This document shows positions 1-64,000 of a DNA stretch of 64,000 nt, piece by piece. The DNA is from Squalus acanthias. Lineage: Eukaryota. The stretch covers positions 110,486,001 through 110,550,000 of the forward strand of contig CM059431.1 in the NCBI GenBank assembly GCA_030390025.1, in the 5' to 3' direction. The notes beneath the pieces are model-generated. The model worked only from the letters and a program-made list of their open reading frames with translations. It was not told the DNA's origin and did not search any database. The translations under genes and the position numbers were made by a program. Each line of letters starts with the position of its first letter. Position 1 is the first letter of the stretch.

Positions 1-2661
1 ACGATCAGGAAGGACAGGCAGGAAGGAAGGGGAGGTGGGGTGGCTATGTTAATAAAGGAAGGAATCACTGTAATACAGAGAAATGATATTGGGTCAAAAG
101 ATCAGGATAATGAAACAATTTGGGTAGAGATAAGGAATAATAAGGGGAAAAAAACACTAGTGGGCGTAGTCTATAGGCCTCTGAACAGTTGCAACTCTGT
201 TGGACGGAGTATCAATCAGGAAATAGTTGAGGCTTGTAATAAGGGAACATCTATAATTATGGGGGATTTTAACTATCATATTAATTGGACAAATCAAATT
301 GGACAGGGCTGCCTTGAGGATGAGTTCATTGAGTGTATTAGGGATGGGTTTCTTGAGCAGTATGTAACTGAACCGACCAGGGGGCAAGTAACCTTAGATC
401 TGGTCCTGTGTAACGAGACAGGATTAATTAAAAATGTCCTAGTAAAGGATCCCCTTGGAATGAGTGACCATAACATGGTTGAATTCCATATTCAATTAGA
501 GGGTGAGAAGGTTGGATCTCAAACAAGCGTGCTAAGCTTGAATAAAGGAGACTATGAAGGTATGTGAGCGGAATTGAGTAGAGTGGATTGGGAAAATAGA
601 TTAAAGGGTAAGACGATACATGATCAGTGGTGTACATTTAAGGAGTTATTTTACAACTTCCAAAAAATATATATTCCACTGAGAAGAAAGGGGTGTAAAA
701 GAAAAGACAGTCATCCGTGGCTAAGTAAAGAAATTAAGGATAGTATTCGACTAAAAACAAGGGCATTTAAGGTAGCCAAATCTAGTGGGAGGATAGAGGA
801 TTGGGAAAACTTTAAAAGACAGCAAAAAATAATAAAAAGATTGATTAAGAAAAGGAAGATAGATTATGAACGTAAATTAGCAAAAAATATAAAAACAGAT
901 AGTAAGAGTTTTTATAGTTATATAAAAAGAAAAAGGGTGGCTAAAGTAAATGTTGGTCCCTTAGAGGACGAGACCGGGAAATTAATGGTGGGTAATATGG
1001 AGATGGCAAATACACTGAATGAATATTTTGTATCAGTCTTTACAGTAGAGAACACTAAGAATATCCCAACACTGGACAAACAGGGGGCTATAGGAGGGGG
1101 GGAGGAGCTAAACACGATGAAAATCACTAAGGAAGTGGTACTTGGTAAAATAATGGGACTCAAGGCGGATAAATCACCTGGACCTGATGGCTTACATCCT
1201 AGGGTCTTGAGGGAAGTGGCGGTAGGGATTGTGGATGCATTGGTAATAATTTTCCAAAACTCCCAGGACTCAGCAAAGATCCCGGCAGACTGGAAAACTG
1301 GTAATGTAACACCCTTATTTAAAAAGGGCAGTAGACAGAAGGCTGGAAACTATAGACCGGTTAGCCTAACATCTGTGGTAGGTAAAATTTTGGAGTCCAT
1401 TATTAAGGAGACAGTAACAGGACATTTGAATAATCATAATTTAATAGGACAAAGTCAGCATGGTTTTATGAAGGGGAAGTCATGTTTGACAAATTTGCTG
1501 GAGTTCTTTGAGGAAGTAACATACAGGGTGTATAAAGGGGAACCAGTGAATGTGGTGTATTTAGACTTCCAAAAGGCATTTGACAAGGTGCCACACAAAA
1601 GATTATTGCTTAAGATAAAAAATCACGGGATTGGGGGTAATATTCTGGCATGGATAGAGGATTGGCTATCTAACAGAAGGCAGAGAGTTGGGATAAATGG
1701 TTCATTCTCAGACTGGCAATCAGTAACTAGTGGTGTTCCGCAGGGGTCAGTGCTGGGTCCCCAACTCTTTACAATCTATATTAACGATTTGGAGGAGGGG
1801 ACCGAGTGTAACATATCAAAGTTTGCAGATGATACAAAGATGGGAGGGAAAGTAGTGAGTGAGGAGGACATAAAAAATCTGCAAGGGGACATAGACAGGC
1901 TAAGTAAGTGGGCAGAGATTTGGCAGATGGAATACAATACTGGAAAGTGTGAGGTTATGCACTTTGGCAGGAAAAATAGTAGAGCAAGTTATTATCTTAA
2001 TGGCAAGAAACTGGAAAGTACTGAAGTACAAAGGGATCTGGGGGTCCTGGTGCACGAAACTCAAAAGGTTAGTATGCAGGTGCAGCAAGTGATTAAGAAG
2101 GCCAATGGAATGTTGGCTTTCATTGCTAGGGGGATAGAATATAAAAATAGGGAGGTATTGCTTCAGTTGTACAAGGTATTGGTGAGACCGCACCTGGAAT
2201 ACTGCATACAGTTTTGGTGTCCATACTTAAGAAAATACATACTTGCTCTCGAGTCAGTACAAAGAAGGTTCACTCAGTTAATCCCGGGGATGAGGGGGTG
2301 GTCATATGAGGAGAGGTTGGGTAGATTGGGACTCTACTCATTGGAGTTCAGAAGAATGAGAGGCGATCTTATTGAAACATATAAGATTGTGAAGGGGTTG
2401 GATCGGGTGGATGCGGGGAGGATGTTCCTGATGATGGGTGAAACTAGAACTAGGGGGCATAGTCTTAGAATAAGGCGCTGCTCTTTCAAAACTGAGATGA
2501 GAAGGAATTACTTCACTCAGAGGGTGGTAGGTCCATGGAATATGCTGCCCCAAAAAGCTGTAGAAGCTACATCATTACATAAATTTAAAACAGAAATAGA
2601 CAGTTTCCTAGAAGTAAAGGGAATTAAGGGTTACGGGGAGCGGGCAGGAATTTGGACATGA
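1..2661 (+). pseudogene. CR1 ORF2 (endonuclease-RT) with a single in-frame stop at 565-567
   Basis: ORFs 40..567 and 574..2661 share one frame and are separated only by TGA in ATG TGA GCG GAA TTG. Confidence 0.9.
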
Positions 2662-2898
2662 GTCTAGGTTCGGATTGGTCATGGCCCTGTGGGTAGCGTA
2701 GCGGGCCCAGGGGCCGTGTAGCCTGATCTGCTCCTATTTCGTGTGTCCAATTCTGTTAGGTTCAGGAGATGGTTCTGTGATAGTAGATTGGCGGTTAGGA
2801 TCAGATCAGCCATGATCTTATTGAATGGCGGAGCAGGCTCGAGGGGCCAATTGGCCCACTCCTGCTCCTATTTCTTATGTTCTTATGTTCTTATGTTC
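1..2898 (+). mobile_element. CR1-clade LINE (family A), 5' end outside window; ORF2 (APE endonuclease + reverse transcriptase), 3' UTR and (TTCTTATG)n tail
   Basis: One frame from position 1 to 2661 with APE motifs (GVVYRP, MGDFN, LDLVL, SDH) and RT motifs (NYRPVSLTS, YLDFQKAFDKV, GVPQGSVLGP, FADD). Octamer tail at ~2872-2898. Confidence 0.95.
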
Positions 2899-4021
2899 TA
2901 CTTATTGGATGTACCAATTTATTGAATCGAAGATTTAATGCACTTGGTCCACCATTGTAGTCGATCCCATTCCAGTCTGAAGTCTATCTTGAGTTTCTCG
3001 AGAATAGATGGTGTTATGTAACGCATTGAAATTTTAACTAATCTCAATCAGCCTTTCTTTCTGGATCTGTAAGAAAACAATTGGAAGGTGGAATCTATAT
3101 ATTGCCACTGATTCTGACTCACTCTCTCCCTCATCCCTGTGCGATGCTTGCTGCTGTTTCTGCTGTGTTTTTCTCCTCTGGTGGCCCCCCCTGTAATCAT
3201 AGTTCCATCATGTGGTACTACGGAGAGTTTCCTTCTGTGCGTTGGCAATGTCCCTGATTCTAACTGACAGCCTGTCCCTTGTGCAGAGTACACGTGTGAT
3301 CTGTAAGTAGACACTATCTGTCGCTGAGGATGGTGGTATGAGTCAATTCTGCGGGCTACTCCCTTGTGATGTGTCAAGAACCTAACAGACTATGATGATT
3401 TGTTACAAATGTGTGAAGAGTCTTTTACTTAATTAAACAACTATGCAATCCTTGCTCAGTTATTGTCTGATCATTTGGAATAAAGCATTATTTCGCACTA
3501 AGCATGGATGTCAAACCATCACACACCAGTTATTGAAAACTACATTTAGTAAATCGACAACGAGTATACAGGTATGTAAAAATTTATAACATACACATGT
3601 TGACCACATGATTTCCTGTGCAGTTTACAGTGAGCAGAATTCTCTTTTCAGAAGGAGATGGGACTCTTTCATCCCATGTCTCCTCACCTCACCCCACCCC
3701 ACCCCACCACTCTGCCGTCCACCACACATGATTTATCAGTGCTGTTTTGTGTTGTAGTCAAAGTCTCAGTTTTGATCCCAGGAGTGTGCTGAGTTAATGG
3801 ACCTTGCCCACATAGATTCTTGGGAGCACTGCAATTGTTGTTATTGGGCAACAGAAATTGCAATAGGCTTCGCGCCTTATCTTTTTCCCTTGTGGAAATA
3901 TTCCACGTGTGAAGACAACATTAGGATCAGGCATGGTTGTGGCGTTCCCAGAGATGAATAAAATCACTCTGGTTGTTGACGGCCATTGTCTGGATTCGTG
4001 TGAAAAATAGCTACTTGGGTG

Positions 4022-4380
4022 ATTTTTTTTTTCTTTATTCATTCACAGGATGTGGGCATCATCACTGGCAAGGCCAGCATTTATTGCCTATCCCTAATAT
4101 GCCCTTAACAGGGTAGCTTGCTCGGCCATTTCAGAGTCAACCACATTGCTGTGGGTCTGGAGTCACATATAGGCTAGACAGCAGGTTTCCTTCCCTAAAG
4201 GACATTAGTGAACCAGATGTATTTTTACAACAATCCAATCACTCTATGGTCACCATTACTAACACTAGCTTTTTATTCTAGATTTATTTACAGCTGCTGC
4301 AGTGGGATTTGAACTCATGTTGCTAGACTAAACCTGCTGGATTACTAGCCCTGTAACATAACCACTATGCTACTGTTCCC
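4022..4380 (-). mobile_element. tRNA-derived SINE sharing its 3' tail with LINE family B
   Basis: Minus strand begins with A-box-like (GTAGCATAGTGGTTA) and B-box-like (GAGTTCAAATCCC) motifs. It ends AATAAATGCTGGCCTTGCCAG...GCCCACATCCTGTGAATGAATAAAG, matching the LINE tail at ~9570-9620. Confidence 0.75.
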
Positions 4381-6625
4381 ATTGCAAACTTGCAGTGGAT
4401 TATTACTACATATGGGACCACACTTTGTCATGAGTCACTGCTTTCCAAAGAAAAGCTTGAGCATGTTGCGGCTGCAAATGGTATCTGCTTACGTAGGAAC
4501 AGGAGTAGGACATTCAGCCCCTCAAGCTTGTTTCACCATTTAATGAGATCATCGCTGATCTGTACCTTCACTCCATCCACCCGCCTTTGATCCATACCGC
4601 TAGATTCCCTTACCTAATAAAAACCTGTTGATCTCAGTCTTGAAAATTTCAGTTGACCCAGCATCCGCAGCCTTTTGTGGGAGAGAATTCAGATTTCCAC
4701 TACCCTTTGTGGAAAGTGTACTTCCTGATTTAACTGCTAAGTGATCTAGCTCTAATTTTAAGTTTATGCCCCCATGTTCTGGACGCCCCCACCAGGTGAA
4801 ATTACTTCTCTGCACCTACCCTATCAATTCCTTTTATCATTTTAATCCTTTAAATCTTGTTTTACATAAGTTTTTAAAGTTGTACTTGATAAGCAAGCCA
4901 CGGTTACAATCTATTTGGCAAAGACATTGCAGACTTGCAGCAGATTATTACTACATATGGGACCACACTGAAGGGATATTTACTAGTCCTAGCCCTTTTA
5001 GGGCTACCCCGGATCAGGCGTATTTCTCAGACGTTCACTTTCAACTAAAGTTTGAGGTAGCCAAATCCTAAAGGCACTTAATTGGGTCTAAAGGTCCGGG
5101 CCATCTCTCCCTAAAGGAAAGGAACAAGCCGAGAATGTTACCGTCCTCCAGATAGCGCTTTTAATAAGTTTAGCTAGACTGTAACGTCCCAGATATTATG
5201 AGGGTCCGGAAAACTCCCTCAGAATTCTGCAACTCCTCACCAAAGAGTGTACAGAGATTGAGTTTGCGAGTTTTTGATACAGAAGTCTTATGTGAGACAA
5301 TTCTAAAAATATATAGATTTATTAAAGAACCGACATGCAATTTACAGTTGGTGAATCAGTCAATCGCAACTTTAACAGTTCTAAAAAGAGCAAACATACT
5401 ATCTTTTTAACAGAGAATCTTACTTTTAAATCTTAACTTTGCCACAGTATAACAGTTCTTAAAGTTCTCTTTACAGGATATCCATCAATATCCAATACCT
5501 TTGATCCCCGAGGTACAAAAAGTTGTAGACTACAGAGCCGCCTCTGAAGCCGAGAATCGCTTTGCCCGATTAAAGCGAGTCTAATATCCCATTTGAGAGT
5601 TCAATATTTATACCCTTTTCCAGTGGTATCTCCTTTAAGGTTTTCTGCTGATGCAAGTTAATTATCCCTTGTCATTTTTGTGCCGACCTCTGCAACTCTT
5701 ACTGCCACATCAGCTGGTAGCATTACAGAATCTTGTCTCATCTCTGGGTGTTCTAAGTTTACCATATAAAAATGGTGTGACGGGCAGGTGTTCCTTATTT
5801 TATGCCATCTTTACGAGGGCAGATGATCCTTATCTTATGTGCCATCTTTACGAAGTTTAAATTAGAACACCTTATCCAGGGTGAACCATTGTTTTGTTCC
5901 CAAAAGGTCAGTTTGTCGGAGCCATGCACCTTCTGTTTCAATAAGGTTATTTATTCAGGGTCAACAACTGTCTTATCTCAATAGCCAGAATGCTTTTATA
6001 GCTATTTCATAGTTAGGTTACTAAATTTCCAAACCCAGTTTGTCATGTTTTAATAAGGCCAGAATTCTTTCATAAGATAGTGTATTTTTCTGAATAGGTT
6101 ATATGGCTTATTCCTTCACAACACTTTGTCATGAGTCACTGCCTTCCAAAGAAAAGCTTGAGCGCAATTTATTGTTGCTGCTGCATGTGGTATCTGCTTA
6201 CGTAGGAACAGGAGTAGGACATTCAGCCCCTCAAGCTTGTTTCACCATTTAGTGAGATCATCGCTGATCCGTACCTTCACTCCATCTACCCGCCTTTGAT
6301 CCATACCGCTAGATTCCCTTACCTAATAAAAACCTGTTGATGTCAGTCTTGAAAATTTCAGTTGACCCAGCATCCGCAGCCTTTTGTGGGAGAGAATTCA
6401 GATTTCCACTACCCTTTGTGGAAAGTGTACTTCCTGATTTAACTGCTAAGTGATCTAGCTCTAATTTTAAGTTTATGCCCCCATGTTCTGGACGCGCCTA
6501 CCAGAGGAAATTACTTCTCTGCACCTACCCTATCTATTCCTTTTATCATTTTAATCTTGTTTTACATAAGTTTTCAAAGTTGTATTTGATAAGCAAGCCA
6601 CGGTTACAATCTATTTGGCAAAGAC
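4381..6625. repeat. Tandem duplication of a ~545 bp unit containing a minus-strand CR1 3' fragment; second copy interrupted by an LTR-like insertion
   Basis: Unit 1 is 4381-4925. Unit 2 is 4926-4968 plus ~6121-6625. They are near-identical (e.g. CACTTTGTCATGAGTCACTG...CTATTTGGCAAAGAC). Confidence 0.9.
4969..6120 (-). mobile_element. Probable solo LTR (~1.15 kb)
   Basis: TG...CA ends with short inverted repeat TGAAGG/CCTTCA. TSD is ACAC (end 6120) or CCACAC/CAACAC (end 6118). Empty site is visible in the sister duplicate. On the minus strand a TATA-like TATAAATA (~5605-5612) precedes AATAAA (~5318-5323). Confidence 0.7.
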
Positions 6626-7755
6626 ACGTAAAGCGTCATCTTCTGTAATGCATTAGCACCAAGTCTCACAAAGTCAGCCAAGTTTGTTCCTGACCTTGGC
6701 CATGTTAACCTACCTTAAGAAAGCATTAAACAAGGAAAGTCAATATGCTTATTCTTTCCAACAGACCCTGTGCAATCTACCAAATCATGGACTCTATCCA
6801 ACTCACTTCTCTCCCGAGGAATGTATCAGCAAACAAATCATTATTTCTTTACTGTTTACATTGTATCACATGGAGGTGCAGAAGCCACATATGAAATTGA
6901 TGCTAATGCATCTTGTGGCTCCAAGTTGCCGAAACTGACAATTTGCATGAGTACAAGGAAGTAAAGTCTGATCTTTTGCCAAAAAGGGCCATTCCTCCTA
7001 GTTTATATTTTGCGGTTGCAAAAGAAAATAGTTGACCTCCCTCCCTCCATTTTTAAATTGTGCATTTAAAAAAAAAACCGTGTCACAACATCGGTTTGTC
7101 AGCAAAACATAAACCTGGATTGTGGGCAGCATCGCTCGTTGATGTCATTGGAGTAGAATGTCATGATGTCACTGAGTAGCAGCATTGCGTAAGGGACTGC
7201 ATTTCCTTGTACTAATTGAGAGCACTGCGCTATACTGGCACCTACTTTTTCACTAAAATTAACAAGCAGGGGATATACATCCCGAGCTGTCTGCTTTCGG
7301 ACTGCATCCAGCCAGATGTTATGAACTAGGGTAATGAAAGAGTGATTCATAAATGCTGATAAGTGTACAGATATCTCCTTTTATCCCAATTTAGGATTAT
7401 GGGACAATTCAGTACACTTGTACTTTCCCTTTAATGGGCTCCAATACAAAGTTTTTGTCCCTGATTTTTTTTTTAAGCGTTATTTAATTTTTATCAATAT
7501 TCAGTCTTCCTGCTCGATGCACTGCCATCTCTCTATGTCCAGGCAGTCCTCTGTTGCACCTTCAATTCTTGTGCTTACCATAACCCTTTCTATTGCCCAC
7601 CCCCACCCCACATTGTCTTCCACTATCAGTTTTGATGAAATGCAGGGAACAACTGTAGTACAAACAAAAGCAATTTATTTAAAATGCAAGGCAAAGATAT
7701 TGTTCACTTCGTTCACAGCACAGGCTATGCTGCCCAGAATTCACAGATACACGTT

Positions 7756-10191
7756 GACCCTGAAATTGCGGTCTCCTTGAGGGCGTACTCTCAGAGTACG
7801 CCGCTGTAATTCATTTGAAAGGCCCCGCATTTAAAGTTCCGGATTTCCGCATGCGCTGCGCATGCACGACGTTCGGAACTTGCGATCTGTCAAGGTACGC
7901 CTTGACAGATCATCTGAATCAACTGAAAACCGAGTATTGCGGGCTGGATTATAGGACAAAAGTGCCGAGTGGATGATCCATATCGGCCTCCTCCTGAGGT
8001 CCCCACCATCACAGAAGTCAGTCTTCAGCCAATTCGATTCACTCCACGTGTTATCAAGAAACGGCTGAGCGCACTGGATACAGCAAAGGCTGAAAGGCCC
8101 CGACAACATCCGGGCTGTCGTGCTGAAGACTTGTGCTCCAGAACTAGCCGCGACTCTAGCCAAGCTGTTCCAGTACAGCTACAACACTGGCATCTATCCG
8201 ACAATGTGGAAAACTGCCCAGGTATGTCCTGTCCACCAAAAACAGGACAGATGCAATCCGGCCAATTAACGGCCCATCAGTCTTCTCTCAATCAGCAGCA
8301 AAGTGATGGAAGGTGTCATTGACAGTGCTATCAAGCAGCACTTACTCACCAGTAACCTGCTCACTGATGCTCAGTTTGGGTTCCGCCAGGACCACTCGGC
8401 TCCAGACCTTATTACAGCCTTGGTCCAAACATGGACAAAAGAGCTGAATTCCAGAGGTGAGGTGAGAGTGACTGCCCTTGCCATCAAGGCAGCATTTGAC
8501 CGAGTGTGGCATCAAAGAGCCCTAGTAAAATTGACGTCAAAGGGAATCGGAAGAAAACGCTCCACTGGCTTAGCACAAAGGAAGATGGTTGTGGTGGTTG
8601 GAGGTCAATCATCACAGCCCCAGGACATTGCTGCAGGAGTTCCTCAGAACAGTGTCCCAGGCCCAACCATCTTCAGCTGCGTCATCAATGACCTTCCCTC
8701 CATCAGAAGTGGGGATGTTCACTGATGACTGCACAGTATTCAGTGCCATTCGCAACTCCTCAGATAATGAAGCAGTCCATGCCCACATGCAGCAAGACCT
8801 GGATGACATTCAGGCTTGGGCTGATAAGTGGCAGGTAACATTCGCGCCACACAAGTGCCAGGCAATGACTATCTCCAACAAGCGAGAGTCTAACCACCGC
8901 CCCTTGACATTCAACGGCATTACCATCACCGAATCCCCCACCATCAATATCCTGGGGGTCACCATTAATGAGAAACTTAACTGGACTAGCCACATAAATA
9001 CTGTGGCAACAAGAGCAGGTCAGAGGCTAGGTATTCTGCGGCGTGTGTCTCACCTCCAGACGCCACAAAGCCTTTCCACCATCTACAAGGCACAAGTAAG
9101 GAGTGTGATGGAATACTCTCCACTTGCCTGGATGAGTGCAGCTGCAACAACACTCAAGAAGCTCGACATCTTCCAAGACAAAGCAGCCCACTTGATTGGC
9201 ACCCCATCCACCACCTTAAACATTCACTCACTCCACCACCAGCATACCGTGGCTGCAGTGTGTACCATCTACAAGATGCACTGCAGCAACTCACCAAGGC
9301 TTCTTCGGCAGCACCTCCCAAACCCGCGACCTCTACCACCTAGAAGGACATGGGCAGCAGGCGCATGGAAACACCACCACCTCCAAGTTCCCTTCCAAGT
9401 CACACACCATCCTGACTTAGAAATATATCGCCGATCCTTCATCGTCGCTGGGTCAAAATCCTGGAACTCCCTCCCTAACAGCACTGTGGGAGCACCTTCA
9501 CCACACGGACTGCAGCGGTTCAAGAAGGCAGCTCACCACCACCTTCTCAAGGGCAATTAGAGATGAGCAATAAATGCTGGCCTTGCCAGCGATGCCCACA
9601 TCCCATGAACAAATTAAAAAAAAGAGTTGGGCTATTTGCCCAACAACTGCCCAGCAATTGCCCACAAAACTCTTATGGCTGGTAAAAGCAGGGCCTGCTT
9701 TCATCAGTGTAAAGCTATATATAAGTCTTAAATTAAACATTTAAAAATCCAAAATGATGCACATACACTTTAAATGAGTTTATGAAAAGATTGACCCAGA
9801 TTAAGATGTTTAAAATTATTTATCAAAAAATTCAATTTTTATTGAGGTTGGTGCAACGAAGGGACTTATGAATAAAATTGCAATTTATTACATTTTACAA
9901 TCATTAGAATTGTGTAAATTGTATAATTATTTGGGGATTCCATTGCATCTCATTCGGGGATTCCCTTCGTAAATGATAAATGGAATCTTCCTTTGTGATT
10001 GGAGGACCGGGCCCACATGATCCCAGGGGTATTTCCGAACCGCCTGCGTCCCTGGGATCCGTGGGACATTACGCTGCCATCCGCCTGGAGGCCCGAGACT
10101 GCGACTCTACGCAGCCTGTACACCTGGAGGTAGGTTCGGATTTGTTTCGCAGGTACTCCGGAGGTACGCCTCCGACCGCAATTTCTACCCC
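7756..10191. mobile_element. Non-autonomous TIR element (Harbinger-like MITE) split by a LINE insertion
   Basis: Inverted termini GAAATTGCGGTC (7762-7773) / GACCGCAATTTC (10174-10185). Flanks GTT/ATT (imperfect 3-bp TSD). Interior resembles 36498-37267 and 53078-53615. Confidence 0.65.
7957..9623 (+). mobile_element. 5'-truncated non-LTR retrotransposon, family B (CR1/L2 group), degraded RT
   Basis: Frameshifted RT: QFGFRQ, IKAAFDRVWH, AGVPQNSV, MFTDD, WADKWQVTF, IYKAQVRSVMEY. 3' tail ends GCCCACATCCCATGAAC-A-rich. Confidence 0.9.
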
Positions 10192-11192
10192 ATTGTTACT
10201 GGTAGCCCTAACATTATACACTCTCATCAGGCTCCATTTCGGTACCTGCAGTCAGATTTTAAGGTATCAAAAACCTGATAATTGATTGCCAATGATATAC
10301 TGCTGAAGAATACAGTCCACAAACATAACATCTTATTTGATCTTAGTGGCACACATCTACCTACTTAACCTTGCATACTCTCAGCCTGCCTTAAACGGGA
10401 TTGGTTACCTGCATTTCAGTACATGTAAGGCAGAACAAGTAGGAACATGTTTGTATAACCATTATGCTAATAGATTTCATTTGTCGCTCTGTCTTTGTCT
10501 GTGCGTGTGTATTTATATTTATCTGTCTCTTGCTTGTAGTGTATATCAGATTATACATGCATATGTCACACATACAATGTTTCACACTAAATGTGTTTGC
10601 AGCATGACAATCATCCATGACACATTTCTGATTGGCTTACGTAACCACTATCAGTTAAGTTATCCATGCTGATTCAAGACTGGACCAAAAAGCCATAATT
10701 GAGGAAAATTACCACTAGGGTAAGAAGAATCCACACAAAACAAACTATTCGATTGTACACGTTTTTTTTCGCAAAAGACCCCAAGCAACAAGTGACCCAA
10801 TCACGTTGTTCAATTTATTATTTCAAATTAATTTCAGCTGCCACTAAACCAGCTGAATATAAAACCATATAAATAATAACAAAAGAATGAATAATTTTGG
10901 GGAAACAATACACTAAATTTATCCATTAACTCAGAGCTTAAGCGCTAGAAATGCCTTCAAGAAGTTGCCCCCACTTGGGCCTACCCCTCTCTGGACTCTA
11001 AAGCTCAAGACCTTGCTTGGATGAACCAAGTCATGGATTCCCAGAATACACCACGGTGACTACGCCTGACGCACTGCGAACTGCGACTCCCAGAATGCAG
11101 CTTGAGTTGCCATCTTCCTTTGAGTGTAACAGGAAGTCATGGCATGTTTTGCGAATGGCCAATCTCGCTATCAATCATAAAAGAAGACTTCT

Positions 11193-11934
11193 GGGCTGGA
11201 GTTTCCGCCCGGTTGGGCTGTTTTTTATCCACGCAATTCGACCGAAATCGGCCAAACCGGCGCAAAAGATCGCGGAATTTCAAGTGCAAATTAAGTGCCG
11301 TGCAAATCGAGTTCCCGCGATCTTCTGCGCTAGTTTAAAACACATCGTGCTAGAAGCAGGCCCCGCCCACAAATTGACCACGCCCCCGGATCGAATTAAT
11401 CACCACTGGGTTTTTCCGCTAATTGCGCCCAATTGCGGGCCTTTGAGGGGGCTTTTAAAATTAAGCTGATTTTTTTTTAGGAGTGAGGACACGAATAGGC
11501 ACCTTTTAAAAGCATTTGAATATGATTTTTTTTAATTTACTAAGAAACTGACTACTGTACACCAATATAACTAGCAAATGGTTATGTAGTTTTTTAAAGT
11601 CATTTTCAGCTATTTAAAATCAGGTTACTCACAGGTGGTGGACTAGACACTCTGATTAAAGATTCTTATTTTTTGGTGATAAACCCATTTTCAGCTATAT
11701 TAATCAAACTGCACCAGGTTACCACTCTTAAATGTATTGAGGAATATTTTTTAAAGCAACATTTTTTTTAAATGATGTTCTAAAACACTGCCCGATTGCG
11801 CTGGTTCATGGCAGATTTTACATTCACGACATGCAGCTGTGTTTGAGCGGAAACTTGAGGAAAAAAAACACTTCTCAAAACTAGTGCGATTTGTGCCCGG
11901 ATCGCCGATTAGCCCCAAAGCAGAAACTCTACTC
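11193..11934. mobile_element. Harbinger-like MITE
   Basis: Imperfect TIR GGGCTGGAGTTTCCGC / GCAGAAACTCTACTC, flanked by TCT on both sides. CpG-rich ends with an AT-rich core. Confidence 0.6.
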
Positions 11935-12064
11935 TCTGGTGTTTTAAAAACACACCTTGACTCTTTTGACTGGACAAACAAATCAAATCTCTCATGGATA
12001 CAGCCTTCTGATTGGAAATTGGATTCAGGGGAAAATAAATCTGCCATGACCATTTGGCATGTCC

Positions 12065-12150
12065 TTAGCAACAACAACCACAACTTGTGTTTATCTAGTG
12101 CCTTTAATGTGGCAAAACATCCCAAGGCGCTTCACAGGAGCGTTACAGGA
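12065..12150 (-). mobile_element. L2 3' tail fragment
   Basis: Reverse complement of the L2 end seen at ~22825-22897 (CTCCTGTGAAGCGCCTTGGGA...(GTT)n). Confidence 0.6.
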
Positions 12151-12676
12151 GTAGCACTATCAAACAGACAAGCACCTACCCCTCTCAAGGTCCAGTAGCT
12201 TTAATTTTAAAATTCTGTGCCTTGTTTCCAAGTTCCATCCCTACTGTACTGCACGCCAGAATTTGGAATGGGAGCATACTAATTATCACAACTGTATTGA
12301 GCAGGGAGCCCTTTTGTTAAATAACGCACACTGCTCCTTTAAATAATGAAGTTTGGGAAGTCTGCAGCCTCGCACAGACTTAATTATACCGCCATAATTC
12401 GTAATGGAAAAGCATTCTTGACTATCTTGCACTCTAGTGTGATGAGCAGACTAAGACTTACAGTAGCTGCCAATGATTATCTGTGGAATGTTCAGCGCTG
12501 AAGAACATTTTCTGTTAAGTTATTCAGTGTTACAGTATTCTCAGTATTGATGCCAACTCTCATTCGAGCAATGCAAATGTACCGCTCCTACACTCAAAGG
12601 ATCACCTCTTATCCGGATATGATTTTAAAAAAAAAATCTTTAAGTATGTTTCTCTCTTAAATAAGACCATTTCAAT

Positions 12677-12820
12677 TCAAAAGCAAAATACTGAGCGGGG
12701 GCTGGAAATCTGAAATAAAAAAACAGAAAATGCCGGGAAACGTTCAGCAGGTCAGGCAGCATCTGTGGAGAGAGAGAAACAGAGTTAACGTTTCAGGTCG
12801 ATGACCTTTGGTCAGGACCT
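12677..12820 (-). mobile_element. Penelope-like terminal fragment (family P1) with degenerate hammerhead motif
   Basis: Same sequence as 19851-20047, 38396-38538 and 63498-63640. Minus strand reads CTGACCA-AAGGTC ATC GACCT-GAAACGTTAACT. Confidence 0.6.
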
Positions 12821-13339
12821 AGAACAGATTCCTATTCAAGTGTTTTATCTATTTCACTTTTTATTGCAACATAAATAAATCTAGGATAAAATGTTACTGA
12901 TAGTGCATTGGACTAGTTACTATACGATAGCACTAAGGTGTGAAGGGCTATTAATATTTGGAAGGATGCAGACAAAAGAAGGTAGTTATTGTTTATTTTC
13001 CAACTCCCCCTCCACCCACCAACCTTTATTGGCTGTCGCACGCAGTGCTGGATATCTACACTAAAGAGAAAAGTGGTGGCAACTAAATATCGCCAGCAGC
13101 AATCAACCGAAATTTCAAATAACTTACCTGATGCACTTTGAAACTTCTGTTGACAATGTGCAGTGACTTCAGAAAATCTTTACATGTACTCTTTTTTCTG
13201 GAAGAATAATGATCCCCTCATCCCGATGAGTGCAGAATGATTGATTTTTATTCCACGTGTTAAGATGGGGGTGGTGGAGATGAATGTTTGACAAAATGAA
13301 GCATTTTTGTCTAAAATCTAACTTGGAATTGGCTTTAGA

Positions 13340-13657
13340 AGATCGGCCATGATCTTATTGAATGGCGGAGCAGGCTCGAAGGACTGAATGGAACATAGGA
13401 ACATAGCAACAGGAGTAGGCCATTCAGCCCCTCGAGCCTGCTCCGCCATTCAATTAGATCATGGCTGATCTGCTACCTAACTCCATATACCCGCCTTTGG
13501 CCCATATCCCTTAATACCTTTGGTTAACAGAAAGCTATCAATCTCAGATTTAAAATTAACAATTGATCTAGCATCAATTGCCGTTTGCGGAAGGGAGTTC
13601 CAAACTTCTAATACCCTGGTACTCTTACTCCTGCTCCTATTTCTTATATTCTTATGT
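13340..13657. mobile_element. Plus-strand CR1 3' tail interrupted by a minus-strand CR1 3' fragment (~13391-13618)
   Basis: GATCGGCCATGATCTTATTGAATGGCGGAGC... resumes after the antisense insert as ACTCCTGCTCCTATTTCTTAT. Confidence 0.7.
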
Positions 13658-14149
13658 TTTTTTAAAAGAATAAGTTCTGGAAGCGTATTTATGAGATTAA
13701 AAAACCCATCTCACTCACCGAGATCGTGTCCTAATTTGCCTTGATACAGTTGGTTGCTGGTAGTTTGCTTGAGGAAGGAGCCAAACTATTCAATTCAAAT
13801 CCAAACGTTCTGCGATTTATTCAGATTTGTCTAATTGTCAGCTTTTTAAATGGACGCCATTATTTCAATTCACCAAATTCTCGTTCCTCCTTTAGATGTA
13901 CTTTGCAGCCTGCCAACTCAGACCAATCATTTTGAGCTAAAGCCTCTGAAGAGCAGTTGTCTAACCAAAACTTCTGAGGAGAATTAGATAGGCCAGGCAA
14001 TTTTCATAGTTGATGAAAAAGGATTAAAGAACCACGAGATTTAAAAACAAGTAATTACAACCTTGTTTTACCATAGAGTTGTGAACTATTTATTATTTTC
14101 TACCAGGAAGGCTTAGGAAAGAGTGATAAATCTTTTTTTTTTATTGCTA

Positions 14150-14822
14150 TAAGAACATAAGAATTACGAGCAGGAGTAGGCCATAGGGCCCATCGAGCCT
14201 GCTCCGTCATTCAATAAGATCATGGCCGATCTTCGACCTCAACTCCACTTTCCTGCACTATCCCCATATCCCTTGATTCCACTAGAGTCCAAAAATCTAT
14301 CTATCTCAGCCTTGAATATACTCAATGACTTAGCAACCACAGCTCTTTGAGGTAGAGAATTCCAAAGATTCACAACCCTCTGAGTGAAGAAATTTCTCCT
14401 CATCTCAGTCTTAAATGGCCGACCCCTTATCCTGAGACTATGCCCCCTAGTTCTAGACTCTCCAGCCAGGGGGAAACAACCTCTCAGCATCTACCCTGTC
14501 AATCCCCCTCAGAATCTTATATGTTTCAATGAGATCACTTCTCATTCTTCTAAACTGCAGAGAGTATAAGCCCAATCTACTCAATCTCTCCTCATAGTGC
14601 AACCCTGTCATCCCAGGAATCAATCTCGTGAACCTTCGTTGCACCGCCTCTAAGGCATGTATGTCCTTTCTCAGATAAGGAGACCAAAACTGTGCACAGT
14701 ACTCCAGGTGTGGTCTCACCAAATCCCAGTACAATTGGAGTAAGACTTCCTTACTCTTGTACTCCAACCCCCTTGCAATAAAGGCCAACATGCCATTTGC
14801 CTTCCTAATTGCTTGCTCTACC
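14150..14822 (-). mobile_element. CR1 family A 3' fragment
   Basis: ORFs 14453..14791 and 14239..14490 encode the CR1 ORF2 C-terminus (LVRPHLEYC, RRNFFTQRVVNLWNSLP). Octamer tail at ~14150. Confidence 0.9.
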
Positions 14823-15489
14823 TATTATTTGCTGGTTCTATTACCGTGTAATGAATTTGTTTGGCAGTTTAAAAATAGGGTCTAGTGTAGGTTTGCTGTA
14901 CTGCTTTTGTAGGTGAGGAGGATTCTATGAAGGCAAGGGATAGAATTAGTAGCTGAAGTAATTATTTTTTTTAAAAAAGGTTCTATGTTAATTTTCCCAG
15001 ATGTGCTATGATATTTTGCTGAGATATCAGGGCAAGTACTAATGATCTTGAGGGAGCTAGAGTTCATGTATGAGAGTAGTCTGAAACATAGAAGCTAAAC
15101 ATTTCTATGGTAAAACACCAAAAGTGTAGCTGGAGGGTTGGAGGGGGAATTACATGTGTAATACCAGCCTCGTATTCCTTCCTGAAATCTTTATATTGGC
15201 ACAGAAACAAAAATATGGCTTTTGCATATCTTGACCATAGATTCTTAAGCAAATAATCTCTCACTGTGCTTCAACAATGGAGCTTTATACATGCAGCAAC
15301 TGCCACTATAGCATTCCTTTACATATTTCATATAGGCTGAGGTATGTTGAGGGATTCTAATGATGACCTAAGCAAGGCTTGAGCAGTTCTCAAATGAGTA
15401 AACAGAATTTTTATAAATTATATTCTTGAAATGCATTCCAGCCTCTCTCTCCCTCTCTTGTTCTGTATAATATGCAGTTTTGTGGGGGG

Positions 15490-15642
15490 CTGCTTCTAGC
15501 GCGATGTTGTTAAAACTAGTGCAAAAGATCGCGGAAACTCAATTTGCGCTTAAAATTCCGCAATCCTTTGCGCCGGTTACGTCGATATTGGGCGAATTGT
15601 GCCGAAACAAACCCCAGTGTAATCGAGCGGAAACTCCAGGCC
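15490..15642 (-). mobile_element. Terminal fragment of the 11193-11934 MITE family
   Basis: Reverse complement of ~11193-11355; ends GCGGAAACTCCAGGCC. Confidence 0.55.
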
Positions 15643-17218
15643 ATTCTGTTTTGGGTGCGATTGGTTTTTTCTTCTTCTGCTGGTTGCAGGTGTTGTAGCA
15701 GACGGCAAGAAATATTGGGCTCTCGCGATGGAATTGCATCGCTTTGAAGTGACGTGTGTTATGATCACGTGATTGGAAACCGCAGTGATATCTGTTTTTA
15801 TTTTGCGACTTGTTATTAGTGTGGCCCATGCTGTTACCTAAACGATTCTTATTTAAATGAAAAGTTATGCAGCTCTTTTTAGCAATAAAACCCAGTGTGC
15901 GGCAGAACATGTATTTCCTACTGTTAATGTTGTGCCAAAGAGTTAATTGTGCGCCAGTTTTATTATGTAAAAGTACATGCTGATTTTGTTCTTTTCCTGG
16001 GAGCATTATTGTATTTAATAATTGTGCAATGCTCCTTGCATTAGTTACGTCAACTTGTATACAGCTGCTCTTTGTTTAACAGGTTAAGTAAAAAGTCACA
16101 AACTCAAAGAAAAAAATGGTCTTATTAAAGTAGCTCTCGCAAGATTGAACGGTCACCATCTGGTGTCTGCAATCTGGAGGTGCTTACCAGCAGGCATAAT
16201 TTATTGCTGTCAAGAATTTAGGATTCAAATATTAACACAGGGCTGAGAATTTACTTGTCTGTGGAACATTGAGACTAAATTGAGGAAGATGCTGAGAATG
16301 TTCTTATGGAAGGCTCGAGTATGCTGTGATAATGCTAACGGTCGAAGCTATTGTTGGTTAAAGTGGACTACTGTTAAGGAAGTATTCTGGGGCTGCTACT
16401 TTTTGCCCAGTACAAAACCAACAGGGATGGGTCTTTGACGTAATGATTTCATGCTTATTTTGTCCATCTTTATTTCTTCAAAATCTCAATCAATCTATCT
16501 CTCTCTCTCTCTCTCACTCGGTTGCCTTGTTTTTCTTTTAAGGTAAAATAAAGTTGGCATGCGGCAACTTGAGTAAAGACTGAAATTCTGGTTAATTAAT
16601 AGGTTTTGTTTCATACTCCGATATATTATGCCTATAGTTATTAGGTAGCAAACTTCAGTCCTAAAGTTATCTGCAAATTATCTGACTCTGGTTAATTTAT
16701 AAACTCGCCCATATAAATTACTTTCAACCACTCTTGTTATCTACTGACGGTAACTGCTTTTCATGCACAGATGGAACAGAGTTTGACCTTGCCAAACAAC
16801 TCTTCTTAAAAAAGAAACGAAAGACCGTAAACTGCAGACAGAATTATAAGTGCTTAAAACATGTCAACAACTCCTAAACTGGTCTCTGCACCAGATAACT
16901 TGAGGTGGAATAAAGTTAATGTTTTACCAACTGTAAGGATCGCTGTTCTTGGCTAAGACAAATGCAACTGCACAATACTGGCGAGAAGCACAAAAACCAG
17001 TGAAATGCAAAGGATGATTGAAGGGAGGGAAGAGAAGCAGAAGCCTGGGACTGGACCGGAGAGCAAGAAAAGGCTAGAATTGCATTTTAATTAACAGCTT
17101 TTGCAATCCAATTGTGTTGTCTACTCGATATAAGCTTGGTTGGGAGCAGGGAGGAGAATTATGGCGAGCACAAGTATAAAGGAGATACCCATGTAACACA
17201 ATTTTCAACGCACATTTT

Positions 17219-17490
17219 CTGTAGTCCCACCCCAACCGCGCGGTTTTGCCATACGCGGATTTCAAGTATACACGGTTTCCTCTCTGCGACAACTTTTGCC
17301 AACCGCGGCGGTGAATTTTGCGTATACGCGGTTTTAAATTTAGGATTAAGGTAAATAACATGATTATATTGCTTTTATATTCTTTTTTATTGTGTTATTT
17401 GAACATTTATACTGTATTTGCCAACCGCGGTTTTACCAACCACGGGGGCTTTTCAGGGACGTATCCCCCGCGGTTGGGGAGGGATTACTG
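17219..17490. mobile_element. Tc1/mariner-pogo-like MITE (~270 bp)
   Basis: 22-bp imperfect TIR CTGTAGTCCCACCCCAACCGCG / CGCGGTTGGGGAGGGATTACTG, followed by TA. Repeated internal CCAACCGCGG motifs. Confidence 0.65.
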
Positions 17491-19069
17491 TACATCAGTA
17501 AATCAGAATTTTACTTCAGCGTGCTTCCTTCCCTGCTCCGACACACACAATCTTAGGTTCTTAACCAGGAAGCCAATGGGAGAACATGCACAATCGGACA
17601 AGCACCTGCAGAGGGATGTTTAAAAAGCAATGGCAAACCCAACGCTAAACCGATCAGGTTTTCCCAAAATGGCCCATTCGTGATTCCAAATTCAGTTCAG
17701 CTTTTCAATTTTTATTTCTTTAAAAAAAAAAGAAATGAGAGCTATATTCATAATTTCTGGAATTAAGTCAGAGAAGTAACTTCATACAATGTCCATGTCA
17801 TGCCAACTGATCAAAAGCACTTTGTTTTTAGCTTTTCTGTAGCAGGCTTTGCAACTGTTGCTATAAGGATAGGTCATTCACGACGGTCAGGATAACCTGT
17901 TCCTCATTATACAACATGAAAACACACTGTGTCAACACGTTCCAGGTAATCTAGGTAGAATATTCCCTTTACTGTTTGGGTTATAAAACTGCAAAGAACA
18001 AAAGTCAATACAACACATTGCTAACAACATTCTGCCAAAGCCATTGTGTGAGCATTTGTGATGGTCCTTATAACTTAAATAGGTCTGCGATTGACTGTGT
18101 TTTTGCACAGTCCAGTAGAGGTCCTGTGATCTACATAACAATCAATAGTGATTGCCAATTATGCCTTAACTGATGGGAGTTTACACCAAAGGTTTGGTAA
18201 CACTGCTACAAGAAAATGGACCTCTTTGACATTCGTTTGTTCTCGCTTGAATTCTGGAAGCCACGCTCATGAACGGCAGCATGGTTACCGCCAGTGACTG
18301 CTGCCGTTGCTACGCCATGTTTCATACGTTGCCACAGCGGACCTGTGCACTATTCAACGGTTGAAACATAACAAAGTGCTGCACTTTTTGTGTTCTTGGT
18401 TATTGATGCGTGGGATAGGACGTGTACCCGACAAACCTTGTGCCAACGGATCACGCGGCAGTCACATGTGTTTTGAAGAGAATCATTATCTCCAGAATGC
18501 AATCCTGACCCGTTGAAGTTCTGATTGACTCAGTTGAGTCGGAACTGAGCGCAGACCTGAGCCAGCGCAGCCACCATAAGAAATAGGGTCCAATGTGTAT
18601 TTGCCAAACTGATTCTAAATTAGATTTCAGCTTTATTTTTCGAACAAAAAGTGTTTCCTTTTGCTATAGGAAAGTGCCTTAAAAGGCATTATATAGCGAG
18701 GAAGATGTGGCAGCACTATTGGAAGTGCAATGACGTCAATATCTTACCAATCTCATTTTAATGTTCCATATATTATTAATCATTGCTTTCTTATTATCCA
18801 GTGAGCAGATGGGCCACAGATCAGGAAGGCCCCAGCTTCTGATCCCTGGTCTGTGCGGAGCGAACTGAACTCAGCCAGGGGGCATTGGCAGAGGCACTAC
18901 AGTGATGGGAGAAAATGCCCGGGGTTCTTGCTCCCAATCATTGGGTGGCAAAATGTGGAAAACTGTTTAATTTCTAAAAGTTCACCAAAACATTTACACA
19001 AGACTATTTTCACCGGCCCAATCAAACAGTTGTGGCGCGTACCAGCTGCAAAGTTGCACCCATAAAGAT

Positions 19070-19505
19070 TCATAAGAACATAAGAATTAGGAGCAGGAGT
19101 CGGCCACATGGCCCCTCGAGCCTGCTCCGCCATTCAATAAGATCATGGCTGATCTTCAACCTCAACTCCACTTCCCGCCCGATCCCCGTGTCCCTTGATT
19201 CCCCTGGAGTCCAAAAGTCTACTGAACTCTGTCTTGAATTTACACAACGACTGAGCATCCACAGCCCTCTGGGGAAGAGAATTCCAAAGATTCACCACCC
19301 TCTGAGTGAAGACATTTCCCTGCATCTCAGACCTAAATGGCCGACCCCTTATCCTGAGACTGTGACCCCTGGTTCTAGACTGTCCAACCAGGGGAAACAA
19401 GCCTCTCAGCATCTACCCTGTCAAGCCCTCTAAAAATGTTATATGTTGCAATGAGATCACCTCTCATTCTTCTAAACTCCAGAGAATATAGGCCCATTCT
19501 ACTTG
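19070..19505 (-). mobile_element. CR1 family A 3' fragment
   Basis: ORF 19143..19412 encodes the CR1 C-terminus; octamer tail near 19070. Confidence 0.9.
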
Positions 19506-19850
19506 ATGGGACTTAGTTGAGCAGCTTCCGTTTGCAACTGGAGTGACAAAGAATAGATAACGGGACAATTGGTAATCGATAATGGGAAGAGGGCATCTTT
19601 TCCTGGCAGTCTAGTGTAGTCTATGCCTGCTTTTGCGACTGACCCAATGGAGGAGTGAGGTTGAGCCCAGAATTAACATGTTGTTCGCTACCTTTGGATG
19701 AGAACCTGCTGGATCCTTCTACCATTCCTCAATTAATAAAAATCTTTCTGACTTCTAATCTTGCCATTCTTCTTTTCTTGTGCTTGAGTGAGCATATCAT
19801 TTTTTTTTTTATTACTGTCCAATTTCACAGGCCGGAATTTTAACTTTGGA

Positions 19851-20047
19851 ACAACAGCAGAAAATGCTGGAAACACTCAGCGGATCAGGCAGCATCGAGG
19901 AGAGAGAAACAGAGTCAACGTTTCGGGTCGAGGACCCTTCGTCAGAAGGGTTTCTCTCTCCTCGATGCTGCCTGACCCGCTGCGTGTTTCCAGCATTTTC
20001 TGTTGTTATTTCAGATTTCCAGCATTCGCAGTATTTTGCTATTGTGC
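19851..20047. mobile_element. Inverted (hairpin) Penelope-like insertion, family P1, with hammerhead core
   Basis: Long inverted repeat. Flanks ATTTTAACTTTGGA / ATTTTTACTTTTGA resemble a diverged ~14-bp TSD. Confidence 0.7.
19913..19947 (-). ncRNA. Minimal type I hammerhead-ribozyme motif (core intact, stem I disrupted)
   Basis: Minus strand reads CTGACGA-A-GGGTC(CTC)GACCC-GAA-ACGT-T: conserved CUGANGA and GAAA boxes, 5-bp stem II, palindromic ACGT in place of stem III. Confidence 0.6.
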
Positions 20048-20207
20048 ATTTTTACTTTTGAGTTGGGTCGGGTGCGTTACGGGCCACGTAGCGGTTCGTG
20101 AATGCGATGTCTTGATCAGCCTGCTCTTCAGAGTGACTTTAACGTAATGGCCCCAATTAAACCCAACCATGTGTGTTTCTCGGCCCTATTAAAGGGTGCG
20201 GGTCTGA

Positions 20208-20245
20208 TGACGTCATCAATGACTCATCCAGCGCCCATATATAAA
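20208..20245 (+). promoter_or_regulatory. Putative promoter of the Harbinger Myb-like gene (CRE, AP-1-like site, TATA)
   Basis: TGACGTCA 20208-20215, TGACTCA 20220-20226 and TATATAAA 20238-20245, ~90 bp before ATG 20335. The CRE is conserved in copy 2. Confidence 0.45.
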
Positions 20246-20334
20246 GCAGTCTTGCACACAACACATTTGAAGGTTGGTAAAGGAGTGTGGAAGGAGCATT
20301 GGAAAGGTTGGAGTTATTGGGCAAAGTGAAAAAT

Positions 20335-23300
20335 ATGAATTCCCAAAGGCAGAGGGCTGCACCCCGTTTTACAGATGCCCCGCTGCATATTCTGGTGGAG
20401 GCAGTACGAGCACGCAGGGAGGTCCTCTTCCCAGCAGATGGGCGCAGGAGACCACCCCAAGAGATCAAAAGGGCCTGGCTGGAAATAACAGAGGAGGTCA
20501 GCAGCAGGGAGGTCGTGAGGAGGACCTGGATCCAGTGCAGGAAGAGACTCAATGATCTGATGAGGTCAGGAAAGGTGAGTGCAATGCCACACTAACCTTC
20601 ATCCTGATGTGCCTGCCACCACATCCCCATCACTCTGCCTTCCCAAGCCCACTCCTGCACATCATTCCTCACACCAACATACTTTGCACGTCCACCCATC
20701 CCACTCTCTCTATGTACATACTCACATCCCCATCTGACTAACCACCCCTCACACTCACCCTGATCGTAATGCACTCATAACACCACAGAAGGAGGCCATT
20801 TGGCATTGGCGCCCCACTCCCTCATAGTCACCCTCTACAGATGTAGCCCATCCATTCCTTACTCTCATTCCATCACTCTCACTCAGATTTCTCTTCTTTC
20901 CCTCCTTGCAGGAATAAAGAGCCCACAACAACAGAGAGAGGGAGAGAACCGGAGGTGGCCCTCCAGTCTTCGTACACCTAACAGCAGCAGAGGAGGCGGC
21001 TCTGGAAATCTCGGGAGCTCGAGAGACACTGGTGATGGGAGGCGAGAGAGAGGGGGACATCCCAACAACCTGGTGACAGAATCACATCTCATAAAGCCAC
21101 ATGGCATAAAACTGTCATTCATAAGGTGACTGATGTCAGCAGCCAGTGAAATGTCATCATGTGCATAATGGTAACATTGCCCATTCTTATTATAACAGTT
21201 TTAATTCATCTCTTTACTCTCCCACAGGTCCATCAACTGCCCCGCCCACTGTCGAGCCAGAGGAGGAAGATGAATCCTCAGAGGAACCTCCAATCTCTGA
21301 GGGTGCAGCGTCACCAGACCCAAGCGCACACCTCGGTGGGTCCTTTGCGCCATAGAGTAGAGTTGTCACCTGGTGTCTCACAATTCACAAGTGAGCAAGA
21401 GCAGGTGGTGTTGACAGGGACAGCAGTGGAGACTCCTCGCCGGAGGGCACAGGACGCTCCAAGCTCTGTTGAGCTGCATGCAGATGCTGAACCTCGAGGG
21501 CCATCGAGAAAGAGGGTGATCTTGGAGTGGCAGCAACAATTGCATGAGGCTCTGGCATCTTTTGTAGCTGTGATGTCTGCAAATGTTCAGAGAATGGAGG
21601 AGTCCCTCTCCAACATGAGCACCACCATGTTGCAGGTGATGGCGATGATGTGCTCTTCCATGGAAAGGAAGTCCTTCTTGACTTGTCTGCAGCCTTTGAC
21701 ATGGTTGATCACTCCATCCTTCTCCAACACCTCTCCCCCGTCGTCCAGCTGGGTGGGACTGCACTCGCCTGGTTCCATTCTTATCTATCTAATCATAGCC
21801 AGAGAATCACCTGGAATGGCTTCTCTTCCCGCATTGTTACCTTTGGTGTCCCCCAAGGATCTATCCTGGGCCCCCCTCCTATTTCTCATCTACATGCTGC
21901 CCCTTGGCGACGTCATCCAAAAACACAGCGTCAGTTTCCACATGTACGCTGATGACACCCAGCTCTACCTCACTACCACTTCTCTCGACCCCTCCACGGT
22001 CTCTAAATTGTCAGGCTGCTTGTCCGACATCCAGTTCTGGATGAGCAGAAATTTTCTGCAATGAAATATTGAGAAGACCAAAACCAATGTTTTTGGTCCC
22101 CGCCACAAACTCCGTTCCCTAGCCATTGACTCCATCCCTCTCCCTAACATCTGTCTGAGGCTGAACCACACTGTTCGCAACCTTGGTGTTATATTTGACC
22201 CTGAAATGAGCTTCCGACCACATATCCGCGGCATAACTAAGACCGCCTATTTCCACCTCCGTAACATCGCCCGTCTCCGCCCTTGCCTCCGCTCATCCGC
22301 TGCTGAAACCCTCATCCATGCCTTTGTTACCTCTAGACTTGACTATTCCAATGCACTCCTGGCTGGCCTCCCACATTCTACCCTACGTAAACTTGAGGTC
22401 ATCCAAAACCCAGTTGCCTGTGTCCTAACTCGCACCAAGTCCTGTTCGCCCATCACTCCTGTGCTTGTTGTCCTACATTGGCTCTCAGTTAAGCAACGCC
22501 TCGATTTCAAAATTCTCATCCTTGTTTTCAAATCCCTCCATGGTTTCGCCCCTCCCTATCCAGCCCCACAACCCCCCGAGATATCTGCGCTCCTCTAATT
22601 CTGCCTTCTTGAGCATCCCTGATTATAATCGCTCAACCATTGGTAGCCGTGCCTTCTATCGCCTAGGCCCTAAGCTCTGGAATTCCCCACCTAAACCTCT
22701 CTGCCTCGCTACCTCTCTTTCCTCCTTTAAGACGCTCCTTAAAACCTACCTCTTTGACCAAGCTTTTGGTCACCTGCCCTAATTTCTCCTTATGTGGCTC
22801 AGTGTCAAATTTTTTGTCTTATAAAACTCCTGTGAAGTGGCTTGGGACATTTTACTATGTTAAAGGCGCTATATAAATACAAATTGCTGTTGTTGTTGGA
22901 TGGCCACCTGCATGGAGCAGCAAATGCACCACTCACATGAGCACATGTTAGCTGTGGACAAAGGACGGCAGGCGCTCATAGACATCCTCTCAAGGAGGGA
23001 TGTGAACATTGACTTGGGCCGTCATCGCCCCACTGCTGTGCAGCAAGGTGCTCGCCAGCTCCTTGCCAGCAGGGAAGTGCGGGTTGCCCATGAGAGGGAT
23101 GATGGTGAGAGGGAACATGGAAGTGGGGGCTCTTCTCAAAGCGCTCCCACTTCTCCCCCATTGCCACCCCCTCAGTCAGAGCCCCACATGCTGCCTCGGA
23201 TCGCGATGGCCGAGTCTGCCCCTGCACAGTCGCAGGAGGAGCAGACTATGGCGGACCCATCACAGGCTCCAAAACCCAGAGGACTTCCCCCAAAAAGTGT

Positions 23301-23407
23301 CTGACGAGTCGCAGCAGGGAAGTGAGCAGCCTGCAACTACCTCTGCTGAAGTCACAGGGGTTGCACCTCGTAGAAGCACTCGCAAAAGAAAAATGACACA
23401 TAAGTAG
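20335..23407 (+). pseudogene. Harbinger Myb/SANT-like (trihelix) gene, 3 exons (20335-20574, 20912-21072, 21228-23407); exon 3 split by L2
   Basis: Exon 1 encodes RAAPRFTD...KRAWLEITEEVSS...RRTWIQCRKRLNDL. Splice sites AAG/GTGAGT, TTGCAG/, CTG/GTGACA, CCACAG/. Stop in exon 2 and frameshifts. Basic C-terminus RRSTRKRK. Confidence 0.85.
21670..22897 (+). mobile_element. 5'-truncated L2-clade LINE
   Basis: RT motifs [55 protein letters not shown]. (GTT)n tail. Flanked by GGA/GGA. Confidence 0.92.
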
Positions 23408-23669
23408 ATGCACAAGAGTAAGCACATGGGTTTATCAAAAAATGTTAGTGCTAAGTTTCAGTTGTTTTGATTGAACACATAAATGTTTTTCTTTGCACCA
23501 CTTTCTGGTCTTGTCCATTTTTACCTCAAACCTTGCAAGTGGCTTTGTCACTTGGAGTGAATGGTGACACATTATTTAACCTCGAGTATTGGGGCTTTGG
23601 GCGAGAGGAATGGATTGGTCATTGTAGGAATTCTTTATGGTGTTGTTGGAGGTGGGGGGGAACATAGCG

Positions 23670-23687
23670 TTAGGGTTAGGGTTAGGG
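23670..23687 (+). repeat. (TTAGGG)3 telomere-type repeat
   Basis: Exact TTAGGGTTAGGGTTAGGG. Confidence 0.9.
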
Positions 23688-23708
23688 ATGTGTCTGCATC
23701 AGAGCAAG

Positions 23709-26700
23709 TTAAGTAAATCTGGCCATGATGAGGCCATCCAGAGCCTCCCGGGCAGCAATGCGCGCCGCTGCTGGTGCCATCTCCACCTCAAGTTCCTCCT
23801 CCTCATCTTCCTCCTCCTCCTCTTCCTCTGAAGAGGCTGTGTGCTGTACACCATGCTCTCCCTGCAGTTCCAATCCTCGCTGCTGCACTATGTTATGCAG
23901 CACGCAGCAGGCGACAATGATTCTGGAGACCCTGGCTGGTGCGTACTGAAGGGCTCCTCCAGATCTGTCAAGGCATCTGAAGCGCATCTTTTAGCCTGCC
24001 TATTGCTTGTTCTATGGCACATCTGGTGGAGTTGTGGCTCTCATTATAACGCTCCTGGGCCTCAGTACTTGGCGTCCTCAGGGGTATCATAAGCCACGTC
24101 TTCAGTGGATAGCCCTTGTCTCCAAGCAGCCAGCCAGTAAGTGTGTTTGGAGGTGCAAAGAGCTGAGGAAGGGTGGACTGGTGCAGCATGAAAGAGTCAT
24201 GACAGCTGCCAGGGAATCTGGCGCACACATGCATGATGCTCTTTTTTGGTTGCAGATGAGCTGCACATTGAGGGAGTGGAAGCTTTTGCGGCTCACAAAC
24301 ACTCCTGGGTGATGATGAGGTGCCTTCATGGCCACATGTGTGCTGTCGCTGACGCCCTGCACCTGTGGGAAGTCAGCCAGAGCTACAAAGCCGAGCACCC
24401 GCTCAGTAACATAAGAACATAAGAAATAGGAGCAGGAGTAGGCCATTTGGCCCCTCGAGCCTGCTCCGCCATTCAATAAGATCATGGCTGATCTGATCTT
24501 GGTCTCAACTCCACTTCCCTGCCCGCTCCCCATAACCCTTGACTCCCTTATCGTTCAAAAATCTGTCCATCTCCACCTTAAATATATTCAATGACCCAGC
24601 CTCCACAGCTCTCTGGGGTAGAGAATTCCACAGATTCACGACCCTCTGAGAGAAGAAATTCCTCCTCATCTCCGTTTTAAATGGGCGACCACTATTCTGA
24701 AACTATGCCCCCTAGTTCTAGATTCTCCCACGAGGGGAAACATCCTCTCTGCATCTACCTTGTCAAGCCCCCTAAGCATTTTATATGTTTCAATAAGATT
24801 ACCTCTCATTCTTCTAAACTCCAATGAGTATAGGCCCAACCTGCTCAACCTTTCTTCATAAGACAATCCCTCCATCTCAGGAATCAAACTAGTGAACGTT
24901 CTCTGAACTGTCTCCAAGACCAAAACTGTACGCAGTACTCCAGGTGTGGTCTCACCAATATCTTGTACAGTTGTAACAGGACTTCCCTACTTTTATACTC
25001 CATCCCTCTTGCAACAAAGGCCAACATTCCATTTGCCTTCCTAATTACTTGCTGTACCTGCATGCTAACTTTTTGTGTTTCATGTACAAGGACCCCCAGA
25101 TCCCTCTGTACTGCAGCATTTTGTAATCTCTCTCCATTTAAATAATAATTTGCTTTTTTATTTTTCCTACCAAAGTGGATAACCTCACATTTTCCCACAT
25201 TATACTCCATCTGCCAAATTTTTACCCACTCACTTAGCCTATCTATATCCCTTTGGAGATTCTTTGTGTCCTCCTTACAATTTGCTTTCCCTCCTATCTT
25301 TGTATCATCAGCAAATTTGGCTACATTACACTTGGTCCCTTCATGCAAGTCATTAATATAGATTGTAAATAGTTGAGGCCCCAGCACCGATCCCTGTGGC
25401 ACCCCACTAGTTACAGTTTGCCAACCACAAAATTATCCATGTATCCCGACTCACTGTTTTCTGTTAGTTAGCCAATCCTCTATCCATGCTAATATATTAC
25501 CCCCAACACCTTGAGTTCTTATCTTGTGCAGTAACCTTTTATGTGGCACCTTATCGAATGCCTTCTGGAAATCCAAATACATTACATCTACTGGTTCCCC
25601 TTTATCCACACTGCTCATTACATCCTCAAAGAACTCCAGCAAATTTGTCAAACATGATTTCCCTTTCATAAAACCATGCTGACTCTGCTTGACTGTATTA
25701 TGATTTTCTAAATGTCCTGCTACTACTTCCTTAATAATAGACTCCAGCATTTTCCCAATGACAGATGTTAGGCTAACTGGTCTATAGTTTCCTGCTTTCT
25801 CTCTCCCTCCTTTCTTAAATAGGGGTATTACATTTGCGGTTTTCCAATCCGCTGGGACCTCTCCATAATCCAGGGAATTTTGGTAGATTGCAACCAATGC
25901 ATCCACTATCTCTGCAGCCACTTCTTTTAAGATCCTAGGATGCAGGCCATCAGGTCCAGGTGACTTGTCCACCTTTAGTCCCATTATTTTACCGAGTATT
26001 TTTTCTCTAGTGATAGTGATTGTTTTAAGTTGCCCCCTCCCTATAGCCTCTTGATTATCTATTATTGGGATGCTTTTAGTGTCTTCTACCGTGAAGACCG
26101 ATATAAAATATTTTTTCAAAGTCTTTGCCTTTTCCCTGTTTCCCATTATTAATTCCCAAGTCTCATCCTCTGAGGGACCAATGTTTACTTTAGCTCCTCT
26201 CTTCCTTTTTATATACCTGTAGAAGCTCTTACTGTTTGTTTTTATATTTCTTGCTACTGGCTTCATCAGTGGCAAAGTTGATATAATTGGTTGACTTGTG
26301 AAACATGGTATCGGTCACCTGGGTGATGCATCTGTGGGTGGCCGACTGCGAGATCCCGCAAATGTCCGCTGCAGATCCCTGGAAGGAGCCTGAGGCAAAG
26401 AAGTTGAGAGCTGTGATGACTTTGACAGCCACTGGTAAGGTGTGTTCACCCGCTCCTCTGGGCAGCAGGTCTTGTTCCAGCAAACTATAAATGTCTGCGA
26501 CAACCTGGCACTAATAGCCTGAGCCTCCTTTGGCACTGCTGCTCAGTCATGTTGAGGAAGCTCATCCTCTGTCTCTATACCCTGTGTTGGGGGTATTGCC
26601 TCTAGCGAGCTGCAGCCCTGTGGCGCCCCCCCCCCCCTCTCTCCTGTGGAGCATCAGGTCACTGAGGAGAAGGCTGCTGTTGTGGTTGCTGCAGCTGCTG

Positions 26701-26772
26701 GTGTTGTTGGTGGTTGGGCTCATCTTGGTCCAATTCTGAGGACCAAGGTGAGACAGTATAAGCGGCACCAAT
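23709..26772 (-). pseudogene. Harbinger DDE transposase (HARBI1-like), copy 1, split by CR1
   Basis: Motifs [79 protein letters not shown]. Frameshifts present; start inferred from copy 2. Confidence 0.9.
24411..26255 (-). mobile_element. 5'-truncated CR1 family A inserted in the Harbinger transposase
   Basis: ORFs 25451..26275, 24884..25402 and 24666..24923 encode CR1 RT. Transposase sequence GATGAAG...GTTACTGAGCGG resumes on both sides. Confidence 0.93.
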
Positions 26773-27627
26773 GCTGACATAGTAGATGGCAGGTAAAGTG
26801 GAGATCAGAGGGCCAATCCCTCAATGTTGTGATAGTGAGTAGCAATGTGGTGAGAGTGGCTTCCGAGGTTTCAGAAATGACCTGCAAACTGCAGACGCAC
26901 AAATCTGTGGACAAAATGGAGTGAGCAAGAGCCTTTCCATGAGACAAGTAATGAGATGTAATGTTGAAGTATTTATGTGCTTTTCCCAGCTGTCAATGAA
27001 TGAACTCGCCAATGTCCACTGAGCTTCTGCCTCCCTTTCACAGGCGAGGTACCCGACCTCCGTGAATCCCATGCTCCTGCGGTAAAACTCAAAAGCTGGC
27101 CTTAAAATCCCTCTTAAGGGTCTCTCAACAAGCATTTAATCATTTCAATGAGGTCGCCCGCCTCTGCCAATCGGGTCCGTGTTGCGCTTTCAAAGCCTCC
27201 CGAGTTGAATGTGCGAGGCGGCGGGATGACGACGGGTTCCCGACGCGCTTGCTATTTCCAGCATTTTTACTGCCGACCCGCCCCCAAATCCGCAAGCACG
27301 GCAACGGGAAAATTCTGGCCACAGAGTCTTGAATCTTACATTTACTGATTACCTTTATCAAATCAGGTTGACATTTTGATGCCTGAAAACTGAATGGAAC
27401 TGAAACGTGAGTAGGATCCAGGTGGCTAGTGGTTTAAGCTACAAGACATGATATAAACACAAAATGCACAACATTTATCGATCCAACGCCTTGTAGTGGA
27501 ATCATTTATGCATTTGAAACAAATTCTGTGCTTTTGTTCCTCTGAAATAGAATTAAGCACTCGTTGCTTGAGAATTTACAGTGCATAAGGAACATTTTTA
27601 ATTAAATGTTTATATTGCTCTGTAAAT

Positions 27628-28430
27628 TATTTTTTTTAATTCACTTATGGGATCTGGGCGTCGCTGGCAAGGCCAGCATTTATTGCCCATCCCAAGTTGC
27701 CCTCGAGAAGATGGTGGTGAGCCGTCTTCTTGAACCGCTGCAGTCCGTGTGGTGAAGGTACTCCCACAGTGCTGTTAGGGAGGGAGATGCAGGATTTTGA
27801 CCCAGTGACGATGAAGGATCGGCGATATACTTCTAAGTCAGGATGGTGTGTGACTTGGAGGGGAACTTGGAGGTGGTGGTGTTCCCATGCGCCTGCTGCC
27901 CTTGTCCTTCTAGGTGGAAGAGGTCGCGGGTTTGGGAGGTGCTGCCGAAGAAGCTGCAGGGCATCTTGTAGATGGTACACACTGCAGCCACAGTACGCCG
28001 GTGGTGGATGGGGTGCCAATCAAATGGGCTGCTTTGTCCTGGATGGTGTCGAGCTTCTTGAGTGTTGTTGCAGCTGCACTCATCCAGGCAAGTGGAGAGT
28101 ATTCCATCACACTCCTTACTTGTGCCTTGTAGATGGTGGAAAGGCTTTGGGGAGTCAGGAGGTGAGACACTTGCCGCAGAATACCTAGCCTCCGACCTGC
28201 TCTTGTTGCCACAGTATTTATGTGGCTGGTCCAATTAAGTTTCTGGTCAATGGTGACCCCCCAGGATGTTGATGGTGGGGGATTCGGTGATGGTAATGCC
28301 GTTGAATGTCAAGGGGAGGTGGTTAGACTCTCGCTTGTTGGGGATAGTCATTGCCTGGCACTTGTGTGGCGCGAATGTTACTTGCCCCTTATCAGCCCAA
28401 GCCTGAACGTCGTCCAGGTCTTGTTGCAAC
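27628..28430 (-). mobile_element. LINE family B 3' fragment
   Basis: Reverse complement of ~8790-9615 (QQDLDDVQAWADK, IYKAQVRSVMEY). Confidence 0.9.
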
Positions 28431-28949
28431 GAGTGCTCAAGTGAGCGTATTAGTGCTGGGAAATGGACCACTTGTGCACTTTCAGCACCTACTGTCCACC
28501 TCCAATTCCCAGGTCATGTATAGCTCAGGTCGAGGGCAAACTAATGAACCCTGCCCTCAGAATCTAGCAATGCACCAGTGTGGCATTTCCATTTCCCATG
28601 TAAGCTACCTTTTCTGAAATAGTAAGCCCATGATTTGGATCAGGATTCTCCAGAAATTGAGTTCAGACTGGAGCAGGTTAATTTCACACGGAACAAGCGA
28701 GGATAACAACCCTTCAGTCTGAACTGGATATTTTAGGTAATATCTAGGTTGAAGTTTGCTGACAGATTCATGGCAATGCAGTATGAAGTGCATTGTGACA
28801 ACAAATATCAACAGAGGGTTGGGGCTGTTGGTTATTTCAGCCCCTGTTGTTTAACAGTTTTATAAGTGACTCAAGGACACCAGGCTAACACTTGCTCTGA
28901 ATGTGAAAGGTAGCATCGGAGAACAATCAAAATTGCATGAGGTTGTGTT

Positions 28950-29168
28950 AGGTTTATAAGATAATGAAGGGAATAGATTGTGTTCCAGTTGACAGCTTAT
29001 TTCAATTAAATAGGTTAGTGAGGACCAGGGGTCACAAATTTAAGTTGCATAAGGCCAAATCTAGGTTAGATGTCAGGAGGTGGTTCTTTTCCCAGAGAAT
29101 AGTGGACCTCTGGAACAGGCTGCCATCTCGTGCGGTGAATTCACTTAATTCCTGGACCTGTTTCTGGT
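28950..29168 (+). mobile_element. Diverged CR1 3' fragment
   Basis: ORF 28964..29176: RTRGHKFKL...RRWFFSQRIVDLWNRLP. Confidence 0.75.
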
Positions 29169-31601
29169 TGGTTTAAACTAATTTGGCAGGGGGATGGGCA
29201 CCAGGATGTCACATTAGAAAGGAGAAACAAAGTGCACAAAGGATTGGGAGAGACAGATAGCACTAGAGTAAGGAATAGTAAGGTATTAAGTGGGGTCAGA
29301 CTAAGAGAGAATACAAGGAGGTCTAAGATAGGTTTACAGTGCATGTGTGTAAACGCACGAAGCGTGGCAAATAAGGTTGGTGAGCTGCAGGCGCAAATAG
29401 CCACATGGGAATATGATGTTGTGGCGATAACAGAGACCTGGCTCAAAAAAGGGCAGGATTGGGTATTAAATATTCCTGGATATAAGGTGTTCAGGAAAGA
29501 TAGGGAAGGAAAGAAAGTTGGTGGGGTGGCAGTATTGGTTAAGGAGAATGTTACAGTGCTGGAGAGAGAGGATGTCCTGGAGGAGTCAAGGACAGAATCT
29601 ATTTGGTTAGAGTTAAGAAATAAGAGGTGCCATTACACTACTAGGTGTATTCTATAGGCCACCAACTAGTGGGAAGGATATAGAGGAGCAAATTTGCAGG
29701 GAAATTACAGAGAGGTGCAAGAACTATAGATTAGTGATAATGGGGGACTTTACCTATCCTAATAGAGACTGGGATAATAATAGTGTAAAGGGCAGAGAGG
29801 GGGAAGAATTTCTGAAGTGTGTTCAGGAGAACTTTCTTGATCAGTACGTTTCTAGCCCAACGAGGAAGGAGGCATTGCTGGATCTGGTTCTGGGGAATGA
29901 GGTGGGTCAAGTGGAGCAAGTGTCAGTGGGGGAACATTTAGGGAACAGTGATCACAGTATCATAAGGTTTAGATTAGCTATGAAAAAGGACAGGGAGCAA
30001 TCTAGAGTAAAAATACTTAATTGAAGGAAGGCCAATTTCAGTGGGTTGAGAACGGATCTGACCTGGGTAAATTGGAATCAAAGATTGGCAGGCAAAATTG
30101 TAATCGAACAATGGGATGCCTTTAAAGAGGAGATGGTTCATGTACAGCTGAGGTACATTCCCAGAAGGGGGAAAGGTAGGGCAACTAAAGTCAGAGCTCC
30201 CTGGATGACAAAAGAGATAGAGAGTAAGGTGAAGCAGAAAAAGAGCGTGTATAACAGATGTCAGGTTGAGAATACAAGTGAGAATAAGGCTGAATATAGA
30301 AAGTTCAGAGGGGAAGTGAAAAAGAAAATAAGAGGGGCAAAGAGAGAGTATGAGAATAGATTGGCAGCTAACATAAAAGGGAATTCAAAAGTCTTCTATA
30401 GGCATATAATTAGTAAACGGGTAGTAAGACGAGGGGTGGTGCTGATTATGGACCAAAATGGAGACCTACACATAGAGGCAGAGGGTGTGGCTGAGGTGCT
30501 AAATGAGTATTTTGCATCTGTCTTCACCAAGGAAGAAGATGCTGCCAAAGTCATAGTGAAAGAGGAGGTCGTGGAGATACTGGATGGAATAAAAATTGAT
30601 AAAGAGGAGGTACTAGAAAGGCTGGCTGTACTTAAAGTAGATAAGTCATCAGAACTGGATGGGATGCATCCTAGGATGCTGAGGGAAGTTAAGGTGGAAA
30701 TCGCGGAGGTACTGGCCATAATCTTCCAATCCTTTTTAGATATAGGGGTGGTGCCAGAGGACTGGAGAATTGCAAATGTTACACCCTTGTTCAAAAAAGG
30801 GTGTAAGGATAAACGCAGCAACTAAACGCCAGTCAGTTTAACCTCGGTAGTGGGGAAGCTTTTAGAAACAATAATCACGAACAAAATTAACGGTCAGTTG
30901 GACAAGTGTGGATTAATTAAAGAAAGCCAGCACGGATTTGTTAACGGCAAATCGTGTTTAACTAACTTGATTGAGTTTTTTGATGAGTTAACAGAGAGGG
31001 TTGATGAGGGCAATGCAGTTGACGTGGTGTACATGAACTTCCAAAAGGCGTTTGATAAAGTGCCACATAATAGGCTTGCCAGCAAAGTTGAAGCCCATGG
31101 AATAAAAGGAACAGTGCCAGCATGGATACGAAATTGGCTAAGTGACAGGAAACAGAGAGTAGCAGTGAACGGTTGTTTTTCGGACTGGAGGAAGGTATAC
31201 AGTGGTGTTCCCCAAGGGTCGGTACTAGGACCACTGCTTTTCTTGATATAAATTATGACTTGGACTTGGGTGTACAGGGCACTATTTCAAAATTTGCAGA
31301 TGACACAAAACTTGGAAGTATAGTGAACAGTGAGGGGATTAGTGATAGACTTTAAGAAGACATAAACAGGCTGGTGAAATGGGCGGACACGTGGCAGATG
31401 AAATTTAACGCAGAGAAGTGTGAAGTGATACATTTTGGTAGGAAGAATGAGGAGAGGCAATATAAACTAAAGGGTACAATTCTAAAGGGGGTGCATGAAC
31501 AGAGAGACCTGGGGGTATATGTGCACAAATCGTTGAAGGTGGCACGGCAGGTTGAGAAAGCGGTTAAAAAAGCATACGGGATCCTGGGCTTCATAAATAG
31601 A

Positions 31602-31815
31602 TGTGAGAAGTCGCACAACACCAGGTTATAGTCCAACAGCTTTATTTGAAATCATAAGCTTTCGGAGCGCTGCTCCTTCATCAGGTGACTTCACCTGACC
31701 AAGGAGCAGCGCCCCGAAAGCTTGTGATTTCAAATAAAGCTGTTGGACTATAACCTGGTGTTGTGTGACTTCTCACATTTGTCCACCCCAGTCCAACACC
31801 GGCATCTCCACATCA
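31602..31815. mobile_element. Inverted Penelope-like insertion, family P2, with two opposed hammerhead motifs
   Basis: ~88-bp inverted arms plus tail TTTGTCCACCCCAGTCCAACACCGGCATCTCCACATCA. TSD TTCATAAATAGA / TTCATAAAAAGA. Confidence 0.75.
31652..31688 (-). ncRNA. Minimal type I hammerhead-ribozyme motif
   Basis: Minus strand reads TCAC-CTGATGA-A-GGAGC(AGC)GCTCC-GAA-AGCT-T-ATGA. The plus-strand mirror copy (31691-31727) has CTGACCA and stem I TCAC/GTGA. Confidence 0.65.
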
Positions 31816-32442
31816 TTCATAAAAAGAGGCATAGATTACAAAAGCAAGGAAGTTATGATGAACCTTTATAAAACACTGGTTCGGCCTCAACTGGAGTATT
31901 GTGTCCAATTCTGGGCACCGCACTTTAGGAAGGATGTGAAGGCCTTAGAGAGGGTGCAGAAAAGATTTACGAGAATGGTTCCAGGGATGAGGGACTTCAG
32001 TTACGTGGATAGACTGGAGAAGCTGGGGTTGTTCTCCTTAGAGCAGAGAAGGTTGAGAGGAGATTTGATAGAGGTGTTCAAAATCATGATGGGTCTAGAC
32101 AGAGTAGATAGAGAGAAACTGCTCCCATTGGTGGAAGGTCAAGAACCAGAGGACACAGATTTAAGGTGATTGGCAGAAGAACCAAAGGCGGCATGAGGAA
32201 AAGCTTTTTTACTCAGAGTGTGGTTAGGATCTGGAATGCACTGCCTGAGAGGGTGCTGGAGGCAGACTCAAGCGTGGTTTTCAAAAGGGAGTTGGATAAG
32301 TACCTGAAGGAAAAAATTTGGAGGGCTACGGGGAAAGGGCGGGTGAGTGGGACTAGCTGAAGTGCTCTTGCAGAGAGCCGGCACGGGCTCGATGGGCCAA
32401 ATGGCCTCCTTCTGCGCTGTAACCATTCTATGATTCTATGAT

Positions 32443-32756
32443 TGTACGGCTGGGGCGGAGATCATCTCTTACAGAAGGCAGGTACTGCAGGGAATTCCGG
32501 GTCAGAGTGATCTCCCGGACTAGTTTCGATCGCCTCGATGGGTCAGGGAGGAATTTCCCAGATTTTTCCCCCCCCCCCAAATTGGCCTGGGTTTTTTTAT
32601 CTGGTTTATTTGCCTCTCCCAGGAGATCACTTGGATTCAGGTGGGGTGGAGAGTGTATGTTGTGATACATAAGGTGTATCAGGATACAAATTGTGTGGGA
32701 CAGACTCGATGGACCAGAGGGTCTTTACCTGCCTGTCATCATTCGTACGTTCGTAA
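32443..32756 (+). mobile_element. Probable LINE 3' UTR fragment of another CR1-type family
   Basis: Ends GACAGACTCGATGGACCAGAGGGTCTTTACCTG...TTCGTACGTTCGTA, resembling a CR1 hairpin plus short tandem tail. Confidence 0.4.
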
Positions 32757-34080
32757 CTCGGGGGCTAAGTGAAGCAGCCTATAAGTTGGACAAATGCAAA
32801 TGTTGCATTTTGCTTAAAACACTTTAAGGTGACAAGGATTATCCTGGAAAGTATGACACTGCTTTAACATTAGAATTTTGCAGATGAAAAATTTTCTCTA
32901 GGGCACTGCTCCTTCATTTAAAAAAAAAAGCTCTTGATTATAGGGCTGCTGAATTTTCCTTTCTGTTTTATTTTCATGTTTCATTTTATGTTATGATATG
33001 GATCTTCACTCGGCTGTCACGATAACACGTGATGGTTAGCGTCCAGGGATTTCATTATAAAGAGGGTGGATTGTATGCTGTTGGGCAAGGGAAGCAGACT
33101 CGGTCCTTTTTATCCAAGCTGCTAATTGAACATTTATGGACTGTAAAGCTACAAATAAATATCTAAGAATAGATAGAAGAGAAAAGAGAGATGGGGCTTC
33201 CCGGCCGCAGTGGAAGGACCGGTTAACTGACCTTTGAGTAACAATTGGTATTACACACTGGCACCGTGCATAGGAGAATAATCGATGTCCATAAAGCATT
33301 GGATCCAGCAATGGTTTGTTATAAGCCTTTACTGCTTCTATTTTTATTAGTTATCGTTGGTTGTTTCATTTATGTTAGCTTTATTTGCTTTAAGGTGCAG
33401 TAACTTGAATACCATAAAAAAAAGCATATTTTAGTGACTAAAAATGATTGTCAGCTAGCCGGTTATGGGTACAGTTTAGCAGGGATTACTGTAACACAGC
33501 ATGGAACAAATACTTGCATTTCGTTGGGCACTGCAAGAATGTTTGCAAGAAGGTCAGATCATTAAAAAAGGAATGAAAATAGAAATCTGTACATATGCAT
33601 GCATTTGGCATTGTAATCTTTCAGTGAAAGTTGGATTATGAAATAGAAAACCGAAGTATGAAATTGAAATTGCAACATTTGAGTCACATTATCATGTCAT
33701 TAAATTCAATGAATGTAAGGTTTGCACCTCCTCTATCCTTCCCAGAAGACCATTCCAAGTGTTGAAGCTCTTCACAAAACGAGTGCTCCTGACAATCTGT
33801 GCTAAATTGTTCTTTCGCCAGTTTTAACCTATGCCACCTTGTTCTGTTAACCTGCCATTCTTTCAAGCAGTGCTCTGTATTTATCTTGTCTATACAGTGT
33901 AATATCTTGTATGCTTCTAAAAGGTCCCCTCTTCGTCACCCCTTTTTAAGGGGAAGATCCCTGCTTGCCCAGTCTTCCCTCGCTACTCAAACTAAGGATC
34001 AGTTTTGTGCCATCTCCATGACTTGGATGCTTCCTCTGTGTCTCGATAACCAAGACTGAATGCACTACTAAATACATGAA

Positions 34081-35016
34081 CAAAAGCTAAATACTGCGGA
34101 TGCTGGAAATCTGAAATAAAAACAGAAAAGACGAAAGGTCTTCAACCTGAAACGTTGGGGGTGATTTTATCAATGGGGAGGTGATGGAGGCGGGAAAGCT
34201 GCTTGTCGGGTTTTAGTCCCGCCTCCATCGACGTCTGGCCAACCCACGCTATTTTTCCTTGATTGGCCTTGTTAAGCCCGCCTAGCAGGCTGAGCCGGCC
34301 AATTAAGGGAATGCCGGTGACAAATGACGTCAGCTCTGTGAAGCTGTCAAACACTGACAATCTGTCTTCTAAGTTGAGACCTTGGACACAGGCTCACTTA
34401 GAAAGCTTTCCTGAGCAGAAAGCAGAAGGCTGCTGCATTTAAGAATGCAACGGTCATTCTGCTTTCTCTGCCGGTGAGATGAGGCAGCTCCGCAGCCTAA
34501 AGGGATGAAGCCTGGAGGAAGAAGCAAAGGTAAGTAATCTTATTAAAACACTTTAGACTCACCTCACACACTTACCTCTCCACACTTGCACTCATCACTC
34601 ACCTGCACACCGGACATTTCAGCCCCTCCGACCCCCGCAGACCCACGGCTCGCCTCGCTGACCCTGGCGAGGTTCGGAGCCGTCGGGAAGCCCACACTTT
34701 AGGTCTCAAAATAGGGATTAGCCAAAAAACTGCCTGTTAACTACCTGTTAACAGGCAGTTAATTGGCACTAATACCCTTCCCGCCTCGAGGAGACAGGAC
34801 CCAGCGCGGGTCGGGTACCTGCCTCCTGGGAAGATGGCACGGAGGCGGGTTGGGGGCAGGATGGGTACCCGCTCCCAGATTCTGCCATTTTTCTGGCAGT
34901 CCCGCCTCCATACCCGCCTCCCCAGGGCTGGGAAAATCGCCCCCTACAACTCTGTTCCTCTCTCCACAGATGCTGCCTGACCTGCTGAGTATATCCATCA
35001 TTTTCTGTTTTTATTT
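34081..35016. mobile_element. Inverted Penelope-like P1 insertion split by a MITE
   Basis: P1 sequence at 34081-34156 (ends GACGAAAGGTCTTCAACCTGAAACGTT) resumes at ~34948 (AACTCTGTTCCTCTCTCCACAGATGCTGCC). Confidence 0.65.
34157..34944. mobile_element. Harbinger-like MITE, same family as 40250-41079
   Basis: TIR GGGGGTGATTTT / AAAATCGCCCCC. Colinear similarity to 40250-41079. Confidence 0.7.
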
Positions 35017-35384
35017 TATACTAAATATATGGTTTGACTAAGGCAGTGTACAGTTTGAACATGACATTCTCCAACTTGTACTTCACCGATCTAGCAGTAC
35101 AATGAAACATTCTCTTATCTTTGTTTATTGCTGCTCATTTCCAGAGCTTAAATCTAATTCCCTGTAAATGCAGTTTGGGAAGTGACCCCTCGTCAACAAT
35201 GAGCAGTGCCCACGGAATCAGGTCAGCTGGCTTCAGTGCACTCGGTATAAGCAGCGTGAGTATGGAAGGCTGGCTGCAGCCCTATGCCCAACATTTAGCC
35301 CATCTGAAAGGAGGTGTAGATGGCATTTGAGTAGTTTCAGCAGCCAAGGTTTGTGGCTGAGAATACATGCAACAGTTGTGTGAG

Positions 35385-36112
35385 TCCCTGATTCCCTTCA
35401 CTCCACCATTGGCGGCCGCGTCTTCATTTGCCTAGGCCCTAAGCTCTGGAATTCCCTCCCTGAACTTCTCTGCCTCGCTCGCCTCCTTTAAGACGCTCCT
35501 TAAAACCTACCTCTTTGACCAAGCTTTTGGTCACCTATCACCATGTCAACTGTGGCTCAGTTGGTAGCACACTTGCCTCTGAGTCAGAAGGTTGTGGGTT
35601 CAAGTCCCACTCCAGGGACTTAGGTACATAAAGCTAGGCTGACACTCCAGTGCTGCACTGTCGGAGGTGCCGTCTTTTGGATGAGACGTTAAACCGAGGC
35701 CCCGTCTGCTCTCTCGGGTGGATGTAAAAGATCCCATGGCACTATTTCGAAGAAGAGCAGGGGAGTTATCCCCGGTGTCCTGGCCAATATTTATCCCCCA
35801 ACCAACATAACAAAAACAGATTACCTGGTCATTATCACATTGCTGTTTGTGGGACCTTGCTGTGCGCAAATTGGCTGCCGTGTTTCCCACATTACAACAG
35901 TGACTACAGTTCAAAATGCACTTCATTGGCTGTAAAGCACTTTGAGATGTCTGGTGGTCGTGAAAGGCGCTATATAAATGCAAGTCTTTCTTTCTTTTAA
36001 TATCTCTTTATATGGCTCGGTGTCAAATTTTGTCTGATAACACTCCTTGATAGCGCCTTGGGAGGCTTGACTACGTTAAAGGTGCTATATAAATGCAAGT
36101 TCTTGTTGTTGA
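35385..36112 (+). mobile_element. L2 3' end interrupted by a SINE
   Basis: CTCTGGAATTCCCTCCC...CTTAAAACCTACCTCTTTGACCAAGCTTTTGGTCACC resumes at ~35998 and ends TATATAAATGCAAGTTCTTGTTGTTG. Confidence 0.8.
35545..35996 (+). mobile_element. Near full-length tRNA-derived DeuSINE (SacSINE1-like)
   Basis: A box TGGCTCAGTTGG and B box GGTTCAAGTCC. Deu-type core (GATGAGACGTTAAACCGAGGCCCCGTCTG, ATCCCATGGCACTATTTCGAAGAAGAGCAGGGG, TCCTGGCCAATATTTATCC). L2-like tail with (TCTT)n. Confidence 0.85.
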
Positions 36113-36497
36113 GTGAAAGAAAGCCTTGGCCTTCACCTGGCACCAAGTTGGAGCTGCAGCGTTGGTGCCGGAGCATTGCTGATGTGGAAACGTCCTGTGA
36201 GCCGAGCACTTGTGACAAGCACAGTAAAGACATTCCTTTTTTTCCCCCGTGGACAGCATTTATTGAAGTCTACCTTCGCACTCTTCCTCAGCTCTGATAA
36301 CTTTTTGCACATTAGCACCTTGGACCGACGAATGTGGGAAGCTGCATTTACTCTGCCACCTCCTGCCGTGCCCGCGGCACAGTCACTCTATTAGGAGGGT
36401 TCCCCTCTGCCGCAAAACCACTACTTCTCCGAGCACCGTCTATTCCAGTGAAGGGGGCAGTTCTTGCAACTGTTCCGGCCAACTTCATTTCAGATTC

Positions 36498-37267
36498 TGG
36501 GCCAAAAATTCGGCACTTGCCGGGTGAGTATGCACTGTGTACTCACCTGTAAGGCCTCCTGAAGTGCCGGTTTCCTGCATGCACTGCGCATGCGCGGGAA
36601 ACCGGAACTTCCGGTTTCATGAAGGGAGCGGTTCAGAGGTGAACCGCGTGCGCGGTAGAGGCTGCGCGCACGCAGCAAACTTAGTTTTTTTTTCAGGTTT
36701 CTCCGGGAGGGTAAGTATTGAAGAGGCTGCACTTTTAAAAAGGAGGCGCAGGACCCGTTTTCAACAAGGTAAGTGGTTAATTAATTACAATTAAAAAAAA
36801 CTTTCCAACAGGTTTATCTTTTTTAGATACTTTAAAGAAAGGTAAGTTTATTTTTAGCACTGTTAAAAAGTATTTTAATTTTTTCAAAAATTTAAATTTT
36901 TGTTTAAAGTAGTTAATTTATTTAACTTATAGCTATTTTAAAAATGTGATGGTTTTAAAAAAAAATGTATTTGAAGTTTAGGTGTTCTTTTGGGGCCGAT
37001 TTCAATTCATAGATTTGACAGGTCTTCCTGTCAAATCTATGAATGAAAGATGGTCTGCTGCCATTGGCTCTCCATGCCCCACGTGATCCCAGGGGATGTA
37101 TCGCACTAACTACGCCCCTGGGATACACAAGCACTGCGCGCCGGCAGCTGCAGGAGGCCCAGGAGCTGAAGTCCCCGTGGGCCCAGAGGTCAACGGCAGG
37201 CACGGTAGGTAGGTGCGCGCGGGATCCTTGCACCCGCGGGAAGCCAGGGAGCCTAATTTCTGGGCCA
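36498..37267. mobile_element. Harbinger-like MITE related to 7756-10191
   Basis: Imperfect TIR TGGGCCAAAAATTCGGC / GCCTAATTTCTGGGCCA. Shares CATGC..TGCGCATGC and GATCCCAGGGG motifs with 7756-10191. Confidence 0.6.
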
Positions 37268-38065
37268 TTATCTCTTAGCTGCCCCCCCTCCCACCGTGAC
37301 TCAGCACTCCCTGTACACATAGGAAGCTTAGGCAAATTATTTAAATAAGCCAACCCTACTGAATCCAGCAGGGTTGACCATCCCCGTAACCATGGGAACA
37401 CTTGCCTGAGCCAGAAGCATGAGGCATTTTTTTTTCTTGGTCTGATCATGAAATCACCCTCTTCTCCAACTCCTTCCTTTACTGATGCTGGTTTAGTTTA
37501 AATGCAACACGTCAGTCATGGTTAATAGGAAGTTAACAAGACGGGCAGTGACCCGAGAGCTTCTGCCAACTGTTGAGTTACCCCCGAAGACCAGCATTAT
37601 TCAGAATGAAGGCAGTGTTCGTCTGTGGATGGATGTTTCCTTCTGGCACTGGCACGTATCACAAGCTTCCTGTTCTTAACAGTATGGCAATCCGTCATAG
37701 TGGTAGATTCTGTTGCAACAGAACTTGGATATGTCAGCCTTAGAAGCTTTCATCAAGTTGCTACAGGTCTTGTGTGATTGTTCCTGGTGTTTTTTTTGAG
37801 TCTGCATAAGTATATTTCCCTCTTACCTTTCCATTTAACACAATATTTGCATGTGGAGGATTAAGACTGTGGTTACTTGCTTTGTCCATTGTTTTCCGAT
37901 TTTAGTTCTCTGCTGTAATGTTACCGTGCTCGTTAGGCTTATTTGTTCATGTGACAGAATTTGTTTCTGTATGAGATTAACTCATTTAAACAAAAAGTCT
38001 TCCAGGTAACCGATCTGCATTCAATCCTTTCTTTAATGTTACTTTCAAACTGGCTCCCAGCAGTA

Positions 38066-38385
38066 AAGATAGAAAGACTTGCATTTCTATAGCGCTTTTC
38101 ACAACCGCAGACCGTCCCAAAGTGCTTTACAGCCAATGAAGTACTTTTGAAGTGTAGTCACTGTTGTAATGTAGGAACTTCAGCAGCCAATTTGCGCACA
38201 GCAAGCTCTCAGAAACAGCAATGTAATAATAATACCAGATCATCTGTTTTGATGGTGATTGAGGGATAAATATTGGCCAGGACACCAGGGAGAACTCCCC
38301 TGCTCTTCTTCGAAATAGTGCCATGGGATCCTTTACGTCCACCTGAGCGAGCTGACGGGGCCTCGGTTTAACGTCTCATCCGAAA
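38066..38385 (-). mobile_element. DeuSINE (SacSINE1-like) 3' portion
   Basis: Reverse complement of ~35675-35995. Confidence 0.85.
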
Positions 38386-38395
38386 GTAAGTTTAA

Positions 38396-38538
38396 AACAA
38401 AAGCAAAGTACGGCAGATGCTGGAAAGCTGAAACTGAAATAAACACAAAAAAATGCTGGAAACACTCAGCAGGTCAGGTAACATCTGTGGGAGAGAGGAA
38501 CAGAGTTAATGTTTCAGGTCGATGACCTTTCGTCAGAA
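38396..38538 (-). mobile_element. Penelope-like P1 terminal fragment with hammerhead motif
   Basis: Minus strand reads TT-CTGACGA-AAGGTC(ATC)GACCT-GAAACATTAACT. Confidence 0.65.
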
Positions 38539-38821
38539 TCAGTAAGCTCAAAACCAACATTGGAACAGGCTTGGAAGCGGGTCAGTTGCCTGGAAGATCT
38601 TTTAATTTCCCTGCCTCTCTCCTCAGTGGGAAAGCACCTGCCCTTTGCTTGGTTCCCTTCTCTGATGGCCTAGTCGAGGTCAAGGAATAGCCATGTGCAG
38701 AATCATGACAAGATTGTGTCCTCCCAACATCAGTGCGTTGCCCTACGAGACAACCTTTTATTCCCTTTTCTTTCCCCACACACCCAAAAAAAAGTGATGG
38801 TTTATGAAATCCTGTCAACTA

Positions 38822-39955
38822 TGTAAGGGGTATCTTAAGTGAACGGTTCGAATCGACCAACACCCCTCCGGTTCCTAGACTTTGGGCTTATTTAGGGGTT
38901 GTGAACAAAATTGCAGTAAACAGGTTCTGATGAAAGAAATTTACTTTATTAAAAGAAAAAGGTAACAAACTTGAAACACACTTATTACTTAAACACAGAT
39001 TCGGGGAACACACGGTACAAGCGAGGGAAATGACAATATATCAAACAAAACCTTATCCCTCCCAAATATCCCACTATCTGGCTAGGTTTTTGGTTTCAGG
39101 AGATCAGGGATAATGCTCACCAACGAGTCCTTGACAGGATATTAGAGTCTTTTTGTTTAAAAGGACTCCGTAAGGCCCTTGGTGCTGCGAGGTGTCTGAT
39201 GGCCACTGCGGCAGTCGCTCTGGTTTCTTCTTGCGTGCTGATCTCCTGGCCTCCTTCCTCGTGGCTTGTGGTAAGTTTTGCTGGAGCAGGGAGAGAGAGC
39301 TGTGTTTGCGTGGTCAGTCAGTCCGAAAAGAGAGAGATTATGGCCCAGGCTTTCAAATTATACTGTATCCTTTTTCGCGCTCAAAACCCCCTACTAAAAC
39401 GAATTCCTTTTTGAATGTAAATGACCCTTTGTCTCGTTTTTGGCGGGCTGGCCAGCTCCGATGGTTTTTGCTTAGTGTTAATCGCTTTCCGATTTAAACA
39501 CCGCCTTATCTACGCGCCAAATCTTCACTCTATTGTCCTTCTGTTGGCGGGCTTTTAAAACGGTTCTCTGGATACCTGGTTGATTGGTTTTTTGGATGGG
39601 ATAATGGCTATGAAACTGTGTGATCGGTTTTATATTGTCATTGAATCGTTTTTAGATTTCCAGCATTTTGTTTGCCCCTGGGGATCCATATTTGAATGTG
39701 TTTGTGAGTTTTTTTTTGTCGACAGTTTACTGCACTGCCTGGCCATGCCCCTCTGCAGCCTGTGTGTCTGTGGAGGCGTCTTTCCCCAGTAAGATTCGAA
39801 AATTCAGTTTCCTCAGGTTTTCTTCTTGTGATCTTTAGGTTTTTACATCAAATCACTTCACTGAGGTCCCATCATCCCAAGTTTGTATGAAAAGTCCAAA
39901 AATCACTCCCTTTAGGGCTCTGTTCGAGTTTCTGGGGGATTTTGCGAAGCCTACA
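38822..39955 (-). mobile_element. Probable solo LTR (1134 bp)
   Basis: TGTA...TACA termini and perfect 4-bp TSD ACTA (38818-38821, 39956-39959). Orientation inferred from AATAAA on the minus strand (38945-38950). Confidence 0.75.
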
Positions 39956-40249
39956 ACTAGAGGTCATAAATATAAGATAGTCACTTTTATAAATCCAATA
40001 AGGAATTTAGGAGAAGCTTCTTTACCCGGGGAGTTGTTAGAATGTGGAACTTGCTACCACATGGAGTAGTTGAGGCGAATAGCATAGATACATTTAAGGG
40101 GAAGCTGGATAAACACATGCGGGAGAAACGAATAGAAATATATGCTGATAGTGTTAGATGATGTAGGGAGGGAGGAGGCTCGTATGGAGCATGAACACCA
40201 GCATGGACCAGTTGGGCCGAATGGCCTGTTTCTGTGCTGTAAAGTCTAT
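39956..40249 (+). mobile_element. CR1 3' fragment
   Basis: TRGHKYKIVT and a CR1 3' hairpin GGACCAGTTGGGCCGAATGGCCTGTTTCTGTGCTGTA. Confidence 0.8.
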
Positions 40250-41079
40250 GGGCTGGATTTTGTCAATGGGAAGCTTTTGGAGGCGGGACTGCTGCTTGCC
40301 AGCTTTCAATCCCGCCTCCATCAGCTTCTGGCCAACCAGCGGGATTTTTCCCTGATTTACCTTGTTAAGCCCGCCCAGCAGGTTCAGCAGGCCAAATAGG
40401 GGAAAGTCAGTGACAGAGCACGCCAACGTATTACGTGCCATCTATCAAGATTTTTTGAAAAAAGAAATGTCAGTGTTTGACAGCTCTATGAAGTAGTTTG
40501 ATGAGACCTTGTGTTCAGGACTCATCAAACCTTTCAACTTTGCAGAAATCACCTGGCTGCTGGTTCGGAGGAGCCAGTCTGTGAAATCTACAATGGAGAT
40601 GTCGGGACTCCGGCTTCTCAGCGGCTGAAGGCTGTAGGCAGAAACAAAGGTAAGTGAACATTTTCTAACACTTTACACTTACCTTACATACTTACCACTC
40701 CACACTTGCACCCATCACTCACCTCTATATTGCACCTTCAGACCCCTCCAACCCCCGCAGACCTCCTACTCGTCTCCTCCACCCTGGCGGGGTTCCCTGA
40801 GGTCGGGAAGCCTGCACTTGGGAAGGTAAAATGGGAATAATCCTATTTTCGGAGGATCCAACAGCCAGTCTGTGAAATCTACAATGGAGATGTCGGGACT
40901 CTGGCATATAGTTAATAGGCTTTAATCCCTTTCCCACCTCGAGGAGACGGGACCTGGGGCAGGACGGCTTCCCGCCTCCTGGCAAGAGGGCACGGAGGCG
41001 GGCCCGCCCCCAAATTCTGCAACTTTACCAGCAGTCCCGCCTCCATTCTCGCCTCCTCGGGGCTGACAAAATCCAGCCC
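40250..41079. mobile_element. Harbinger-like MITE (830 bp)
   Basis: Perfect 16-bp TIR GGGCTGGATTTTGTCA / TGACAAAATCCAGCCC. Flanks TAT/GAT. Confidence 0.8.
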
Positions 41080-41769
41080 GATGTAATTGCCTTCCATTCC
41101 TAAATGTTAGTCCTCTGAAATGTACTCTAATCCCATGTCTCCAGGCTAGAGATCTGGGAGAAATGTTTGTTTGCACTGTATATGCAGGCTGCTCTAGTCT
41201 TGTGTTGCTCCCCTTTCTCCGTGTTCTTGTGTACCTTAAGTCACTGTAACTGAAGCAAACAGGAGACCATTGAATAGCAAAGACGTTTATCAATAGTCCG
41301 AATCGTGCATTGAGCAGCTTCAAAAAATACACGTACATCTCTCAATTATACCAATCAGAGCTCTGTTCTGTGCTGCGTGACAGCCTTTGATTTATTGAAG
41401 GATTTTAAACCACTAGCTTAGATGTGCTTTCCAAACTGATTAGTTTCATTAGGTGTGAAGTTTGTCTTTTCTTTTCAAAGAAAATCAGGCAGAATGTAAA
41501 ACTTGATGTGTTTCTCGCACTACTGCCAAGGATGACTTTCACCCCCATTAAATTTAAATTGGGACTGTCTGACCATCAAACTAATTAACCACTGAATTTG
41601 ACTTCAAATGCATTTACATGCCAACTGTTGGTATTTCCTGGGAGATCTATGTTGCACCAGCTTGCACAAAACAGTAATCTTGGCTGATGCTTCACTATAC
41701 TTTTCACATTCCAGAACTTGAGTGCTGTGCACAAATTGGCTGTCGCATTTCCTACCTGACAACAGTGAT

Positions 41770-42150
41770 TAAGAATATAAGAAATAAGAGCAGGAGTAGG
41801 CCGTATGGCCCCTCGGGTCTGCTCCGCCATTCAATAAGATCATGGCTGATCATCGACCTCAACTCCACTTTCCTACCCGAACTCCATATCCCTCGATTCC
41901 CCATAGAGTCCAAAAATCTATCGATCTCAGCCTTGAATATGCTCAACGACTCAGCATCCACAGCCCCCTGGGGCAGAGAAATCCAAAGATTCACAACCCT
42001 CTGAGTGAAGAAATTCCTCCTCATCTTAGTCTTAAATGGCCGACCCCTCATCCTGAGACTATGCCCCCTAGTTCTAGACTCTCCAGCCAGGGGAAACAAC
42101 CTCTTAGCATCTACCCTGTCAATCCCCCTCAGAATCTTATATGTTTCAAT
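41770..42150 (-). mobile_element. CR1 3' fragment inserted in a plus-strand DeuSINE tail (~41722-41769 and ~42155-42245)
   Basis: ORF 41752..42099 encodes the CR1 C-terminus. SINE tail sequence (GCTGTGCACAAATTGGCTG...ACAACAGTGA / ACTCTTCAAAA...TATATAAATGCAAG) lies on both sides. Confidence 0.8.
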
Positions 42151-43369
42151 TATGATTACTCTTCAAAATGACTTAATTGGCTGTAAAGTGCTTCGGGATG
42201 TCCTGGGGTTGTGAAAGGTGCTATATAAATGCAAGTTCTTTCTTTTTTCTTGAGAGAATGCTCTTATCTTGCCACTGATTATTGCTAATCCATATATAAA
42301 CTAAGAAATACATCAAATAAACTTCGTCACTATTCTGTACTGGACAGATATCCCATTCCTTGACATGGCTGCTCTGTGACAAAACTTACATCACGATCAG
42401 AAAATACATTTGAATTGTTGGCTTCTGGCAACCCAGTAAGTGTGAATATACCGGCGAGAGAGAGTGAGTTTACTGGTAATCAACTGTCCAGTATTTTTTG
42501 ATAAACATTGCAATTGGTAATGCTGTATACACAAGTGCTGTGGGACGTTTTTACTATGTTAAAGGTGCTATATAATTGCAAGTTGTTGTATAAATGTAAT
42601 CGTGGATCAGACACAGAGTGTCTGCATTCCCACTGATGGCCACAACTGGCACAAAAACAGACACAAAACTGAATACACAAAATCAAACCGCGTGTGCTTT
42701 TGCAGAATTCAAGATACCAGGGAGTGATTTCAAGATTATAGTCTAACTTGTATGTAAGGATGATGTTTACAAATCACTCCAGCTTCATTGTTGTGTTTTA
42801 TGACATTAGAACTTTGTCTCCAAACTCTTCCTTGGTGTTGTGTCTACCATTACATAAACTATCAGAACATGATTACATTAATCCAAGTGCTTGGGAGCAT
42901 CTTTTCATGCAGGACACCATTGTGATGTAGCCACTAGCTGTGATACCGCAATGATGCAGAAAAGAGTTAACCTCTGCTGTAAAGAACAAGGATGTTCACT
43001 GTGGAGCAGAATATATCAAAACATCTCTTAGATGTAGGATGCACTCTGAATCACTGCAGCCACTTGTGTTAACACTTTCTGGCATCTATTGCTTAAACAT
43101 CTTCCCTATTGCAGAAACAATATAACATACCCTCTGCAACACACCCTTCACCAGAGATACCCTTCAGAGAGCAGATGGCACATTTGCTATTCTCCCATGT
43201 TAGAATGAACAATTTAAAATAAAAGAGTAAACAATTAATTCGCATTTGTCCCACGTCAGTTGAACATTCAATGTGCTTCTAAAATGTATGTGCATCTGTG
43301 TATGTTTAATTCCACACGGATTTTCCACCATTCCTGTAGTCTGCTCTGACTCTTCCAAGAGTTCATTGG

Positions 43370-46300
43370 ATTTGTTACATACAAAAGCAACTTTATTTAA
43401 CCTTCATGCCTCCATTCATAATTCAGGTAATTACAAATGCATACGTTTAAAGATGTGTACTATAGTTCTTCAATTCACAGCTCAGCTCATGGGGAAGTTG
43501 AATACAGAAACGCGAAGCACTGATGGAGAAGTTTTGGGACACATGGAAAACTAAACACTTGTTCATTTATGTCTTTCAGAAGAGACTTGGGGCAAAAACA
43601 GAACATCCTCTCACAGAATTTCATTACAGGGACTCCCTTTACATTTTTGGGTGATACCATCATTTTACAGTAAGATGAAAAGCTCTGGATATATTTACAA
43701 TACATACATTGTACATAAATACAAGAACAACACTTACATAAATGTTAGTAAACGTGTCACATACTTATTGCCTGAACTAAATAGTGTACAAAGAACAAGA
43801 AAAAAATCTTCTTCAGAAGATTCAAAACTCGGATTTATTTTTAAAGAAGGAAACACTGGGGTTTAAAAACTATTGCAGGATTAACGCAAGTCCTTTCATA
43901 AATCAGCCAATTCGTATTTTTCATTCGCAAAATTCACTGGGTGCACTTAGGACTAAAATTAGAAGCCTTCCAATTTAGTTTCCCCCCCACACCACTATTT
44001 ACAGCCTATGTAAAACTATGACTCTCAAAATACTTTGAACTCTCCACATATAATACATTATATTTAAAATAGATGTCCCAACTAGTACAGTGAAATATCA
44101 GAATGGTTTTTGAGAGTTTGGAAGTTAATCCCTGTATAAATCTTTTTCTTAACTGAGGCTAATTCAAAGTGCAAGACATTGTGTCTTCGAAAGGAGCTGG
44201 TAATTTTTAAGGACAGTATCCATCTTCAAGAAATCATACCTTCATCTCTTGGGCTTTAAGGTGCAACTTTAACCCTTTGCCTTCATTGAATTTTTTTTTT
44301 GCTTTACAAAATGCAAGGTTATAGCAGAATTTTGTTTTGTTAACGCATATTTTATCAAACACTTACAGTTTTATTAACGCAAGTATTTTACCAATATATG
44401 TGGAATGGGTATTCCGACAGTTTCACAAGATAGGCTGTTGTTGAGCAAAACTGTAGAATTTGGAGTGAGAAAACCGAGATGTTAAAGGCAATGGTTCTGT
44501 CTCTTACTGTGGGTGCTTCAGTCAGGTTCACCATGAAGGCCAACAGTTTATTCCTTGAAGAATACTGCCCTGTGAGGGGGGAGGGGTTTAATACTTTCAA
44601 CATTATTGAGAGTTTGTGCAACACAAGAATGAACTCTGCACTATTAGTATTCCAATTTCACATTTGTACAAACATATTGTCTCGTCGAAAAGACAAATAG
44701 AAATCAGCATATCAGAAGAAAGACACCTCCAACTCTTCCTTTTCTTCTTCATATGGTATAACGTCACATTAATCAGGTTAGAAGATGCTACTGGCAGGCT
44801 TCAAATATCAACAAGAACAGCTCAGTGCTGTGCTTATCAGTCTTTTATGATTTTGATTTCTTTTCTTTCCCTAGAAGTATTGCTGTCTTAAAGCAGATGA
44901 GTGGAATGAACTGTCATCTACTGTACATATGATTTTAAAAAGTAAATTTGAACCAGTCAAGAAAATATGGATAAACACTCGTAGAAAACTCGTGTGGTTT
45001 CCCCAACAGTGAGGTGAAAGAGTTTAACTCTGACTGTATGATTAAGACAGTGATCACTTAAAAAAGGCCTACTATACGCAAGGAACATTATCGTTAGGTG
45101 CTGTAACTGAAACTCAGCAAAGTGGACCTTAACTCTTACTTAACTAACAACTTATTGTTGGCCGTTTCCTTGTTAAGAAAAAGGAATCTAATCCATGCAC
45201 TTCTAATTTGTACAGTAATACACTGCAATATATAATTCTTAGTAATGACTGATGCTCTGGAGAGCTGCAGCAACTTCTTCACTGGTAGTCTTAAGCAATG
45301 ATTAACTATAATGAACTTCTCATTTCCTCCCCATCACCTCTGCCTGTCATCTGCAGAACCTCTTCCTATTTTCACCTTGCATTTCATGTGGAGTATTATG
45401 TGATCTAATGGACGGTGCCAGCAACCAATAGATGGGGAAATTCACAACTCTGCTTGATTCAAACGGCACAGTTGTGAAAGATGATGTGGCAGGAGGCGTG
45501 TTAAACCTCACACAACTCTGTCACTTCCCTAATATGGCATTAATGACATTCCAACAAATAGACATTGGACTGCCTAAGTATAAAAGGATTTTGTTATATG
45601 TTGCCCCTACTATTATTCTTAGAGGCCAATGTAACACTGCACTTCATGGTAAATTTGCTTTTGAATATTATCGGGTCAATATAATACCTCCATTTTTATG
45701 CCATAGTTCTGCTAGATGATATTTGCTGATGAAAACACAATTAAAAAGAAATAAGGCTTCAGGTATTTATGATAGTCCATTGAATGTGATTAAAACTATT
45801 ACAAGGATAGAACCTACAGGCTTCTAATAGGACCTCTTACCTAATTAACAGATCAAAGAACCAATAACCCTTTGCTGCCCCCCCAAAAAAATCCACGTTG
45901 CTAATTTGCACATCAGATGGTTAGTTCATACATTTCTTCAACACTATATGATACATCCCTACATAATTTAAAGAAAAATAAAACAGGAACAATGTGGTTC
46001 CAGTGAGAAATGCACATTCCCTGGTGAGTGCAGACATGCAGGTGGCAGGATATTCGAAAAGCATAACACCAAGTTATAGCGTACTATGGCGTATAACAAG
46101 TTACTGAAGCCGTACTGCCTCTATCCCCCCCCACCCCACCCGCCCCCCCCCCCTCAGTTTATTTATGCAACCCAGAGTAGAGATCACTGCAGCTGAGTAA
46201 TTCTTCAACTAAAGGAGGGGTTTGATTGACTCTGTTGCAGAATAATGACCAGTCCATCATGATCCATAACACCGTTACTGACGTGTAATTGAATTCACTA

Positions 46301-46857
46301 AGTAAGGGCTGTATTATCCTCCATTCACTGCATCTTGAGGCTTGTGTATACGGTAGAGGAAAATATCACCAAGTCTTTATCCTCTCTTTTTTTTTCTTTT
46401 CATTTTTCAAATGAGGTCTGTACGAGGCAGAGCTTTCTGAACTCATACAAAATAAAGAAGAAATGGAAATAGAAATGATAGGTTAAATTATGTTCTGAGC
46501 TAACATTTAGCACTAAATACTGGCCGGTTGCTATATGTTTATCCAGTAGTTGAAGAATTGTAGTAAAGACAAATTGATTTAAAATCTGAGAACTATTTAA
46601 AAAAAAAATGCACCAACTCATTATGAAAAGCCTTGGACAATAACGCAGGCCAAACTGAAATAATAATCGTAATTGCCAAATCACTGACAGTCGTTTTTGA
46701 CTGTCAGCAGCAGGAAAGATTAGAGTGCTCTTTATCTTTTTCTCCTTTTGGACAATTGGAGATGTCCTCAATCAATACTCTTGATAATTCAGCCCAGCTG
46801 AATTCTGGGGTCTGGAAGAGATCCTGCTCTGATGCCCCACTGTTCTTCAAAACACCT
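43370..46857 (-). other. KLF12: Putative KLF12 3' UTR with candidate poly(A) signal AATAAA at 43392-43397 (minus)
   Basis: Repeat-free AU-rich stretch right after the stop codon. Two TGTAAATA Pumilio motifs. The 3' end is inferred only from the hexamer. Confidence 0.55.
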
Positions 46858-47166
<309 letters not shown>

Positions 47167-47261
47167 TCACTACTGAAGACAATCTCGCTGCAAAGTGAAA
47201 ATATTCCATTAATTCTAATATTGAAATCATCATCAGAATATATTTTAGAAGAAAATCTCAT

Positions 47262-47540
47262 CGACTCATACAACACAGAAGGAGGCCGTTCGGCCCATCA
47301 TGCCCGTGCCAGCTCTATGAAAGAGCTACCCAATTAGTCCCACTCCCCTGCTCTTTCCCCATAGCCCTGTAAATTGTCCCTCTTCAAAATATCCAATTCC
47401 CTTTTGAAAGTTACTATTGAATCTGCTTCTACCACCCTTTCAAGCAGTGGTTTCCAGAATTGGTGCATAAAAAAAAAAATCTCCTTCTCTCCCCCCCTGG
47501 TTCTTTTGCCAGTTATCTTCAATCTGTGTCCCCTGGTTAC
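47262..47540 (-). mobile_element. CR1 3' fragment
   Basis: ORF 47334..47561: TRGHRLKI...FKRELD...GYGERAGEWD. Confidence 0.8.
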
Positions 47541-47898
47541 AGTTTTTAGAAAAACAAACACATTTAATTTTCAAAAGGCAGGTCAATTAATTGATTACCA
47601 AATGCTGCTACAATTTTTAATTCAGAACACAGGCGACGCTGGTCGATTGAGCACGCGTTCATTTATTTTATTATGGGATCATTGTATTGGATTAATGTAG
47701 AATGTTTGTGTGAAGTCAAGCCTTTTAGAATGATCTATAAACAAATGAAATTGTAGTTGAAATACTAGATAAGGAATAATATTTTTAGCAAAGTTTTGAT
47801 TACTCATTGTTCAGTTTTGAATAATTGTAATTGACTACCCTTGAATGACGGAATTAAATTCCACCATTTGATATTTTATAAAGCACATAATGGGATAA

Positions 47899-48058
47899 AT
47901 GTGAGAAGTCGCACAACACCAGGTTATAGTCCAACAGTTTTATTTGAAATCACAAGCTTTCGGAGCGCTGCTCCTTCGTCACCTGTTGGACTATAACCTG
48001 GTGTTGTGCGACTTCTCACATTTGTCCACCCCAGTCCAACACCGGCATCTCCACATCA
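47899..48058. mobile_element. Inverted Penelope-like insertion, family P2
   Basis: Same termini as 31602-31815. TSD core ACATAATGGGAT on both sides. Minus strand reads GTGACGA-A-GGAGCAGCGCTCC-GAAAGCTTGTGA. Confidence 0.75.
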
Positions 48059-48144
48059 GGACATAATGGGATGACAGCATATTAGAGTCTGAAATGGGCA
48101 GAATGAATACTGAACCTGTAATGAGTATTTTCTGCCCTACATTA

Positions 48145-50470
48145 TTTTTAAAAAATTTGTTCCTCGAATCTGGGCGTCACTGGCAAGGCCAGCATTTATT
48201 ACCCATCCCTAATTGCCCTTGAGAAGGTGGTGATGAGCCGCCTTCTTGAACCGCTGCAGTCCGTGTGGTGAAGGTACTCCCACAGTGCTGTTAGGGAGGG
48301 AGTTCCAGGATTTTGACCGAGCAACGATGAAGGATCGGCGGTATACTTCCAAGTCAGGATGGTGTGTGACTTGGAGGGGAACTTGGAGGTGATGGTGTTC
48401 CCATGCGCCTGCTGCCCTTGTCCTTCTAGGTAGTGGAGGTCGCGGGTTTGGGAGGTGCTGTCAAAGAAGCCTTGGCCAGTTGCAGCAGTGCATCTTGTAC
48501 AATGGTACACACTGCAGCCACGGTACGCCGGTGGTGGAGAGAGTGAATGTTTAAGGTGGTGGATGGGGTGCCAATCAAGTGGGTTGCTTTGTCCAGGATG
48601 GTGTTGAGCTTCTTGAGTGTTGTTGGAACTGCACTTATCCAGGCAAGTGAAGAGTAATCCATCACACTCCTGACTTATGTCTTGTAGATGGTGGAAAGGC
48701 TTTGGGGAGTCAGGAGGTGAGACACTCGCCGCAGAACACTCAGCCTCTGAGCTGCTCTTGTAGCCACAGTATTTATGTGGCTGGTCCAGTTAAGTTTCTG
48801 GTCAATGGTGACCCCCCCGCCCCCACCCCCCCCACCCCCCCCAGGATGTTGATGTTGGGGGATTTGGCGATGGTAATGCCGTTGAATGTCAAAGGCGGCA
48901 GTTAGACTCTCTCTTGTTGCAGATAGTCATTGCCTGGCACTTGTATGGCACGAATATTATTTGCCACTTATCAGCCCAAGCCTGACTGTCATTCAGGTTT
49001 TGTTGCATGCGAGCATAGACTGCTTCATTATCTGAGGAGTTGCAAATGTAACTGAACACTGTGCAGTCATCAGTGAACATCCCCACTTCTGATCTTATGA
49101 TGGAGGGAAGGTCATTGATGAAGCAGCTGAAGGACACTGCCCTGAGGAACTCCTGCAGCAATATCCTGGGGATGAGATGATTGGCCTCCAACAACCACAG
49201 CCATCTTCTTTTGTGCTAGGTATGACTCCAGAGAGTTTCCCCCTGATTTCCATTGACTTCAATTTTACTAGGGTTTCTTGATGCCAAACTCGGTCAAATA
49301 CTGCCTTGATGTCAAGGGCAGTCACTCTCACCTCACCTCTGGAATTCAGCTCTTTTGTCCATGCTTGGACCAAGGCTGTAATAAGGTCGGGAGCTGAGTG
49401 GTCCTGGTGGAACCCAAACTGAGCATCGGTGAGCAGGTAATTGGTGAGTAAGTGCTGCTTGATAGCACTGTTGACGACACCTTCCATCACTCTGCTGATG
49501 ATTGAGTAGACTGATGGGGCGGTAACTGGCTGGATTGGATCTGTCCTGCTTTTTGTGGACAGGACATACCTGGGTCATTTTCCACATTGTCGGATAGATG
49601 CCAGTGTTGTAGCTGTACTGGAACAGCTCGGCTAGAGGCGCGGCTAGTTCTGGAGCACAAGTCTTCAGCACGATAGCCGGGATGTTGTCGGGGCCTATAG
49701 CCTTTGCTGTATCCAGTGCGCTCAGCTGTTTCTTGATATCACGTGGAGTGAATCGAATTGGCTGAAGACTGGCTTCTGTGATGGTGGAGACCTCAGGAGG
49801 AGGCTGATATGGATCATCCACTCGGCACTTCTGGCTGAAGATGGTTGCAAACGCTTCAGCCTTGTCTTTTGCACTCACATGCTGGGCTCCACCATCATTG
49901 AGGATGGGGATATTCATGGAGCCTCCTCCTCCCGTTAGTTGTTTAATTGTCCACCACCATTCGCGACTGGATGTGGCAGGACTGCAGAGCTTTGATCTGA
50001 TCCGTTGGTTGTGGGATCGCTTAGCTCTGTCTGTAGCATGCTGCTTCCGCTGTTTAGCATGCATGTAGTCCTGTGTTGCAGCTTCCCCAGGTTGGCACCT
50101 CATTTTTAGGTACGCTTGGTGCTGCTCCTGACATGCTCTTCTACACTCCTCATTGAACCAGGGTTGGTCCCCTGGCTTGATGGTGATGTTAGAATGAGGA
50201 ATATGCCGGGCCATGAGGTTGCAGATTGTGGTGGAATACAATTCTGCTGCTGATGGCCCACAGATGCCCAATTTTGAGCTGCTAGATCTGTTCTGAATCT
50301 ATTCCATTTAGCACGGTGGTAGTGCCACACAACACGATGGAGGGTGTCCTCAGTGTGAAGACTGGACTTTGTCTCCACAATGACTGTGCGGTGGTCACTG
50401 CTACCAATGCTGTCATGGACAGATGCATCTGCGACAGGTAGATTGGTGAGGACGAGGTCAAGTAGGTTTT
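48145..50470 (-). mobile_element. LINE family B, 5'-truncated within the endonuclease region
   Basis: ORFs 49333..50271, 49095..49490 and 48889..49194: DQPWFN, GPDNIP, YRPISLL, LDIKAVFDRVWH, MFTDD. Tail as at ~9600. Confidence 0.92.
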
Positions 50471-51524
50471 AGCGCCCCAGCACCGTAAATTCCGCGGTAG
50501 CGCCTCAACCAGGAAGCGGGGCGCTACTGGAAACGCTCCCCCTCCTTCCTGGGGCGCTACAAGTGAATTTCCCGGCGCTACGTGCAACAGCGACGCGGTA
50601 TTGCAGGCCTCCCTCCCCTGATTAAAGGGGAGGGGCCTAGCGCTGCGCACAGCGGGGCCCTGCTGGACCACCGGGGAGCGGGGTGCCAGGAAAACAGCCG
50701 GCCCTCAAGAGGAGTGCCGGGCTGAGCGATCGCGGCTGGCGCCCCGCAGGAGGAGGCCAGAGGGGGCAGGGCGCTGGCAGGCTGCCCAAAAGAAATGGTC
50801 GCCCGACACCTGCCCTTTAACTTGAGCCGCCATGGCTGCAAAAACGCCTCCTGATCCTGTCGGACATATCGTCCCCCATTTTACGCTGCTATGCCGCCCA
50901 ATTGAGGGAAGGATTCCAGAGGAAGATCGAGCTGCGATGTGCGAGGTTTTGCAGCTGCCATGCGGGACAGACGATTTGGATTGGCACACTGCTGAGGTGC
51001 AGCAGCAGTAGCTCTCGAGTTGCTGTCATAAACAGGAAGATCTAGGTTAAGCACTGTTGCAATTTGAATCTTGGTCGTGTTGCCTGGGCTGAATGTTTAA
51101 GTCGGCAATATTTCGGTAATGTTGGATTCAGTTTATAAGGGGTTAACTGCCAAGGCTGCCGGCAGTATTGTTTCTCCAAAAAATGAACCAGCAGCCTGAA
51201 ATGAGTCAATAATAGTTGCATAAAGCTAGTCAATAGGAGGATAGTTATGTAAACCTCAAACATGTCATGCTCACAAAGGTGAGCCCATGTTTATATTGAT
51301 AGTAACTTACTTCTTTATTGTTTTCCATAACTAAGAAGCATAGGGAAATTGGTTGTATTTATTGTGAAAACTGTACACTGTTCATCTATTTTTATATAAA
51401 TAAATCAGTTTATGGTTTGATGTTAAGCCTGGTCTTGAAGTGCTATTTCAATCTGCCTTCTGTAAAAAAAGGAAGATTCATGTGGCCCTGTGATACATTT
51501 CAGCAGCCGCTATATGGAGAAAGG

Positions 51525-51795
51525 CTTCTCTGTTCCCTGATTATAATCGCTCCACCATTGGCGGCCGTGCCTTCAGCTGCCGAGGTCCCAAGCTCTGGAA
51601 TTCCCTCGCTAAAACGCCCCACCTCTCTCTACCTCTTTTCCTCCTTTAAGACGCTCCTTAAAACCTCCCTCTTTGACCACCTGCCCTAATACCTCCTTAT
51701 GTGGCTCGGTGTCAAATTTTGTTTGATTATCTCTCCTGTGAAAGGCCTTGGGACGGTTCACCACGTTAAAGGCGCTATATAAATGAATGTTGTTG
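51525..51795 (+). mobile_element. L2 3' fragment
   Basis: Matches ~22605-22897. Confidence 0.8.
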
Positions 51796-52199
51796 TCACT
51801 ATCCCTGGGTCGTGCTATCAGTTAATTAGATTTGGGCAGAAAAAGGTGCACTCTGGATCATAAGGAAGGTGAGAGCTGCTTACAGCAGTGACTGAATCTG
51901 AGGGAATATCCAGCATAAAAAACCAAGACCGACGGCCCAGCCAGTCTCTGCAGTAATGTAAGGCTGGACTCTGCTGAGGAGATCTCTAATCTCATCCCGC
52001 ACATTCCCATAGTCTTTGGTCTGCGCTGTATCTGGCAGCAAAAAATGGGATTTTCTCCGCAGCCTAACAATCAGGGAAGTTGCCGTTACTGGTAGACAAC
52101 GGTTTGCTGGTTTTCTTTTTAACGTCAAAACATTTTCATGTCTTATGTCTTCTGTGAAACCTTCCGGTGTGTAAACTTGTTTAAGGCATTACTTTACAC

Positions 52200-52785
52200 A
52201 GAATTACATAGGAGATACGGCACAGAAACAGGCCATTGGGCCCAACCAGTCCATGCCGGCGTTTATGCTCCACTTGAGCCTCCTCCCATCTTCCCTTATC
52301 TAACTATCAGCAGAACCCTCTATTTCTTTCTCCCTCATATGCTTATCCAGCCTCCCCTTAAATGCATCTATACTATTCCCCTCAACCACTCCCTGTGGTA
52401 GCGAGTTCCACATTCTCACCACTCTCTGGGTAAAGAAGTTTCTTCTGAATTCCCTATTTGATTTCTTGGTGACTATCTTATATTGATGGCCTCTTGTTTT
52501 GTTCTTCCCCACAAGTGGAAACGCTCTCTCTGTCTATTCTATCAAAACCTTTCATAATTTTAAAGACCTCTATTAGGTCACCCCTCAGCCTTCTCTTTTC
52601 AAGAGAAAAGAGACCCAGCCTGTTCATCCTTTCCTGATAGGTATAACCTTGTATTTCTGGTACCATCCTTGTAAATCTTTATTGCGCCCTCTCCAGTGCC
52701 TCTATATCCTTTTAATAATATGGCAACCAGATTTGTATACAGTACTCCAAGTGTGGTCTAACCAAGGTTCGACAAGTTTAAACTT
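52200..52785 (-). mobile_element. CR1 3' fragment
   Basis: ORFs 52478..52666 and 52300..52512 encode the CR1 C-terminus. Confidence 0.88.
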
Positions 52786-53077
52786 AATTTAATGTAAAGT
52801 GATACTGAAACAGTGAAGTCACCACAGTAACAGAAGCTATAGCAACAAACACAATGGCATAGAAACAAACCTATTTAATCCTTTGTATTTCAGTGACCCG
52901 AAACATATTTCCTCCTGTTTATGTCTGTACGAGTGTCCTAATCCTATCTTTTCACTTCAGGGCCAGAATGTGAAGCCAGCCTATAATGCAGATTTATTGG
53001 TCTTGCTCGGGGCCTACATCATAGCGTCAAGTGATCTTTAGTGTCCACCTAAATCGACAGACGGAGTTAAACATTCC

Positions 53078-53615
53078 AGCCCGGATTTTATGGGGCCTAT
53101 GATGGCGTACGCACTGCGTACGCGGTCATAAGTGCCCCGCAAGTTCCGGATTTCCGCACGCATGCGCGAAAACCCGAAACTTGCGATCTGTCGAGTTTCT
53201 GCTTGACAGATCGTACATCCGCTGTAAATTCACTTCCGCTGGCGCAGTTTTGGGCTACTGCCCAGCGAATACCCACCAAACTCTTACGCCTGGTAAAAGC
53301 AGGCCTAAGGCCTTCTTTTACCAGTGTAACGGTTTACATAAATGTTAAAATAATTTTTTTTTAATGATTTAAACATTCACTTACGTTTAGGTCAATTTTA
53401 TCCTGGTTAAAAATGTTTACATTTATTTTTCAAAAAAATCAAATTTTTATTTTAAATGTTTAATTAAATAGTATTTTAATTAGTTTTGAACCTGTGATCA
53501 TTTATGTTTATTTCAGTGTTGTGAAATTGTACTTTTTAGGTGATTTCTATTGTGCTCATGGGGATTTCGTAGGTAATAGGAATCCCCCTTTGTCTTTGGT
53601 TGGCCTGGCCCAACA
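53078..53615 (+). mobile_element. Truncated MITE of the 7756-10191 family
   Basis: Shares AAGTTCCGGATTTCCGCA, AACTTGCGATCTGTC and GGTAAAAGCAGG with 7756-7950 and 9625-9760. No right TIR seen. Confidence 0.6.
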
Positions 53616-54409
53616 CTTGAACTGCACGCCAGATGATGTGCTGGAGTGGGGCTTGAATTCACAACCTTCTAGCTCCTCGGGTAAGAGTGCTATCTCTGTG
53701 CCAAACTGTCAATATGCTGCAGCTCGTAGGCAGAGCTGAAGATCGCTCCTTCTTTTTGCTGTGCGGTTGTGATTAAATGTCTTGTGTGACGAGATAAACC
53801 CCTCCGTCTACCTCGGTGTGCAAGTTTGTTGTTTGCACTCTTTGTCGCTGAGCCCGGAGGTTGTGGGCTCAAGTCCCACTCCAGGATGTAAAAACATAGC
53901 CTGGGTGGCTCTGCTCCCCAGAACAGTGAAATATAACATTTTATAAAGCAGCAAAAATAAGATAGTGCGATGAAGTCCAGAACACAAAACAGATATGTTC
54001 ATTAACCTGCTTCCTTGTAAATTGAAAAAGAAGGTCTTGCTGTGTAACCCTTTGCTATGGTACAATATTCCTACCATAAAGAGTTAATAAAAATCACAAG
54101 AGACCAAACTTGTAGTCTTTGAGTGAGCAAAGCAATAAATCTGCTTACACATCATTGAAACTATTGCTTAATTTCTTCCAGTCATCTGGCCATCAAAGCT
54201 GAAGTGATTTAAATCATCAATTCTCTTACCAGTACAACTATAGCCGCAGGTAAAATGTAGACTGGAAATGCTAATGATTTCTGGAACCACAAATGAGAAA
54301 ACCGATGATGTGGCACTCTGGGAGTTAATGTATTAAAACAAGCATTATTTGTAATATATATATATTTTTATAATTGAAGCAGTGATAAGATGATGAAATA
54401 TTGATTCTA

Positions 54410-54755
54410 GGTTGCCACTTCAGTGCAGTACTCAGGGAGTGCTGCACTGTCAAAGTCCTGTATATCAGATGAGACATTAAACCGAGGCCACGTCTGCACC
54501 CCCCCCACCCCCCTCCCCCTCAGTTGGACGTAAAAGATCCCCTGCCACTATTTCGAAGAGGAGCACGGGTGTTCTGACCAATATTTATCCCTCAACCAAT
54601 ATCACTAAAACAAGTTATCTGGTTATTATCACATTCCTGGGGACCTTGTGTGCAAATTGGCTGTTCTCTACATTACAACAGCGACTACACTTCAAAAGTA
54701 AAGCGCTTTGGGATGTCCCGAGGTCATGACAGGTGCTGTATAAATGCAAATCTTC
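54410..54755 (+). mobile_element. DeuSINE (SacSINE1-like), headless
   Basis: Core and tail match ~35640-35990. Confidence 0.8.
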
Positions 54756-54854
54756 CTCCCTTCCTTGACTGTATGACATTACAGCATACGATCACATGTT
54801 CACATTAAAAAAAGCTATTTAGTCCTGCGTATATGTGCATTAAGAAAAATCCTA

Positions 54855-55195
54855 GGCCCTTCAGCCCCTTGAACCTGCTCCTCCATCCAATTAGATCATG
54901 GCTGATCTGTCCCTCAACTCCATTTACCTGCTTTAGCTCCACATCCCTTGATACCCTTACTTAACAAACATCTATCGATCTCAGTCTTGAAAGCTCCAAT
55001 TGACCCAGCATCCACAGCCTTTTGCGGGAGAGAGTTCCAGGTTTTTACAACCCTTTCTGTGGAAAAAAGTTGTCCCTGATTTCCCTCCTAAATGGACTAG
55101 CTCTAATTTTAAGATTATATCCCTTAGTTCTTGATTCCCCCACCAGAAGAAACGGTTTCTCTGTACCTACCTTACTGAACCCTTCTTACATTTTA
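54855..55195 (-). mobile_element. CR1 3' fragment
   Basis: Similar to 4495-4850. Confidence 0.75.
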
Positions 55196-55504
55196 AACCC
55201 ATTTCCTTTAAGAAAATCACATGCTCACCATTCATAAGCCACATTCTATTGATCCAACAACAACAACAACAACAAAAGCATTTATGTAGCGCCTTTAATG
55301 TAGTAAAACATCTCGAGGCGCGTCACAGGAGCGTTACCAAACAAAATTTGATCCAGTTTGAAACATCTGTATCCCCAGTCGTTTGGGTAGGTATCAGTCT
55401 GTGAAGTCCATTTTTTTTTCAAATGGACAATGGAGGTGTTCTCCATCAACATCTCACATTCCACTGATGGTGTTTTTGGCACCTGGACTCAGACTAAGCA
55501 AGTA

Positions 55505-55872
55505 CAATTATGAGGGGTTTCGATAGAGTAGATAGGGAGAAACTGTTTCAACTGGCAGGAGGATCGGTAACCAGAGGACACAGATTAAAGATAATCATCA
55601 AAAAAGCCAAGGGGGGGGGTGGGGGGGGGGGGGAGGAGAAATTCTTTTACTCAGTGAGTTTTTATGATCTGGAATGCACTGCTTGAAAGGGCGGTGGAAG
55701 CAGATTCAATAGTAACTTTCAAAAGGTAATTGGATATATCATTTTAAAAAGGAAAAATTTGCAGGGCTATGGGGAAAGAGCAGGGGAGCGGGGACTAATT
55801 GGTAGATCTCCCAGAGAGCTGGCACAGGCACGATGGGCTGAATGGGATCCTCCTGTGCTGCACAAATCTATG
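55505..55872 (+). mobile_element. CR1 3' fragment with an expanded poly-G run
   Basis: Similar to ~32080-32440. Confidence 0.75.
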
Positions 55873-57282
55873 AAAACCAATCCATCCCAATTTTTAAAAT
55901 CATCTTTCGGAGTGAAGTTTAGGAGCTGCTAAATCCAGACAGTTCTGTGTGCTTTTCTCGTATTAAGTTCCAAAGGAGGTCAGAGATTCATGTAGCCTGA
56001 AGTGGGGCTTTAATAGCCCGAGTTTCTCAAGTAATGGTTAACTGCTTTTGAACGTGTACATGTAAGGGCTGGAGCTCCGGGCACTCGCACTATCTGGCAG
56101 AAAGTGCCACAGGCAGATCAAGCTGCAGCACAGCCGCGACTTGCAATATGCAAAATATATCAACTTTACGTGAGACCAACAAACTAACCTCCTGAAAAAA
56201 GGATTTGAATCTTGTCCCTGCAAGTTCACGAGTATGATTTAATCCCGCAGTTATGCTGAAGCATTTTCAGACCAGTTGCATTGTTCCATGTAAACACTCT
56301 GACGGCTTACCCAAGTGAAAGTTTGCCGAAACCATTTGAGATGGACTAAAACATAAAATTCTGACCCCAGAATAAGGCTGCACAATAGCCTAATCAAGCA
56401 TTTGCTTGTAAAATACTAACTCAGCTGAAGCACAAAATCTACCCTCGTTATGAGTTCAGAAAACAATTTTTAAAATGCCACAAGGTGCATCGTCATCAGA
56501 TTGTGGGTTATCACATGATGTGTTTCTGAGGCGGTGGCACGGACACATTCCAGTTTTCAGTCTCAGCTCGGGGTCGCCCACTCTGATTGGGTGTATTCCT
56601 GGAGGTTTCATCACATGACCTCCCTCCTCCAACTGCCCCGCCCCCCCCCCACCCCCCCTGCCATTGGTTGCCCGACACGTCCATCGTCGCGGCACACCGC
56701 CTCTCTACACCAATTGGAAAGCGAACAGACTCTTCGGCCGGAATTTTCTGGGGTCCGTGTGGGCACGATCGGCGGCGGGTCGGGTGGGAAATTTGAAATA
56801 TCTTGCAGCGGGTCAGGAACCCGCCGTCATCCCGCCCCCATGCGTCTTTCCCTCGGGCGCGTTTGCCGGCGAGGCAGTGACTCAAACGGCAGAGGCGGGC
56901 GAGCTCATTTAAATCATTATTAGGTACTTGTCAGACTCGAGAGTCTTTTTAACCCTACCTTTCAAATTTCATCGGATGACCACGGGAATCACGCAGCTCA
57001 GGAATCACATCTGTCAACCTAATGTGAAGGCTGAGTGGCCATTGATTCATCTGATTAGTGCACAGCATGGAAAGTACAATATAAACTCCCACCTCACAGC
57101 TGATCACTTTCCTCAGGCAGATGCTGTTGCTGACTGCATTGCTAGCACAGATTTAGCTTTTTAGAGGCTGCAAGTGTTTCCAGCAACGTCGCCATCCAGT
57201 CTCACCTCATTGTTAGAACCCATCACATCATTGACAGATTGCTTCTGTCATCTCTACTTGACCTGCCATCTATTCCATCAGC

Positions 57283-58541
57283 ATGGGTGCTGTTTACACT
57301 CTCTCACCTTGGTCCTCTGAATCGGACCACGATGAGCCCCAACACCAGCAGCACCAGGCACACCAGCAGCACCAACAATAACACCACCAACCTTCTCCTC
57401 AACCACCTGATGCTGCACAGGACAGAGGGCATCAGCGCAGGGCTGCACCGTGCCGGAGGCGGTACCCCCAACACAGGGTATATAGGCAGAGGATGAGCTT
57501 CCTCAACATGACTGAGCAGCAGTGCCAAAGGAGGCTCAGGCTATCGCGCCAGGTCGTCACAGACATTTGCAGATTGCTGGAACAAGACCTGCAGCCCAGA
57601 GGAAGGGGTGGATACTCCTTACCAGTGGCTGTCAAACTCACCCTTGTCCTTAACTTCTTCGCCTCAATCTCTTTGCAGGGATCTGCAGCAGACATTTGCA
57701 GCATCTCGCAGTCAGCCGCCCACAGATGCATCACACAGATCACTGATGCCCTGTTTGACAAGTCAGCCAATTATATCAACTTTGCCACTGATGAAGGCAA
57801 TGTTACTGAGCGGGTGCTCGGCTTTGCCGCTCTGACTGGCTTCCCATGGGTGCAGGGCTGGCTGGTTGGCTTCCCACAGGCACACATTGCCATCAGGGCA
57901 CCCAATCATAACCCAGGAGTGTTTGTCAACCGCAAGGGCTTCCATTCCCTCAATGTGCAGCTCATCTGCAACCAGTCTACAACCATAGGAAGATCATCAT
58001 GCATGTGTGCGTCAAATTCCCTGGCAGCTGTCATGACTCTTTCGTCCTGCACCAGTCCACCCTCCCTCAGCTCTTCGCTCCTCCAAACAGACTTTCCAGC
58101 TGGTTGCTTGGAGACAAGGGCTATCCACTGGAGATGTGGCTCATGACACCCTTGAGGAGGCCAAGTACTGAGGCCCAGGAGGGATATAATGAAAGCCACA
58201 TTTCCACTAGATGTGTCATAGAGCAGACAATAGGCATGCTGAAAATGTGCTTCAGATGCCTTGACAGATCTGGAGGAGCCCTTCAGTACGCACCAGCCAG
58301 GGTCACCAGAATCGTCGTGGTCTGCTGCACCCCGCACAACATAGCGCAGCAGCGAGGATTAGCGCTGCATGAGGAGCAAGGCTCTGAACGCACAGCCTCT
58401 TCAGAGGAGGAGGAGGAGCATCAGCTGGAAGATGAGGTGAAGGAGGAGCAGGAGGAACCTGAGGTCCAGGTCCCACCAGCACCCGAGCACATTGCTGCCT
58501 GTGAGGCTAGGGATGGGCACATCATGGCCAGATTTACTTAA
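57283..58541 (+). pseudogene. Harbinger DDE transposase (HARBI1-like), copy 2
   Basis: ATG 57283 is in frame with ORF 57493, with one internal TAA and a frameshift near 57975. Motifs [49 protein letters not shown] and an acidic tail. The first catalytic Asp region is disrupted. Confidence 0.92.
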
Positions 58542-58602
58542 CTTTATGCATTACACCCATATGGCTGTCACATGCTGCGCCAGGTTGGCTACCCTTGTGA
58601 AT

Positions 58603-60397
58603 CTACTTCTGTTTCATCTTTCTCTTACGCGTGCTTCAACGAGGTGCTACCCCTGTAGAGGCAGCCTGCTCACTTCCCTGCTGCGACTGCTTAGATGCTT
58701 TTGGCGGACGTCCTCTGGGTTTTGCAGGGGCAGACTCGGCCATCGCAATCCAAGGAGGCATTTGGGGCTCTGACTGAGGGGGTGGCAATGGGGGAGAAGT
58801 ATGAGCACTTGGAGAAGAGCCCCCTCTTGCATGTCCCCTCTCGCCATCATCCCTCTCATGGGCCACCAGCACTTCCCTGCTAACAAGGAGCTGGAGAGCA
58901 CCTTGCTGCACATCAGTGGAGCCACGTCTATGTTGACATCCCTCCTAGAGAGGAAGTCTATGAGCCTCTGCTATCTATTCCCATAGACAACATGTGCTCC
59001 TGCGAGTGACGCATTAGCTGCTCCATGCAGGTGACCATCCTATCCATGGAAGAGCCGACAGTCGCTATCGCCTGCGACACAGTGGTGCTCATGTTGGAGA
59101 TGGACTCCTCCATTCTCTGAACATTTGCAGACATTGCGCTTGCAAAACCAGTCAAAGCCTCCTGCACTTCTTGCTGCACCTCCAGGATCGCCCTCTTTCT
59201 GGATGGCCCCCGAGGCTCAGCGTCTGCATGCAGCTCAGCAGCGCTGGGAGCATCCTGCGCCCTCCGGCGAGGAGTCTCCACTGCCGTCCCTGTCTCCACC
59301 ATCTGCTGTTGCTCACTTGTGACTTGTGAGACACCAGGTGACAACACTACTCTATCTCACGTTGCACCCACCGAGGTGTGAGTTTCTGCGCTGGTGCTGG
59401 GTGCGCTTATGTCTGGTGATGGTGCGCCCTCAGAGGCTGGAGGCTTCTCTGAGGAGTCGTCTTCCTCTTCCTCCTGGACGAGAGGGTGGGCTCTTGATGG
59501 ATCTGTGGGAGTGTAAAGAGGTGAGTTAGATATGCCATGTGAAGAATGGGGACAGATACCATTATGCACATGATAACCATTCAGTGGCTGCTGACATCAA
59601 TGCCCATATGAGTGACTGATGTATGCCATGTAGCTGTATGAGATGTAATTCTATCACCAGGTTGCTGAGATGTCCCCCTCTCTCCATCTCCCACCTCCAG
59701 CTGCTCAGCCACCCTTGAGACTTCCAAGGCAGCCTCTTCTGCTGATGTTAGGGTGGCCAATGATGGCGTTCCATCTCTGGTTCTCTCCCTCTCCCTCTTA
59801 TTGTGGGCTCTCTTTTCCTGCAAGGAGGGAAAGAAGAGAAGGTTGAGTGAGAGTGATGGATTGAGTGTAAGGAATAGATGGGTTACATCTTTAGAGGGAG
59901 ACTATGATGGAGTGGGGTGCCAAAGCCAAGTGGCCTCCTTGTGTGTTGTTAGTTGTTATGATTGCATTAGGAGGAGGGTGAGTGTGAGGGGTGGCTAGTC
60001 AGATGGGGATGTGATAATGTAGATAGAGAGGGATGGGTGGACGTGCAAGGTATGTTGGTGTGAGTAAGGATGTGCAGGATTCGGTTTGGGAAGGCAGAGT
60101 GATGGGGATATGATGAGAGGCACAGCAGGATGAAGGTGAGTGCGGTTTTGTACTCACCTTTCCAGATCTAATGAGATCATTGAAATGTTTCCGGCACTGC
60201 ACCCAGGTCCTCCTGACAACATCCCTGCTGTTGACCTTCTCTGCAATTTGCAGCCAGGCTCTTTTGGTCTCCTGGGGAGGTCTCTTCCACCCATTAGAAG
60301 GAAAGAGGACCTCTCTGCGTGCTCGGACTCTCTCCACAAACATATGGAGGGAGTCATCGGAGAACTTGGGTGCAGCCCTCTGTCTCAGTGCATTCAT
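58603..60397 (-). pseudogene. Harbinger Myb/SANT-like gene copy 2, 3 exons (60397-60158, 59817-59658, 59502-58603)
   Basis: Exon 1 MNALRQRAAPKFSDD...KRAWLQIAEKVNS...RRTWVQCRKHFNDLIRSGK. GT-AG introns at the same positions as copy 1. Stops and frameshifts in exon 3. Confidence 0.87.
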
Positions 60398-62394
60398 ATT
60401 TGGCACTCTTTCCAATAGTCCAATTGTGCAGTGTGCTGCCTGCACACTCCGAGATGAACCTTCAAATGCAATGTGGTTATGGCTCATTTAAATATCCCGG
60501 CTGAAAACGCGTCATCAATGACGTCATCAGACCCGCACCATTTAATAGGGCTGAGAGACGCGCAGGGCGGCCTTAAGAGGCGCCATTAACGCAAAGTCAA
60601 TCTGAGGAGCGGCATGGAATCAGGAACGGGGTCGCGACCCGCCACGGCGACCGCCCGCACCCGGCCCGCCCAGGTATGGAAAATTCCGGCCTTCGTTACC
60701 CGATTGGATGATTCTTGACTTCTCAGTCAAACAGCCTTGACTGCCATCTCCAATATTTTTATAACTAAAGAAACAAAAGTGCTCAATGAAAATGATAAAA
60801 ATGCACTTTTCTTTTTAATGACCCTATGATGTTTCTCCTGGGTTGCTCACAGCAGCGTCCTGGAGATTAATCGTTGATTCCTGGAGTCTCCTGGACAATC
60901 CTGGAGGGTTGGAAACACCAGCCTCAGCTCCCAGCACACTCCCTGCTTGCTAAAAGCAATGCAAGGTGCGATAGAGGCCACAGCAATGGCAGGGACATAG
61001 CAATGGAATGTCACATTTCTGTGTTGAAGCCTCAGGAAAGGCAAAAATTGAGAGGAAGGTTGGGCGTATTGAAATATTTTATTTTCCTTCACTGATTTCT
61101 CTTCCTTATTTCCATTCTTATTTCTCAACTCCTGAAGGTGATGACTTGCACTGAGGTATGATTTCCCTGGGCTAGTGGCCCTCCATTACTTCACTGAGCT
61201 GTTTATTAAACTGGTGCGACCTTGGATTATGACCCCCCCCCCCAGTGGGACAGGTATTTCAGGACTCACTAGATGGCTGTAAGGCGTAGAACACTGGCTG
61301 ATCTTTCCTCCTTCCTAGCCACAGGATTCTGAGGGCAATTCAGTGCTGCATTTCCCCTGCTTCTTCCCTCGACCATACTGCCATCCTAGCTGAGGATGGT
61401 TACCTCAATACAGCCCAGTGACTGAACCAGAACTGTTCCTACTCTGTCGGGTTCAGTGACTCACCGTTCATTCACTGTGAAAGTCTGTCGCAGATCATTT
61501 TTTTTTAAACTTTCTAAATTTAATAAGGCCAGTAGTTTTTTTTAAACAAGTAATAAATGAGGAATTTATCCTGATATAACCGATAACATTTTAGTGCCAC
61601 ACACATGCGGTATATTTTTGTGCACAGGCATATCTTAACAGCTAGGGATGTCATTCTTTCTGTCAGCTGATGTGCATGAAACTTAAACACTGATTCATAT
61701 ACAAGCTATTACTTTAAGTATAATCTGTGTATGTACATGAATTAAACGAGAGTGCATGTAGCCCAGTGGTGTAGTAATATCTAATGCGGTGAATATATCT
61801 TAGTGTTGATGTTAAGTAGTCCTATCTAAATGTCCAACTAATTTCATTGCATTTATTCAACAGAGCTTTGAGACAGTTTAGTTTTTACCTGCAGCTTATT
61901 TTCCATTCAAATGAATCCACTTCAAAAAACTAGTCCACAGTTTGAAGCTTAAGGAGACTGTGTTTCTTAGGCCTTCACTAACTATCTCTCAGTATTTAAA
62001 CTGAAAATTTGTTTTAGTTTCTGTACACTTTGCTTGTGTCAAAGAACAGAATAGTGTTTAATGTGGAGTGACTCTGTGAGGTAGATCGCACTGCTGCATC
62101 CTGTGGTAAAGCCACAGCGCCATCTGCTGTCCCTCAGCTACGTCGCTGCGACATGTAATACTGGACTCTGGCCTTTAAAAGAAAATACTTTCATTTTATA
62201 GAACACCTTAAAGCATCTCTTAAACATCTCAGGGCACTTCACCTACAATTTTGAAATGCAGTAACTATCGTCACACAGGCAACTGGCTGCCATTTTGTGC
62301 ATAGCAAGATTCCACAAACAACAACAATGTGCAGGACCATGAGATTTGAGTAGGGAGCAGAGTTGTTAGTTGAAGGAGGAGTTGTGATTGATTA

Positions 62395-62992
62395 GGATTA
62401 CGTAGGATATACAGCACAGAAACAGACCATTCGGCCCAACCAGTCCATGCCGGCGTTTAAGCTCCACTCGAGCCTCCTCCCGTCTTTCCTCATCTAACTC
62501 TATCAGCAAAGCCCTCTATTCCCTTCTCCCTCGTGTACTTATCTAGTCTCCCCTTAAATGTATCTACACTATTTGCTTCAACCACTCCCTGTGGTAGCGA
62601 GTTTCACATTCTCTCACACTCTGGGTAAAGAAGTTTCTTCTGAATTCACTATTTGATTTCTTGGTGACTATCTTATATTGATGGCCTCTAGTTTTGCTCT
62701 TCCCCACAAGTGGAAACACTCTCTCTGTATCCACTTTATCCAAACCTTTCATAATTTTATTAGGTCACCCCTCAGCCTTTTTTCCCCCAAGAGAAAAGAG
62801 ACCCAGCCTGTTCATCCTTTCCCGATAGGTACACTCTCGCATTTCTGGTATCATCTTTGTAAATCTTTTTTGCACCCTCTCCAGTGCCTTTTTACAATAT
62901 GGTGACCAGAACTGTACGCAGTACTCCAAGTGTGGTCTAACAAAGGTTTGATACAAGTTTAGCATAACTTCCCTACTTTTCAATTCTATACC
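62395..62992 (-). mobile_element. CR1 3' fragment
   Basis: ORFs 62765..63010 and 62564..62752; same subfamily as 52200-52785. Confidence 0.88.
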
Positions 62993-63342
62993 TAGGATCC
63001 TAGGATCCATCCACTTTCAATTTATAAGAAATTCTATATTTCAATTTTTTTTTTTACGTGAAATTATAGTTTGGCCGAGGCACTAGAAAGTTTAAAGTGG
63101 AAGCCATGGCTGATGTGATGATGATCTCCTTTACCTTAGCTTGACAGCAGCAGGCACAGAGCAATACATGCCTCTGGGAGCACTGCATATTATAGAGAAA
63201 TTTAAATTGGCTTGGTTAAAAAAAAGTGATTGATTTCTCAGTCCTAAGAGGCAGATAACAAGCAAACTGTTTGGGACCCACAGTTAATTAAGTCAAATCT
63301 TGATTTGTTGTGGAACAGCGCTGGTTGAAGTTGTTTATATCT

Positions 63343-63480
63343 GGGAGCTAGGTGGCACAGTGGGTTAGATGCTGGCCTTTCACCACTGGGACCTGGATTT
63401 AATTCTAGGCCACACTGATGGGTTGAATTTCTCCTCTATCAGCTGGCTGTGGAGGTCCTTAGTGAAATGAGTTTGTGCAG
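63343..63480 (+). mobile_element. Old tRNA-derived SINE head (LF-SINE-like)
   Basis: GGTGGCACAGTGGGTTAG...GCCTTTCACCACTGGGACCTGGATTTAATTC has A/B-box-like motifs. Family resemblance is from recall only. Confidence 0.4.
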
Positions 63481-63497
63481 TCCCAATGGCGCATTAC

Positions 63498-63815
63498 AAT
63501 AGCAAAATACTGCGGATGCTGGAAATCTGAACAACAACAGAAAATGCTGGAAACACTCAGTCAGTCAGGAAGCATCATGGAGAGAGAGAAACAGAGTCAA
63601 CGGTTCAGGTCGATGACCCTTCGCCAGAACTGGAAAAAGTGAGAGAAGTAACAGATTTTTAAGCAAGTGTAGGGGCAGGGAAAGGGAGGAGGGGAGGCAA
63701 GAACAAAAGGGAAGGTCTGTGATAGGATGGAAGGCAGGAGAGATTGACTGACAAAAGGGATGATGGTGCGAGGCAAAAGGAGATGGCAATGGGACAAGTT
63801 AAGAAATAAATTAAG
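63498..63815 (-). mobile_element. Penelope-like P1 3' fragment with mutated hammerhead motif
   Basis: P1 terminus, then AGTT-CTGGCGA-AGGGTC(ATC)GACCT-GAACCGTT-GACT on the minus strand, extended by a pyrimidine-rich segment. Confidence 0.6.
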
Positions 63816-64000
63816 AAGGTGCTCATAGAGCCACTTGCTCATAGAGTCATACCCATAACAAGTCCCAATGGCACATTGTTGCAGCAGACTAGAGGGAGCT
63901 TTACTGTGCATCTGGCTGTGCTATACTGTAGGTGTCTGAAATGGGATGAGTTCCATCCCTCGGCTCGCACTAGCTGCATGAAGTGAGTAGAGATCCATTC

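Follow-up and report, generated by a model that had tools for sequence, protein, structure and literature searches.

A decayed two-gene PIF/Harbinger transposon from a probably old, high-copy shark family in Squalus acanthias

The window analysed here is a stretch of 64,000 nucleotides from Squalus acanthias (assembly GCA_030390025.1, contig CM059431.1, positions 110,486,001 to 110,550,000 of the forward strand), and all positions below refer to it. Positions 56736–60691 hold a Harbinger element with perfect 13-bp terminal inverted repeats (56736–56748, plus strand; 60679–60691, minus strand) and the trinucleotide TTC on either side (56733–56735 and 60692–60694). Taken alone, the inverted repeats and TTC are weak evidence, because the window contains 2335 perfect 13-mer inverted pairs, 16 of which are also flanked by a 3-bp repeat. 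That the ends are genuine follows from a second copy of the family in the same window, which has equivalent ends, with one change per end, and its own TGT duplication; this also confirms the repeats and duplication reported in the first-pass annotation of this locus. The coding content between the ends makes them firm.

The left gene is an intronless DDE transposase pseudogene on the plus strand (57283–58541), with an ATG at 57283 and a stop codon at 58539–58541. Of the seven frames scanned, one matches the DDE_Tnp_4 profile with an E-value of 8.5e-26, above the curated cut-off, and a second lies under the cut-off (E 0.088). Lesions were mapped by frameshift-aware alignment to four shark homologues of 52–75% identity. 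Codon 33 is a premature stop (57379–57381), the first catalytic Asp motif is lost, with a local duplication near 57858–57880 in its place, and a frameshift lies near 57972–57990. The second Asp (58113–58115) and the Glu (58221–58223) are intact; the catalytic roles of the three acidic residues are those presumed for the family in general. As its sequence reads, the 56736–60691 copy cannot be the source of a working transposase. A spacer of 61 nt (58542–58602), ~240 nt shorter than that of the second copy, separates the stop codons of the two genes.

The partner is a Myb/SANT gene that runs convergently to the transposase gene on the minus strand and contains three exons separated by two GT-AG introns, both of which are retained in the second copy. 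Exon 1 (60158–60397; 80 codons, open in both copies) encodes a Myb/SANT trihelix domain and is followed by intron 1 (59818–60157; 340 nt, phase 0), exon 2 (59658–59817; 160 nt), intron 2 (59503–59657; 155 nt, phase 1, with equal length and ends in the second copy) and exon 3 (58603–59502). The last exon encodes an acidic linker, a heptad-like helix, a Pro-rich part with an AT-hook-like word and a basic end. The Myb_DNA-bind_5 profile matches one of the seven frames scanned (E 2e-10). The spliced product aligns at 47% identity over 418 residues with an open Heptranchias perlo protein (XP_067827223.1), and the alignment extends across the exon junctions and into the basic end. The profile matches and this alignment uphold the earlier prediction of a HARBI1-like DDE transposase convergent with a three-exon Myb-like gene.

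Exon 3 is also broken. It contains stops at 59359–59357 and 58638–58636, a frameshift near 58974, a further stop at 58947 on the aligned path, and gaps of 10, 15 and 45 nt relative to the second copy. The heptad-like stretch has a hydrophobic fraction of 0.58 at a/d positions (shuffle p 0.017); it lies downstream of the first stop, as does the basic end, while the acidic linker lies upstream. All three regions named in the first-pass annotation are therefore present, but the basic, NLS-like end is preceded by two in-frame stops and a frameshift. Similarly, the description of a complete two-gene transposon holds for the outline but not for the genes, neither of which is open; the lesions and the second copy had been missed. 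Since both genes carry disabling lesions, neither works.

Both subterminal regions are rich in CpG. The left region (56749–56935) contains five CCCGC/GCGGG words, and the right region (60398–60678), which includes the putative Myb promoter, contains a CRE-like octamer at 60519 that is common to both copies. The four 200-nt ends of the two copies contain 13 CCCGC/GCGGG words against a shuffle mean of 4.6, and none of 300 shuffles reaches 13 for this motif, which was picked after inspection of the sequence. These words are candidate binding sites for the Myb protein. The CpG observed/expected ratio is 1.06 and 1.03 in the element ends and 0.30 in the interior.

The second full-length copy (19830–27320, minus strand) is flanked by a TGT duplication. 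Without three nested insertions it measures 4211 nt and is 79% identical to the first copy (K2P 0.24). Both of its genes are broken: the transposase gene has no start codon, contains a LINE fragment with reverse transcriptase (24413–26258, minus strand; RVT_1 E 1.3e-15 and 3.9e-12) and is further disrupted by three stops and three frameshifts, and the Myb gene carries three frameshifts and one insertion. The latter, in exon 3, is probably a LINE fragment as well (21670–22897, plus strand), although its RVT_1 match (E 5.6e-4) falls short of the curated cut-off. A short, nearly palindromic repeat (19847–20052) lies just inside the right terminal repeat. The lesions differ between the two copies, and the one pair found at the same spot is of different kinds, which suggests that the ancestor had open frames. 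The non-coding ends of the two copies are only 65–66% alike, which indicates different subfamilies; the family is old and probably divided.

Between the copies, dN/dS is 0.46 for the transposase core (276 codons) and 0.37 for the Myb gene (331 codons), a pattern that selection on the ancestors and later neutral decay would produce. Values below 1, the open Myb exon 1 in both copies and the database labels of relatives ('HARBI1' and 'NAIF1-like') could also be taken to mean that the locus is a domesticated transposase–Myb gene pair like HARBI1 and NAIF1. We consider this extremely improbable: stops and frameshifts interrupt both genes, the terminal repeats and target-site duplication are intact, the family is very abundant, and the database names are automatic labels. 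Unless the lesions are assembly errors, they refute domestication at 56736–60691. HARBI1, NAIF1 and MSANTD1–4 descend from these two types of gene and are single-copy host genes dated to ~430–500 Mya (PMC9392472), whereas the shark element is bounded, repeated and broken.

The transposase finds its best matches in shark models that carry the label 'putative nuclease HARBI1' (18 matches among 304 candidates and 16 among 550), and the closest are models from Pristiophorus japonicus, with 67–72% identity for the best matches. In a quick IQ-TREE analysis of 39 rows, with SH-aLRT support only, both window copies and 11 P. japonicus models form one clade (SH-aLRT 100), within which the sawshark models have long end branches (0.25–0.67). 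This tree was built without P0014, P0017 and P0018 (long or fused), some redundant cluster members, and sequences of HARBI1, NAIF1, MSANTD1–4 and Repbase. A search with Myb exon 1 gave 50 matches, and all 22 that were looked up come from sharks or rays. With a related transposase as query, a sequence search of the PDB returned no match. The shark 'HARBI1' models and XP_067827223.1 are the closest sequences found, yet they are automatic annotations of what appear to be other transposon copies, and none represents a described family. Together with the domains, the shark protein matches and the tree support the PIF/Harbinger identity and elasmobranch origin proposed earlier. As a separate observation, two groups (A and B) of conserved transposase-like proteins from sharks look domesticated.

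Public data were surveyed with sampled words in 24 listed runs; 33–49% of the words are present in 16 of them (five organisms, five studies), and no run holds half. Public contigs of four runs (X4, X11, X18 and X21) were aligned to the stretch. In X4, 69,219 of 51.4 million records align, 47,352 of them less than 95% alike, and the summed contig depth is 2e5–7e5 on the gene bodies compared with 22–36 on the unique flanks. X11 contributes 84,488 records, with depths of 1.3e4–4.6e4 and 4–7, respectively. Contig depth on the element is thus ~10^4-fold above the flanks, and the records are mostly of 85–95% identity. Because contig depths summed in this way do not measure copy number, we limit the claim to a very abundant family. 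Run X18 was presumed to be RNA, but its contigs behave like DNA. In X21, 96 reads aligned, 95 of them only partly. Within the window and these runs, the suggested search for further copies yielded the second copy and a deep contig pile-up. A metagenome scan for more copies passed one of 60 stretches, on a 14-residue match with no DNA similarity, which was treated as chance.

At ~350 places the element differs from at least a quarter of the X4 depth. Among variant places in X4, 128 have A/T here and G/C in the family and 49 the reverse (p 2.5e-9); the corresponding counts in X11 are 141 and 85 (p 2.4e-4). The A/T excess over the family points to methyl-CpG decay after insertion. A Myb-only deletion derivative was considered, but its joints (57424–57434 to 58477–58480), although present in X4, X11 and X18, account for ~0.1% of local X4 depth and mark a minor form; no paper on 'Myb-Harbinger' elements was found in the literature search.

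Perfect terminal repeats and ends that keep their CpGs, in contrast to the interior, would fit a family that is still active, with intact master copies elsewhere supplying both proteins and moving other copies through such ends. Some contigs are also nearly identical to the element: 5,062 of the 69,219 X4 records are at least 99% alike, so that younger members may exist, although short contigs over conserved parts are an alternative source of these records. Present activity is nevertheless quite unlikely, given the 85–95% identity of most records, the ~350 divergent places, the three nested insertions accumulated in the second copy and the long end branches of the 11 sawshark relatives. Neither of the two window copies has two intact frames with all three catalytic residues. 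The 56736–60691 copy itself could at most be moved in trans, because its ends are still perfect. The first-pass annotation had proposed an active two-component system that can be reconstructed; activity fails for this copy, both of whose genes are broken, whereas a reconstruction that draws on many copies is plausible, given the different lesions of the window copies and the abundance of the family, with the reservation that the family is old and probably divided.

The element is inserted in another repeat. The flanking segments at 56570–56732 (start approximate) and 60695–60912 (end approximate) form the left and right parts of a host repeat; the left part shows raised depth, loose contig ends at 56571–56580 and joints that skip the whole element. 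Since contigs skip the entire element, the host repeat is unsplit at other sites, and the element split this unrelated, short, high-copy repeat on insertion. No further copy of the host repeat was found elsewhere in the 64-kb window.

Judged from its sequence, the element is supported as a member of the PIF/Harbinger superfamily (PHIS). It carries a DDE_Tnp_4-type gene (broken) and a Myb/SANT gene, it is an interspersed repeat, as seen from the second copy and the step in contig depth, both copies have 3-bp target-site duplications (TTC and TGT), and its short terminal inverted repeats start with A or G, which is the terminal-repeat criterion in PMC4482050 (Han et al. 2015). That paper divides PHIS into PIF/Harbinger in the narrow sense (TWA), NuwaI (CWG) and NuwaII (C|TNA|G). 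The shark element resembles these groups in its two genes with a Myb/SANT partner, its length of ~4 kb and terminal repeats that start with G, but TTC and TGT obey none of the duplication rules TWA, CWG and TNA published there. Neither copy has a TWA duplication, and neither has the CWG duplication of NuwaI and Harbinger3_DR-like elements. Of the NuwaII target, the C before the duplication, its initial T and the G after it are present at both sites, whereas the A is absent from both; the third duplication base is C or T here.

Both insertion sites share six identical bases on the left and a G on the right. Compared with the target consensus of Harbinger3_DR, the flanks agree at 6 of 12 and 7 of 12 positions (13 of 24 in total; p ~0.008 against the window background, from two sites only), which hints at non-canonical duplications in Harbinger3_DR-like flanks. 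The zebrafish element Harbinger3_DR (Sinzelle et al. 2008, as cited in PMC3016246, PMC2836001, PMC9392472 and PMC9179366) likewise has a DDE transposase and a Myb-like gene, short terminal repeats and a 3-bp duplication. The likeness seen is one of anatomy, with a hint of a similar target; the two differ in the duplication (CWG there, TTC or TGT here), and the 56736–60691 copy is dead. A zebrafish Harbinger has already been reconstructed.

Intron 1 of the Myb gene stands out against its neighbouring exons. It is 88% alike between the copies, above the exons on both sides, with differences in 39 of 333 columns compared with 95 of 400 in exons 1 and 2 (p 2.3e-5), and the two depth bins over it are ~2–14 times deeper than the adjoining exon bins in X4, X11 and X18. 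The intron-1 splice donor is predicted to form a hairpin (60128–60163, minus strand) by pairing with an antisense copy ~10 nt downstream. The fold has a z-score of −3.25 here (matched by 1 of 200 shuffles), and the same donor-masking stem is predicted in the second copy (z −1.76; 10 of 200 shuffles). These features would fit a Harbinger fossil in which intron 1 is a selected control element, with the hairpin hiding the donor and limiting the full-length Myb protein. We regard this as unlikely. In the two-copy comparison, intron 1 shows no better conservation than the transposase core (p 0.34) or exon 3 (p 0.08), so that exons 1 and 2 may instead stem from more distant subfamilies; such mosaic copies explain the conservation as well as selection does, which is why splice control is rated low. 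Moreover, the fold in the second copy is weak, only two sequences were compared, and the folding window was chosen after the stem had been seen. The excess of donor-like words on the other strand of intron 1 is within chance (18 and 45 of 300 shuffles), and the donor of intron 2 has no predicted hairpin (z −0.15 and −0.72).

A broader proposal is equally unlikely: that a shark Harbinger lineage was splice-controlled, with full-length Myb protein, transposase import and transposition confined to places where the hairpin opens, and also gave rise to a transposase gene that is specific to sharks and catalytically dead (group A). If true, selfish and tamed forms could be compared within one system. 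No description of splice control by a donor hairpin in PIF/Harbinger elements was found in the literature examined.

We conclude that the 56736–60691 element is, with a probability of about 0.92, a fixed and dead copy of a PIF/Harbinger transposon that was once autonomous and belonged to an old, high-copy family of sharks. If Harbinger3_DR and Ping/Pong are a guide, its ancestor would have encoded two proteins in a pair of convergent genes. Of these, the Myb/SANT protein would have bound the element ends and the transposase and brought the latter into the nucleus, and the DDE transposase would have excised the element and, with a 3-nt stagger, reinserted it at a palindromic site of loose preference, presumably C|TNN|G in this case (for the two-protein mechanism, see PMC2836001 and PMC9179366). 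After landing in the short repeat, the copy would have decayed with a CpG bias.

Among cartilaginous fish, no Harbinger was detected in the elephant shark, and a check of other species was called for (PMC9179366). In other reports, PIF-Harbinger is listed for the whale shark, Tourist/Harbinger elements are the commonest DNA transposons of the grey reef shark, and large Harbinger expansions are known in a newt; the background literature also included PMC8455134, PMC12498223, PMC5741667 and PMC8151067. Our literature search, whose scope excluded most subscription journals, Dfam and Repbase, found no description of a shark Harbinger family, although families of this sort may be named in the repeat tables that accompany the papers on the whale shark and the grey reef shark.

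As it stands, the element adds a further decayed family to a known superfamily, which had been reported for sharks before at superfamily level, and it matters little. It bears on the call in PMC9179366 for a check of other cartilaginous fish, and it supplies annotators with a clean gene model of a very abundant repeat, which pipelines mislabel HARBI1 or NAIF1. The possible intron-1 control and the domesticated shark transposases would be of more interest to transposon specialists than the element itself. Once reconstructed, it would follow Harbinger3_DR as the second such Harbinger of vertebrates, and its target core would be looser.

Public contigs aligned to the window include a recurring form with an internal deletion relative to copy 1 (the dead full-length Harbinger transposon at 56736–60691), in which 57424–57434 is joined to 58477–58480, so that the transposase core is lost and the Myb gene is kept. 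In X4, a public sequencing run, this joint accounts for about 0.1% of the local depth. An identical 11-nt AT-rich word occurs at 56904 and 60483, approximately 170–200 nt inward from each end of copy 1, and copy 2, the second dead family member (19830–27320, minus strand), has a near copy of this word in its left end. Neither copy has a canonical poly(A) signal in the spacer between the stop codons of its transposase and Myb genes. In copy 2 this spacer (23408–23710) contains a tandem run of three telomere-like hexamers, as well as roughly 240 nt that copy 1 lacks.

The repeat split by copy 1 (56570–56732 and 60695–60912) is short and high-copy, with inverted-repeat-like ends, and is probably a non-autonomous DNA transposon of a kind other than the Harbinger element. 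Another repeat of about 200 nt, located at 19847–20052, is nearly palindromic and has further matches at 12678–12818, 34948–35016, 38397–38538 and 63496–63630. The remainder of the window consists mostly of LINE fragments (1–2800, 7900–9600, 27600–28400, 29600–32200 and 48100–50300); an open frame of 697 codons at 568–2658 encodes a reverse transcriptase (RVT_1, E 2.4e-31).

Among the related database proteins, the transposase-like group A (P0004, P0005, P0098–P0100 and P0101–P0103; 398–408 aa) comes from seven shark species of three orders, shares 81–98% identity on short branches, and falls together with the Harbinger copies of the window in one larger clade (SH-aLRT support 96). The third catalytic Glu is replaced by Lys or Arg in every group A protein. 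Judged from these sequences, group A looks like a single domesticated, catalytically dead gene.

A set of Myb-like proteins (P0036, P0041, P0042, P0044, P0049 and P0051) is retained across rays and sharks, with 96–99% identity within three myliobatiform rays and 43–65% over the wider range. The Myb-like member found in the whale shark and the zebra shark is not on a contig equal in size to that of the group A gene. In both catsharks, one member of the set and the group A gene are located on equal-sized contigs, which suggests that the two probably share a chromosome.

Group B (P0024, P0025 and P0105–P0107), which comprises transposase-like proteins of 378–381 aa from four sharks and one sawfish, shares 87–97% identity and forms one clade (support 100). 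Group B is likely a second domesticated gene besides group A.
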